From a virus (Duplodnaviria; Caudoviricetes): a stretch of 64,000 nucleotides of DNA. Below are positions 1 to 64,000 of this stretch, one piece after another; positions within the stretch are counted from its first letter, which is position 1; the number at the start of each line of letters is the position of its first letter. The translations under genes and the position numbers were made by a program. The DNA lies in the IMG/VR virus record IMGVR_UViG_2843291059_000004, positions 32,001-96,000 of that record. The stretch is one strand, 5' to 3'. The notes beneath the pieces were generated by a model. That model searched no databases. It was not told the origin of the DNA and saw only the letters and a program-made list of their open reading frames with translations.

Positions 1-8484: not shown

Positions 8485-9408
8485 ATTTTTGTGGAAGTAT
8501 TCGATCCAGCCCTTGTATCCTTGCCGGAAACTAATGTATGCAACCTTGCTGCACTTTCTTCCGATAATGTCCGCAAGAGGATCTTTACCATTTCCGAAAC
8601 TAAGTTCTGTAAGATTAAATTCTGGATGAGTTTTGCAGTAGTTATAAACCTTTACATACTCGCCGTTTCTGGTCAGATGTCTTCGGTCTAAAGCCTTTGA
8701 ATGATATCTTCTTTCGAGAATATCATTCAAGCGCGTGAAATAACTATGAATCGTATTCGTAGACATTCTTGAATCACTGTCTGCACCAGTTCTATCCTCT
8801 GTTTTGCGAAGAATGTAATCACCATTTATGACATAAAACGTTCTGTATCCTCCCATATTGGGGGCATCATATTGTTTCATTTCATAACACTGCTTGATGA
8901 TATTCATCAGTCTCGCGTCAACACTGGTCTTATTCAAAACAGTACATGATTCAAAGTCAACATCGTTAATCGTCAGATTGGAAACTTCTTCAGAAGTAAG
9001 GCCAATCCAGTACAGCACGGCAATCACATTCATACGAATCTGATATGGCTCTTCATACTTGTCCAAGAAATCAACAAACTCATCAACTGACGCAAAATAC
9101 TTGTCCTCGTACATATTGTCTGAACTCACATCGCTCTCCGAGAATTCAGCTAAGTCATACATACTCGCTCGATCCTCACTTTTGATGTACCCTGTAATTA
9201 TCGACTTTACATTTCTGAACGACCGACTTGAGTTCACCCAATTGTATTTAGCAAACATCTTTACAAAATCATCTTTTGTGAAGTCAAACAACTCATACCC
9301 ACGCTCGGCCTCGTAATCCATAACATGGTTAAGCGTCGATATAACAAACTCACCGCTTCTATCAGAATACTTTTCGGCAAAAGCTTTGATTTTTTCTTCA
9401 GTAAGCAT
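8482..9408 (-). CDS. Integrase-fold phage repressor, MrpR/YopR-like (catalytically degenerate)
   Basis: SAM-like N-domain (FDFTKDDF), box I LYWIGLTSEEVSNLTINDVDF lacking the catalytic Arg, no HxxR. Confidence 0.6.
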   Translation of the reverse strand: MLTEEKIKAFAEKYSDRSGEFVISTLNHVMDYEAERGYELFDFTKDDFVKMFAKYNWVNSSRSFRNVKSIITGYIKSEDRASMYDLAEFSESDVSSDNMYEDKYFASVDEFVDFLDKYEEPYQIRMNVIAVLYWIGLTSEEVSNLTINDVDFESCTVLNKTSVDARLMNIIKQCYEMKQYDAPNMGGYRTFYVINGDYILRKTEDRTGADSDSRMSTNTIHSYFTRLNDILERRYHSKALDRRHLTRNGEYVKVYNYCKTHPEFNLTELSFGNGKDPLADIIGRKCSKVAYISFRQGYKGWIEYFHKN

Positions 9409-9459
9409 AGTGGCACACTCCTTCTTATTATGTAGTGTACCATTAAACCTGAGAACAAA

Positions 9460-9885
9460 TCAAGCAAATGCGGCAAAATTCTGAAATTCCATAGTATGTT
9501 GTACGCCGCTCAGAAATGCTGCGAGCAAAAATGGTTCATCTTTGCATCTTGCCATTGCAATCATATTCATCTGACGCTCCGACAAAACACCAAGTTTCTT
9601 GATGAACTGTCCTTTGTTAAGTGTATCAGTCTCTTCGCAGAGAACGATACTATCAACCTCTAGGAACTCACAGTCTTCCTTTGAAAGTAGAACATGAACC
9701 GGAGAACGCTTGCATGTTCTTGAAGATAACGGATTCCCCTTGATTGTTGGGCTGAAGAGGTTACGCTTGTTGTTACTTGTCACAACGAACGGTCGAATGC
9801 CGCGCTGCTGATGACCTGTCGCATTAGATAGATCAACCAACCAAACCTCTCCGACCTTTGGGTCAATATTGTTATCCATAGTCAT
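9460..9885 (-). CDS. mazF: PemK/MazF-family endoribonuclease
   Basis: GEVWLVDL..GHQQRGIRPFVVTSN..N..SPT, DSIVLCE..TL.K. Confidence 0.85.
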   Translation of the reverse strand: MTMDNNIDPKVGEVWLVDLSNATGHQQRGIRPFVVTSNNKRNLFSPTIKGNPLSSRTCKRSPVHVLLSKEDCEFLEVDSIVLCEETDTLNKGQFIKKLGVLSERQMNMIAMARCKDEPFLLAAFLSGVQHTMEFQNFAAFA

Positions 9886-9922
9886 TCTCCTCTACAATGA
9901 TGTAGCTCCGTTCCATAGCTAC

Positions 9923-9951
9923 ATTATACAGGATACAATCACAGAAGTCAA
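9923..9951 (-). promoter_or_regulatory. SigA-type promoter for mazF/repressor, overlapped by the 21-bp box at 9916-9936
   Basis: TTGACT-17-TATAAT on minus strand. Confidence 0.7.
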
Positions 9952-9970
9952 GAGGTTTTTGAAAATATTT

Positions 9971-10300
9971 TTAGTGCCCGTACAACTCAGGATTCTCTGA
10001 TACGAACACACTGATATTATTATCGAAGATCATCTCATACGCTTTCTCTGCACAGCCAGACCTAAGTTCAATTCTCCTTACTTCATGGCATTTTTGTCGC
10101 AACTCGATGTGACTCTCATTTCCGAAGAACCCCACGCCATTAACAATCCCCCCCGTCTCTACGCCAATGTCGTCAATCTTTTTGCAGATCATGTGAATAT
10201 CCACACCATTACAAACAAAGCAGACCCACACTCGCTTTTTTCTTATGTACTTTAAAAAATCATCAACCCGTATAACTTTCAAAACCTTTCTATCGCTCAT
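9971..10300 (-). CDS. Hypothetical protein
   Basis: GGAAGG RBS before ATG at 10300. Confidence 0.5.
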   Translation of the reverse strand: MSDRKVLKVIRVDDFLKYIRKKRVWVCFVCNGVDIHMICKKIDDIGVETGGIVNGVGFFGNESHIELRQKCHEVRRIELRSGCAEKAYEMIFDNNISVFVSENPELYGH

Positions 10301-10425
10301 CAAGAATAACCGCCTTCCGCTCACACAAACAACTTTCAAGATATATTATACACAGCCTTTTGTTTTAGTCAATATATTATACATCTTTTTGTTGTATTAT
10401 TTATCAAAATTTTAGATGACGCCAT

Positions 10426-11040
10426 TTACTCAGCATCATCCACAACCAACTTCGAATCATAATAGAACCTATGTGCGCCAAATTGTCCAGCAAAGGTTGC
10501 TCCACGCTCGTGCCAACTGCCGGGAGCTGCAGTCGGGGTTACAAACCATTGAATAGGTTTGTCTGAAATTTTAGCACCATAGTCAAACACCATAGAGACA
10601 GCCAGCTCATTCTCTGCCGTAACCTTTCTATTATATAAGGAACTATAACCATACTTCTTAAAGACCTGCTGGATGGTTAGACCATCAAGTACAGCGGAAT
10701 CATAAAGACATTGAGCAACGGCCATCTGGCCTTCCAAACTGTCAGCACCTGCTTCACAAGCAACAATCTGCTCTGCAAGGGCACGCTCATCATCAGTGAG
10801 TTCATGTTTACCCTGGCTAAAGTTCACCACCTTCGTCTCAACGATTTCCTTTACAAAAATTGTAAGTTCATCGTTTTCATCCTCTTTTGTTGCTTGTGCA
10901 ACATTTGAAGTAAATTGACCATTATAATATGTATACGTGCTTTCAGCTCCAACATTTGGTAACGTTTTCGCTACTAGATTCCCTGCCAGCAAGCACATTA
11001 TACATACAATAGCAACGCTTTGCTCACGATTTATTAACAA
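10426..11040 (-). CDS. SleB-like cell wall hydrolase (Hydrolase_2) with N-terminal signal/TM
   Basis: IVACEAG..GQMAVA, C-terminal FGAHRFY, hydrophobic N-terminus. Confidence 0.75.
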   Translation of the reverse strand: MLINREQSVAIVCIMCLLAGNLVAKTLPNVGAESTYTYYNGQFTSNVAQATKEDENDELTIFVKEIVETKVVNFSQGKHELTDDERALAEQIVACEAGADSLEGQMAVAQCLYDSAVLDGLTIQQVFKKYGYSSLYNRKVTAENELAVSMVFDYGAKISDKPIQWFVTPTAAPGSWHERGATFAGQFGAHRFYYDSKLVVDDAE

Positions 11041-11067
11041 TTTATTAGTGATAAATAAAACCTCCTC

Positions 11068-14000
11068 TCAACTTTCAATCTCCCAATCGCCTGCATTAAA
11101 CTCAGTTGATGGATATACACAATAATCCGACATGAAGCACATGATCTTCTGCCCCGTTCCATAAAAATCATAATCAATAACTTTCATTGTGTCCCCGTCT
11201 TCGGCCACAATAGTCTGTCCAGCTTTTAAAACATCAAAAGTTTTCATAATATTACTCCTAAAATATTGGTTTTATAAATCATGCTCTGCAATGTATGGCC
11301 CATACAGACATCTTTTTACATCGTTGTTGAATAGCATACAAGCCACTTTCCCAAATGTTTGATATGCTGCATCTACGACTTCAAATTGAAGTGCCTCTGG
11401 AACATCTTGCAACTGCAGCAAGTTAAGCGTTCTGCTGTACACTCCGTCGTTTTTATCTTTCTTGAGACATATAACATCAAACATATCATCACAAAGCGCA
11501 AGAAGTTCAGTAGGGCCGAGATTGTTGTTAATGTATCGTCGAGCAGATTCTCGTTTGGAATCTGGAATCACTATAAATTTCATAAGACTGCCTCCTATAA
11601 AAGATTAGTTTTATCGTTATTTTACATACACGATAAAATATGCCTTGTCCATTGGGTGCTCAATCCGCAGAACTTCGTACTTGTCAGCATCTTCCATCGA
11701 AATCTTTGAAACACTATTGTAAATCAAATGCTGTCCATAAACGCCATGACCTTCATTTGCGACAAGTACCGCTTCATCTTTACTCATAACAGATAACAGC
11801 TCGGCCAACTTCATATTAAATCCTCCTTAAATCTTAGCTTTTTTATCAGACTCAGCTAACTGAAGCTCTTCCAACGAAAACGAAAGTCTTCCGCCTCCGC
11901 AAAAAGTAGTGAACTCAACAATGGCAGTATCTCCGTCGATTTCATCGATAATGCCTTCGCACCAATCTTCAGCGTAAACTTTGTCTCCAACTTTCATAAC
12001 TACTCTCTCCTTAAATCTCAGCTTCTATCAAAAATCAGAATGCAGCACTACCGGGGAGCGACTGTCTACATCGCAGAACACACACTCCCATTTTGGAGAT
12101 TCCTCGTAATATTTATAGTTTCCTTGCGGTTTCCATGTTAAAACCAAAACATTTTTTTGACTGCTATAATAAGCAGCATTTACCTCTGTTGCATCACATT
12201 CCCAGCCGCTATCCGTTTCGATAAAAACATCACTTGGTAGCTTTTCCAAAATCTTAATTAACTCTGTAGCAATCATATGAAACTCTCCTAGAACTTAACT
12301 TTCATCACATCAACTACGTTCTTTAATCAAACCATTAGCCGATGCCTCTGCTCTTAATTTTATGAGTTCTTTCTTTGTTTCAAAATTTTTCTCATATCTT
12401 TCCATAAAAGCCCGAACGTTCATGTTCTTCTGGTTATTCGGAAAGATAAATTCATCTAAAATACCATCTTTTGTTACCGTATAAATATCCTTTGATGTAT
12501 ACTGTTTTTTCAATTTCACCTCAAAGCCATGTTTTAATAGCCAAGAGATAGCTAGTTTCTCTTGTTTATTAAAGTCCCATTTTTTATTTTCAAGTCCTTG
12601 TAAATTCATAAGTCCACCTCATTCCATGCTTGCGCATTCTGTGGTTATGCAAAGTTTAACAGCACAACCAATCATAGTCAAGTAATTTCCAACATTTTCA
12701 TAAGAACCCGGATTTTATGACTGTCTACCACGAAGCACATATGCCATTGTGTCTAGTAGATCTGCCACCGAGCACGGATGCGACATAACTTCATTTTCAA
12801 TCAGAAAAGTGTCGTTCATTCTCATCCAAACCGCAATATCTTCAGCTTTGTCGGCAACTACCATTTGTTCATATTCCTTCAAGTCAATCATTACTCTTCT
12901 CCCTTTTTCCGATACTACAGACAAATATTTTATTAACCCTTGTTCATTACTTCCTCAATCTTGCAATTGATAGAATCAATCTCACGCATCAGCTTACAGC
13001 GATAATTTCCGTTCCTGTTAAGTCTGAAACATAAATCCTCATCGTCACTCTTATAACCCATATAGCATCCAGACCTGCACAGGCTTGTCGCATCAAGAGC
13101 GTCTTGGATTACTCGTGCCTCATTAAGAGTCAAATCAATTTTCATCGTTGTTCACCACCTTTACTCTTCTGCCTTTTCTCCGATACCACAGATAAATACC
13201 TTATGTTTTCCATTCTCGTCACGCTGCCAATCACCACCAAGCATCTCAATCGTATGGCACACTGAATAATAAGCTACGGTTGAATTGACGGCCTCTTTGT
13301 CTCTTTCAAAATCATTCGTTTTTATAAAATGCCAGTTGTTATCAAGCCAATTGACTACCCTTATAACCCCTGCACGAAGCTCTTTTTCTTTCTTGTTTGC
13401 CATTTTATTTTACTCATTTGTATTACATATCCTGATTTACAGAGTTCCATGTCTCTGTCGAAATGCTGTCATTCTCATCAGACAGGCAATCAATCCAAGC
13501 ATTGAGCACTTCACGGTACACTGTCATATTTGGACAAAAATGACTGTTGGTGAATACCGGCATATCGTCATTACACAGAATTCTCATAATAGCAGCACAC
13601 ACGGCTGCAGATCTCGATACGCCAGCAGCACAATTTACGCAGAACCAATCGGTCTTATCTGCTTCGTGGTTATCCAAGACAAATTTCACAATATTCCTAG
13701 CTTGAATATCCGTAATACATGTACCTTCTAAATCAGTAGTGCAATCATCAAACTTTAACGGCAGAAAAGTAATATTACCCTCACACTTATGGAAATCAAT
13801 ATGATGACCATTAGCTTCAGTGATTGAGATAAACCGAATCCGTTCAAAATGTGGCTGTCGGATAAAGTCTTCTGCATCTTCTGCACTCATCACTGAAAAT
13901 TTCCACTTTCTCCGATACATCGTAATAATCATTTCGTTTTCCCTCCAAAGAATTTAGGTTTTATCAATAAATGATAAATCAAGATCTTCAAACTCAACCA

Positions 14001-15741
14001 CCTCATAATCTTCTGTTGGGTGGTTTGCATATATTTTTATTGCTTCATTTACTGACGGATGTTTCAGTAAATATAACAATCGTTTCATCCCTTCTTTTGA
14101 GATGTTATACTCTTCCCGAATCATCTCGACTGCTCCTTCAAAGCGCAAACGGATCATTGCCAATTGTTATTATGAGTGCAACATTCAAAGCAAATATCAT
14201 AAACGCGGTCATTCTTTATCACCTCAATCTCTAAATTCAATATCGACAACAATATTTTCTGGCTCTGTCATGTACCTTCGTGCCAGCAGTTCTACCATGC
14301 GTTCCTTGTCCCCAAGATTGCTATTACGCAAAAGATACGAACAAACTTGCTTGCCCCTGTACAAGAACACAGCCCATGCACTTCTCTTTAATGGGTTTGT
14401 GGTCTTAATCATTCCATTGCTTCCTCCAGATATGTAGTCACATCACCAAAATCAAAATCCAGAGCACCAATCATATCATCCAGAGCATCCACAGCATCAG
14501 ACAAATTCGTGCAAGCATTATCCGCTTTATCATATCGTTCACTGCCCTGCAGGTTCTCAGGCATATTGTCACGATACTCTTCTTCTTCCCACTGGATATC
14601 CTCGACATCGGACTTTATGCTTTCGACATCCGCCACAAGTTCTTCCAGCTTCTTACGGATGGAATCAAAACGGTCAATGGTTTGCTTAATAGCTTTTCTA
14701 CGAGTGTTATTCATTTTCAAATCTCCTTTCAATCTACGATACCAAGCTTGCAAATATTTTTCGGATCAGTGATATAACCAAACGTCAATGTGTTTCGCAG
14801 ATATCCTTTGTATTCAAAACCACGGTCACGAGCTGCTAGACGACACACATCTCGAATCGCGGATTCTCTCGGCCAAGAAATACCAGCCACCTGGTATTTC
14901 CACTGAAGATCCCTCAGCTTCTGCCACTCAATCACAGGCTTTTTTTCATTCTCGAAGCACAAACCGTTCTGTACGGCATATTTCAGAGCATCACATCGCT
15001 TACTCTCTTCCGATGTACAAGTTCCCCACTCATTTTCCAGATGACGATACGCTCTATCAAACGGTGCTTGCTTTGCTGCATCAATGCCAAATGCCGCTCC
15101 AAGCAAACCCAAGCCAAGTAACAGTCCCATAATTTAAACCTCCAATTTACTTTTATCAATGTCAAACGTAAAACCATCATCTGTTTCCTGATAGTTCACT
15201 TCATCAAGTGCCTTATCCCGTCGTCTATTCTCTTCCACTATTTTAGCAACATTGGGATGATGCAGATTATACACAAACTGCTTTGCTTCATCGTCTCGCA
15301 AAACGATATCTTCATTCACATAATCACGCTCCTAAAATCACTCTTTTATCAATCATTATACCAATCAAGAAACTTTTCCCATCTCGAAAGTTCATCATCT
15401 GTCATACTCTTCAACCTCATTTCTAAAGATTCTTCAAGTAATTGAATATTTGTGAACTCTTCGTCTGTTGGTGTATATCCTAAAAATAGCGATATAACTT
15501 CAATACTTTCAGGTATAATACCTCTTAAAACTCGTTCAATCTGTGTCATTTATCCTACAACCTCAACACCCATAACGTTTTTTACAACAAAATTATCGTA
15601 TTCACTGAAGCTTTTAACAGCCAAAGATTTTGCTTCAGATTTATTTTCCGAAAACAAAGTCACTGCCGTCTCATATAAAACAGAGAATCCTTCAAGTTGA
15701 TTGTCCTGTACTTTAACAAACACTTTATACCAATTACCCAT
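11068..15741 (-). other. Run of small hypothetical CDSs (11068-11247, 11272-11583, 11617-11814, 11846-11997, 12028-12276, 12310-12609, 12715-12924, 12933-13145, 13161-13403, 13954-14163, 14224-14412, 14409-14753, 14729-15130, 15134-15319, 15349-15549, 15550-15741)
   Basis: Head-to-tail minus-strand ORFs, most with clear SD sequences. Confidence 0.7.
13423..13932 (-). CDS. Cys-based (CX5R) protein tyrosine/dual-specificity phosphatase-like protein
   Basis: VNCAAGVSRSAA P-loop, ISIT, LKFDD, PN motifs. Confidence 0.8.
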   Translation of the reverse strand: MIITMYRRKWKFSVMSAEDAEDFIRQPHFERIRFISITEANGHHIDFHKCEGNITFLPLKFDDCTTDLEGTCITDIQARNIVKFVLDNHEADKTDWFCVNCAAGVSRSAAVCAAIMRILCNDDMPVFTNSHFCPNMTVYREVLNAWIDCLSDENDSISTETWNSVNQDM

Positions 15742-15764
15742 AACAACCTCCTAAAATATTACTT

Positions 15765-16439
15765 TTAAGCATCTTTCTTTATTAGCGGACGTCTATGCGT
15801 CGCATTTTTCAGCCAATCACCATCGCTGGGCATCTCCCTACTCACTCTAAGATTACGACCGCCACCTATCGGACACACTCGACGGTAATCATCAACAGTC
15901 TTGCAGCCAAGAGATTCGGCTTCATCCAGTGCCTTTCGCACATAAGCCCATGTGCTACCGCCTAGATCAGAGCACTTTCCAATCACAGCAAGTACAAGTT
16001 CGTCACCCATGCGCTCAACATATTCTGCCAAAGCTTTCTGCCCAGTAGCACCGAGCTTCCCGATATTCTCTCGAAATACATCCTCGATCGGTTTCGTCGT
16101 TGTCGTCTCATCACAAGACGAAGACGATATCTTATCTTTTTCTTTCTCTTTTTCTTTTTCTAGCTTTGTTTTGCTTGCGTTTGCTTCGTTTTGCTTACGC
16201 TTGCTTTCACCGCCAGCTTTTCCAGAAATGCGCTTACCTTCGATGTATTCGGCATCTTTAATCAAATCTCTCTTGATAGCAGGCCACACGTACCGCTCAT
16301 TTCCGATGAGTTCAGGTTCCGTTCCAGACGATTTATATTTCATCATCGCCAGTACCAGACGCCCCACCTCAGCAGCACTAAGGGGTTCAAAGTAGCTCTC
16401 GTAAGTATCCCAGATTTTAATATAAGTATCAGCCATCAT
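15765..16439 (-). CDS. DnaD/DnaB-domain replication initiator-like protein
   Basis: N-terminal LSAAEVGRLVLAMMKY...GNERYVW, low-complexity KEKEKE linker, C-terminal TWAYVRKAL DnaD-like domain. Confidence 0.75.
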   Translation of the reverse strand: MMADTYIKIWDTYESYFEPLSAAEVGRLVLAMMKYKSSGTEPELIGNERYVWPAIKRDLIKDAEYIEGKRISGKAGGESKRKQNEANASKTKLEKEKEKEKDKISSSSCDETTTTKPIEDVFRENIGKLGATGQKALAEYVERMGDELVLAVIGKCSDLGGSTWAYVRKALDEAESLGCKTVDDYRRVCPIGGGRNLRVSREMPSDGDWLKNATHRRPLIKKDA

Positions 16440-16444
16440 ACACC

Positions 16445-17323
16445 TCACATTGCTACAATTGAACAATGACAATCAACGCCATAGTCGATGTTAGAATAAT
16501 ATTCTCTATCAACGTCTGCATTTAATCCAATGTAGTGAAGCGTAATAGCCTGATTACTGTGATTCAGGCTATGTTGCAACCACGCAAGTGCCATCTGGTC
16601 ATCTTTATGATTCATCATGAATTGATAACCAAAAGTCTTTCGACAACTATGCGTCCCAAGTTTATAAGAAAGCCCTAAGTCTTTTTGAGCTTTTCTCATA
16701 ATCTGTCCAAACGTATCAACATCAATCGGGTCACCTTTCTTCTTTGGATCAGCTTCATATTTTACAACTTTCACTGCATTTGATTTTCCCCCTCCAACTT
16801 TCCAAGAAGAAATACCCCCATTCGTTCTTAATGAATTTTTGCTACTTCCTTTCTGAGATGGGAAAAGCCACGAATGATACGACGGCCTCGTTAGCCGAAT
16901 ATATTCAGCTATAATCTGCATTGTGTTCTGCCCAATTACAACATCGCGATATTTTCCTGTCTTTTTCTCCTTAAAGCGAACATTGACTGTTTCATTAACA
17001 ACAAGTTTTCCATCAACCAGGTGCGATACATCTTCAACTCTAAATCGAAGAAGGTCACTCGCACGAAATCCTGTGGCAATACCAAGATTAAACAAGCACC
17101 AATCTCTATACTTCTTTTTATTATAGAAATATTCAGAAATAGCCTGAATATCTTTTACGTCACGAATCGGTTCAACTTCACCATTTCGTGCCACAGAATA
17201 TCGAGTGATGTTGTAATTTTTTCCTTTAGAATATTGAGTTGTTTCTTGATTAACATCTTCATCTAAATATTCGTCAATACTTATAAAATCCGATTCATAC
17301 TCTTCCTGTGCTAATGCTCCCAT
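16445..17323 (-). CDS. Tyrosine recombinase (compact, catalytically intact)
   Basis: TGFRASDLL (R), KEKKTGK (K), THSCRKTFG (HxxR), LNHS (H), TLHYIG (Y). Confidence 0.9.
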   Translation of the reverse strand: MGALAQEEYESDFISIDEYLDEDVNQETTQYSKGKNYNITRYSVARNGEVEPIRDVKDIQAISEYFYNKKKYRDWCLFNLGIATGFRASDLLRFRVEDVSHLVDGKLVVNETVNVRFKEKKTGKYRDVVIGQNTMQIIAEYIRLTRPSYHSWLFPSQKGSSKNSLRTNGGISSWKVGGGKSNAVKVVKYEADPKKKGDPIDVDTFGQIMRKAQKDLGLSYKLGTHSCRKTFGYQFMMNHKDDQMALAWLQHSLNHSNQAITLHYIGLNADVDREYYSNIDYGVDCHCSIVAM

Positions 17324-17338
17324 ATACTATATCTCCTT

Positions 17339-17563
17339 TTAGATTCCGTATTTCAAACAATATTTCCCATATGACAATCCTTCTGCATCAGCTAATCTTG
17401 TGATCTCAACAAATGTTGGCTTATGCTTCTTTTTATTTTTACACCTAATAGATGCCTCGTTTCTAATAATTTTACGACATTTATCACAATAAAGTCTGCC
17501 ACATTTTGGTCCATACCATGTAATACCACAGCGATTACACGTTATATCTCCATACACCATCAT
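17339..17563 (-). CDS. Zn-finger hypothetical protein
   Basis: CNRC...YCDKC, GLSYGKY. Confidence 0.6.
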   Translation of the reverse strand: MMVYGDITCNRCGITWYGPKCGRLYCDKCRKIIRNEASIRCKNKKKHKPTFVEITRLADAEGLSYGKYCLKYGI

Positions 17564-17566
17564 ACC

Positions 17567-17815
17567 TTATACCTCAAATTCATCAATCATCCACTGATGC
17601 TTGTAATAATAGCCTTCACTCTCTTCTGTTACCAGAGCGCTAAAACTATCAATATAGGACTCTTCACTTGCATCTGGATGGCTCTCTTTGCATTCCATAT
17701 AAGCCAGCTTCATCAATTCATATAGCTTCTTTTCGTCAGAAGAAACCTCAATTACATTTGCCTCTGCATAGAATTCCGTTTCTTCATAACAGTCATGTAA
17801 AACATAAATTCTCAT
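17567..17815 (-). CDS. Hypothetical protein
   Basis: GAGGT RBS, acidic small ORF. Confidence 0.6.
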   Translation of the reverse strand: MRIYVLHDCYEETEFYAEANVIEVSSDEKKLYELMKLAYMECKESHPDASEESYIDSFSALVTEESEGYYYKHQWMIDEFEV

Positions 17816-17825
17816 AATATGTACC

Positions 17826-18446
17826 TCAGTTCTTTTCAAACAAATCGTTACGAATCTTCGGAGTAAACTTACGATTGCCAAGTTGTTCAATAGCAGTTTC
17901 CAACCTACCATCTACCCAGCCCTTATCTTCTTCATTCATAATGATTTCAAGCAAAAACTTTGCGTCCTTAGCTTCCCTACGCTTCCGCCGAGCCCTTTTA
18001 AGTTCTGCCATAAGCTGATAACCTTGCGCTGCGTTTACAGTCTTGAACTCAATAGCGTGTTCCAGATCATCAATCTCGTCGCCTGCAGCAGTCAGGTCAC
18101 CATACACTTTTGAATACATTTCATTCAGATTGCACATAGTCCTATCCGTAATAACCAAATCCTTTTTAAGTTTTGCAAGCCATTCAGAATCTTCCATCTG
18201 AAATGCGTATGTATTCGGCTTATCAGCCGGAGCTGCTATATTTGGACTCTTACCAACAATGGTGGCCTCGTCCATAGACTTTGGCGTGTAGTGTCCATTC
18301 TTATACCCGGCGGGAAGCTTATTGATTTCACAAATCGCCAGTCCCTTAGATTCAAACTGTAATGCCAGATTGATATCACAAGTAGCACAGATTCGACCTC
18401 CTTTCCGTTTCATAATATAGTTATGACCATTCGATATCACATACAT
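17826..18446 (-). CDS. Hypothetical coiled-coil phage protein
   Basis: DLEHAIEF..NAAQGY..RRKRREAKD pattern. Confidence 0.6.
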   Translation of the reverse strand: MYVISNGHNYIMKRKGGRICATCDINLALQFESKGLAICEINKLPAGYKNGHYTPKSMDEATIVGKSPNIAAPADKPNTYAFQMEDSEWLAKLKKDLVITDRTMCNLNEMYSKVYGDLTAAGDEIDDLEHAIEFKTVNAAQGYQLMAELKRARRKRREAKDAKFLLEIIMNEEDKGWVDGRLETAIEQLGNRKFTPKIRNDLFEKN

Positions 18447-19751
18447 TTACTTCTTCTCCTGTTCTTTCATCAACTGCTTCACAGCCTTCTTAAACATCCG
18501 CATAGCATTATCACTTTCCAGGAAAACCTTAGTCTTCGGTTTGGGCATACAGCCATGAGCACGTTTGTATGCCTTCAACATACTTTCCATCTTTGTATAA
18601 CCAATCTGGTCATAAATCATACGGTAAGTCTTATGATAATGAATTGTATTGTCTCCAATTTTCTTTGCCAAAGGTTCAACAACTGGAACCAGTTTTAATG
18701 CTGTCTCACTCTGCTTCTTAGGCTTCTCATTAACAACTTCCTTGGCTTCCACCTCAACCACGGGAGCATCGTTCGCATTTACTTCAGGAATTACTTCAAT
18801 GGTCTTCAAAGCAGGACGAAGTTCATTCTGATTCTGGTGCAGACGCTCAATAGATGCTGCATACATATCTGCAACAACTGACCCCATAACGGATTTCCAA
18901 GTGGAGTCCTCTTCAATAATGTCAATCGTAGAGATTTTCCCACTACGATTCGTTCTCTTAATATACTTTGCACGAGCATCTTCCAAAACGAAACCATAAT
19001 TACGATTTAAATATTCATAGATCTTGTGAAGCGTTTCTTTATTCGTGTAACCTTTGGTATTTGCAATTACACCAATCTTGCTATACAAATCTTTACGCCA
19101 GTTACTCATTTCATCCTGAAACACATTGCGAGGAGTGTAGCTCTTAGCACGAATCGCGTTATCCATCTGCTTATCCTTAATCTGATGAACGCACTGAGAT
19201 ACGCTGCTGATTACATTCAGTGCCTCATTACTGGTAGCACGAGCCTCCTCAATCTGTTCACTGAGATCCTTACGGGTGGAATCAAGTTCACTCTGAAGGT
19301 TCTTCACACTATCAAACAAAGCATGAAGTCTAACATCAATGAACTCCTTACTCAGTGCAGCATCCATCTGAGGCGTAGCCAGAACGGTATCACCACGCAT
19401 CAAGGATTCCATGATGTCCCAGCAGAAATCCATGAACGCATCTGCCTTTGGCTGACGACTAAAGCGGCAAATCTCCATTACGCCACGCAGATTATACATA
19501 TAAGTTTGACGCATCTGCGTATGATTTCCGACCTCAGTGGTCAAATTGACCACCGAGCTCAATGGATTAAGACGATCTGCGTTACGGTCATGAATCTTAG
19601 AAATATTGCGAACAGGGTCTGTATATTCCAGCGCCGCACCAATCTGTTCACGGGTCATGTAATACTGGTGCTTATTATCCTCGTACACATCCACATTCAG
19701 TGCACCAAAAGGCTTAGATGTTATTACGGTCATAGAATTGTTAGTAGTCAT
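18447..19751 (-). CDS. BRO-N domain antirepressor-like protein
   Basis: MTREQIGAALEY..ISKIHDRN..YNLRGVMEICRFSRQPKADAFMDF. Confidence 0.8.
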   Translation of the reverse strand: MTTNNSMTVITSKPFGALNVDVYEDNKHQYYMTREQIGAALEYTDPVRNISKIHDRNADRLNPLSSVVNLTTEVGNHTQMRQTYMYNLRGVMEICRFSRQPKADAFMDFCWDIMESLMRGDTVLATPQMDAALSKEFIDVRLHALFDSVKNLQSELDSTRKDLSEQIEEARATSNEALNVISSVSQCVHQIKDKQMDNAIRAKSYTPRNVFQDEMSNWRKDLYSKIGVIANTKGYTNKETLHKIYEYLNRNYGFVLEDARAKYIKRTNRSGKISTIDIIEEDSTWKSVMGSVVADMYAASIERLHQNQNELRPALKTIEVIPEVNANDAPVVEVEAKEVVNEKPKKQSETALKLVPVVEPLAKKIGDNTIHYHKTYRMIYDQIGYTKMESMLKAYKRAHGCMPKPKTKVFLESDNAMRMFKKAVKQLMKEQEKK

Positions 19752-19774
19752 TTTGTTTTACTCCTTTTCGTTCA

Positions 19775-22700
19775 TTAAGAAAAATCTGCGGTCAAATCTT
19801 CAGACGTCCAGCTCTTATAGTCTGTGTACTCGTCACTGAGCACATCCATCCAAAGATAATTTTCAATATCACCACTACTATCATAATTGATACTAGACAG
19901 GTTGATTGTTTCGCCATCATTTCTTTTAAGGTAAATCACGATCTCAGGATATGGCTCTACAAAACCCTCTGCAACGATCTTTCCGATGGATGTATCGATT
20001 TCAAATCGCTTTTCATTCATATTGATTTGCCTCCTAGAAGAACTGTTTTATCAAACTTCAATAATCGTCCACCATTCGCTTTCTTTAGGCGAAGAGATAT
20101 ATATGCTATCACTAAGCTCTGTGATTTCCGGTTCATTTCCAGGTCCACCATACATTACTTGATAATAATGCTGGAACTCTGCTTCAGCTTGATTTATTGC
20201 ATCATTTTTCGCTTCTTCAAAAGTATCAAACGTTTGCTTGTTAATGACACTAGGAATATCTTTTTTCTGCATAAAAATATCCAAAAGCATATACATAATC
20301 GTCACCTCAAAACTGATACTTCCAAAAGATTCGTGCGTTGCCGGTAATATCTTGCAAGCAAGAAATGTACTCCCGGAACGAAATCAGCCCTTGTATCTTC
20401 ATAACCCATGCTCGCTTTGCACGAACTGCAATCGCTGGATCGTACTTCACAGCATCGTTAAATGCGCTGTCGGTCATTTTGCGTTCAAAGTAACGAATCT
20501 CATTGATGTTCATAATCATTTCTCCTCTGTCTCACTCAGTTTCTTTTCAAAATCTTCGAGTTCTTTATAATCTTCATCTGTGAGATAATCGTCGATTTCA
20601 ATATCCAAAAGGATATAACACTGCGCCTGCAAAGCAACATACGCATCATCTGCACTCATTCCATTTTCAATAAGAACTTGTGCCGCTTCCATAAGTTTAT
20701 CATTCATAGTTCGTTCCATTTTCTAAAACCTCAACAACAATCAGCTACAATTTTCTCAAGCATATCCATAAGTTCTTTGAACGTTTTACATTTCATTTTT
20801 ACATTAAAAATCAAGCAATAAATAACCTTTGCGTTATCACTAGGACATTCACTCTCGCCGTTATTGTACATTCTTATTAAGTCATATGCACTTGTTGTGA
20901 TTGCACTCTTTTCTCCGTCCTCATCAACAAGCAAAATACAACTTTCCCGAAGATAAAACCTAGTAAAAGTCCACATTTTTAAAACCTCGATTCTATTAAA
21001 TGTAACGTTCATTGTTTTTGTTCAAAAAATCCCTAATATAATTCTTCAGGCTATATTCAATACCACTTACAGAGGATAAAGTTCTTGTCCATAATCCGCC
21101 TAGATGGTCACTAGACGCCTTATCAACCCCTTCAATCACAGTAAACCATTCATAATTATTATCTTCTTCCAATCCATCAAAATCATCTTCTTCAAAATGT
21201 AAGTCCATTTCAACGCCAGGATACCCATCAACATCGTATGTAACAATTCTGGTATCAAAATCATTCGGTTTATTGCCAGTGCCATCCCAGCCAGACGGAT
21301 TCATACGCTTGATAAAATCTTCTGCAACTTCACGAATAGTCATAACATTCACTCCCTCAATTCTCCATTTTCGTAATCAAAAACATAGCAACAATTCTCA
21401 TAATCTTTCTTGTACAGGTCAGTCTGAATCTTATCATTTTCTGCGTCCTGTTCAATAATTGTAATCAAATCGTCCCATGAAAATGTTTCCCCGTCTTTAG
21501 AGTAAAAAATTCCCATCCCTGGAAAGCTTTCTTTATCTGCCGATTCCGTAGCAATCAGCCAGCCATCATGAATTTTGACTTTGAAATCATGTTCATCAAC
21601 ATTATACATATATCTTTCTCCTTTATATTATTATCTTATCTTCACCAAGCGTTTCAGTTTCATATGTTGTATAGACAAGTTCTGTCGGCTTACTGTAACA
21701 CGTTTTCATCCAGTCAAGCTCCGCATCACGCAGCTCTTTTGTGGGATAGATTTCATGCCCTCTATATGTATCGCCGTACATAAAGTGTCTGACAGAGTAT
21801 TCAAGATGGTAATACATTATCGTTTTTCCAACTCCTCACACACTTTTACAATGATAGCCAAACCTGTACGCCGAAAATCTGCATTGTAAGGATTTTGTGC
21901 TTGAACATCTAAATGGCATAGCAATTTTTCCAAATCAGAGCTATACTCAACGCCTGCTGTTTTACAAAGGACCTCAGCCATCGCTTGAGTGTCATATTTC
22001 ATAATAAAACTCTCCTTTTACATTAACTTACCAGAAACATCAAATGCTTTCCATTTGAAACTGAATTTATCTGTCCAAACTTGTGCCTCAAATTCATTGT
22101 CATCATAATCAGTTTGGACGTCAGGAAAATCAGAATACATTGCATAACATTCTTCTGAATCATCCATAATGTATTTTATTGCTTCCGTTTTGGTTTTGAA
22201 AAATTCAGGCTCAAAAATCTCACCTTCGGAACCACATTCAATAACACACCACATAGTATTCTTCCTTTTACACACTCACATTCTTGTAAACCCAGTCAAC
22301 GCCTTTACTATGGAACTCATCCACCCAACGAAACCAATCATCTTGTGTGAAACTGCCAACTGGAAAGCCTCTCCAATTCTGATCAAGAACTAATTCTCCA
22401 TGTTCGTTTCCAACCCATGTAAAATCCGTGTTCTCTTTCCAAAGACGTTCAACAAATTTATCGCAATCATCTTTATTCCAACTTAGCTTCTGCATCCACT
22501 GTGCATCTAAATATGTATTTTCATATGCTTCCGCAACAGCACATGGACAGTTTTTACAGGTTTTTTCTATACAAGACCAACAAGGGCCATTATAATAACT
22601 CATAATTTATGCCTCACTAAAATCCGCATTGGCAAGAACTTCATTGCCATATTCAACAAGAACATTTCTGAACCAATTTTCATTCTTTTTCCACCACTGT

Positions 22701-25700
22701 TCTGCTTGCTGCGGAGTCATTTCAATTCCATTGTCTTTTGCAACACCGATAATATCATCGGTGCACCAACGTGTTTCAGCAAACCACTTTTCTTTAATAT
22801 CATCTTCTTGATTTTCTCGCTCCATCTCGTCCAAAACAGTCCATGGATTTGCCCAGTCACATAGGTCGAATAACTCCAATGCTTTATCTTCGGTTTTACA
22901 CAAATCCAAAAAGTCTTTCCATGTATAAAAGTAAGCCGAGCATTCGGCAAGATCGTCTTTCGACATCATATAATCAGTTGGAATATCATTCAATGAAACA
23001 TCAGGAATATAAATTACTTCATTAAGATCAAAACACTTTCCTTTTGCCTTATAGATAAGACAGTTCTGACCTTGGGTTAAATCCAATAACGACTCAAGAG
23101 TTTTACCAGCTCTTAATTCAGCAACCAATTCTTCATATTTCATAATATTTCCTCCTAAAATTCAACATTTATCAAAAGCGCCAGCTAGTTGTAACAACCT
23201 TTTTTGCTTCGCCTTGTTCGTATTTGTTGTTTTTAATAGCTTCTTCTAAACCATTGCCCGCATTGTAGGCTATACCATTTTGAACAGGGTCATCTCCAAG
23301 AAAACCACCACAAGAATCGATTTCAGTCCAATTAGGTTCGGCGCTTTCTTCGACATCATCTTCTACAAAACCATCCTGTTCATAAAGCGTATACCCATAC
23401 ACTTCACCAGTCAGATAGTTGTTATACGCCTCAACTTCAAGTTCCATATTTTTTTCAGCAATTGCTTTATTCTTTTCGTTAAAGTCAGAAAGAATAGTAA
23501 CAATCCATCCTACATAACTCGAATCAAACATATCGTTATAAGGATATTTGCGTACCCCGCAACTCATTGTGATTCCGCTATGTTCGTAAGTCCAAAGAGG
23601 AAGCCAAACTGCTCTTTTTTCAAGCAACATCATACAGTCACGAATAGAAAACTCTTCTCTGGAGTACTGAACAAGATCATCATAAAACAGATTTATCCAT
23701 CGGTATTCATCTTTGTTAGGAATCCAATCATTTGACTCAGAATCGTTAGTACAAATCGCCCAATAATCATTATCATCATCGCTGTCATGATATTGGATTG
23801 CACATGTATCGAAAAGTTTTTTATTCACTAGTGCATCAAGAACCTCTTCGTCACTGCAATACTTCCAAACAAGATCATTCCAAAAATATTTAGGGTCACT
23901 AAAACCAATATCATCACCAAGAGAGTATCTTTTATGAAAACAAGCCATAATAGAATCATGCCCATAATCACGAGGATTGCACTCTCCATCATTATCTGCC
24001 CAAATATGCAAGCAGTAATTTACACCATCATTCTCCCACTTTATAGTTTCATTGTCGTAGCAATATAACATATCTAAAATCTCCCTTTTATTAAATTTTA
24101 TTTTTATATTTTCTTACAATCTCAATATCAGAAGATAAACAAAGAAGCATCGCTTCAAGACGTTCACACATAATATGGCGATCAGGGTTTGATATATATA
24201 ACGCCATCATCGCGTCGTATTTATCAAGAAGCTCTTTCTCGATACAATCAATTGCATTCATATCCAATACCTCCATTATGCACTTGCCTTTTCTTCGAAA
24301 GCGTACCAATCAGACCAAATCTTATCGACCTCGCCATTCTTAAAGCCTTTCTTATAATCGGTAAACTCAACATAATAGTTGCTTGTCCACTCATTCAGAG
24401 CGTGTTCGTAAATGGCTGCAACACCACGCTTTGTTTCAACAACAAAGCTATCGACCAAAACACCTTCAACATAAGCACCAGTATATTGTGCTTTATTCTG
24501 GTGCATCCAACGGCCAAGAGCACCCGCATTAAGATAAAACCGTGTCATGATTCATTCTCCTCTTTTCATTCCGTCGCAACTTCCAGCAATTTTATCAATC
24601 ATTTCTATATACTCTCCGAATGTTTTGCATTTCACTTCCACTCCAAAACAAGCTGCATAAACAACCAAAGAGTCATTACTTGCCACATAATTACATTCGT
24701 GCCACCAGTCATAAAGCATGGAATCAACACTGCCAGAAATAACTCTACTGTTGCCATTATCATCCTTAACAATTACTGCACAGTCGTCCAGAACGTCATT
24801 AAAAAGCAACATATTCATTCTCCTTTACTCTTACTCTGCAATCATCATAGCGAGAACTGGTTCACCGGAATCTTTCAGCTGAAGTTCCAGAATGTCGCCG
24901 TCATCCACGACCTCACATTTGTTCAGATAATCCTGAAGGAAGAACATCTGACATTCTTGCCAGAAGATTTCTTTCGGATCTTCATTCTCTCCTACGAACA
25001 CATTCTTGTGATGGAAAGATTCATTCCAAACCCAGCCATCACCATCGTGCAGTGCATGAACTTCTCTTAAATCCCACATAATCAGTCCTCCCCAAAGATA
25101 TGACGCTTGTTAAGGTCATCACGGATAATATCCTCAATTTTATTTTTGGTACTATCATCAAGTTTTCCGTAAGGAGCATTGTCAAGATAATAGAAGTAAA
25201 TTTCATCTCCAAGATCCTTGTACATGACACTCACATAAAACCCAGCTGAAATTCCATTCAGTAAAGCATATCCAATACCGTATACTTCTGAATAATTGTT
25301 ACCCATTAAATCCCACATAGTTAATCCTTCCAAAAGTTGAGTTTCTTTTTGATTGTCATCTCAATTTCGTCTTTATCACCGTCAGATAGAATCTTATTAT
25401 CGTACTCGGAATAGCAAAACATAATGCTACGGCCATTATATTTATACATAACCATTGCTGTTTTTAATTGTTTGTCACGAAAAAAGGTTGCGCACCCAAT
25501 TCTATATTTTTTAGAATATTCATTTTCAACTAAATCCCACATTTTATCACACTCCATAAAATTCAATCGGTTTGTCATCAATCCAAACGAAACCGCAATA
25601 TCCCTCCTGATGCAGTTGGGAAATGAATTTATCGACAGCACGTTTTTCTGCCATAGTAAGCAAGACAGTGCTTTCACACGTATCTTCAGCGCATAAACCA

Positions 25701-28700
25701 GCGTCCCACTTATATTCTTTGTCGTTTTCAATGTACTGAGGACAACGATTTATATCCATTCCTCTATCGCCATTAAAATGGCATCCAGTATTTGCACAAG
25801 AAATACAATATTTCACATTAAACACCCATTCCTTTATAGCCCATCATATGTAAACCTTTATGCTTCTTACGACGCATATCATAATAGATTGCTACCGTAT
25901 TTTTCGGCATATTGTTTCTGAAATACTTTTCTTTGTATTCACACAGCTTCTTATACTCGTCACTTTCACGATGAGCCTTCAGCTTTTCACAATGGTCATG
26001 ACAACCAGGATAACGCTCCGGTGCCACACAGTAACGGCAAGGATCGGTCATATTGCAAACTCCTTTTCTCTTGTAAACTTAATCACCAACGCATTCACGT
26101 TGGCCGCTTCCATCGTTGACTGCTTTGCATCCTCGTGATTACCAGCTCTAAGGAACGAAACACTCTGATCCATCAGCTTACGCCGATAGAAAGAAAGAGC
26201 TGCGAGAACGATATTCTTTTCAGTGTTGGTCATGTTCTGTCACGTCCTTTCCGTCATAGACAATCCAACCTTTTTTATCATCCCAAGAATAAATCACGCC
26301 ACTTATATAAACATCAGGGTGCTCATCCGAAATAATCCTCTCTCTGAGAATCACCCGTTCATAGAAACCATCTTCAATCAACCGCTTCATCATACGAAAT
26401 GCGCCGTTTTTTTGTTTTGTATCCAGTTTTCCTAAACGTGGGCCAACCATGTTTATCTAACCATCCACAAACGCTATAAGTAACCATAGATTCCATTTTT
26501 ATCACCTCAATCTTCATCGCTCAGGTTCTGACAAAAACTCAAATAAAAATCAATATCGAAACATTCCACATCACCATCAGGGGACCACCCATAAGTCACA
26601 TCTGCAACTGCATTGTGCTTATAAAGAGCATCAATAATTTCATCACGGTATGCTGTGATCCAGTTTTTTGTTACATTGAATTTTCTAGTGATTTCATAAA
26701 CATGAATAATCCAATTACCTTCTGTGGTGCTTCTTGTTCCACTTTTGACCATCCAATCGGAAATACTGTTAATCATCCAATCGTTAACCTGTTTTACAGT
26801 TTCGCTAGTATACATTTTTATCACCTCAATCAAAACTGAACCACTTCATGTTTGGCTTTCTCCAGCATCTCTTTCTCTTGTTCTTCAAGACGTTCAACTT
26901 CACACAAAACATTACGAATACCAATGATAATAAAATCCCTATCACGCTCACGTTCTGCCCTATGTGCGGGATTGTTTTTGCAAAATCCTTCGCACAAGTT
27001 GTTTTCTCTTGCAATCAAATTATCAATCGCGCACTTCAAAACACGCTTATCTTTTTCAGTCATATTTGTCACCTCAATCATTGTAAAATATCTGATTTAT
27101 CAAAACCATGCACTAGCATCAAATACAAAATAGAAATGTTCGCCATAATCTTCAATCAAATCTTCCGTTCGGTTAAGACCACATTCTTTCGCTGATTTAA
27201 TAACAGCTCTTTTGAAGTCTCTTCTAAGAATCCAATAATCTGTTGCACCTACTGGAATATCATATCCGACAAGAACGCAAAGTTGCTTTCCTTCAAGCGG
27301 AGCTGCATCGAAATCAACTTCGGTCACATATGGAATGTTCAAAATTTTCTGCTCAAGATATTCCAATTTTTGAATTGAAACACCAAACATTTTTGCATAG
27401 CCAACAACAAATTCATTTTTTGTTCCGCGTTTCATTTTTATCACCTCATAAAAGCATGATTTTAGATATCAAAAGCATCATAAAGATCTTCGGGCTTATC
27501 ATTCGGCATCCATACTTTTGCATTATCATTAAGGAAGTAACCGCAACCAAAAAATCCAGCAGGAGAATCACAAAGATTCTGTTCACCATCTTTAACACCA
27601 GCTTGATAAACAACATAGATAAACTCAGCAAGCTCATGCTTATCCATTCGCTTAATGCGGTCGTACAATGTTTCCATATCAATCGCTCCTTTTAGATATC
27701 ACTCTCTTCGTTTTTAAGACGACACTGTTCTTGACACTTGTCATAATAATCAATAACTTCGTTAATCTTCTCAGGAGATTCTTCTCTATATTTCTTATAC
27801 ATCTCCACTGCCTCTTTTGCTTTACAATCGTATGCCCACCGATAAGCCTTTACAAATCTCTGCTGGCGGCGACCATAATTCTTATCCTTTTCTCTAGCTT
27901 CATATATCTTTTTAACAGTTCTTTCAGTGACCTTATCGTTATTTATCGAAACTCTATGCATTACATCAGAAAACTCAAGAAACATACTTTCAGGGACATA
28001 TCCATTGTGATCTCGCATCTGTGTCCACATCTTTCCAAGCATCTGAAAGTCCTTTTTACCGATATAAGCCATACCTAACACTCCTTTTAATATTATTGTG
28101 TTTTCACATTCTGGTAGCGGTTATGTCTGCCCTAGTACCGCTAATCACCTAGCATCTGCTATTTATACTACCCAGACTTGACTTCTTATGTAGTCCTCAA
28201 TATCTGCTGGATAACCATTGCGCTGGACATACTGACACAGCATACGCTGCACATCACGGTTGTCACCATAGTCCATTGCCAACGAGATATCTTCACCGTG
28301 AGTTCCAACACCCAGGCGTTCATACTTTCTGACTTCAAGATAGAAGTCGTATGCACTGTAGTGCCTTCCGTCCCGGCGGTCGAGAATGGAATCAATAATC
28401 AAAGTTTTCACCTCTTAACCAAAAATATAAATTGCTGACGTTCTGGAAGTCACGGCATAATATGTTCCGGTTTTGTATCCTTTGAGTAACATTCCATCGC
28501 AACCATAAACACCAGAGGAATATCCGACCTGAGAAAGATAATCTTCTCTTTTGATAATCTTTTCATAATCCTCATTGTTTGCACGAGTAACATCTTCTGC
28601 CATTCCAAGGGCAACCATATTCTTCAGTTCTTTCCGAGTGTACTTACGCATTTTCTTTCATCTCCTTTACAGTCTCATCGTCCCAATGAAATCCACGCTT

Positions 28701-31020
28701 TTCATAAAGCGGAATCCAATGAGCTTCAAAAAAGTCGTAGCCACAACCATCAATGCCGAAAATGTAACCGTAATCTTCTTGCTCATAGATACGAAAACCA
28801 CAGTCTGCCATTTCCTGAAGATGATTCTCAAGCCACCAATTGTCACAGCCGTCACTGAACTGCCACATCGTGCCCCACATCGGAAGACCATCATAACGAA
28901 TGACTTCAAATTCGTCCGTACTCAGATGAATCTTCACGCTGGTGTCCTCATCTGGAACGATGGTATAAATCATTTCTCCATCGTCATTCTTGCTATAGCC
29001 AACAACCTCACCTTCGCCGTTATAATCACCACCCAAAATCGAAACGCGATCATTGATAGTTGGCGGGGTGATCTCCGTCATCTCTTCGCCGTTCTCATAC
29101 ATATTCAGCTTATTGAGCTTTTCAATAACGCTCTGAGGAATCGCATTAAATTCCTGAACCCATGCGTATGCTGCGTCTTTCTTAGTTTTATACATAGCCA
29201 TAGTTGGATCTCCTTTTCTTGCGTATCCTGTATTATATAGCTGAACGGTAAAAATAAAAGTCCTCTAACGGACTGCCTTTCTTAGCTACATAATACAGGA
29301 TACTGATAGAAATGTCAAGCACTAAAATGTAGATTTTATTAACGTCGCATTTTAGTGCGTTGATACGTTGTTTATTTGTGACTGTTTTGTGAATGTCAAT
29401 CAACATCCACTTCATCAGACCGTACCCACAGAACGTCTTCGATGGTATCGTCATAGATGGTTTCTGTTCCATTGCTGTTCATAACCATGGTAACTTTCTG
29501 ACCATCTGACGGGGTTTCTTCCATGCTTGCGTAAGAATACAGCCATTCTTCGCCGTTCTCATCAACCACATGGATTGTCTTGATTCCGTTACGGAATACT
29601 TCGATTTCATCCACGCTACCGGCCAGGACATAACGATTCTCCAGGCGAGTTTTCATAGGCTCTGCTGCATTTGCAGTCATACAGTTCGCCAGAATGGAAA
29701 CACCAGCCACAACGGTAGCCAGGATGACGGACAGCTTATTCTGAGTAAGTTTCATTTTATGTATCTCCTTTTCAATCTTTCAAACCAAATAATTTCATAC
29801 CAGCAGATCCCATGTCTGCCGGGTACAATTTTATAACACGATCGCTGTAAAATTCTGCAATCAAATTACAACTCTCAAGCGAAGTATATTCTTCGTCGAG
29901 AGTTCTTCCGTTATGTTCTGCGGAATTATACTCATCCGCATCATAAAATCCATACATAGCGGTATCATAGAATTCTGACGTAGACATTCCGCCGTACTCA
30001 AAACCTGAGAGAACATTTTTCAGTCCTTCTTGACCAAAGACTGCCGCATAAATGCCGCCTGCATTATCCTCATACACTTCAACACTTACTCTCATTTTCG
30101 TTTTCTCCTTTCTTAGTGACCCCAACGGCACACGATAACGCCGTTAATCCAGATAGAAATGTTTGCGCCCTGCCGATACCACTCGACAGCTTCACGGTGA
30201 ATATTAGTGATAATACCGGTATCATCGTTCATAAAATACTGACCTTTTTTCATCTTGTGTTCTCCTTTACACTCTCATGCACTCATCAAGATAGATTCGT
30301 TTACCGAAACACTTGACGTATGCTCTGCCAGACGGTGCATAGATGATCTTCAAATGATGATAGTGAAAATACTTCTCATCATCACACAACACACCAGACA
30401 TACCATAGAGATAATCGTCAATGCCGTATTCGATATCGCCATGAATCTGGAAACCACCACATCTGCCGTAGCTGCTATCATAAGCAGTTACAGGATGGCT
30501 CTTACAATATTCTCTTGCGGTCATATCAAACTCTCCTTAAAACATATCTTTTACGATGATTTCAGCATCAGGATAGTACATTTTTACACACTCCACAGCT
30601 TCTTTTGCATCTGCCACAATGAGGTTGCAGCACTTGCGCTCATCCATGATGTATGCGCTGTAATTCTCGTAAGTGGTCATTTTCCATCTACCAAAGTGGT
30701 TGAAAACAACGATCTTCTTCATGCTTTTCATTCTCCTTTACTCAAAATTCTTATCAGGTTATACCTCCGAAAACATAGAGTAAATCATGTATGCCGTACC
30801 AAGCGCACAAAGCACAATCACAATGAGCGGAACCCACTTAACCATCCAGAAATACCAAGCCATTTTACATTCTCCTCTCTTATTCCATCCAGCATTTTGC
30901 GGTGCTGACATATTCAACACCGGCTTCTGCCAGGGCTTCCTGATAGATTTTCACAAGCTCTGTGTCACCAAACGTTATGGCAACATCAAGAGCCGATTCA
31001 ATAGCCAAAATTGCCATGGT
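19775..31020 (-). other. Dense array of ~40 small hypothetical CDSs (early/host-takeover-type region), including 22607-23143, 23172-24071, 28644-29201 and signal-peptide protein 29396-29755
   Basis: Contiguous minus-strand ORFs of 45-300 aa with SD sequences; no catalytic motifs recognised. Confidence 0.7.
29290..29318 (-). promoter_or_regulatory. SigA-type promoter overlapped by the 21-bp box at 29283-29303
   Basis: TTGACA-17-TATTAT on minus strand. Confidence 0.6.
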
Positions 31021-31134
31021 AGAACTCCTCTTTTATTGTGTTTCTGACTTGCATATTTTGCATATCATTTGCATAAATATTCATTTTAGGGCATAAAAAT
31101 AACACCCTATGAGTTTTAGGTCATAAGGTGTTTG

Positions 31135-31163
31135 TTGACGTGAGTATTCGGTTCTGCTAGAAT
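31135..31163 (+). promoter_or_regulatory. SigA promoter of a counter-oriented gene
   Basis: TTGACG-17-TAGAAT with extended -10 TG. Confidence 0.65.
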
Positions 31164-31196
31164 AAAGACATCATAATTTGAAAGGAAGTCCTTGCT

Positions 31197-31610
31197 ATGG
31201 GAAGCAAATGTATAGCCATTCACTATCTTGAATCAGAAAAAATTCAATTTATGACGAGTGTTTTCGCAAAGGTTGAAGAAGCAAAGTTGAATATTTTTCA
31301 TGCTTCTCAAAACAACAATATGGATAATGACTTCAAGATCTGTTTAGATTGCCTCTATGGTTATTTAGCATTAGGTCGTACTAAAAAGTATTCACAGGTT
31401 TTTCTAAATGCTAATTCTTATGATCTGTCTGACGCATATCATTACATAACAACAGGCTTTCATTTTGATGGGACAAAAGGAACTGTGCCAGACGATATAC
31501 GAGAGCTTGCCGCTTTTGTTTTAGAATATGGAGATTACTTTGATTTAATTTTAGAAAAAATCAAAAAAGATAACAAAGATTTCTACAACAAAATCATTTC
31601 AGAATCTTAG
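31197..31610 (+). CDS. Moron-like hypothetical protein
   Basis: Only plus-strand gene in the left arm with its own promoter and AAGGA RBS; AT-rich. Confidence 0.7.
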   Translation: MGSKCIAIHYLESEKIQFMTSVFAKVEEAKLNIFHASQNNNMDNDFKICLDCLYGYLALGRTKKYSQVFLNANSYDLSDAYHYITTGFHFDGTKGTVPDDIRELAAFVLEYGDYFDLILEKIKKDNKDFYNKIISES

Positions 31611-31809
31611 GCTTTCCATTCTCATCAATAATGAGATTGCCATAAGTGTATGCTTCCGCACAGGCTTTCAAAACGGCGTTTTTCGTCGTTCCATTTAGCT
31701 CTGTTTTCGCCGTGAACGCTTCAAAGAGAGTGGGCTCAACCTTCAGGCCGATATGCTTCGATTGATCCTTTTCTCTGGCGTACTCTTTTTTATAATCACG
31801 ATTTGCCAT
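31594..31809 (-). CDS. Small ribbon-helix-helix-like DNA-binding protein
   Basis: KHIGLKVEPTLFEAF..K..NGTTKNAVLK; consensus promoter TTGACA-17-TATAAT at 31838-31866. Confidence 0.6.
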   Translation of the reverse strand: MANRDYKKEYAREKDQSKHIGLKVEPTLFEAFTAKTELNGTTKNAVLKACAEAYTYGNLIIDENGKPKILK

Positions 31810-31877
31810 AATTGCACCGCCTTTTCTTGATGATGCAATTATATCATTCTGACGAATTGCTGTCAAACTCAAAATTA

Positions 31878-32549
31878 TCACCTTGCTTTCTTGCCAGATT
31901 TCACAGGAAACACGTCATTCAAAGGGCGCATATCTCTGTTATCGAAATCACGGGCACAGCATCCAGTTCCGTCCATGTAGTACGACATTCTTTCATCCAT
32001 GCGGAAGCTATGATTATTCATCAAGACTTCTCTGCCGTAGATCCAGCCGGAAACTGTGACGTATTCACTAGAGCCAAACACGACACGCTGAGAACGCTTT
32101 TTTTGAACTGGTTTACCAACTTCATTATAACGGTCATCAAGACGTTTCTTGCTCTTATGATAGCGCAAAGAGCCCTCTGCATTAGCTTGTGACGCTCTGA
32201 GAAAAGCTGTTTCGCTCTGCTGCTGTTTTGCCTTTTCCATTACAAGACGCTTTTCTTTCTTGCTCTGCTGATAGGCATTCCAGTCATAAAGGGAAACACT
32301 CCTTGCGTGGTATGCTTCTTTAAGGAAGTCAACAATCTTGCAAGGATGGATAGAAGTCCATCCCATAGACGTTTTGATGTACATAGGCATAAAGCCTGTT
32401 TTCATTGCGATAAACGGACGACTGACGAACACAACGCCGTCAAATGTGCCGTAAAGATCAAGCTCTTTGATTTCTGTGCCGTTGTAGATGATAGAGTGCC
32501 CAGAAGTGTTCTGACGCACTTCTCCCATCGTATTCTGATAGGATTTCAA
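31878..32549 (-). CDS. Hypothetical protein
   Basis: 223 aa ORF, GAGGTG RBS. Confidence 0.65.
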   Translation of the reverse strand: MKSYQNTMGEVRQNTSGHSIIYNGTEIKELDLYGTFDGVVFVSRPFIAMKTGFMPMYIKTSMGWTSIHPCKIVDFLKEAYHARSVSLYDWNAYQQSKKEKRLVMEKAKQQQSETAFLRASQANAEGSLRYHKSKKRLDDRYNEVGKPVQKKRSQRVVFGSSEYVTVSGWIYGREVLMNNHSFRMDERMSYYMDGTGCCARDFDNRDMRPLNDVFPVKSGKKAR

Positions 32550-32687
32550 GATATTTCACCTCTTTCATGGTATCTTGTTACGGCGTTTTGCCGTTGGTAG
32601 AGGTTACTTCTTCCCCTGTACCTCTAGTCGCCAGGCGTGTTATGTATTGCATTCTGGTATGTTTAGACTAACTTCTTAGGTTTGTTT

Positions 32688-33545
32688 TTAAGAGTTCTCA
32701 GAATCTGCCGCTTTTGCTGCCTTGTAAGTCTTTTCAGCATCAGCCAGCTTGATCTTCCATGTGTCAATAGTGTTCTTGACAGTATCAAGGACGCTCTTTT
32801 TTGCATCAAATTCTTTCTGAGCCTTGTCAAGATTGTTTTCATGGGTTTTCTTAGTAGATGCTTTGATAGTGCTGTCGCTCTTGTCTTTGACAATCTGCTC
32901 TTTTGCCTTATCCAGTTCAGACAGTGCCTTATCATACTCTGCCTGTGCTTTATCAAGCTGTGCCGTTGCCTTGTTGATACGGGAATTGCAACGCTTGCAA
33001 GCAAGGTTATAGTCCCGTTCATAGTCTTTCAGGAAAACGCTGTGTGCTGCTACGCTCAAAAGCATAGGTTCAAGAGCCTTGACGAAACGATTGATCGGAA
33101 GATTTGCCGGGGAAACGTCACCATCCATAGTGGTGGTAAGGTAAGTCTTTGCCATTGCAAGGACTTCTGTGCCAAAAGAGGGATACTCTTGCATAGAGAA
33201 CGTATCGCCAAAAACGATGATTGCGAGATCAGACAGGCAAGAATGGAAATCGGTGGTATAAACCTTGATGATGCTTTCGTCCTCTTTGTTGGTAGTGCTT
33301 GCGTTGACGTGGCAAGCGGAATTGTAAACGTACTTGATTGCGTTGCCGTATGCCGTATACTCTTTTTCGTCCATCAGCAGATAAGACGGTACTTTATCGG
33401 CTTTAGGGTATGCCTTGAGCGTATTAACACCGCCCTTGTTGGTAAAGCTAACAAGAGCCTTGCCGTTGCTTGCATAGCCCTTTGCGGTAGAAGTCTTGTT
33501 ATTAGAGCTACGGATGGACAGACAGACGTTAGACAGGTTAGACAT
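32688..33545 (-). CDS. Hypothetical protein with C-terminal coiled coil; first gene of left arm
   Basis: AAGGAG RBS, Ala/Lys-rich heptads. Confidence 0.75.
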   Translation of the reverse strand: MSNLSNVCLSIRSSNNKTSTAKGYASNGKALVSFTNKGGVNTLKAYPKADKVPSYLLMDEKEYTAYGNAIKYVYNSACHVNASTTNKEDESIIKVYTTDFHSCLSDLAIIVFGDTFSMQEYPSFGTEVLAMAKTYLTTTMDGDVSPANLPINRFVKALEPMLLSVAAHSVFLKDYERDYNLACKRCNSRINKATAQLDKAQAEYDKALSELDKAKEQIVKDKSDSTIKASTKKTHENNLDKAQKEFDAKKSVLDTVKNTIDTWKIKLADAEKTYKAAKAADSENS

Positions 33546-34232
33546 AGTATTATCTCCTTTGTTGTGCTATAATTGTGTGTATGATCGTACTTGCGACAAA
33601 CTACTGTCTGTCGTTGTGGTATAGTACGCTTTTCTTACAAGGTGCATACTAATGACCGTCCTTGTGCGCAATACTATGCCCTGCATAGTGTTCCCCGATC
33701 TTGCGCAATAACCGTTTGGATTTTGGTGAAGATCCCTGTACTTTGAAATCGTACAATCTCCCTGTAAAACTGTGCCAGAATAAACCTATGGCTATCTCCT
33801 AGGTGCTTGCCCCCGCCGTACAGAAGCTAGGCAAGTAGTGTTCTAATCCCCGCTTTACTCGTTAGAATGAGCGTATCTTTCTGATCCTCTTAGGTATAAT
33901 CTACCTAGGGACCAGTGAAAGACTTGTGTCTAAAACATCTTGTTTGCCAATATGCGCTTTTCTTGCTTTTGGTTATGCGTTTCCGCCCCTACCGCAAAGA
34001 TAGTGTTATCAAAATTCAAGGTACGATTTTTTGTGACTTGTCGCACCAAACCGACAAAACAAGTAAATGTTTGCCGATATGGTAGACTTCTAATCTTGAC
34101 TTTTGTTGCATGATTTTTCTTGTAATTAAACAAGAGTTAAACCAAACAGGCTAAAATCAGAAGTCTTGACTTGTCAATGTGCTATTGGGTTTTGGGTTTT
34201 GCTTTTGGGTTTTTGCCCTTGAGCTTGACTAG

Positions 34233-34407
34233 ATTGTATCACGGTTTAACCGTTCTGTCAAGCCCTATTTTTTGAACCGCTCAAGCGGTACAACGTCAAA
34301 AAGTAGAAACTGAACTTTTCCGGTGTTTCAGAACCATCATGTTTTCCGCTTTCCGGTGTTGCCCTTGAGCATGGCATTAGTATAACGGTTTCACCGTAGA
34401 AAGTCAA
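34233..34407 (-). promoter_or_regulatory. Tandem strong leftward SigA promoters with palindromic operators
   Basis: TTGACA-17-TACAAT (34233-34261) and TTGACT-17-TATACT (34379-34407); ACGGT-N3-ACCGT in both spacers. Confidence 0.7.
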
Positions 34408-35676
34408 GCGGTTTCACCGTAAATGTTGCGTACGCAACAAATGGATTTTTGCTTTATATTATAATTACCTTATAAGGGGAAATAGAATATATATCAAAAA
34501 ACATATATACGATATATAGAAAAGTATATAATGTTGCGTGTGCAACATTTGATATCATTTTGATATCGAACATAACGAAAATGCAACTAATTTGCAAATT
34601 CAATTCCCGGCAAAAATCAGCACTATAAACATACTGGGAAAATAGGAATAATTCCCGGCCTGAAAAGTTGCCTCAGATACCACAAAAACAGGTGCTTTAT
34701 TCAACTAAAGTAAATACCGCTTTTTGCACAAAAGCGAGATTCCATCCAATGGGGTATACTTTCCATTTTTTTGGGTATTCCAGGCAGCAGGCCGAAGCCC
34801 AGTACATCTTTCTTATTCATCCTCAAGAAATAACGATTTAATGACGATTTATCGTAATATTTTACGCATTATTATATCTTTAATTCCCAATAATCTCAAT
34901 AATTCCACCAATACTTCTCCTACTGGCAGCTAACACTACTCCCCTCCCTTTTAATCTGTCAATAAATAATTTCTTGACATTCTAAACCTACCCCGGTACA
35001 CTTTCCCCTGACGAAAACACTCCAAAATACACCACTATACCTTCTCCAACACATACCCACTAATTTATCAATTTCCATCTAAAATCCCCTAAAAATGGCT
35101 TAAAATCGCTATTTTTCAATCGGTAACTCATTCGGTAACTAGCTATAATTTAACGTACTTTCGTTATATTTTGGCTAGTTTTTCTTTTTATTTATACCTT
35201 TTTTCCCCTTATTTTGTTCCTTTCTGACTCAATAAAAGCCGAAAAGTCTAGGTTTCATGCGGGTTTTCCCGATGCGTACCCGAAATGTACCGAAAATGAC
35301 CATTCTTCGGAGCATAAAGTACCTATTTGTACTTATCTGTACTCCCCTATCATCACAAATGGACTGATCTGGCATCTGAATAGCACTCTCAGAGACTCTA
35401 AAGCCCTACAAAAAGCATGATTGTTGCCTCTGGTAGCTTACACAGAACACACAGAGCCTCTGGATATCTTTTATGGAGAATAATGTGCAATAACGACTTG
35501 AGCTAAGTATGCAGAGGGAACGTAGTGACCGTCAGCTTACTTAGCGATGGTCGCCGCTCATAGAGCGGGAGCGAGCTTGCGAGCCCTGTCTGGAAAGACC
35601 ACAGTAGATGAACTCCAAGAAACATACCTTATTATAATAGGTACTAGAAATATTTGTATCCTGTACTATGTAGCTA

Positions 35677-35705
35677 TTGAATTTTTGGCAGTCTCATGGT
35701 ATAAT
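35677..35705 (+). promoter_or_regulatory. Rightward SigA promoter flanked by two 21-bp boxes
   Basis: TTGAAT-17-TATAAT with extended -10; boxes at 35656-35676 and 35715-35735. Confidence 0.65.
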
Positions 35706-36017
35706 GAGTGTAGATAGCTATACAATACAGGATACGGAAAAGAGATGGTGCTAGAATGATTATGGTTGGCATTGATAGTAGTCCTCCCGGACAAGCCGCA
35801 AGCGGTCCCTGCCTATGGCAGGAAAATGTTATCGATGGTCAGCTACGGTCGCAAGCGACCTTTCGCAGACATCGCTAACATTTTTGAAGGAATTGGAATC
35901 TTGAAAGTATTCGTACTCGTACTGACAACTATGTATCTTCATACCTTATATATATACAGACTCGTCAGTACGAATATATTACAAAATAGTTACAAAATTA
36001 TATAAGTAGGAGGTTCT

Positions 36018-37187
36018 ATGGAGCAAAAAAAATATGGGGTCTCATCGGAAGTAGTCAGTAAATTAAAAGAAGGTCAGGTATTTTCAAATTTTTTAGAGTT
36101 ATCTAAATATCTTGATATCTTTAACAAGAACGGAAAACCACTTGAAGGTAATAGCCGGAAACATTTCTTGGACGAACTCAATCGGTTTGTTGAACTTCAG
36201 AAGAACGGAAAGCGCTTTGTTGTCATTAAGGTGCGTCAAAAGGATGAGATACTTCCACCATTGCAAACTAGAAACAAAGGAAAGTTTTCCCTGCGTCTAC
36301 AAAACCAGATTGCTTACCACCTACTTAGAGAATGTGATGGCAGTAGTTGGATGGAATTTTTTTGGACACCTGCCGCAATATTACGAGCATGTGGGATGAC
36401 AAACAAGAATTTTTATCAATATTCAGAAGATCTACATGGTGAGGATACCTTTTGGGCTGAGATAGTTGGTACACCATTGGAAAGTATTGCTCGTGAGCAA
36501 ATGGATGAGTTTAGAGAAAATTTAGCTGCAGATGCCGAGACGTTTCAGCATTGTACGAAATCTACAATGGTTGGGTACATTGAGTCTGCACTCAAATCTA
36601 TGGCAAAAAACAAGGAAATATTTTTTGAAGACTGTGCTGCCGTATTTATAAACCACAACCCAGAAGAGTATCACATTCCTTCTGAAGACCAAAAAGCAAT
36701 TTATATGAAGATGTATACGAATGTGCTTCATGAGTTTTACACGTCATCTGGGCGAGTGTGTCAGAGTGAACAAGACGTATTTTTGACCGGACGACTTCAT
36801 GAGTTCTATGAAGAGCTAGATAATAGATTCAAGGAAATTTTTACATACGACCTAGCACGACCAATGTATCATATTACAATTGAGCCGAACTCATTGAAGC
36901 GATCTGCTGCACGGACGGAATACAAATTGCAACAGCAAAGTTTCCACGAGATGAATGACGCTATGTGTGAGAATATTCCAACGCTTTCTACCGTCAGAAG
37001 AGGTAGAGCGGTGTTGGAAGAGAATCCAGAATATTATAACGATGCTTCTCAGCCGCCGTTTCGCTTTGTGCATAGACAGTTGAGTGATGAGGTTCTTCAG
37101 CTCTTTATAGATGGAATGATTCGTGTCCCTGCAAATTCTGGAATTCCTCGTGCTGGATTTAAATGGTATGGTTCTTATAAAAGGTAA
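36018..37187 (+). CDS. Hypothetical protein (possible DNA-binding/replication protein)
   Basis: AGGAGG RBS, 389 aa; function not recognised. Confidence 0.75.
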   Translation: MEQKKYGVSSEVVSKLKEGQVFSNFLELSKYLDIFNKNGKPLEGNSRKHFLDELNRFVELQKNGKRFVVIKVRQKDEILPPLQTRNKGKFSLRLQNQIAYHLLRECDGSSWMEFFWTPAAILRACGMTNKNFYQYSEDLHGEDTFWAEIVGTPLESIAREQMDEFRENLAADAETFQHCTKSTMVGYIESALKSMAKNKEIFFEDCAAVFINHNPEEYHIPSEDQKAIYMKMYTNVLHEFYTSSGRVCQSEQDVFLTGRLHEFYEELDNRFKEIFTYDLARPMYHITIEPNSLKRSAARTEYKLQQQSFHEMNDAMCENIPTLSTVRRGRAVLEENPEYYNDASQPPFRFVHRQLSDEVLQLFIDGMIRVPANSGIPRAGFKWYGSYKR

Positions 37188-37205
37188 GAAAGAAGGTTGA
37201 CGACA

Positions 37206-37466
37206 ATGAATTTTGATAACCCCTACTGGATTGATTTAAAGGTAACGTATGAGTATTACCAAGCTGCTGGCCGCTTACCAGAATTCCACAAGAAGCATGT
37301 CTGCACAAAATGCCAGTATGAGATTCCGTGCTTCACTACTTGTGATGAGGTGCGATGCAAGTGCCGAGAGTTTAAGCCTAAGACTGTGCGAAATGATGAT
37401 AAGTATCTACATATCAATGATTTTATGAACGATGTGGCCGCATTTGAGGCCACTAGAAATATTTAA
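37206..37466 (+). CDS. Cys-rich hypothetical protein
   Basis: CTKC..C..C..C.C; GAAGG RBS. Confidence 0.6.
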   Translation: MNFDNPYWIDLKVTYEYYQAAGRLPEFHKKHVCTKCQYEIPCFTTCDEVRCKCREFKPKTVRNDDKYLHINDFMNDVAAFEATRNI

Positions 37467-37480
37467 GGAGAATTACATAA

Positions 37481-38161
37481 ATGAGCTATCAAAAAGATCC
37501 TATTTTTCATGTAAGTATAAAAAGAGATCTTCCAATTTCTAAGATTGCAGAAAGATTCGGGTGGTCTGGTGCAAAGCTAAATAATATTCTTGTAGAGTAT
37601 GGTGTGATTTACAAAGACGAGAAAACGAACTCGTGGTATCTTTCTGACCAATATAAAGATAAGGGTTATGCTGTCCTTGAAAATGTTGTATGCAGAAGTG
37701 GTAGCATTGAAAAGAAATATCTCAAGTGGACGTATGAGGGTCGTAAGTTTATTTGTCAGCTATTGAAGGACGAATTTGAATTAGTGCCAGACACAAAAGA
37801 CGATAAAACGTATTACAAACAAGACCCATTTTCGCAAAAAATAGAGGATGCGGATGGTTGTATTACAATTTCTAGCTTCGCTCACATTTTGGAAGAGAAT
37901 AACATCCTGATAAACGGTAGTGCTCCGCATCGCAGCAATGTGTACAACGCTCTTCGCAATAATGGATTTCTTAATAATAAGCGAGGATTTTATTGGAATC
38001 TTCCATATCCAGAATTTGATTGTTTTGGATACTTTAAGATTTCTGAACTAATCAATCAAGACGGAAAAAAGAGATACTTTCCAAAACTTACACCAAAAGG
38101 ACAGGCGTTCTTTTTGAGATATTTTAAGAAGCTGATGGACGAGAATAAAAAGGAAGAATAA
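37481..38161 (+). CDS. KilA-C/ANT-type antirepressor with two tandem domains
   Basis: ISKIA..GWSGAKLNNIL...KWTYEGRKFI and ISSFAHIL...NLPY...KLTPKGQAFF. Confidence 0.7.
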   Translation: MSYQKDPIFHVSIKRDLPISKIAERFGWSGAKLNNILVEYGVIYKDEKTNSWYLSDQYKDKGYAVLENVVCRSGSIEKKYLKWTYEGRKFICQLLKDEFELVPDTKDDKTYYKQDPFSQKIEDADGCITISSFAHILEENNILINGSAPHRSNVYNALRNNGFLNNKRGFYWNLPYPEFDCFGYFKISELINQDGKKRYFPKLTPKGQAFFLRYFKKLMDENKKEE

Positions 38162-38175
38162 TTTTAGGAGGCACT

Positions 38176-38454
38176 ATGCGTATTCAGATTGGTAAATACA
38201 TTATTAAGAACTGCGACGAGCGGAATCTCGTTATTGTTGAGCAGCGGCCAGCCGGTAAGAACCCAAAGACTGGTGAGGTAGGCACTGGCACGAAGGAAGT
38301 TACGGTCGGCTATTATCCGAATCTTGAGTGGGTATTACATAAGATTAAGGACTTGATTATTTCCGAAAGTGATGCTGATACCGTGAATGTTTTGCTGGCA
38401 GAGCTTGAACAGATTGACGAGACAATTCGTTTGGTAGCTGAGGAGGTTAAGTGA
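38176..38454 (+). CDS. Hypothetical protein
   Basis: AGGAGG RBS; VGYYPNLE motif. Confidence 0.65.
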   Translation: MRIQIGKYIIKNCDERNLVIVEQRPAGKNPKTGEVGTGTKEVTVGYYPNLEWVLHKIKDLIISESDADTVNVLLAELEQIDETIRLVAEEVK

Positions 38455-38849
38455 TGGAGAAAGTTCTTTTACCTCGTGGGTATGGACGTTCATATGATGC
38501 TTGCAAATACGCAATTGAGCACGACTGTGATATTGTAGCACCAGATAGATCTGGTGTAATAGCTTTAGAATGTATTATCAAAGACATCTGTAAAAATTTC
38601 GATTCATTGGAAATAGACAGGATTACTTACTCTGATTATATTTATTCCGTAATCATAAATCACCACAAGTTCAATGGTGTGGTAGAAGTGATTGAAATTC
38701 GTCTATACGATATCTGTCAATATTTTGAACATGAAAAGATAGAACGTGGCCGAAGAAAAGATGTAGTATTTGATGATATTGATCGGTGTATGCAAGTCTT
38801 GTGTCCATATCGTAAAATCAGCATGGTTACAATGGAAGTTGAGGGATGA
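38451..38849 (+). CDS. Degenerate P-loop-like hypothetical protein
   Basis: LPRGYGRS and VVFDD motifs. Confidence 0.55.
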   Translation: MMEKVLLPRGYGRSYDACKYAIEHDCDIVAPDRSGVIALECIIKDICKNFDSLEIDRITYSDYIYSVIINHHKFNGVVEVIEIRLYDICQYFEHEKIERGRRKDVVFDDIDRCMQVLCPYRKISMVTMEVEG

Positions 38850-39114
38850 ATAATGCGTACTTACGAGGATGTTTATGCAGAAATCAAGCAGCTTGTGCGT
38901 GATATGAATAGCAACAGTCTGACACGCAGCGAGTATGAATCTGCTGAAGATTATTTGGATGAGCTCTATCAGGAGCGTGAACGACTTTGGCTCAAGGCTA
39001 TGGAAGATGGAGAGAGATGGTGAGAACTGCTATTTGTAAAAGCCTGCTTTTATATTTTCCCTTTAGCTATACATTACAGGATACATTCAAAAAGAACATG
39101 GAGGTGACTGCCGA

Positions 39115-41898
39115 ATGGCAAAGCAGCAAACTTGCCAAAAGTTTGTTTTTAAGATCCATACGAAGCGTCTGGTTGAAGCAAAATGGGATTTAACTCTACC
39201 ATTAGATGAAGCCAGACGAAATCACGAGATTATCTCGTTGGCTGATAGCACTGTTCTACGATGGATTGATGAGTTGAATGGTGTTACGGATGCAGAGGCT
39301 AAGGCACGGAGTATTAAGCGTAGAATTAAGATGTTACGGAATGAACCCTCTTGCTTAGAGAACCGCCGGGAAATTCGGAGATTATACACTGAGCTTGACA
39401 CAGTTCAGTTCAAACCGGATTATATGTGTCTGGTGGTAGACAAGAAGAATGATTACCGCCGGGCATGTTCTCCTAAAGGGTTCAAAATCAATGGAATTAC
39501 ATATCGTCGCTTGGTTGGAACCACTGGTGGTGTAAAGAATAGTACGATTGTGTTTGTGAGCGACCGTCTTATTGATGATATCCGCAAACGAATCGATAAT
39601 GGCCGTAACAAGGGAATGGAATTTGTGCCTGCAAAGTTAGAGGCTTATAGAGCCCTTGCTTGCTCTGCTTCTATTCCGGTCACTGACCCTGATGGTGTAC
39701 TTGTTATAGATGATTGCTATACGCGCTTTAAAGACCATGTTGTTGTTCTGGACGATGGAGTGTCTGGAGAACCTACGATAGTTGAAGATAAGGAACATGA
39801 TTGTGAGCTGTGTGCGAATGACGGTTTTGGACTCATCAGTTACGACCTTGCACAGCAGTGGAGTGAGGATCTGAAGCTCCCATCCACCGCGTCTGGCTTC
39901 TGCGTGCGGAATGCGTTCTGTAAAGGCATGTTATTTCCCTTCCCTTTCCGCGAGTTCGCTAAGAAGATAGCAAAACAGAATATGCTAAAAGACGCATGGG
40001 GAGATTATCGTGATATAAATAGGATTCAAGTAGTTCTTAGTACCTCTATGTTGAAGCTGTGGGATAGTTATCATAGTTGTGAGGACTATCTTGAAAACTG
40101 TAGAGAGAACCACTATCACTTCTCTGTAACCAAGACTTGTGAGTTGGAGCTTGATGAGGAGCGCAATCTGAATTATCAGTTTATCCAAAGCTATCAGCTT
40201 ACGAATGATGAGATTCGTGAGCTTGTAAAGCCGACTTTGGACGAAATCAAGGGCGTCATGGGCGGTGATTGGCGTGATGCGTTGCTGTATTTGCGTGGCA
40301 GTGGAATGCGTGATGACCCGAATTACATAAACAGTCTGGAAAACGACTATATTAAGGCTCTTATGATTGAGCCAGAAATGATTAACGACCCTTATGTGCA
40401 GAATCGGATTCGATACTTTATTAAAAAGCGAATCTCTCAGGCAAAAACTGGTGTTGTAAAGGTACGAGGGAATTTTCAAGTTGCGAGTGGCGATCCATAT
40501 GCGCTTTGCCAGTCTATGTTTCGGATGGAGGTAACCGGACTATTGAAGGCCGGTGAGGTTTACAGTCGTTTTTGGAATGATAGAGACGTCAAGAGGGTTG
40601 CTTGTTTTAGAGCTCCTATGAGTCAGATGGCAAATATTCGGTGCATGAATTTGAATGTATCTGATGATTGCCAATACTGGTATCGCTATATGAAGTCCGT
40701 GTTTATCACCAATGCGTGGGATAATATGTGTGCAGCGCTTAACGGTGAAGATTTCGATGCCGACCTTACATTTTCTACCGACAATAGAGTCCTCATTGAT
40801 AAATGGGTAAATGAGCCGGTCGTTCTTTGTGTTCAGCGTAAATGCGAGAAAAAAGTTCCGACCGAAAAGGATTTTATTGAATCTAATATCAGCGGATTTG
40901 GAGATAATATTGGACGTACAACAAACCGAATTACAACGATGTTTGATGTGCGAAGTAAATTTGAGCAAGGTAGTAAAGAGTACGATGAACTTACGTATCG
41001 CATTATCTGCGGACAGCTTTATCAACAGAACGCGATCGACAAAATAAAAGGCGTAGCTACGACAGATATGCCGCAATACTGGTATGACAATAAAGCTTGC
41101 GCCGTTAAAGATGATGATAATCCTGATACTATCGAGGATAAGAAGTTCTGGAGTAGTATTTGCGCATGGCGTAAGCCATACTTCATGAGCTACATCTACC
41201 CTGCTCAGATGCGTGATTACAAGCAGTATGTGGCCGCAGCTCGCAAGCGCATCAAGTGGGATGGGTTTGCCGGCCTGGATGAGATTATGCAAAAGACCGT
41301 CAAGGACGATGTGGATGAAATGGTTATCCAGTATTACCTCTATCGGATGCCGGTCGGAATCAATTCTTGTACCATGAATCGTTTATGCTGGACTGTCGAG
41401 GATGAATTAGAGGACTTTGAAGAAGAACTCAAGATAAAGCGTAAGTTTGATTATGACTCACTCAAGTCTGGCGTTGAGTACACCAATTCTCAATACTATG
41501 GTATCCGCTCTATTTTTAAGGATTACTTGAGGTTTGCTCGTGGCAACGCAATCCATTCTGGCAACGGAAACAATAATAAAGAAACCAGCGCAGACCGCAA
41601 GGAGCGAATTGCGCTATATCAGGAAAGTATGTTCCGTAATCTTCACGATAAATGTTCCAATGACGATGTGCTTTGCGATATTATGCTTGATCTTTGTAAG
41701 AAGAATGCATCCAGTATTGCAATCGTCTGGGAACTGTTTCATGATACTTTGATTAAACGCTTATTGGAACGCCATGACGGTATGGTGCATTCTCTTGTGC
41801 AGGACGAGAATGGCGACATTGAATATGATGGCAAGCGTTTCAAGGATGTGTTGATTAACATGAATAGCAAGGAGGATGCGGATGATTGTATTGAATGA
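39115..41898 (+). CDS. yonO: YonO-like single-subunit DNA-dependent RNA polymerase
   Basis: NDGFG, VRNAFCKG, FRAP and catalytic GEDFDAD (DxDxD), QNAIDKIKG; 927 aa upstream of late genes. Confidence 0.85.
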   Translation: MAKQQTCQKFVFKIHTKRLVEAKWDLTLPLDEARRNHEIISLADSTVLRWIDELNGVTDAEAKARSIKRRIKMLRNEPSCLENRREIRRLYTELDTVQFKPDYMCLVVDKKNDYRRACSPKGFKINGITYRRLVGTTGGVKNSTIVFVSDRLIDDIRKRIDNGRNKGMEFVPAKLEAYRALACSASIPVTDPDGVLVIDDCYTRFKDHVVVLDDGVSGEPTIVEDKEHDCELCANDGFGLISYDLAQQWSEDLKLPSTASGFCVRNAFCKGMLFPFPFREFAKKIAKQNMLKDAWGDYRDINRIQVVLSTSMLKLWDSYHSCEDYLENCRENHYHFSVTKTCELELDEERNLNYQFIQSYQLTNDEIRELVKPTLDEIKGVMGGDWRDALLYLRGSGMRDDPNYINSLENDYIKALMIEPEMINDPYVQNRIRYFIKKRISQAKTGVVKVRGNFQVASGDPYALCQSMFRMEVTGLLKAGEVYSRFWNDRDVKRVACFRAPMSQMANIRCMNLNVSDDCQYWYRYMKSVFITNAWDNMCAALNGEDFDADLTFSTDNRVLIDKWVNEPVVLCVQRKCEKKVPTEKDFIESNISGFGDNIGRTTNRITTMFDVRSKFEQGSKEYDELTYRIICGQLYQQNAIDKIKGVATTDMPQYWYDNKACAVKDDDNPDTIEDKKFWSSICAWRKPYFMSYIYPAQMRDYKQYVAAARKRIKWDGFAGLDEIMQKTVKDDVDEMVIQYYLYRMPVGINSCTMNRLCWTVEDELEDFEEELKIKRKFDYDSLKSGVEYTNSQYYGIRSIFKDYLRFARGNAIHSGNGNNNKETSADRKERIALYQESMFRNLHDKCSNDDVLCDIMLDLCKKNASSIAIVWELFHDTLIKRLLERHDGMVHSLVQDENGDIEYDGKRFKDVLINMNSKEDADDCIE

Positions 41899-42631
41899 AG
41901 TTCTTTACGCTGAAGAGTGGCTAGAAAAGGATGTACCTTGGAAAAGGGCGGGGCATGTTTTGCATTATGTTGCGAAGTACTATTTTTACAAAGGGTACTC
42001 AAAGGATGATGTAAGAGAAAAGCTCAACGAGTATATGTTGCGTCATTTTGAAGGGTACAACAAGGTTCTGGATAGAGAACTGATTGATAAAGCAATCGCT
42101 TCTGCTAAAGGCCGTCCTATGGTGGAACTTGATGGTGTGTGCATTACAAAAGCAGAGGTAGAGAAGATTCAAGCACTTGAGGGCAAGCAGATGCAACGCT
42201 TGATGTTTACGATGCTGTGTCTGGCAAAATATCATATTGCAGTTAATGAAAAATGCAACTACTGGATTACGGAAGATACGGCTGATATTTTCAGGATGGC
42301 AAACGTATCCGCGAATGAAAAAAAACAGAACGAGATGATTTGTGAGTTACATAATCTTGGCTTTATTGGGTTTGCCAGCTTGAAAAAGATTGACAACTTG
42401 AACATCCATGTTTTGATTGCGGAGCCGGATTCTCCTCATGAGATTTTCGTGGACGATTTTGAGAATGCTGGTATTCTGTGGAGCCAGTATTGTGGGAAAG
42501 AGTACATCAAGTGTGATTGTTGCGGAAAGATGGTTGCTCGCACCGGACGCAGACAAAAATACTGTCGTAAGTGCGCTAAAAACGTAAATATTGAGAAAAC
42601 CGTGCAAAATAGAAAAATGTTTGATTTATGA
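41876..42631 (+). CDS. Hypothetical protein with C-terminal Zn ribbon, coupled to RNAP
   Basis: CDCCGK...KYCRKC. Confidence 0.7.
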   Translation: MRMIVLNEVLYAEEWLEKDVPWKRAGHVLHYVAKYYFYKGYSKDDVREKLNEYMLRHFEGYNKVLDRELIDKAIASAKGRPMVELDGVCITKAEVEKIQALEGKQMQRLMFTMLCLAKYHIAVNEKCNYWITEDTADIFRMANVSANEKKQNEMICELHNLGFIGFASLKKIDNLNIHVLIAEPDSPHEIFVDDFENAGILWSQYCGKEYIKCDCCGKMVARTGRRQKYCRKCAKNVNIEKTVQNRKMFDL

Positions 42632-42779
42632 AATGCGAAAAAGCGCAATATTTTAACGTAGATACGTTATAATTTTACATATATAGAGTAAAACACAGTG
42701 CGGAAAGTTATGGTAGGGAGAGAGCGAGGATGCTTGTTTTCTTCCTACCTATTTTATTTTGAAAGGGTGTTTTACCTAA

Positions 42780-42958
42780 TGATTGAAATCACTAAGTCCG
42801 AAGCGAAGGCTGTGCGAAAGGTCTTCCCTCATGCTTGTATTGCAAAGACCCGTCACAAGCGGTATCTGGAAGAGTCCGCTCGATATCTTGAGCTGCTTCC
42901 TTTTAATATCGCCGCTGTCGAGATGCTAAAGCAGATGCAGCGTAACGCACGTTACTAA
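42780..42958 (+). CDS. Small hypothetical protein
   Basis: MIEITKSEA..; AAGGG RBS. Confidence 0.55.
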
Positions 42959-42984
42959 TCTTTGAAAGAACGAGGTATAGTAAT

Positions 42985-43608
42985 TTGGATTTTGAGATTC
43001 AGCTGCCCGAAGAGATCACTGAACTGATGAACAAGGGTGGTCTCCCCTCTCCTGAGATGATGAATTTCTATGTTGATGAGAAAGAGCGTATCTTTTTTAT
43101 CGACTTTGAGATTGACCAGTCTCTGATTGAAATTGAACGTAAAATTCTGCAATACAATCGTATCGATAAGAATACCCCTGTTGAGCAGCGCAAGCCCATT
43201 AAACTGTTTATTTACAGCTATGGTGGTGAGTTGGACGCTATGTTCAGTTTCATTGATGTTGTTGCACTGAGCAAGACTCCTGTTTGGACGATTAACGCAG
43301 GTATTGCAATGAGCGCTGCTCTTGTGATGTTGCTGTCTGGTCAGAAGCGCTTTGCTCTGCCTCATTCTACTGCGCTGATTCACAGTGGCTCTGGAGGTAC
43401 GCAGGGTACTTTTGAGCAGTCTAAGATGGCTATGGACTACTACGAGAAGCAGGTTGTGAAGATGCGTGAGTATATTATGGCTCATTCTGCCATTGACAAG
43501 AAGACTATGACAAAGAATAAGGCCAAGGATTGGTATCTGGATGCTAATGAGCAGGTCAATTTTGGTATCGTCGATAAGATTTGCGATGATGTGGATGAGT
43601 TCAATTAA
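42985..43608 (+). CDS. clpP: ClpP-family serine protease
   Basis: IYSYGG, AMSAA (Ser), ALPHSTALIH (His), KDWYL (Asp), FGIVD. Confidence 0.9.
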   Translation: MDFEIQLPEEITELMNKGGLPSPEMMNFYVDEKERIFFIDFEIDQSLIEIERKILQYNRIDKNTPVEQRKPIKLFIYSYGGELDAMFSFIDVVALSKTPVWTINAGIAMSAALVMLLSGQKRFALPHSTALIHSGSGGTQGTFEQSKMAMDYYEKQVVKMREYIMAHSAIDKKTMTKNKAKDWYLDANEQVNFGIVDKICDDVDEFN

Positions 43609-43624
43609 GGGAGAGTTGTAATAT

Positions 43625-44338
43625 ATGGCTTCTGATAAGACTGAAATGCGTAAGAAGAAGGATATCCCTCAGAGTCTGGATGAGTATTCTACCTTTTATG
43701 GTATGACGCTTGATCCAGAACAGAAAATTTTTAGGGACGCTATCTGGGACCCTAATATTGATGTCGTCTTTGCGAACGCCCGTGCCGGAACCGGTAAGAC
43801 TACAATTGCTGTTGGTGTTGCTGACCTGCTTGTTAAGTATGGTCGTTACAATGGCATTGTGTATATTGTATCTCCTACTCAGGAAGAGAAACAGGGTTAC
43901 CTTCCAGGAACTCAGGAACAAAAGAGTGCTCCGTACATGGAGCCACTTTTCGAGGCTCTTGAAACCATTGGCGTTAATCCAAATACGGCGGTAATTGCTG
44001 ATGAAAATCCTGAAAGTCAGAAGTATGGTGCGTACATCCAGTGTGCAGCACATACTTATATGCGAGGTGTCAACTTTGAAAACAAGGTTATTATCCTCGA
44101 CGAAATACAAAATTTCACTCTAGCCGATGCGAAGAAAGTCATTACGCGAGTAAAAGACTCGTGCCTCCTCATTGCGATCGGACATTCTGGTCAATGTGAC
44201 TTGTATAAGCACCCGGAACGGTCAGCACTGATTCCGTACACGGAGCATTTCAGGGGGCATGACCGTACCGCAATTTGTGAGTTGAATACAAATCATCGTG
44301 GTTGGATTAGCACTTGGGCTGATGCTCTTGAATGCTAA
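43625..44338 (+). CDS. phoH: PhoH-family ATPase
   Basis: ARAGTGKT, GYLPG, YMRG, ILDEIQN, GHSGQCD. Confidence 0.9.
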   Translation: MASDKTEMRKKKDIPQSLDEYSTFYGMTLDPEQKIFRDAIWDPNIDVVFANARAGTGKTTIAVGVADLLVKYGRYNGIVYIVSPTQEEKQGYLPGTQEQKSAPYMEPLFEALETIGVNPNTAVIADENPESQKYGAYIQCAAHTYMRGVNFENKVIILDEIQNFTLADAKKVITRVKDSCLLIAIGHSGQCDLYKHPERSALIPYTEHFRGHDRTAICELNTNHRGWISTWADALEC

Positions 44339-44380
44339 AATACTTCAATTTTGAAATAAAATATAAGGGAGAATAAAATT

Positions 44381-44569
44381 ATGGTTGCTAAGAAGAGTGT
44401 TGTTTTTAAGAACGCTATTATTGATACTGCCGAGGGCACTATCACTGAGATCACCAAGGACGGTGAGAACGTCTTCAATCTGAAGGAAGCTTTGGCAAAG
44501 TGGGATGGTATTGAGGGTGTCACCATCAATATTTCCACTTCTGATGAGCTGCTGGGCGACCCGGCTTGA
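44381..44569 (+). CDS. YonK-like small protein
   Basis: GTITEITKDGENVFNL..L..WDG pattern and position as in the SPbeta yon cluster. Confidence 0.55.
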   Translation: MVAKKSVVFKNAIIDTAEGTITEITKDGENVFNLKEALAKWDGIEGVTINISTSDELLGDPA

Positions 44570-45564
44570 TGCCAATGGGTTGCTATAATAAACGGCCAGA
44601 AGAAACGAGCGATGACTTCTTTGTAAGAATCGGGAATGCTGTTCTGGCTAGAGAATTGACTTGGGATGGCGCATCCAAAGTACTCAATGATGAATTGGGT
44701 AAGAATTTTGGTGAGTGCGCATATCGCAAGCGTTTTAAGGCATTCCGTGCGGGTATGCAGTATCAGGAGTCATTATCTAATAGAGATGTGGGAACCTGCA
44801 TTCTGTCTATTTCCGACCTACATATTCCATTCCAGAAGCCCATTGAGACTTTTAGTGAGTACGCTGGCAAGATTGATATTCTTCAGGTAAACGGAGATCT
44901 GGTAGATGCGCAGGCCATTTCTCGTTTCAACAAGGTGTATCGTAAGAGTCCAATGGAGGAAATTCTGATTGCACGTCAGTATATGATTGACCTGATTGAG
45001 ATGCTTCAGCCTAAGAAGGTTGTTGTCAATTATGGTAATCATGACTTACGCTTCCAGAATTATCTTGCTAAGAATCTGGACACCGACTTGCTTGAACTGA
45101 TGCCAAAGACATCTTTGGAGCTTATTTTTGTTGATGGCTTTAACCATTACAACAAGGAGCTTCATACAAAGGTTCATTACGACCCTCTGATTGATGTTTT
45201 TAAGGACAGTGGTATCGAGATCGGTTATAACGATACTTGGTTTAGTTTTGTTGGCGAAACAATTTTTGTGCATCCACTTGCTTACTCTAGCGGTATGTTG
45301 AAAACGGCAGAAAAGGCATATCGGTATTTCAAGGATAATGATTATTTCTTTGATACTATCGTGATGGCACACACTCATAAAACAGGTCACTATGATATCG
45401 GTAATTCTGTAATTTATGAGCAGGGCTGTTGTTGTGAAACGTCAAAAATGGATTACGCAGATGGAAAATTAACCCCATCTCAGCGAGAAGGATTTATTCT
45501 GGTCTATCAGGATAAATTTGGAAGGCTGAATGAAGATAAGACGCACATTGTACGTCTAAATTAA
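44566..45564 (+). CDS. Metallophosphoesterase/exonuclease
   Basis: ISDLHIP, NGDLVD, YGNHD, VH, MAHTH. Confidence 0.8.
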   Translation: MMPMGCYNKRPEETSDDFFVRIGNAVLARELTWDGASKVLNDELGKNFGECAYRKRFKAFRAGMQYQESLSNRDVGTCILSISDLHIPFQKPIETFSEYAGKIDILQVNGDLVDAQAISRFNKVYRKSPMEEILIARQYMIDLIEMLQPKKVVVNYGNHDLRFQNYLAKNLDTDLLELMPKTSLELIFVDGFNHYNKELHTKVHYDPLIDVFKDSGIEIGYNDTWFSFVGETIFVHPLAYSSGMLKTAEKAYRYFKDNDYFFDTIVMAHTHKTGHYDIGNSVIYEQGCCCETSKMDYADGKLTPSQREGFILVYQDKFGRLNEDKTHIVRLN

Positions 45565-45685
45565 AAGCGGTGAGCCCCTACCACTAAACGGGAACCTAAA
45601 AAAGAAGTACGACCGTAAGGTCTGCTTGGGACATCATTTGTTGTCTCCTTTTCTATGGGCTGGGGTGATTGCTCCAGCTTATTGT

Positions 45686-45773
45686 GCCAGTGTAGTTCAG
45701 TTGGTAGAACGCGGGTTTTGTAATCCCGATGCCTTTATGGATTTCGCATGTTCAAGTCATGTCACTGGCTCCA
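45686..45773 (+). tRNA. tRNA-Thr(TGT) with long variable region
   Basis: GCCAGTG/CACTGGC acceptor, TT-TGT-AA loop, 17-nt variable region, CCA. Confidence 0.7.
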
Positions 45774-45774
45774 T

Positions 45775-45850
45775 GCCACTTTAATTCAGTAGATAGAATG
45801 ATGTGTTCGTACCACATATGTCGTAGGTTTGATTCCTACAGGTGGCTCCA
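45775..45850 (+). tRNA. tRNA-Thr(CGT)
   Basis: ATGTG-TTCGTAC-CACAT arm, CCA. Confidence 0.75.
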
Positions 45851-46051
45851 AGCTGTGCGGTCAATAGTTGCTACCGCCTAGACCAACTCAATCTACGGAT
45901 GGTTGGATACAAAGTAGTTCTGTGGAACGAAATGATAAGCTATTCGTGTTTCGCCACGTTAATGCGAAGCTTTAAAAGTCTAAAACAAGCGTTTTATCAA
46001 CACGAGGACAATTCAACTAGCTCGGATGATTTGATGGATGCTTGTTTACAT

Positions 46052-46127
46052 GGGGATGTAGCTCAGTGGCTAGAGCATCTGACTGTTAATCAGAGTGTCG
46101 CCAGTTCAACTCTGGCTAGGGCCTCCA
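46052..46127 (+). tRNA. tRNA-Asn(GTT)-like with mispaired acceptor stem (pseudo or chimeric)
   Basis: Good D, anticodon and T arms; acceptor GGGGATG vs TAGGGCC has 3 mismatches. Confidence 0.55.
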
Positions 46128-46193
46128 AAGATTGTACAGCTATTCCCTACACCTTTATATAAAGGTAGCTGTACAGGAAAGTAGGGTTATTGT

Positions 46194-46285
46194 GCGGTCT
46201 TACTCAAGTGGTTGAAGAGAACGGTCCTGAAAACCGTTAGGTCGGCGAACCCGATGCCAGAGTTCGAATCTCTGAGACCGCGCCA
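46194..46285 (+). tRNA. tRNA-Ser(TGA)
   Basis: Class II, G73-CCA, loop CC-TGA-AA (C at position 33). Confidence 0.8.
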
Positions 46286-46352
46286 GTCCTTCTCCCGGAG
46301 GGCCTATATTATACCGGTTCCCTACCACCGACTAAAAGGTAGGTTTTATTGT

Positions 46353-46460
46353 GAGCTTGTAATGCGAAGAGGTTGAACGTGGCGGATGGTAGCAGACATC
46401 TGCACGAAGCGAGATTGCTTATTCGTGGATACAGCGCAGGTTCGAATCCTGTCAAGCTCG
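46353..46460 (+). ncRNA. tRNA-like RNA with non-canonical central arms
   Basis: GAGCTTG/CAAGCTC acceptor and canonical GCAGG-TTCGAAT-CCTGT T arm; no 7-nt anticodon loop. Confidence 0.55.
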
Positions 46461-46568
46461 AAGAAAATGGCTATATGAGCGCGACATATAGCAAGTCCGA
46501 AGTCTTGGTTTTAGAATCATGATGTACACATGACTTTCTACTTCTTGAGACACTTAGGCATCATATAG

Positions 46569-46648
46569 CGCAGCGTTGCCCAGTCAGGTCTACGGCACCG
46601 GCCTCATAAGCCGTGTATTCGTTGGTTCAAATCCAACCGCTGTACCCA
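46569..46648 (+). tRNA. tRNA-Met(CAT), initiator-like C1:A72 mismatch
   Basis: CT-CAT-AA loop, CCA; lacks the three consecutive G-C pairs of fMet anticodon stems. Confidence 0.7.
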
Positions 46649-46932
46649 GCATCTCTCCTTTTGCAAGCCTGAGTTATGGTTTTACTACTCCCTCCATAAC
46701 TCAGGTATTTGAAGATTATTATGCTACTTCGGTGGCAGGGCGCGGTACGTTATTGACGTAGCAAACCTATATAGATGATAAAGACTCCGCCGCGCCTCTC
46801 ACGGAAGCGTATAATGGCGGAGTCGTCTGAGCCCACTAAGCCTCTCAACGACGCGTATCATGGTGGGTCTTTTAATGAATGAAACACTCTTGGCCTCTGC
46901 TACGCAAGCACATTAGAGGGTGTCTTTTGTTT

Positions 46933-46968
46933 GCCGTGGAATGTGCGCACGTTCTACGGCTTTTATTT
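46933..46968 (+). terminator. Intrinsic terminator after the ncRNA cluster
   Basis: GCCGTGGAA...TTCTACGGC followed by T tract. Confidence 0.6.
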
Positions 46969-46991
46969 TGATTTTGAATGGAGGTGTATTG

Positions 46992-48113
46992 ATGCCGAGA
47001 AAGAAAAAGGTACTAGATTCCGTCGAGGCATCTATACCCACCAAGGAAAAATGGGAATGTACTCGTTGTGAACACTCATATGAAGCTCCAACTGGACATT
47101 TTTATAAAAATAGTTTTTCTCAATTATTTAAAAATCGAGGTGGGTTCTCTACTCTTTGTAAAGAGTGTGTCAATGAATTATTCGATGAGTACACGAAACG
47201 ATATGAGAGTGAACGTACAGCATGTATGATTCTCTGTCATATGTTGGATTTTCCATTCTATAACAGTCTTTATGATTCTATTGTGCAGAACTCAGGCTCT
47301 TGCAAACCAGGAATGTACGCCAGAGCTCTCTCGTGTCGGCAGTATCAATTTCAGACATTTGCAACCGTTCTTACGAATGGTGAATTGAATAAGAACGCTC
47401 TGGATGTTCGAGATGAAAAAGAACAGAAATGGTCTAAAGCTGAAATCCAAGCGAAGGACGATGTTATCGCTATTGTTGGTTACGACCCATTTGAAGGTCA
47501 TGCCGAAAATGATCGAAGATATCTGTTTAGTGATCTAATTAAATATTTTGAAGACGGAATTGAAGATGACCCTTATAAGCTGTCACAGATTATTCAGGTT
47601 GTCATCAATAACGGCCAGATTCGTAAGATTGATTTCCGACTTGCCCAGCTTGACCCGATGAATTCAGCAGACACTATCAAGAGCCTTAATGATATTAAGG
47701 TCAAGTTGGTTTCTAACAACGATAAAATTGCCAAGGAAAACGAGATTTCTGTCAAGAACCGTTCCAATAAGGATGCCGGACGTAATACGCTTACATTCTT
47801 GATGAAGGATATGCGGGAAAAGGATATTGCTGGTGCAGAAGCAAACTTTTACGACCAGTTACGGTCTCCGGGCACTCAATGGGCGGCAGATATGAGTGTT
47901 AAGGCAATCAAGGAAAATGCTTTCTTTGACGAAAATGATATGCAGGAAATTTTCGATACACAAAGAGAACTGATTGATAAGTTCCAGAAAGAAAGTGATG
48001 ACGCTAAGGAAAAATACAGGCTGTCTCTTATCGAAAATCAGCGGCTCAAAGAATTGTTAGAAGATGCTGGTATTGACGCAAACGCAAAAGATACGGATGG
48101 TGATGCCGTATGA
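46992..48113 (+). CDS. Zn-finger protein immediately upstream of TerL (candidate terminase small subunit, YonG-like)
   Basis: CTRC..FYK...LCKEC, GGAGGT RBS, overlaps TerL start. Confidence 0.6.
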   Translation: MPRKKKVLDSVEASIPTKEKWECTRCEHSYEAPTGHFYKNSFSQLFKNRGGFSTLCKECVNELFDEYTKRYESERTACMILCHMLDFPFYNSLYDSIVQNSGSCKPGMYARALSCRQYQFQTFATVLTNGELNKNALDVRDEKEQKWSKAEIQAKDDVIAIVGYDPFEGHAENDRRYLFSDLIKYFEDGIEDDPYKLSQIIQVVINNGQIRKIDFRLAQLDPMNSADTIKSLNDIKVKLVSNNDKIAKENEISVKNRSNKDAGRNTLTFLMKDMREKDIAGAEANFYDQLRSPGTQWAADMSVKAIKENAFFDENDMQEIFDTQRELIDKFQKESDDAKEKYRLSLIENQRLKELLEDAGIDANAKDTDGDAV

Positions 48114-50355
48114 GAATGAAACAAAGAGCGCCTATTATTACAGCCGTAAAACGTAAGATTTATGAGTGTGATGCGGCAACGATTGCGTTCTATCGGCGTA
48201 ATCCTGTTATTGCGGCCAGAGATTTATTGGGTATCCAACTATTTGACGCTCAGGCATATATGCTGGAACAAAGCTGGAATGCAAGTCATGTTCTTTGGGC
48301 ATGTAGTCGAAACTTTGGTAAGTCTTTTGTAGGTTCTGTTTTCATTCTACTAAAGGCTATCCTATATGAGAATCAAGCTATTTACATCGTAAGTAGCGTT
48401 GGTGATCAGAGTAAGGTAAGTTGCCTCACATATACAGAGATGTGTGTGTGCTTCTTGGTTAATTGCAGGTAATTGGTAAAGCTCTACACTAAAACGGAGT
48501 TGGAAACGACAAACGTAAATGTGCGAAAGCAGAAAAAACGTAGAGATGAGCTATGCTGAAATAAAAGCGTCTTATGACGTGCTAAGGCTCGTAATAATCC
48601 ATGTTCATGCAGCCACCACCCGTAACGTCTATATGACAGGATGAGGTTCAACGACTATCTCCTTGTGGGAGAGTAAAACCGCAAGCTTATGGCGGAGGAA
48701 AAATCAAGCTCCAAATTTATTTTGGATGATGAAATAGTCTATTCACGACAAGAAATTGTGTGGTCGTTTATGCGGCAATGTACAGTTGCGATGTACATTA
48801 AATACATTCAGAAACTTTTAATAAAATCGAAGAAATTGTCACTCGTGCTGGTAAGACGGCAGCGTCTATACGTAGTCTGCAAGATATTGCAGAGAAGGAA
48901 ACGAAAAAGTCTGCGACGAATAAGAGTGGTTTTAGTCATAATCCCGCCGGGTATGTTGTTGAGTTTTATAATGGTAGTTCCATCAGTACACTGAACTCCA
49001 ACCCGGATAGTGCAAGAAGTCGCCGTGCCAGTCTTGTGTTTTTTGATGAGGCAGCGTTTTGTGCTGACGAATTGATTGTTGTCTGTGAAGCATTTGCAAC
49101 TCAGAACACAGACTTCGTGACTGATACAGACGACAGCTATAATCCCGAGACACAACCGCGCAAGGTTCCTACACAACTTGTGTATGCTTCGAGTCAGGAT
49201 ACGATGGATAAACTATTCTATCGTTATTATAAAAACTTTGCAAAGCGTATGATTGCCGGTGACCGTGATTATTTTGTTTGCGACATGATTTGCGATGTTG
49301 CAATTCAGGTCTATATGAATGGTAAACCATACAAGGCTTTGTTGACAAGAGACAAAGTGGAAGCCGCTCTAAAGTCAAATAAAATGAAGGCGTTGCGTGA
49401 ATATTATAATCGCCCAAGCCGTGATGGTGGCGTAAACCAGATTATCAAATGGGGTACAGTTCGTCGCAATGAGCGAAAGTATATCCCACAGCTTTATTGG
49501 GATAAGAACTATCAGTATATTCTTGCGTTTGATCCTGCCCGCACAATGGATAATTCTATTGTTGGTGTTATGCGTATTTATAACGATCCAGAAAACGGCA
49601 TGTGTGGAGATATTATCAACTGCGTGAACATGGTTGATATTGCAAATGAGAAAAAATTCAAGCTCGATTCTAATCGTCAGCTTGAGCAGTTACATGAGTT
49701 GATTCTACATTACAATGGTCAAAATCCTGATTACGAGTACATTGATAGATTGATGATTGACCAAGGCGCTGGCGGCGGTGGTACTTCCACATATGCGGAC
49801 GGTTTGCTTAATAATTGGACCGATAAAACAGGTGCGGAACATCGTGGTTTTATCGACGCAAATCATGAATTATATGAAGGATATGATGCCCGTTACCCAG
49901 ATGCTGTTGATAAGCTACGTCTAATTAGTCCTCGTAAATTCCGTACTGCCATGGTTGAGGAATTTATTGAGTTGATGAATCTTGGCGTCATTCACTTCCC
50001 TCTTGAATATAACGGCGGAGATTACGTTCAGGTAGTAGACGGCGTGGATAAATCAACTGGTCAAGAAATTTTGAAGACGCATGAACTCACTTTAGAAGAA
50101 CAGACTGCATGGGTTAATATCGACTTGATGAAGAACGAGATTACAAGCATTCAGAAAACGACAAACTCTGAAAACACGACCGTAACATATGCTTTGGCAC
50201 CCGATGTTGCCAATAAAATTCACGATGATAGGTTCTATGTTGCTATTTTGCTTGCTCATCGTCTATACGAATTACGTCGTAAGGATAAAGTGCGCCAGTC
50301 TGCGGTGGAGACAATGACTGCTCCGCCGATTTGTATTTCTAACATTGACTTCTAA
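48110..50355 (+). CDS. terL: Terminase large subunit, split by a group I intron (exons ~48110-48417 and ~48813-50355, ~616 aa)
   Basis: Exon 1 ACSRNFGKS Walker A; exon 2 frame ETFNKIEE..NGSSI..ARSRRASLVFFDEAAF, AFDPA, IDQGAGGGG, HDDRF. Confidence 0.9.
48418..48812 (+). ncRNA. Group I intron (ORF-less, 395 nt) in terL
   Basis: Core P AATTGCAGGTAA, Q TTCATGCAGCC, R GTTCAACGACTA, S GAAATAGTCT; P1 GTAAGGT/GCCTCAC; removal restores frame. Confidence 0.85.
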
Positions 50356-50372
50356 GCAGAGGAGGTGAAAAT

Positions 50373-51998
50373 GTGGCAAGAAAGAAAAAGGAAGATTTTG
50401 ATGTCGTGACTGCTTCACAGACAGATGATGGTACTGTTGTGCTTACATCTGTAAACGAGCTTTCGGAAGAAAGAATGGACAATGTTATCCGCCATGCTAT
50501 CGCGTCCTATGATCCTGAAAACAAGCAATATAGTACATACCTGAAAATTTCAGCCTCCTCTGAAACGCTGACGGTTGACCGAATTGATGAACTTGCACGA
50601 GGGTTACAGTCGAGTCTGACGAATGTGCAGACGGTCAATGGAATCATCCGTAATTACATCAATAAAGATGACCTAATTGGTATTACCTATGATGCGATTG
50701 AAGCGAATGTTAATACGGAGTTTAAATGCAGTTTTGCGCAGTTCCCTGAACAGCGTAATAAGACAAAACAGGTAAATTACGCCCGTGAAGTGGTTGATGA
50801 TTTCAACACACAAATCAATGTGCGAAGTCTGTTACGTGCTGCCATTCCGATGACTTACGCAGAGGGCACTTATATTACATATCTGCGTCAGAAAGATGAG
50901 AACTACATTGTAGACTACTACCCTCTTGGTATTGCTGAGATAAGTGATTACCTATCAAATGGACAGCCTGTTGTGCTTATCAATATGTCTAAGCTGAAAT
51001 CCGCTTTAAGCAAGTCTATGCTGAAGGATAAGAAGAATAAAGCGCTATTCTTTGAAAATCAGGAGACTGAGATTCAGAACAACTACCCAGACGAGGTATA
51101 TCAGGCATTCAAAAACGGTGATACATACGCGAAGCTTGATGTTGACCACTGTGGTGTAATTCGCATTGGCAATATGGGTCAGAAGTATGGTGTTTCTCCC
51201 CTATTCCGCGCCTTACGCCCGGCATTGATGCTTGAGACTTTTGATACTTCGGACCGTGTGAATGCTAAGGCAAAGGCAAAGAAAATCATCTGGCAACAGC
51301 TTGACCCTGAATTGATGGGTCCAAACAAAGACAAGAAGGGTTTTTCTGAACAGGTGACGGCACACGATAACCTGCTGCGTGCATGGAAGCAAAATACCGT
51401 GCTTGTGACGACTGCTCCCTACGTCAAGGATATCAAATATGTTGAGCCGAAGGTTGAGATGACGAATATCGAGACTGTCAAACAGTATCGTAACCGAGAA
51501 ATGGCAGCTTTAGGTATTAGTTTCTTAAACACTGATGGTCAACAGACTGTTTCAACTGCAAAGGTGTCTCTTGACCAGCTGATGAAAAATATCGGTAAGA
51601 TTGCGGAACAGATTGAGGATGTATTAAAGCGATGGTATCGTATTCGCCTTGAAGATGCAGGTGTGGACACTATGTACTGCCCTGATGTAAAGGTCTCTAC
51701 TACTGAAATGATGGGTATGGAGATGAAGAAGGCGATTGCTCAGTTCCTGTTTACCACCTTGAATTGTTCTTACAAGACTGCTTACGAGTACATGGGGCTT
51801 CATGCTGAAGACGAACTCCGTAAACGTCAGGCCGAAACTGAGGAAGGTTATGATGATGTGTTTGTGGCTCGACAGACCTCTTATACATCAACCGGCAACT
51901 CAAGCGGTGGTGACAGTGATAAAAAGACAGGCCGTCCAAAGGGCGAGGAAACTGAAAAACAGATTTATGACCAGCAAAGAAATGAAGATAGTAAGTGA
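50373..51998 (+). CDS. Portal protein
   Basis: 541 aa directly after TerL; YGVSPL, tail GRPKG typical of portals. Confidence 0.75.
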   Translation: MARKKKEDFDVVTASQTDDGTVVLTSVNELSEERMDNVIRHAIASYDPENKQYSTYLKISASSETLTVDRIDELARGLQSSLTNVQTVNGIIRNYINKDDLIGITYDAIEANVNTEFKCSFAQFPEQRNKTKQVNYAREVVDDFNTQINVRSLLRAAIPMTYAEGTYITYLRQKDENYIVDYYPLGIAEISDYLSNGQPVVLINMSKLKSALSKSMLKDKKNKALFFENQETEIQNNYPDEVYQAFKNGDTYAKLDVDHCGVIRIGNMGQKYGVSPLFRALRPALMLETFDTSDRVNAKAKAKKIIWQQLDPELMGPNKDKKGFSEQVTAHDNLLRAWKQNTVLVTTAPYVKDIKYVEPKVEMTNIETVKQYRNREMAALGISFLNTDGQQTVSTAKVSLDQLMKNIGKIAEQIEDVLKRWYRIRLEDAGVDTMYCPDVKVSTTEMMGMEMKKAIAQFLFTTLNCSYKTAYEYMGLHAEDELRKRQAETEEGYDDVFVARQTSYTSTGNSSGGDSDKKTGRPKGEETEKQIYDQQRNEDSK

Positions 51999-52009
51999 GG
52001 TGATGAACG

Positions 52010-53557
52010 ATGAGTAAGGAGTATTTCTATAGTAGAAACATCTGTTGCTCTGAGATTACGGAGCATCCAGACCACTATCTTGCCAAGTTTGTCATTTGTG
52101 ATTTCTCAGTAAATGGAAATCAGGTTGCTTTGAACCGTGAAACCATTGAAAGTTGGATGAGTACACTGGTTGGCAACCCGCTTGTTGGTAAGTTGGTTGT
52201 AGCTCCAAAGGGTGAGCTGGATTTTTCCGGTCACAATATGAAAGTCGTCACCAGAAAAGACGCTGACGGCAATGAATACAAGACTGCCGAATTTGACACT
52301 GATGCGTTCGGTAGCTTTCAATCGGTCGGTATCGAGAAAATTGACGATACCGACTTTATTGTTGCCTCTTGTAAGATCTGGAAGCGATATCCAAAAGCTT
52401 GTGCGACGATTCTGCGCCGTATTGAGAGTGGCACATTGAATACAAGTTGGGAAATTGATGTGCTGAAAGCTCATAAGGGAATCGTGGGTGGCCGCATGAC
52501 AAAAATTATTGACGATGGCGTGTTTACTGCACATTGTCTGCTTGGTGCAAATGTTGAACCGGCATATAAGTGTTCTAAACTGCTTGAAGTCGCTGAAACC
52601 GATTTTGGTCTTGAGTTGGCAAATGCCTACATTGAGGACACAAAAGAGATTTCAAATATAGAATCTAATGAAAAGGAGGCAAAAAATTTGGAACTGAATA
52701 AGGATAAGGAAACTCAAACCGCACAGATTGAGAATCCCACCGAGATTGAGCAGGCAGAGCAGACCGCTACTGAGTCTACCACTGAGCCCACTACTCCGGC
52801 AGAGCCTGATGTTCAAACTTCCGAGGAAGGCGGTGAAACCCCTCCCCCGACTGAACCTGAAACCGGCACTGAACCCGCTCCAGAGACTTCCAGTCTGACT
52901 GTTGATGATATCATGAGTAAGCTGCGAATGGAAGTTCGTAAGATCAATTCTGATATGTATCTGGTAGAGATGTTCCCGGAGGACCATACCGTTTGGTGTA
53001 AAAAGTATGGTCCTATCAATAGCCTTGATTACATCATGTTCCCTTATACCGTTGAGGGCAATGAGGTTTCTCTTGGCGAGCCGCAGAATATCACTCTGGT
53101 TGTTTCTGTTTCTCAGGTCAACACCAAGATTGCGGAGCTGAATAACACTATTGCAAGCTTGAATACTGAATTGCAGAGTGCAAAGGAAAAGGTTGCTTCT
53201 TTGACCCCATATAAGGATCAGGCCGAGAAGGAAGCTGCTGAGAAAGCTGCTGCGGAGCTTGCACAGAAGAAGGAGGATCTGCGTCAGTACGCAATCTCCA
53301 GCAAGATGATTACTGAAGCTGAGGTTTCTGAGGGTGGCAACTACGCAAGTCTGATTGATAATCTGGATGAGACCGGCATCAAGAGTGTGATTGCCGAGCG
53401 TTGCGTTGAAGCCGCTAAGAAGGCTCCTGCCGAAAAGAAGATTGAGACATCTGAGGTACATAAGCCTGAGAGTATCAAGCTGAATTTGAATGAAACCAAG
53501 TATAACACCACTAACGCTAACAAGCGTGACGCATGGCGGGAATATTTGGGCAAGTAA
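52010..53557 (+). CDS. Prohead protease/scaffold fusion
   Basis: VNGN..L, IWKRYP, TSWEI, CLLG..VEPAY protease domain; Pro/Glu/Thr linker; coiled-coil C-terminus. Confidence 0.75.
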   Translation: MSKEYFYSRNICCSEITEHPDHYLAKFVICDFSVNGNQVALNRETIESWMSTLVGNPLVGKLVVAPKGELDFSGHNMKVVTRKDADGNEYKTAEFDTDAFGSFQSVGIEKIDDTDFIVASCKIWKRYPKACATILRRIESGTLNTSWEIDVLKAHKGIVGGRMTKIIDDGVFTAHCLLGANVEPAYKCSKLLEVAETDFGLELANAYIEDTKEISNIESNEKEAKNLELNKDKETQTAQIENPTEIEQAEQTATESTTEPTTPAEPDVQTSEEGGETPPPTEPETGTEPAPETSSLTVDDIMSKLRMEVRKINSDMYLVEMFPEDHTVWCKKYGPINSLDYIMFPYTVEGNEVSLGEPQNITLVVSVSQVNTKIAELNNTIASLNTELQSAKEKVASLTPYKDQAEKEAAEKAAAELAQKKEDLRQYAISSKMITEAEVSEGGNYASLIDNLDETGIKSVIAERCVEAAKKAPAEKKIETSEVHKPESIKLNLNETKYNTTNANKRDAWREYLGK

Positions 53558-53584
53558 TAACATTTGAGAGAAAGGAAAAATATT

Positions 53585-54061
53585 ATGATTCGTGAACTGA
53601 TGGTGAACGGCGCGAAGAATATTCCCGCTAACTATGCCGCAAAGGTCGCTATGGTCACCGGTATGGGTGTTCAGGTTGACCACAAGGCTGGTCAGGTTAA
53701 GTTCCCTGATGCAGCTACCGCTGAGGGCATCGAGATGGTTGCCCATGAGTTTATCCCGGAGGGCATCTATGCAAGCCAGACTAATTTTGATGACTATGAT
53801 AAGATGGTCACCGAGATTAAGGCAGGTGTGCTGGTGAAGCGCGTTCCGCTGTATGCTGGTGAGCTGTACGGCACAGACCAGTATAAGGCAGATGATGCAC
53901 AGGATGCTAATGTCGGCAAGCTGCTGGAGGTCAACACTGACGGTAAATGGCAGGTTGCTACTACTGGTACTTCTCGTTTTGAGTTTGCTGGTGTGATGGA
54001 CGACAACGGCCACAAGCTGATTATGATCAGTGTGCTGCCCGAGGCAAAGACTGTTGCTTGA
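53585..54061 (+). CDS. Capsid decoration/cement-like protein
   Basis: Between scaffold and MCP, highly biased codon usage. Confidence 0.55.
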   Translation: MIRELMVNGAKNIPANYAAKVAMVTGMGVQVDHKAGQVKFPDAATAEGIEMVAHEFIPEGIYASQTNFDDYDKMVTEIKAGVLVKRVPLYAGELYGTDQYKADDAQDANVGKLLEVNTDGKWQVATTGTSRFEFAGVMDDNGHKLIMISVLPEAKTVA

Positions 54062-54157
54062 TTGAGAGAAAAAACTTGAATACGATACGTGAAATTTAAG
54101 GCTATCGTCTTTTGGCGGTAGCTCTTTTATTTTGCGCGAAGAGAAAGGAAATGAATT

Positions 54158-56737
54158 ATGGCACTGAATATTGAAGTGGCCGAGCTGATGAAGCAGCCTG
54201 GTCGTGTTTATGAAGTTGCTGAGAAGACTCAGTACAATCGCGCTATGGATGCCGAGGACAAGGAAATTGCTGAGGTTGTTGGCGCTCATGTTGAGGAGCT
54301 GATTGACAAGGGTGACCCCAACAAGGAGATTGCTCAGTTTGTTAACCGCACCGTGACTGATGAGCTGTATGGTGCACCTGATGAGCTGCTGGACTCCATG
54401 TTTGAGCGTGGTAATGTTGGTGAGTTTGATGATTATGAGGCAGGTCGTACTGTTAAGAACACCCTGAAGGCTTATGATGCAGCCAAGGGCGGCAACGTGC
54501 CGAAGTCTTACCTGCACTACGAGACCATTAAGCCCGTCTGGCGTAATAAGCAGATCGAGGCTGATCTTAGCTTTGTGGATGTAAGACGCAATGCTTGGAA
54601 GAGTGTGGCAACTCTGACCACCTTTATGACTGAGGCTCTGAAGAACCAGATGTTCTATGACATCTTCAGCATGGTTGATGACGCTATCACTGGTGGCGAG
54701 CAGAAGATCGATGCACAGGGTAAGGAGCCCACTATGCAGGACATGGACGCTCTGGCTCTGTATCTGAATGAGTACGCCGATGGTGGTAATCCCTTCACTG
54801 TCAGCCTGATGAAGTACTGTGCCAAGATGCGTCGTATGACCGGCTACGCTGAGTATCTGTCTGACGCAGCTAAGGACGAGTTTAACCGTTATGGTCTGGT
54901 TAAGACTTACGATGGTGTTGCTATTACTGGTATTAGCTCTGCCAAGAAGCTGGGTGATGGTTCCCTGCTGATCCCGGATTAAACTATGTAGTTTACATAA
55001 AATAGTCCAGTCGTGATGCAAATCACGATAAAAAATACACATTGAATTGCTGGAAAACCCTAAAACTACAATTACCAAAACAGAAGGATGAAATATGCCT
55101 AGATGGGTGGTCGCGAAAGCAGAAAGAAAATTGTAGATGATGCATGGTTAAAACCTAAACATAAAATAATGGGCAATCAGCAGCCAAGTTCCGAAAAGGA
55201 AAAGGTTCAACGACTATCCGCGTGGGAGCGGTTAGGATGCAAGTGTTTGGCATCCGAAGTGGTGTGCCCCAGTGTTTTTACTGGGTGAAGATATAGTCTT
55301 CACTCGTATGAGAGTACGAGGTTGCTAGATGCAACAAGAACGGAGTAGCGTCCGGTATAATGTTTATCTAATATTTAATTTGACCAGATGTTGTGTAGAA
55401 TGTCTGGCTTTTATTTTGCAAGAAAGGAGGTAGCATGGATGACACCAATGAGAACGACAGAAGACTTCAAAAAAGAAGTGTTTGATGTAAACCCAAATTT
55501 TGAAATTTTATCCGAATATAATGGTCTTCGAAAAAAGATTACCAGGAAATGTAAAGTATGCGGTGATGTACGTGAAGTACAGGCAAGAATGTTGCTTGAT
55601 AATCGTGGGTGTCAAGCATGTGTTGCCTCTAAGCGTGGAGCAGAAAAAAGAAAGTCGCCAATACAATTTTCCACGGAGCTGTTTGAAGTAAATCCTAATA
55701 TTGAGTTGTTATCTGAATACACAACAAACAATGCGAGAGTGCATTGTCGTTGTAAACTTGATGGGCATGAGTGGAATGGCATACCTCATACATTGCTTGA
55801 TGGACATGGGTGTCCAGAATGTTATCGACGGATTGCAAACAGACGAACGGAAGATGAATTCTTAAAAGAAATGCGTGAACGATTTCCTACTATTCATGTT
55901 CTTTCAAAATATGTCCGTGTTGCTGTGAAAGTGGATTTTGCATGTGATGTTTGCGGTTACCATTGGACCGCAATTCCTGATACGATACTTAATAATAAAA
56001 ATTCTGGTTGTCCAAAATGTGCTGGGAGAGCACATATTTTAGAGTCTGAAATGATAGAACGACTAAGAACGGTTTCTCCAAGTGTTGAGTATTTGAGCGG
56101 ATATAAAAATATATTATCTCATGCAAATTTTAAATGTAAGAAATGTGGTTACAAATGGTCAACAGCTGTCAATTCAGTTCTTGGCGGGCATGGATGTCCA
56201 AAGTGTTGTTCTTCTCATGGTGAAGAAAAAGTATGCAATTATCTCGATAGTCATGGCATTGATTACATACGAGAATACCGTTTTAAAGATTGTAAAAATG
56301 AACGGCAGCTTCCTTTTGATTTCTATATACCATCAAAAAACACTTGCATTGAATACGACGGGCAACAACATTTTATGCCTGTTAGGTTTAGCAAGAGTGT
56401 AACCGAATCCGACTCTATTAGTACATATAAAAGTCAGCAAAAGAAAGATTCTTTAAAAACAGAATATTGTAATCGTAATGGAATCAAACTTATCAGAATT
56501 CCCTACACAGATTTTGATAATGTAGAAAATATTTTAGATAAACATTTTTCTTAAAAATTTTGGAAACGTATTTATGGTATTGCGGGCAAGATCGGAAGAC
56601 TTGACATGAAGGGTGAGACTCATACTTACGAGGATCACGACAACAACAACGAAAAGATTCATCTGATGGTCAAGGACTTCACCTTCGGCTACAGCATTGA
56701 TCATATCGATCGTGTTGCTAAGATTGTTCTGCAGTAA
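54158..56737 (+). CDS. Major capsid protein split by a group I intron (exons 54158-54979 and 56564-56737, 331 aa)
   Basis: Exon 1 ends LLIPD; exon 2 KRIYGIAGKIG...VAKIVLQ* has the same codon bias; followed by terminator. Confidence 0.85.
54980..56563 (+). ncRNA. Group I intron in MCP gene carrying a homing endonuclease
   Basis: 5' exon ends in U (P1 GGAT|T with AGTCC), intron ends in G; core AATTGCTGGAAA, AATCAGCAGCC, GTTCAACGACTA, AAGATATAGTCT. Confidence 0.9.
55439..56554 (+). CDS. Intron-encoded homing endonuclease: Zn-ribbon repeats + Vsr-like PD-(D/E)xK domain
   Basis: Four CxxC/xxG..W..GCPxC repeats, SHGE, LPFDFYIP, CIEYDGQQH, IKLIRIPY; AAGGAGG RBS. Confidence 0.85.
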   Translation: MTPMRTTEDFKKEVFDVNPNFEILSEYNGLRKKITRKCKVCGDVREVQARMLLDNRGCQACVASKRGAEKRKSPIQFSTELFEVNPNIELLSEYTTNNARVHCRCKLDGHEWNGIPHTLLDGHGCPECYRRIANRRTEDEFLKEMRERFPTIHVLSKYVRVAVKVDFACDVCGYHWTAIPDTILNNKNSGCPKCAGRAHILESEMIERLRTVSPSVEYLSGYKNILSHANFKCKKCGYKWSTAVNSVLGGHGCPKCCSSHGEEKVCNYLDSHGIDYIREYRFKDCKNERQLPFDFYIPSKNTCIEYDGQQHFMPVRFSKSVTESDSISTYKSQQKKDSLKTEYCNRNGIKLIRIPYTDFDNVENILDKHFS

Positions 56738-56759
56738 TTTTTTACCAAAGACAAATCTG

Positions 56760-56788
56760 GGCGGAGACCGCAAAGTCTCCGCTTTTAT
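56760..56788 (+). terminator. Intrinsic terminator after MCP
   Basis: GCGGAGAC-CGCAAA-GTCTCCGC + TTTT. Confidence 0.7.
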
Positions 56789-56805
56789 AGAAAAGGAGAC
56801 AAATT

Positions 56806-57507
56806 ATGAGTTCCGTGATGGAAAAGAAGTTTATTGACGTTCTGAACTGCGACGATAACGTGGTTACCATTTCGTCACTGAACGGTAAGGGTTATACTTT
56901 CGAGCCCGGTAGTGTGGAAGAGCCTTGTGTGATTCCTATTCCGCCGGAGGAGATTATGTATATGAACAGCACTTGTTCTGCGTTCAAGAATGGTGTTCTG
57001 CGTTTTCGCCCTGAAGAGCAGAATGAAATCTTTAAGGCTATTGGCGTTAAAGGTGACGACGTTCTGTTCGTTGAGGATATTGATGATGCGATTCTGAATC
57101 CCACTGTCGAGAATCTTCAGCGAATGATTGACATTAAGGATGGTGCTCAGTTTGAGCGTATTCGTGGTCGCTTTTATCGCATGACGAATGCCGGTGAAGA
57201 CCTGTCCACTAAGGTCAAGCGCCTGATTGATGAGCGTTATAAGGAGCTTCGTGCTGGCAAGCGTAACAGTGAGCTGTCTGTTGTGCCTGCGGCCAAGTCT
57301 GCCCCTGCTGATGTTCAGGCGGAGCTTGAGGCCGCAAAGAACCAGCTTGCTGAAATGCAGAAGCAGATGCAGGCAGCACTGGCACAGATGCAGGCTATGA
57401 TGGCTGGTGCACAGCCTGTGGCACAGGACACTCCTGTTGAGAAGACTACTAAGCGTAGCCGCAAGAAGGCTGATGGAGAAAAGGCGGAGGCCGTTCCCGC
57501 CGAGTAA
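56806..57507 (+). CDS. Virion morphogenesis protein (post-capsid gene)
   Basis: Position and codon bias. Confidence 0.55.
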   Translation: MSSVMEKKFIDVLNCDDNVVTISSLNGKGYTFEPGSVEEPCVIPIPPEEIMYMNSTCSAFKNGVLRFRPEEQNEIFKAIGVKGDDVLFVEDIDDAILNPTVENLQRMIDIKDGAQFERIRGRFYRMTNAGEDLSTKVKRLIDERYKELRAGKRNSELSVVPAAKSAPADVQAELEAAKNQLAEMQKQMQAALAQMQAMMAGAQPVAQDTPVEKTTKRSRKKADGEKAEAVPAE

Positions 57508-57522
57508 GATTGGAGGGATAAT

Positions 57523-58023
57523 GTGACCGCATTTTCACAGGTATACGACAAGTTCTACGAGTTAGTCGAGACTGATAGTAATTTCTTTCAGTATTTTGAC
57601 CTAAACGAGAACGAGGTAAGAGATCTTGTACATGACCGTGCAAAGAGTTATTTGATGGAGTCACTTTCTGTTGTTTCCAGAAATATTGAGCCTGAAGAGA
57701 ATTTTAGCTTTGATGATTACGATTCTGAGCTAGAGGAATTCAACTTAGACCTTACATATGACGAAATTGATATGCTTGCACATTTGATGTTAGAGCAGCA
57801 TTTCAAACGAGAGTTTGGGAAGTTGAAAGCATTTAGCGCACAGGACCTTCCTACAAGTTTACAGGTATTCTCCCCTGCTAACGAGCGCACGAGCATTCGT
57901 GCTCTTGTGAAAGACATCCATGAGGAGAATATGACGATGTTGGACAACTATATGGCAAAAGACCGCTCGACCCGCAAGCGTAAGACCATCGACTATGATA
58001 CATACGCTTCCTACTCTGAGTAA
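57523..58023 (+). CDS. Putative head-tail adaptor
   Basis: Position; T.F..VY..F, DLTYDEIDMLA. Confidence 0.5.
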   Translation: MTAFSQVYDKFYELVETDSNFFQYFDLNENEVRDLVHDRAKSYLMESLSVVSRNIEPEENFSFDDYDSELEEFNLDLTYDEIDMLAHLMLEQHFKREFGKLKAFSAQDLPTSLQVFSPANERTSIRALVKDIHEENMTMLDNYMAKDRSTRKRKTIDYDTYASYSE

Positions 58024-58035
58024 GGAGGTGTACCG

Positions 58036-59061
58036 ATGGACTTTTATACGAGGGTGCGAGCTGTTGGCGGTGCCGCAAAGATGTCTAATAAAAAGGATGT
58101 CAAAATTGCTTTTGCGAAACGTGACTTCGCTGCACACTTCAAGGATAGTGTTGACTACGAGGATAATACTTTAGTAAATGGTTTGCCTCAGAAACTGGTC
58201 GTCAGCCGTAGTAACAGTGTGGCCAAGGAAAAGAAGATTTGGGCGTATCCCGGTGATTCTTTGAATCTTGGTGATATTGTTGACTGCTACAACTGTAAAT
58301 GGCTGGTAACTGAGATAGAACCAAATGATGAGATTTTTCTTCGTGGGAAAATGGAGCTGTGTAACCGCCAGATTCAATGGCAAAATCCGATTACTGGTGA
58401 GATAGTATCTCGTTGGGCAACACTGAGTAAGCCTTATTACGCAAATAATAAGGAACTTGTTGTGACTTCACTGAGTCAACGTGAGTATAAAGTGCAGATG
58501 CCTTTTGATGATGAGACTGCACTGATTGACCTTGATAAGCGCTTTATGCTGGAAATCATCAATGGAGAGCCGAAAACATATGTTACGACTTCTGTTGACC
58601 AGAGTACAGAGCGTTATGAGTTGCATGGTAAGACACAGGGATTCCTTGTGCTGAATATCCGGCAGGATCAGTATAACAGTAAGACGGACAATGCCGAGAA
58701 GATGATTTGTGATTATTTTGAGCCAAATAAGAGTGATGAGCCAGATGCGGATTCTCAGGTAACGGCCACTATTAAGTACGCAGGCAAGCCGGAAGTTCGT
58801 GTTGGTGGTTCTTGGAAGAAATTCACTCCGGTATTCACAAGTATTACGGGCGAAGAGGTTGCGGAAGTTGCAAAGTGGAGCTTTATTTGCCTTGATGAGT
58901 TTAAGAGTTTTGTTGAAACACAGGTTGCTACGGATGGTGTTTTCAAAATTCGTATTTTGAATAATAGCATCATGGATGGCGTAACTGTTAGAATTTCTCT
59001 GACAAATGCAGATGGTACGGCAAATACATCCATTGAATGTAAGGTGGTGAGCTTGCTGTGA
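58036..59061 (+). CDS. Putative head closure/neck protein with Ig-like C-terminus
   Basis: LGDIV...KWLV...CN..I.W pattern; position. Confidence 0.5.
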   Translation: MDFYTRVRAVGGAAKMSNKKDVKIAFAKRDFAAHFKDSVDYEDNTLVNGLPQKLVVSRSNSVAKEKKIWAYPGDSLNLGDIVDCYNCKWLVTEIEPNDEIFLRGKMELCNRQIQWQNPITGEIVSRWATLSKPYYANNKELVVTSLSQREYKVQMPFDDETALIDLDKRFMLEIINGEPKTYVTTSVDQSTERYELHGKTQGFLVLNIRQDQYNSKTDNAEKMICDYFEPNKSDEPDADSQVTATIKYAGKPEVRVGGSWKKFTPVFTSITGEEVAEVAKWSFICLDEFKSFVETQVATDGVFKIRILNNSIMDGVTVRISLTNADGTANTSIECKVVSLL

Positions 59062-59537
59062 CAACGAGTGAATTGATTACGGACTACAAAAACAAATTAG
59101 CTTTAAAGTTGGTCAATACGGATGGGCTTGTTGAAGCGATGGGTAATGATGATATTGAAGAGCCAGATGAGGCAATTTATACATATATCTTCCCATACTT
59201 CCATATTCCCGACACGATTGAGGCAGCACACAGCTATATTTGTTTTAAGGTAAACATGACTGACCGCAGTAATGTTAATGACTGGTACGAGAACTTTACG
59301 CTTACTGTGTGGGTTATTGTGAATCAGGCGTTGATGAAGATGAAAGGTCATGGTGGAGCAACACGAGTTGACTATCTGAGCGGTCTAGTGGAGAAAGAAT
59401 TACACGGCAGTACAATTTTTGGAATTAAGCAACTTAAAATCACATCCAATATCGAGGACAACATGGATTTACACCATCGTGTGCGAATTATGACGTTTAA
59501 GACGCAGGATCTGGATGACCTTGTGGGGTGTGGTTAA
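59058..59537 (+). CDS. Putative tail terminator/completion protein
   Basis: IFPY..PDT....SYI pattern; position. Confidence 0.5.
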   Translation: MTTSELITDYKNKLALKLVNTDGLVEAMGNDDIEEPDEAIYTYIFPYFHIPDTIEAAHSYICFKVNMTDRSNVNDWYENFTLTVWVIVNQALMKMKGHGGATRVDYLSGLVEKELHGSTIFGIKQLKITSNIEDNMDLHHRVRIMTFKTQDLDDLVGCG

Positions 59538-60274
59538 TGGAGCTTAGAGAAATGTACGAGCCGAGCTTGATGCGTGGAAGAGACTTTAAAATCAACGACA
59601 AAATTACGATTCACATGCCGTCTGTCGGTGATATTATCGATTATGGTGAGCAAAAGTATTTTCAGTTGGTTTATTTGTTCTGCTCTACATCAAGCGACTA
59701 TAAAGCACAACTTGACTCTGTTGGGGTTGATTGGCAAAAAATTTCGGACTTTGAAATGTTTCGGCAGCTCTTTATAGGCAACAAAAATCAAGATATGTCT
59801 ATTTTGTTTGGCGATATGGATATTTCCGGGTTTGTAATGGCAAAAGATAACATAAGTGGTGAAATTGTGTTACACAACAGACTTACGGATACCCGTATTG
59901 ACCATGTAGTGTATGAAACAATTTCTCAGTACCTATGTGCTGCGAATGGAATTGAAAAGCATTCCGAATTTGCCGCTGACGAACCGACAAGGATTGCAAT
60001 GATAGAGGAAGCCAGAGATAATTTGGAGTATCAGAAAATAAAGCGTTATGAGCCACGACTTGCGGAGCTTGTTCTCTCAATGGCGTGCTCCTCCGGCTTT
60101 AAAGCGGATTACTTCAAGGCTATGGACTACCCTATGAGTGTGTTTATGAATCATGTAAGAAAGATTCAGCAAATAAAGAACTACGACAATACGATGCATG
60201 GCGTTTATGCTGGCACCGTGGAGTTTGGAAAGATTTCAAAATCACAACTGGATTGGACGAGCAAGGTTGACTGA
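59537..60274 (+). CDS. Hypothetical virion morphogenesis protein
   Basis: Position in neck/tail module. Confidence 0.5.
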   Translation: MELREMYEPSLMRGRDFKINDKITIHMPSVGDIIDYGEQKYFQLVYLFCSTSSDYKAQLDSVGVDWQKISDFEMFRQLFIGNKNQDMSILFGDMDISGFVMAKDNISGEIVLHNRLTDTRIDHVVYETISQYLCAANGIEKHSEFAADEPTRIAMIEEARDNLEYQKIKRYEPRLAELVLSMACSSGFKADYFKAMDYPMSVFMNHVRKIQQIKNYDNTMHGVYAGTVEFGKISKSQLDWTSKVD

Positions 60275-60324
60275 TTTACCTTGCTCTTTTTATTTTATCC
60301 AAATAAATTGAAAGGAAGAAAATT

Positions 60325-61125
60325 ATGAGCGATTTTAATTTTAATGAGGTCGTTATTGACCGCGTTCATCGCATTCACGAGTATGACCTGAACGGCAAGC
60401 GCCTGTGGACCATGAATCAGGTTAAGGATTTCAAGCTGACTCTGGGTGGCGAGACCGTTTATGCTCAGGATGCACAGGGCGTTAACATCATGGCATTCGA
60501 CAAGAGCAAGACTGCCGAGGCGGATTGGTCTAATGCTCTGATGCATCTGGGTGCTCTGGCAGAGCAGATGGGCTCCAAGAAGGAGGTTGCTTCTTCTACA
60601 GCAAAACAGGTCTTTACCACTGTTGAGTATCTGACTTCTGCCGACGGCCAGAAGCTGACTCTGACTCATACCCCCAAGGCTGCTGTTGCAAATGCCCCCT
60701 TTAAGTACATTGATCTGGTCGATGGTCAGGGTAATGCACTAAAGACCTTTGAGCTGGGTGAGACCGCCGAATCTCAGTTCTCTGTTTCTGGCACTGAGGT
60801 TACTCTGCCCACTGGTGCAAACCTGAAGGCTGGCGACCGCTTTGTTGTGAAGTATCAGTACGAGAGCGAGGAGGGCATTGCTATCAATGATAGCGCCAAT
60901 AAGTTCTCTACCGAGGGCGAGTTCGTGATTGAGGCATTCTGCTACAATCCTTGCGACAAGGCAAATAAGAAGCTGATGCGTATCATCTTCCCGAATGCCA
61001 AGATGGACAATGCTATCGATATGACTTTCACTAATGAGCTGGCTCATCCGGTCAAGATTAGCGCTACTCAGGAATACTGCTCTGAAGACAAGCGCCTGTT
61101 CCGTATTGAGACTGCTGCTGCCTAA
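60325..61125 (+). CDS. Major tail tube protein
   Basis: Strong codon bias, beta-rich, IIFPNAK..motif, preceded by terminator-like hairpin. Confidence 0.65.
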   Translation: MSDFNFNEVVIDRVHRIHEYDLNGKRLWTMNQVKDFKLTLGGETVYAQDAQGVNIMAFDKSKTAEADWSNALMHLGALAEQMGSKKEVASSTAKQVFTTVEYLTSADGQKLTLTHTPKAAVANAPFKYIDLVDGQGNALKTFELGETAESQFSVSGTEVTLPTGANLKAGDRFVVKYQYESEEGIAINDSANKFSTEGEFVIEAFCYNPCDKANKKLMRIIFPNAKMDNAIDMTFTNELAHPVKISATQEYCSEDKRLFRIETAAA

Positions 61126-61508
61126 TGGCAAATCTGAATTGGTGCCGTACTTGCGGAAAAGAATATCCGGTATGCCCGCATTGCGAGCAGGATGCGCGTC
61201 TTAACCCTTGGCGAATGATTTGTGACACTGAGCCACACTTTCTTGTGTGGACTGCTGTAAACCAGTATCGCCAGGGAATTATTTCAAAAGAGACTGCAAA
61301 GGCAGACTTGACTACTCTTTTGACACGCAAGTACAAGAATATTACGGAGTCCGAGGTGGAAAATTTCATCCCGGCTGTTCGTGACATTTTCCATGAAATC
61401 ATAGATGAGCCTGCAAAGGCAGAGAATGAGTCATCTGGTGATGTAAAAGATGAAACGCCCGTGAAGCCGGTAGTTAAGAAAACATCAAATCGTAAGGGGC
61501 GGGCATAA
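61125..61508 (+). CDS. Zn-binding hypothetical protein
   Basis: CRTCGKEY.VCPHC..W. Confidence 0.6.
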   Translation: MANLNWCRTCGKEYPVCPHCEQDARLNPWRMICDTEPHFLVWTAVNQYRQGIISKETAKADLTTLLTRKYKNITESEVENFIPAVRDIFHEIIDEPAKAENESSGDVKDETPVKPVVKKTSNRKGRA

Positions 61509-61536
61509 CCGCCCCTTTATTTTTCGTGGTGATTTT

Positions 61537-62010
61537 ATGGAGAAAAAGAACAGAACGAAGTTTAATGTCAGTAAGAATCCAGCAGATAGAACATATGATG
61601 GCGTAGTTTATGATAGTAAGGCAGAAATGTTGTTTTATCGAGATATTGTATTGCCAAGGCTGGCAAGCGGCGAAATTGTAGAGTGTCGTAAGCAGGTCCC
61701 ATTTCTTCTGCAAGAATCGTTCCGCCGGGTCGATAAGGACGGCAAGGACGTAGCGGTGCGGAAGATTGACTATGTGGCGGACTATGAAATTACATATCGA
61801 GATGGCAGCAAACAAGTGATTGATACGAAGGGATTCGCTGATAGTGTTGCTTTGATGAAGCGCAAGATGTTCTGGTTCAAGTATCCTGATGTAGATTACC
61901 GCTGGATCACATACTCCAAAATCGATGGAGGCTGGGTCGATTATGACGACCTAAAAAAAGCTCGGAAAGAGCGAAAGAAATTAAAGCAAGCACAGACGAA
62001 AGGGAGATAA
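61537..62010 (+). CDS. DUF1064-like PD-(D/E)xK endonuclease
   Basis: YDSKAE, QVPFLL, YVADY, VIDTKG. Confidence 0.75.
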   Translation: MEKKNRTKFNVSKNPADRTYDGVVYDSKAEMLFYRDIVLPRLASGEIVECRKQVPFLLQESFRRVDKDGKDVAVRKIDYVADYEITYRDGSKQVIDTKGFADSVALMKRKMFWFKYPDVDYRWITYSKIDGGWVDYDDLKKARKERKKLKQAQTKGR

Positions 62011-62011
62011 A

Positions 62012-62521
62012 ATGAAGGTTTTAAATTTTCAGGAGCGAAATGAGTTTCTTGATGAGGTAGTCAAGACATGTACTATCGATGGTGATTATCAGCCTGCACT
62101 GCTCGATGTTGTGTTCCGGTTGACTATCCTGAAGTATTTTGCAGATTATGACTATCGTAGCGAGCCGCAGAGTGAGTGGCCTCGTATTGCTTACGAATCT
62201 TTCAATTTCAAGATTAACAAGGCTGGTTGTGATACTTCTGCGTTCTGGGATCAGTATGATTCTCTGGAGAAGGCCGTTTACGAGCAGATTGACCGTTCTC
62301 ATAAGGAATGGTTGGTTCTTGGTCTCTGTGGCAAGCTCAACGAGATTATTAAGAAGCCTGACCCTATTTCTGATTTCGTTGACTTTATGGAGAACTATTT
62401 GAATGATGTGAAGGGCAACTTGAAAGACTTTGATGTTGAAAAGTTTTCTGAAGTAACTTCTGCCATGCTGGATAATAAGCAGGAGATCTCTGCTGTGCTG
62501 GCAAAAGATAAAAAGGAATAA
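62012..62521 (+). CDS. Hypothetical protein (possible tail assembly chaperone)
   Basis: Position. Confidence 0.5.
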   Translation: MKVLNFQERNEFLDEVVKTCTIDGDYQPALLDVVFRLTILKYFADYDYRSEPQSEWPRIAYESFNFKINKAGCDTSAFWDQYDSLEKAVYEQIDRSHKEWLVLGLCGKLNEIIKKPDPISDFVDFMENYLNDVKGNLKDFDVEKFSEVTSAMLDNKQEISAVLAKDKKE

Positions 62522-62555
62522 ACACTTTTAGAGGTGGGTTGGAGGGAATTTTAAT

Positions 62556-63545
62556 ATGGCTACAAGAAGTAAACCGCTGAAGTTATGGGATGCTGAGAAG
62601 TTCAAGAACGTGAACCCAGTGTCTTTGAAATACTGGGATAGATATGAGACTGATATGGGCATCCGTGATCTCAGCCCGTCTACTGTTTACAATTATGAAT
62701 CGGATTTCAAGCAGTGGATGATTTATGTTTTGGACAATCAGGGTAATGCCCCTGTAACGGAACTTGAAGAAGAAGATATTGAGGAATTTCTGTTCTATTG
62801 TAAGAAGCACGGAAACAACTCTGCTCGCATGAAACGGCGCATGAGTACGATTTCTGCGCTGTACCGGTATCTTCGCAAAAAGAAAATCATCAAAGAAAAC
62901 CCGATGGAGTTTATTGACCGTCCAACCAAGGATGTGGCTGTTGTGAAGCAGACATATCTTACGCCGGATGAGGTCAAGTTGATGCGAGAGAAGCTGAATG
63001 CGTTGGTTGAATCTGCAACCACAGTTCACATGAAAGATAATGCGATGACGCTGCGGTTATACGCCCTGTTCTCGTTGTCTACGATGGCTCGTGTCAACGC
63101 CGTGCGGAATACGCTCTGGAAGTCTATCGACTATGAGAATCGTATGGTGCATGACGTTCTGGAGAAGGAAGGAAAAATTGTTGATTTGATGTTCAGCAAG
63201 GAAGTTTCTGAGCTTTTAAAAGCGCTGAAGGAATACCGCACTGAGCATGATATTGAGGATGGCGGCTATGTGTTTGTTGGTACAAAAATCAATGGAGCTT
63301 GGATGCCGATTACTTCAAGCACTGCTGGCGACTGGTGTAAGAAGATTGGTGAGATGATCGATGAGCCTACGCTGCACCCGCATGACTTCCGGCATAGTGG
63401 TGCTACCCTGCTGAAGAATGCTGGTATGAGTCTGGAGGACGTCTCTTCCCTGCTCAATCATGCCGGTACAGATGTGACCAATAAGTATTACATCAAGAAG
63501 GATACGACAAAAATTCAGTCTGCAAAGGATCGGTTTGAGATTTGA
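62556..63545 (+). CDS. XerC/D-like tyrosine recombinase within the tail module
   Basis: SAM-like N-domain, STMARV (R), EKEGK, HPHDFRH, LLNH, TNKYY. Confidence 0.9.
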   Translation: MATRSKPLKLWDAEKFKNVNPVSLKYWDRYETDMGIRDLSPSTVYNYESDFKQWMIYVLDNQGNAPVTELEEEDIEEFLFYCKKHGNNSARMKRRMSTISALYRYLRKKKIIKENPMEFIDRPTKDVAVVKQTYLTPDEVKLMREKLNALVESATTVHMKDNAMTLRLYALFSLSTMARVNAVRNTLWKSIDYENRMVHDVLEKEGKIVDLMFSKEVSELLKALKEYRTEHDIEDGGYVFVGTKINGAWMPITSSTAGDWCKKIGEMIDEPTLHPHDFRHSGATLLKNAGMSLEDVSSLLNHAGTDVTNKYYIKKDTTKIQSAKDRFEI

Positions 63546-63555
63546 GGTGGAGTGA

Positions 63556-64000
63556 ATGAAACAGTCATACACAAACTTCGATGACATATTGAGCGATGTG
63601 GCAGATGGTGTGGAACGTATTGTTCGTGATGATGTTGCTCCACAGCTAGAAGCACGTTTGCTTGAAAGTGCAAAACAAAACATCCATCCAAAATACGGGA
63701 TATCAGGTATTACTGATGCCAAAAATATTGTTAGCAATGTTTCTCGTAATGGAAACGTAATTTCACTAATTGTTAAGGATATTGCCAAACCAGAGCCATC
63801 AGTTTTCCTTAATCATAGCACAGATCGTTCTGAGGTTCAGTATGGAATAGATAAGCGAAATGGGCTTAATGACGACCCAAGAGCCGTTAATATTGGATTC
63901 AATGATGAAGAAGACGAGGCTGTTGGTGGAACCATGTTCGCAAATTGGATTGAGCATGGATTGTGGATGGATTTGGAATGGTATTTCAGAAGCGAAGGTG
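63556..64000 (+). CDS. Hypothetical protein, truncated by window edge
   Basis: GAGGTGG RBS, frame MKQSYTNFDDIL.. open to the edge. Confidence 0.6.
   Translation, partial: MKQSYTNFDDILSDVADGVERIVRDDVAPQLEARLLESAKQNIHPKYGISGITDAKNIVSNVSRNGNVISLIVKDIAKPEPSVFLNHSTDRSEVQYGIDKRNGLNDDPRAVNIGFNDEEDEAVGGTMFANWIEHGLWMDLEWYFRSEG

Follow-up and report, generated by a model that had tools for sequence, protein, structure and literature searches.

Palindromic sequences with 5-bp arms recur at gene boundaries of this phage, in an array that also contains a tyrosine recombinase. What are these sites, and what reads them? The original prediction placed about 18 of them between positions 11259 and 29339, each with a 6-bp core, and saw in them an integron-like system for the capture and shuffling of gene cassettes. 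Here, the window is the whole stretch of 64,000 nucleotides that was analysed, from the 134-kb genome of a large SPbeta-like phage. Comparisons were made with two close relatives, G001 and G002, which together with this phage form its own trio, and with a set of five SPbeta-family genomes.

A palindrome with strict spacing at gene boundaries

We count 13 copies of the strict 16-base palindrome TAAAA-N6-TTTTA in the window and 23 in the whole phage; dinucleotide shuffles of the window yield 0.23 ± 0.45 copies. When spacings from N0 to N14 were tested in the window, N6 gave 13 copies and each other spacing 0–1; in the whole phage, N6 gave 23 and the other spacings again 0–1. A reversed control pattern occurred once. 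In addition, a scan of all 5-N(2–12)-5 palindromes with no motif preset returned TAAAA-N6-TTTTA alone. The arms are invariant, the centres differ from site to site, and no conserved sequence was found beyond the 5 bp of the arms in this phage. The predicted preference for a 6-bp core, over other spacings and over shuffled sequence, was thus borne out.

As a class, copies with one mismatch are close to background in the whole phage, with 25 at N6 against 8–25 at other spacings. Five of them in the window (20035, 20980, 23156, 25531 and 27084) are genuine because exact copies with the same six-base centre exist in G001 or G002. About 13 sites are therefore well supported within 11259–29339. They include all eight exact copies that had been listed (11259, 11598, 15333, 15752, 22005, 24075, 27449 and 29323) and four of the listed degenerate ones, whereas the copy at 12012 carries two mismatches and is weak. 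The supported sites in the window are the following, with no strand assigned:

11259–11274, exact site, centre TATTGG on the plus strand; the upstream gene, on the minus strand, ends in its TAA; identical 16-mer in G001
11598–11613, exact site, centre GATTAG; identical 16-mer in G001
15333–15348, exact site; in-frame TGA-TAA tandem stop; within a 627-nt segment missing from G001 and G002
15752–15767, exact site, supplying the TAA stop codon of the DnaD-like gene 15765–16436; G001/G002 homology block begins 5 nt away
20035–20050, one mismatch (TAGAA arm); exact with the same centre in G001; mosaic boundary
20980–20995, one mismatch (TTCTA arm); exact with the same centre in G002
22005–22020, exact site; ribosome-binding site in the centre; kept in G001 and G002
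23156–23171, one mismatch (ATTTA arm); exact with the same centre in G001
24075–24090, exact site; in-frame TAA-TAA tandem stop; ribosome-binding site in the centre; identical 16-mer in G001
25531–25546, one mismatch (TAAAT arm); exact with the same centre in G002; missed in the original prediction; G001 homology block stops 1 nt past the copy
27084–27099, one mismatch (ATTTA arm); exact with the same centre in G001 and G002
27449–27464, exact site; identical 16-mer in G001
29323–29338, exact site; a TTGACA hexamer starts 4 nt downstream in the gene direction
30538–30553, exact site, just beyond the predicted array; G001/G002 homology blocks end at or near its edge
39037–39052, exact site, 63 nt upstream of the YonO-like RNA polymerase gene
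45981–45996, exact site in a stretch that has no clear genes; G002 homology begins 6 nt away
46333–46348, exact site in the same stretch as 45981
62008–62023, exact site; a DUF1064 gene ends in its TAA, and the following gene has its ATG within the centre

Coding sequence makes up 89% of the genome, yet 19 of the 23 genome sites are not contained entirely in a called coding sequence. At 14 of the 23, the motif's TAA either is the stop codon of the upstream gene or follows that codon in frame, at a distance of 3, 6 or 9 nt. The ribosome-binding site usually follows directly after TTTTA, and the distance from motif to start codon ranges from −11 to more than 100 nt. Some sites lie inside genes or in gene-free stretches. 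This confirms a real family of sites at gene boundaries. The stated absence of sites from late-gene junctions holds for the structural block (past 99 kb in genome coordinates), which has none, but not for the plus-strand arm, which has four of the window sites. No promoter signal was found (55 sigma-70-like matches versus 61 in shuffles), and no stable RNA hairpin, the 5-bp A-U stem computing to +0.7 to +1.8 kcal/mol.

The palindrome, in its general form TRAAA-N6-TTTYA, is also the top palindrome of SPbeta, phi3T, SPR, BUCT082, Perkons, c-st, phiCD211 and KKP_3916. Counts at strict spacing are 34 in SPbeta, 36 in SPbetaL3, 35 in SPR, 30 in phi3T, 37 in BUCT082, 31 in c-st and 26 in phiCD211; Perkons has 17 sites, or 52 with TRAAA arms, and KKP_3916 has 14 with TRAAA arms. 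The polymerase-gene proteins of the motif-bearing phages are just 24–38% identical, and their genomes range from 26 to 42% GC. The motif is absent from Sundance and PMBT24. Its distribution is not tracked by that of the YonO polymerase, and no protein with a matching presence/absence pattern was found among the phages compared. The arms of the SPbeta sites show a weak extension to 11 bp, which makes them 11-6-11 sites of 28 bp. Mismatch rates at orthologous sites are 0–0.5% in the arms, 0.7–1.5% in the centres and 2.3–4.2% in the adjacent flanking 8 nt.

Two explanations can be weighed on this evidence. The motif might be a chance composite of an AT-rich stop context and an AT-rich spacer before the ribosome-binding site, since it is AT-rich and overlaps stop codons. 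However, N6 alone is enriched, the 13 copies in the window far exceed the shuffles, the reversed control does not share the excess, and the motif recurs in distant phages of widely differing GC content; the spacing test refutes such an origin, to which we give practically no credence. Alternatively, the motif could be an RNA element between cistrons that serves termination-reinitiation or mRNA processing, whether by folding into a UAAAA-loop-UUUUA hairpin or by binding a nuclease or an RNA-binding protein. The in-frame stop codon that opens the motif at 14 of 23 sites, just 5′ of the ribosome-binding site, would suit this role, as would the variant arm TGAAA of Perkons and KKP_3916, which likewise opens with a stop codon. 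Yet the stem is unstable, the distance to the start codon varies, and some sites lie within genes or where no gene is found. The dyad symmetry is perfect on both strands whatever the gene direction, and therefore points to duplex DNA. We consider an RNA element very unlikely.

Coincidence of the sites with mosaic boundaries

In the SPbeta family, motif junctions are mosaic boundaries in 29/39 and 37/58 cases (64–74%), compared with 37/172 and 35/171 (about 20%) of length-matched junctions, which corresponds to odds ratios (OR) of 10.6 and 6.9. With neighbouring junctions as the reference, the ratio is 6.6–12.8 in each genome. The pooled boundary statistics count related genomes, and thus the pooled p-values are non-independent. 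In our own trio, motif junctions showed no significant boundary excess over neighbouring junctions (OR 1.0–2.8); for the 12–45 nt junction class only, the OR was 2.9 (pooled, non-independent p 0.012). The predicted link between sites and gene exchange is therefore upheld in the SPbeta family (OR 7–11), where homology also stops at the motif edge, but is not significant across the junctions of the trio.

Block ends in the SPbeta family are concentrated at the motif. Of 176 that lie within 60 nt of a site, 51 fall 0–2 nt past the far arm, a density of 17 per nt versus about 1 per nt elsewhere. The same is seen for block ends at which the upstream side is kept (24/77) and for those that keep the downstream side (27/91), and the centres are identical in 50 of the 51. 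In the own group, 7 of 27 nearby block ends are at the far arm, and all seven have identical centres. Only about 15% of all SPbeta-family block ends are at sites, and a site stays with either neighbour equally often (44 versus 43). Breakpoints had been expected inside the 6-bp core; alignment of the relatives places them instead at the outer edge of the arm.

Individual sites in the window show the same pattern. Those at 11598, 24075 and 27449 are shared with G001 as identical 16-mers, and their flanks are at random-level DNA identity. At 27449, both neighbouring genes are unrelated to those of G001 in DNA (48–50% identity, equal to random pairs) and in protein; at 24075, one flank is 47% identical in protein and the other is unrelated. 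The sites at 11259 and 11598 bracket a gene of 103 aa (11272–11583) whose allele in G001 is 39% identical in protein. Homology with G001 runs on at one side only of 11259, and the flank of 11598 away from the bracketed gene is unrelated in G001. Because the motif marks, to the base, the places of gene exchange between related phages, these alignments suggest that the palindrome is most likely a crossover joint recognised by a protein, and not an integron.

Candidate proteins and competing readings

[quoted passage not shown]

62556–63545, plus strand, Xer/YomM-like tyrosine recombinase of 329 aa; N-terminal SAM-like domain, catalytic motifs present
16445–17323, minus strand, tyrosine recombinase of 292 aa inside the array; R, K, HxxR, H and Y present
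8482–9408, minus strand, MrpR/SroF-like protein of 308 aa with a tyrosine-recombinase fold (profile E 9e-13)

The recombinase at 16445–17323 appears intact, as had been stated, since its catalytic set is complete. It has no SAM-like N-terminal domain and carries an insertion of roughly 40 aa. Its proposed role as the enzyme of the sites was not supported, as no counterpart was found in SPbeta, BUCT082, Perkons and c-st, all of which bear the motif. The 62556 recombinase, with a site (62008) 548 nt upstream, is 55% identical to the c-st recombinase and shares a subclade of the tree with c-st and phiCD211. Tyrosine recombinases from the YomM/62556 half of the tree are the only kind present in every motif-bearing phage examined; the copy in KKP_3916 is divided between two reading frames, and Sundance has a sister-clade member yet no motif. 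On this distribution, the 62556 (YomM-like) clade would be the best candidate partner of the sites, ahead of the 16445 recombinase. Integration of SPbeta is carried out by a serine recombinase (PMC10516654), which leaves its tyrosine recombinases without a known recombination role.

The 8482–9408 protein lacks the conserved catalytic R/H/R and is likely the master repressor rather than the partner of the palindrome; its family also occurs in Sundance, where the palindrome is absent. In SPbeta, MrpR/YopR/SroF binds the SPBRE boxes (PMC10516654; bioRxiv 10.1101/2025.11.27.690993). Like the palindrome, SPBRE is a dispersed repeat of this phage family, and the protein that binds it has a tyrosine-recombinase fold; it differs in being an asymmetric box of ~24 bp, roughly AAATACAAAWAATATGTAT, read by a monomer. 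The palindrome was rejected as an SPBRE/MrpR operator, since the boxes read from SPbeta promoters differ from it.

The sites might still be operators or roadblocks for another dimeric regulator, such as an HTH protein with 434- or CRP-like 5-6-5 geometry, whose dispersed copies silence or punctuate early operons. The coincidence with mosaic boundaries would then be a by-product, the sites edging independently regulated units and their 16 bp forming small islands of identity. Dyad symmetry and a free spacer suit many repressors; the sites precede ribosome-binding sites in the early arms and spare the structural block; SPbeta-like phages already have one dispersed operator, SPBRE; some SPbeta sites, at aimR, yorE and yosX, are next to terminators and promoters under SPBRE control; and the boundary enrichment in our own trio is weak. 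Brady et al. 2023 reportedly ascribe multiple binding sites to SroE, a second SPbeta repressor. A similar arrangement is found in the stoperators of cluster A mycobacteriophages (L5 gp71), short sites that number in the tens across the operons of a temperate phage, occupy narrow gaps between genes and frequently overlap a stop or start codon. Stoperators, however, are asymmetric and orientation-dependent, with one consensus and no free centre, and we do not know them as markers of mosaic boundaries, whereas the palindrome is symmetric with a free centre and lies at such boundaries. As for known repressors, MrpR/SroF binds, as a monomer, another, asymmetric box of 24–26 bp, and its ChAP-seq peaks lie at SPBRE boxes and not at the 34 palindromes of SPbeta; no homologue of SroE/YopQ was detected in this phage or phiCD211, both of which bear the motif. 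Moreover, a 5′ regulatory element should move with its downstream gene, yet the sites stay equally often with either neighbour; even on the downstream side, which is non-coding, homology stops 0–2 nt from the arm; and centres more conserved than their flanks are unexpected for uncontacted spacer bases. We regard an operator as possible but on balance doubtful. The sites could also delimit functional units preserved by selection, without DNA being cut there. In the integron-like reading, promoterless cassettes with a site at either end would be captured, excised and reshuffled by the 16445–17323 recombinase. Its complete catalytic set and its place inside the array favour this, as does the gene 11272–11583, which lies between two sites and is replaced by a divergent allele in G001. 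Integron attC sites share with the phage sites a location right after the stop codon of promoterless accessory genes, but they are imperfect inverted repeats of 57–141 bp with R″-L″/L′-R′ boxes that IntI recombines as folded single strands, whereas the phage sites have 16 bp and no attC-like features. The recombinase has no counterpart in four motif-bearing phages, neither an attI-like site nor a cassette promoter was seen, and two-site excision is not expected because all centres within a genome differ. Non-homologous segments with sites at both ends number 9 of 509 in the SPbeta family, versus ~11 expected, and 2 of 217 in the own group. A cassette system of this kind is therefore very improbable.

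A putative crossover joint

We give about even chances to a crossover joint in its fuller form, in which a dimeric protein reads the sites, SPbeta-like phages exchange flanking DNA at them, and a recombinase of the YomM/62556 lineage is the catalyst. Counting against it are the weak boundary excess in the trio, the small share of block ends at sites, the lack of an excess of segments with sites at both ends, the sister-clade recombinase of motif-free Sundance, and the failure of any protein's distribution to match that of the motif. Protein binding, recombination within the motif and the identity of the enzyme are what we infer here from sequence comparison. The dimer would read double-stranded TAAAA-N6-TTTTA and make its contacts in the two 5-bp arms, while the 6-bp centre can vary from one site to the next. 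Each centre, kept between relatives, may act as an address. Co-infecting or resident SPbeta-like phages would exchange the DNA on either side of the sites as precise joints. If only copies with the same centre recombine, the outcome would be ordered exchange between genomes and no deletions within one genome. A gene joined at a site would be correctly terminated, because the near arm opens with a stop codon (TAA or TGA).

Core sites of single-recombinase Xer systems have the same geometry, and the most likely catalyst would therefore belong to the YomM/62556 lineage. XerH recognises just the innermost 5 bp on each arm of dif and makes no contact with the 6-bp central region (PMC5241119). The phage palindrome resembles XerH-difH in its inverted arms around a 6-bp centre, and the 28-bp site of SPbeta has the size of dif. 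Two features of Xer/dif core sites are found here, namely inverted arms with a sequence-free centre and recombinant joints at the site. On Acinetobacter plasmids, pdif sites lie at the edges of exchangeable gene modules, much as the phage sites edge exchangeable gene units. Unlike in Xer/pdif systems, there are 20–50 sites per phage genome, each with a different centre, the arm sequence is their own, and modules are bounded by sites at both ends no more often than by chance. The phage sites are not known to depend on host Xer.

The promoter-early stem-loop (PeSL) elements of T4-type phages, ~50 bp long with a promoter and a stable stem-loop, are thought to act via homologous recombination. Both are short repeated intergenic elements that edge accessory genes and coincide with modular shuffling among related phages, but the phage sites show neither promoter signal nor stable hairpin, and their centres are variable.

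In the engineered cassette exchange of Cre and Flp, heterospecific lox or FRT sites have identical arms and differing spacers, and thus only sites with the same spacer should recombine. Phage boundary sites likewise share centres between genomes (50/51), while their dependence on matching centres is, unlike in the engineered system, presumed. We know of no natural phage example of such sites. We suggest, tentatively and with well under even confidence, that SPbeta-like phages of Bacilli and Clostridia may carry 20–50 heterospecific sites genome-wide, with shared arms and private six-base centres, used by a conserved orphan YomM/62556 tyrosine recombinase for in-register exchange at gene boundaries. 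This would amount to reassortment-like exchange in an unsegmented DNA phage, and to a natural counterpart of lox/FRT cassette exchange.

A 16-bp palindrome with a fixed spacing

The window contains 13 exact copies of TAAAA-N6-TTTTA, compared with 0.23 in shuffles, while every other spacing between N0 and N14 is represented by 0 or 1 copy. In the whole phage (virus record of 134,478 bp, the window being bases 32001–96000) N6 accounts for 23 copies and other spacings for 0–1, so that the N6-specific enrichment put forward in the original prediction was borne out. When 5-N-5 palindromes of every sequence were scanned without bias, no second enriched one emerged. All eight copies predicted as exact were confirmed. 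One-mismatch copies are, as a class, near background, but those listed at 20035, 20980, 23156 and 27084 have exact counterparts with an unchanged centre in the close relatives G001 and G002 (125–137 kb). The same applies to a one-mismatch copy at 25531, and the copy proposed at 12012 has two mismatches to the motif.

The sites avoid coding sequence (19 of 23), though 89% of the genome is coding. The near arm's TAA serves as the upstream stop codon, or follows that codon in frame at a distance of 3–9 nt, in 14 of 23 sites. Adenine was never found at position 1 of the centre among 58 distinct sites. Within the studied phage and its two relatives, conservation does not extend past the arms. Exact sites also occur within called genes at genome positions 14476, 21090 and 30827, upstream of the window and in one case near the N-terminus of a helicase gene; all three are kept in both relatives with homology on both flanks. 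A 1.4 kb stretch without convincing genes (45600–46990), just upstream of a 373-aa gene at 46992, carries two exact sites (45981 and 46333).

Protein matches place the studied phage among the large SPbeta-like temperate phages. About 130 small minus-strand genes fill the first 65 kb of its genome, followed by plus-strand arms. Homologues of the SPbeta polymerase YorL, of YorK and YorJ and of the helicase YorI are present, and the Xer-like recombinase (62556–63545, plus strand) shares 55% identity with that of c-st. The majority of the array genes have no PHROG family, and megablast of the array against phage records gave no match. Two further genes were noted.

39115–41898, plus strand: YonO-like single-chain RNA polymerase, 927 aa, 38% identical to the c-st and PMBT24 homologues and 25% to that of SPbeta
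6194–8194, minus strand: phosphatase/polynucleotide-kinase-like region fused to an RNA ligase, 666 aa (PHROG 8238, E 1e-194)

In c-st, the homologue of the former is annotated as an N-terminal and a C-terminal gene, which a further gene separates. The latter adjoins a tRNA-rich stretch (5.2–6.0 kb) and suggests a tRNA repair module.

The motif is conserved from the Bacillus phage SPbeta to the Clostridium phages c-st and phiCD211. SPbeta, which also carries SPBRE (the dispersed operator of MrpR/YopR/SroF), has 34 copies against 0–3 at other spacings; c-st has 31 against 5–12 and phiCD211 26 against 2–12. Exact copies number 36 in SPbetaL3, 35 in SPR, 30 in phi3T, 37 in BUCT082 and 17 in Perkons. 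With the wider pattern TRAAA-N6-TTTYA, Perkons has 52 and KKP_3916 14 (other spacings 0–5), and both use TGAAA arms beside TAAAA, freely mixed inside single sites. Variant arms likewise open with a stop codon, be it TGAAA in these two phages or TAGAA at window positions 20035 and 31020. In SPbeta the arms extend weakly into an 11-6-11 dyad (TYTnnW-TAAAA ... TTTTA-WnnARA). Sundance and PMBT24 have no sites. The feature is real and conserved, and our search of the open literature turned up no account of it. Two other palindromes were noted. In PMBT24 an AT palindrome that hardly varies (TTTTAAAA-WTWWA-TTTTAA-like) is present in 10 copies when the spacer is 5 bases long, compared with about 3 at other spacings; its centres are alike, which makes it another kind of element. 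In Sundance, AATAC-N2-GTATT is an unrelated dispersed palindrome with 8 copies against 0.3 at other spacings.

Sites and mosaic boundaries

G001 and G002 are 85–99% identical to the studied phage in blocks, with replaced segments in between. In the small-gene arm, about 70% of block ends coincide with gene junctions, and close to half of the junctions are mosaic boundaries. In this trio, motif junctions were not significantly richer in boundaries than neighbouring junctions (OR 1.0–2.8); an effect appeared only in the 12–45 nt length class, with 17/28 against 55/157 (OR 2.9, pooled and non-independent p 0.012). Across five SPbeta-family genomes the enrichment is strong: the comparison with neighbouring junctions gave odds ratios of 6.6–12.8 in every genome, and against junctions of the same length boundaries were found at 29/39 versus 37/172 and at 37/58 versus 35/171.

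The position of the boundaries is sharp. Homology blocks end 0–2 nt past the far arm in 51 of 176 cases, i.e. 17 per nt compared with about 1 per nt, and few end inside the motif. It makes no difference to the sharpness of the peak whether the neighbour that is kept lies upstream (24/77) or downstream (27/91). In 50 of the 51 cases both genomes have an identical centre (7/7 in the studied phage's own group), and the centres of orthologous sites diverge less than the adjoining 8 nt.

Individual examples in the window agree with this picture. The 16-mers at 11598, 24075 and 27449 are unchanged in G001, while the 200 nt to either side match at 48–61%, against a mean of 48% for unrelated pairs. 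Flanked by 11259 and 11598, the 103-aa gene is an allele with 39% identity, and the 299-aa gene adjoining 24075 shares 47% identity; for the other neighbours, including both at 27449, no protein similarity to G001 was found. Two further sites adjoin block ends: homology stops 1 nt away from 25531, and right at the edge in the case of 30538. As for the original idea of gene exchange at the sites, the comparative data support it, strongly within the SPbeta family and through single examples in the studied phage. The proposal of an integron-like system is not supported: sites account for only about 15% of the block ends, and segments flanked by sites on both sides are not over-represented (9 observed, about 11 expected).

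Recombination joints, operators and other candidate functions

Three features point to a dimeric protein that would act on duplex DNA: arms that do not vary even between very distant phages, the strict spacer and a dyad symmetry kept regardless of gene direction. If crossovers took place between sites with like centres, the expected outcome would be base-exact boundaries on either side together with identical centres. As these are the observed properties, we favour the reading of the sites as addressed recombination joints, to which we give an even chance on the comparative sequence evidence. The main rival, a dispersed operator or roadblock for a putative regulator, is possible but less likely; it would account for where the sites lie, but is a poorer fit to a retention that is symmetric, to the sharpness of the downstream edge and to the conservation of the centres. 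The 5-6-5 pattern resembles that of XerH on difH, where XerH reads the inner 5 bp of each arm and touches the outer arm through the backbone, leaving the 6-bp centre free (PMC5241119).

A regulator of the MrpR/SroF family was our first lead as binder, because the phage encodes such a protein.

8482–9408, minus strand: MrpR/SroF-like repressor candidate, 308 aa (Pfam MrpR_N_CB below threshold; iterated YopR profile E 9e-13)
9460–9879, minus strand: PemK/MazF-like toxin gene (Pfam E 4e-19), with the repressor candidate directly downstream

The 308-aa protein lacks the conserved catalytic R/H/R; tblastn gave no match and a PDB sequence search nothing significant. We rejected this lead since the SPBRE sequence differs (roughly AAATACAAAWAATATGTAT upstream of aimR, yonX, yopV, yonT, yorE, yonP and yopM), SroF binds its 24–26 bp box as a monomer, and the family also occurs in Sundance, which has no motif. 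The ten MrpR ChAP-seq peaks lie at SPBRE boxes. At SPbeta aimR, yorE and yosX (record positions 76171, 99498 and 129297) a palindrome lies within about 20–40 nt of an SPBRE box, so that peaks there could cover both elements. The SPbeta arbitrium system acts via host MazEF, which makes a phage-borne MazF beside a repressor candidate worth noting. On the minus strand, two sigma-70 promoters close to consensus are present at 10372–10345 and 9951–9923.

A promoter or terminator of the YonO-like polymerase was also discarded, because PMBT24, with the closest YonO homologue among the compared isolates, has no sites. SPbeta YonO has one promoter, upstream of yonK, and no site is found there. SroE/YopQ was dropped as binder as its homologue is undetectable in the studied phage and phiCD211, even by iterated profile search. 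Formation of an RNA hairpin is disfavoured by the energy of its 5-bp stem (+0.7 to +1.8 kcal/mol), and a sigma-70 promoter scan of 9–29 kb found no enrichment. Phyletic profiling of all proteins of the studied phage, SPbeta and c-st against nine genomes, read before the TGAAA variant of KKP_3916 was recognised, revealed none that matches the motif distribution.

The neat fall of phage mosaic boundaries at gene borders is a long-standing question, usually explained by random illegitimate recombination followed by selection. A defined 16-bp site that matches such boundaries to the base offers a mechanistic alternative, testable directly in SPbeta and phi3T of B. subtilis. We know of no recombination function for the SPbeta tyrosine recombinases, and recombination joints, if true, would give them a role. 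If the centres are addresses, the sites might amount to a naturally occurring orthogonal set for recombination.

Tyrosine recombinases as candidate partners

The partner enzyme originally suggested is the recombinase encoded within the array.

16445–17323, minus strand: tyrosine recombinase, 292 aa, catalytic set intact by sequence
15765–16436, minus strand: DnaD-like gene, helicase loader or replisome organiser (PHROG 186, DUF6291), directly downstream of the recombinase

Despite its apparently intact catalytic set, this recombinase is not common to the other motif-bearing phages, which speaks against it. Its nearest relatives lie mid-genome in Streptococcus Javan prophages, not at the attachment site, and a PDB sequence search returned nothing significant. 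The single tyrosine recombinase of c-st is of the type encoded at 62556. In the tree, the 62556 protein clusters with those of c-st and phiCD211; their sister group is made up of the copies from Sundance, which lacks the motif, and from KKP_3916, which has the variant motif and a split gene, and SPbeta YomM forms a further clade. The tree is consistent with a 62556-type candidate enzyme but is not proof. Directly upstream of this gene lies a pair of genes.

61537–62521, plus strand: DUF1064 protein gene (Pfam E 6e-23), then a gene for a 169-aa unknown protein

At 62008, a palindrome overlaps both the DUF1064 stop and the start of the gene for the 169-aa protein.
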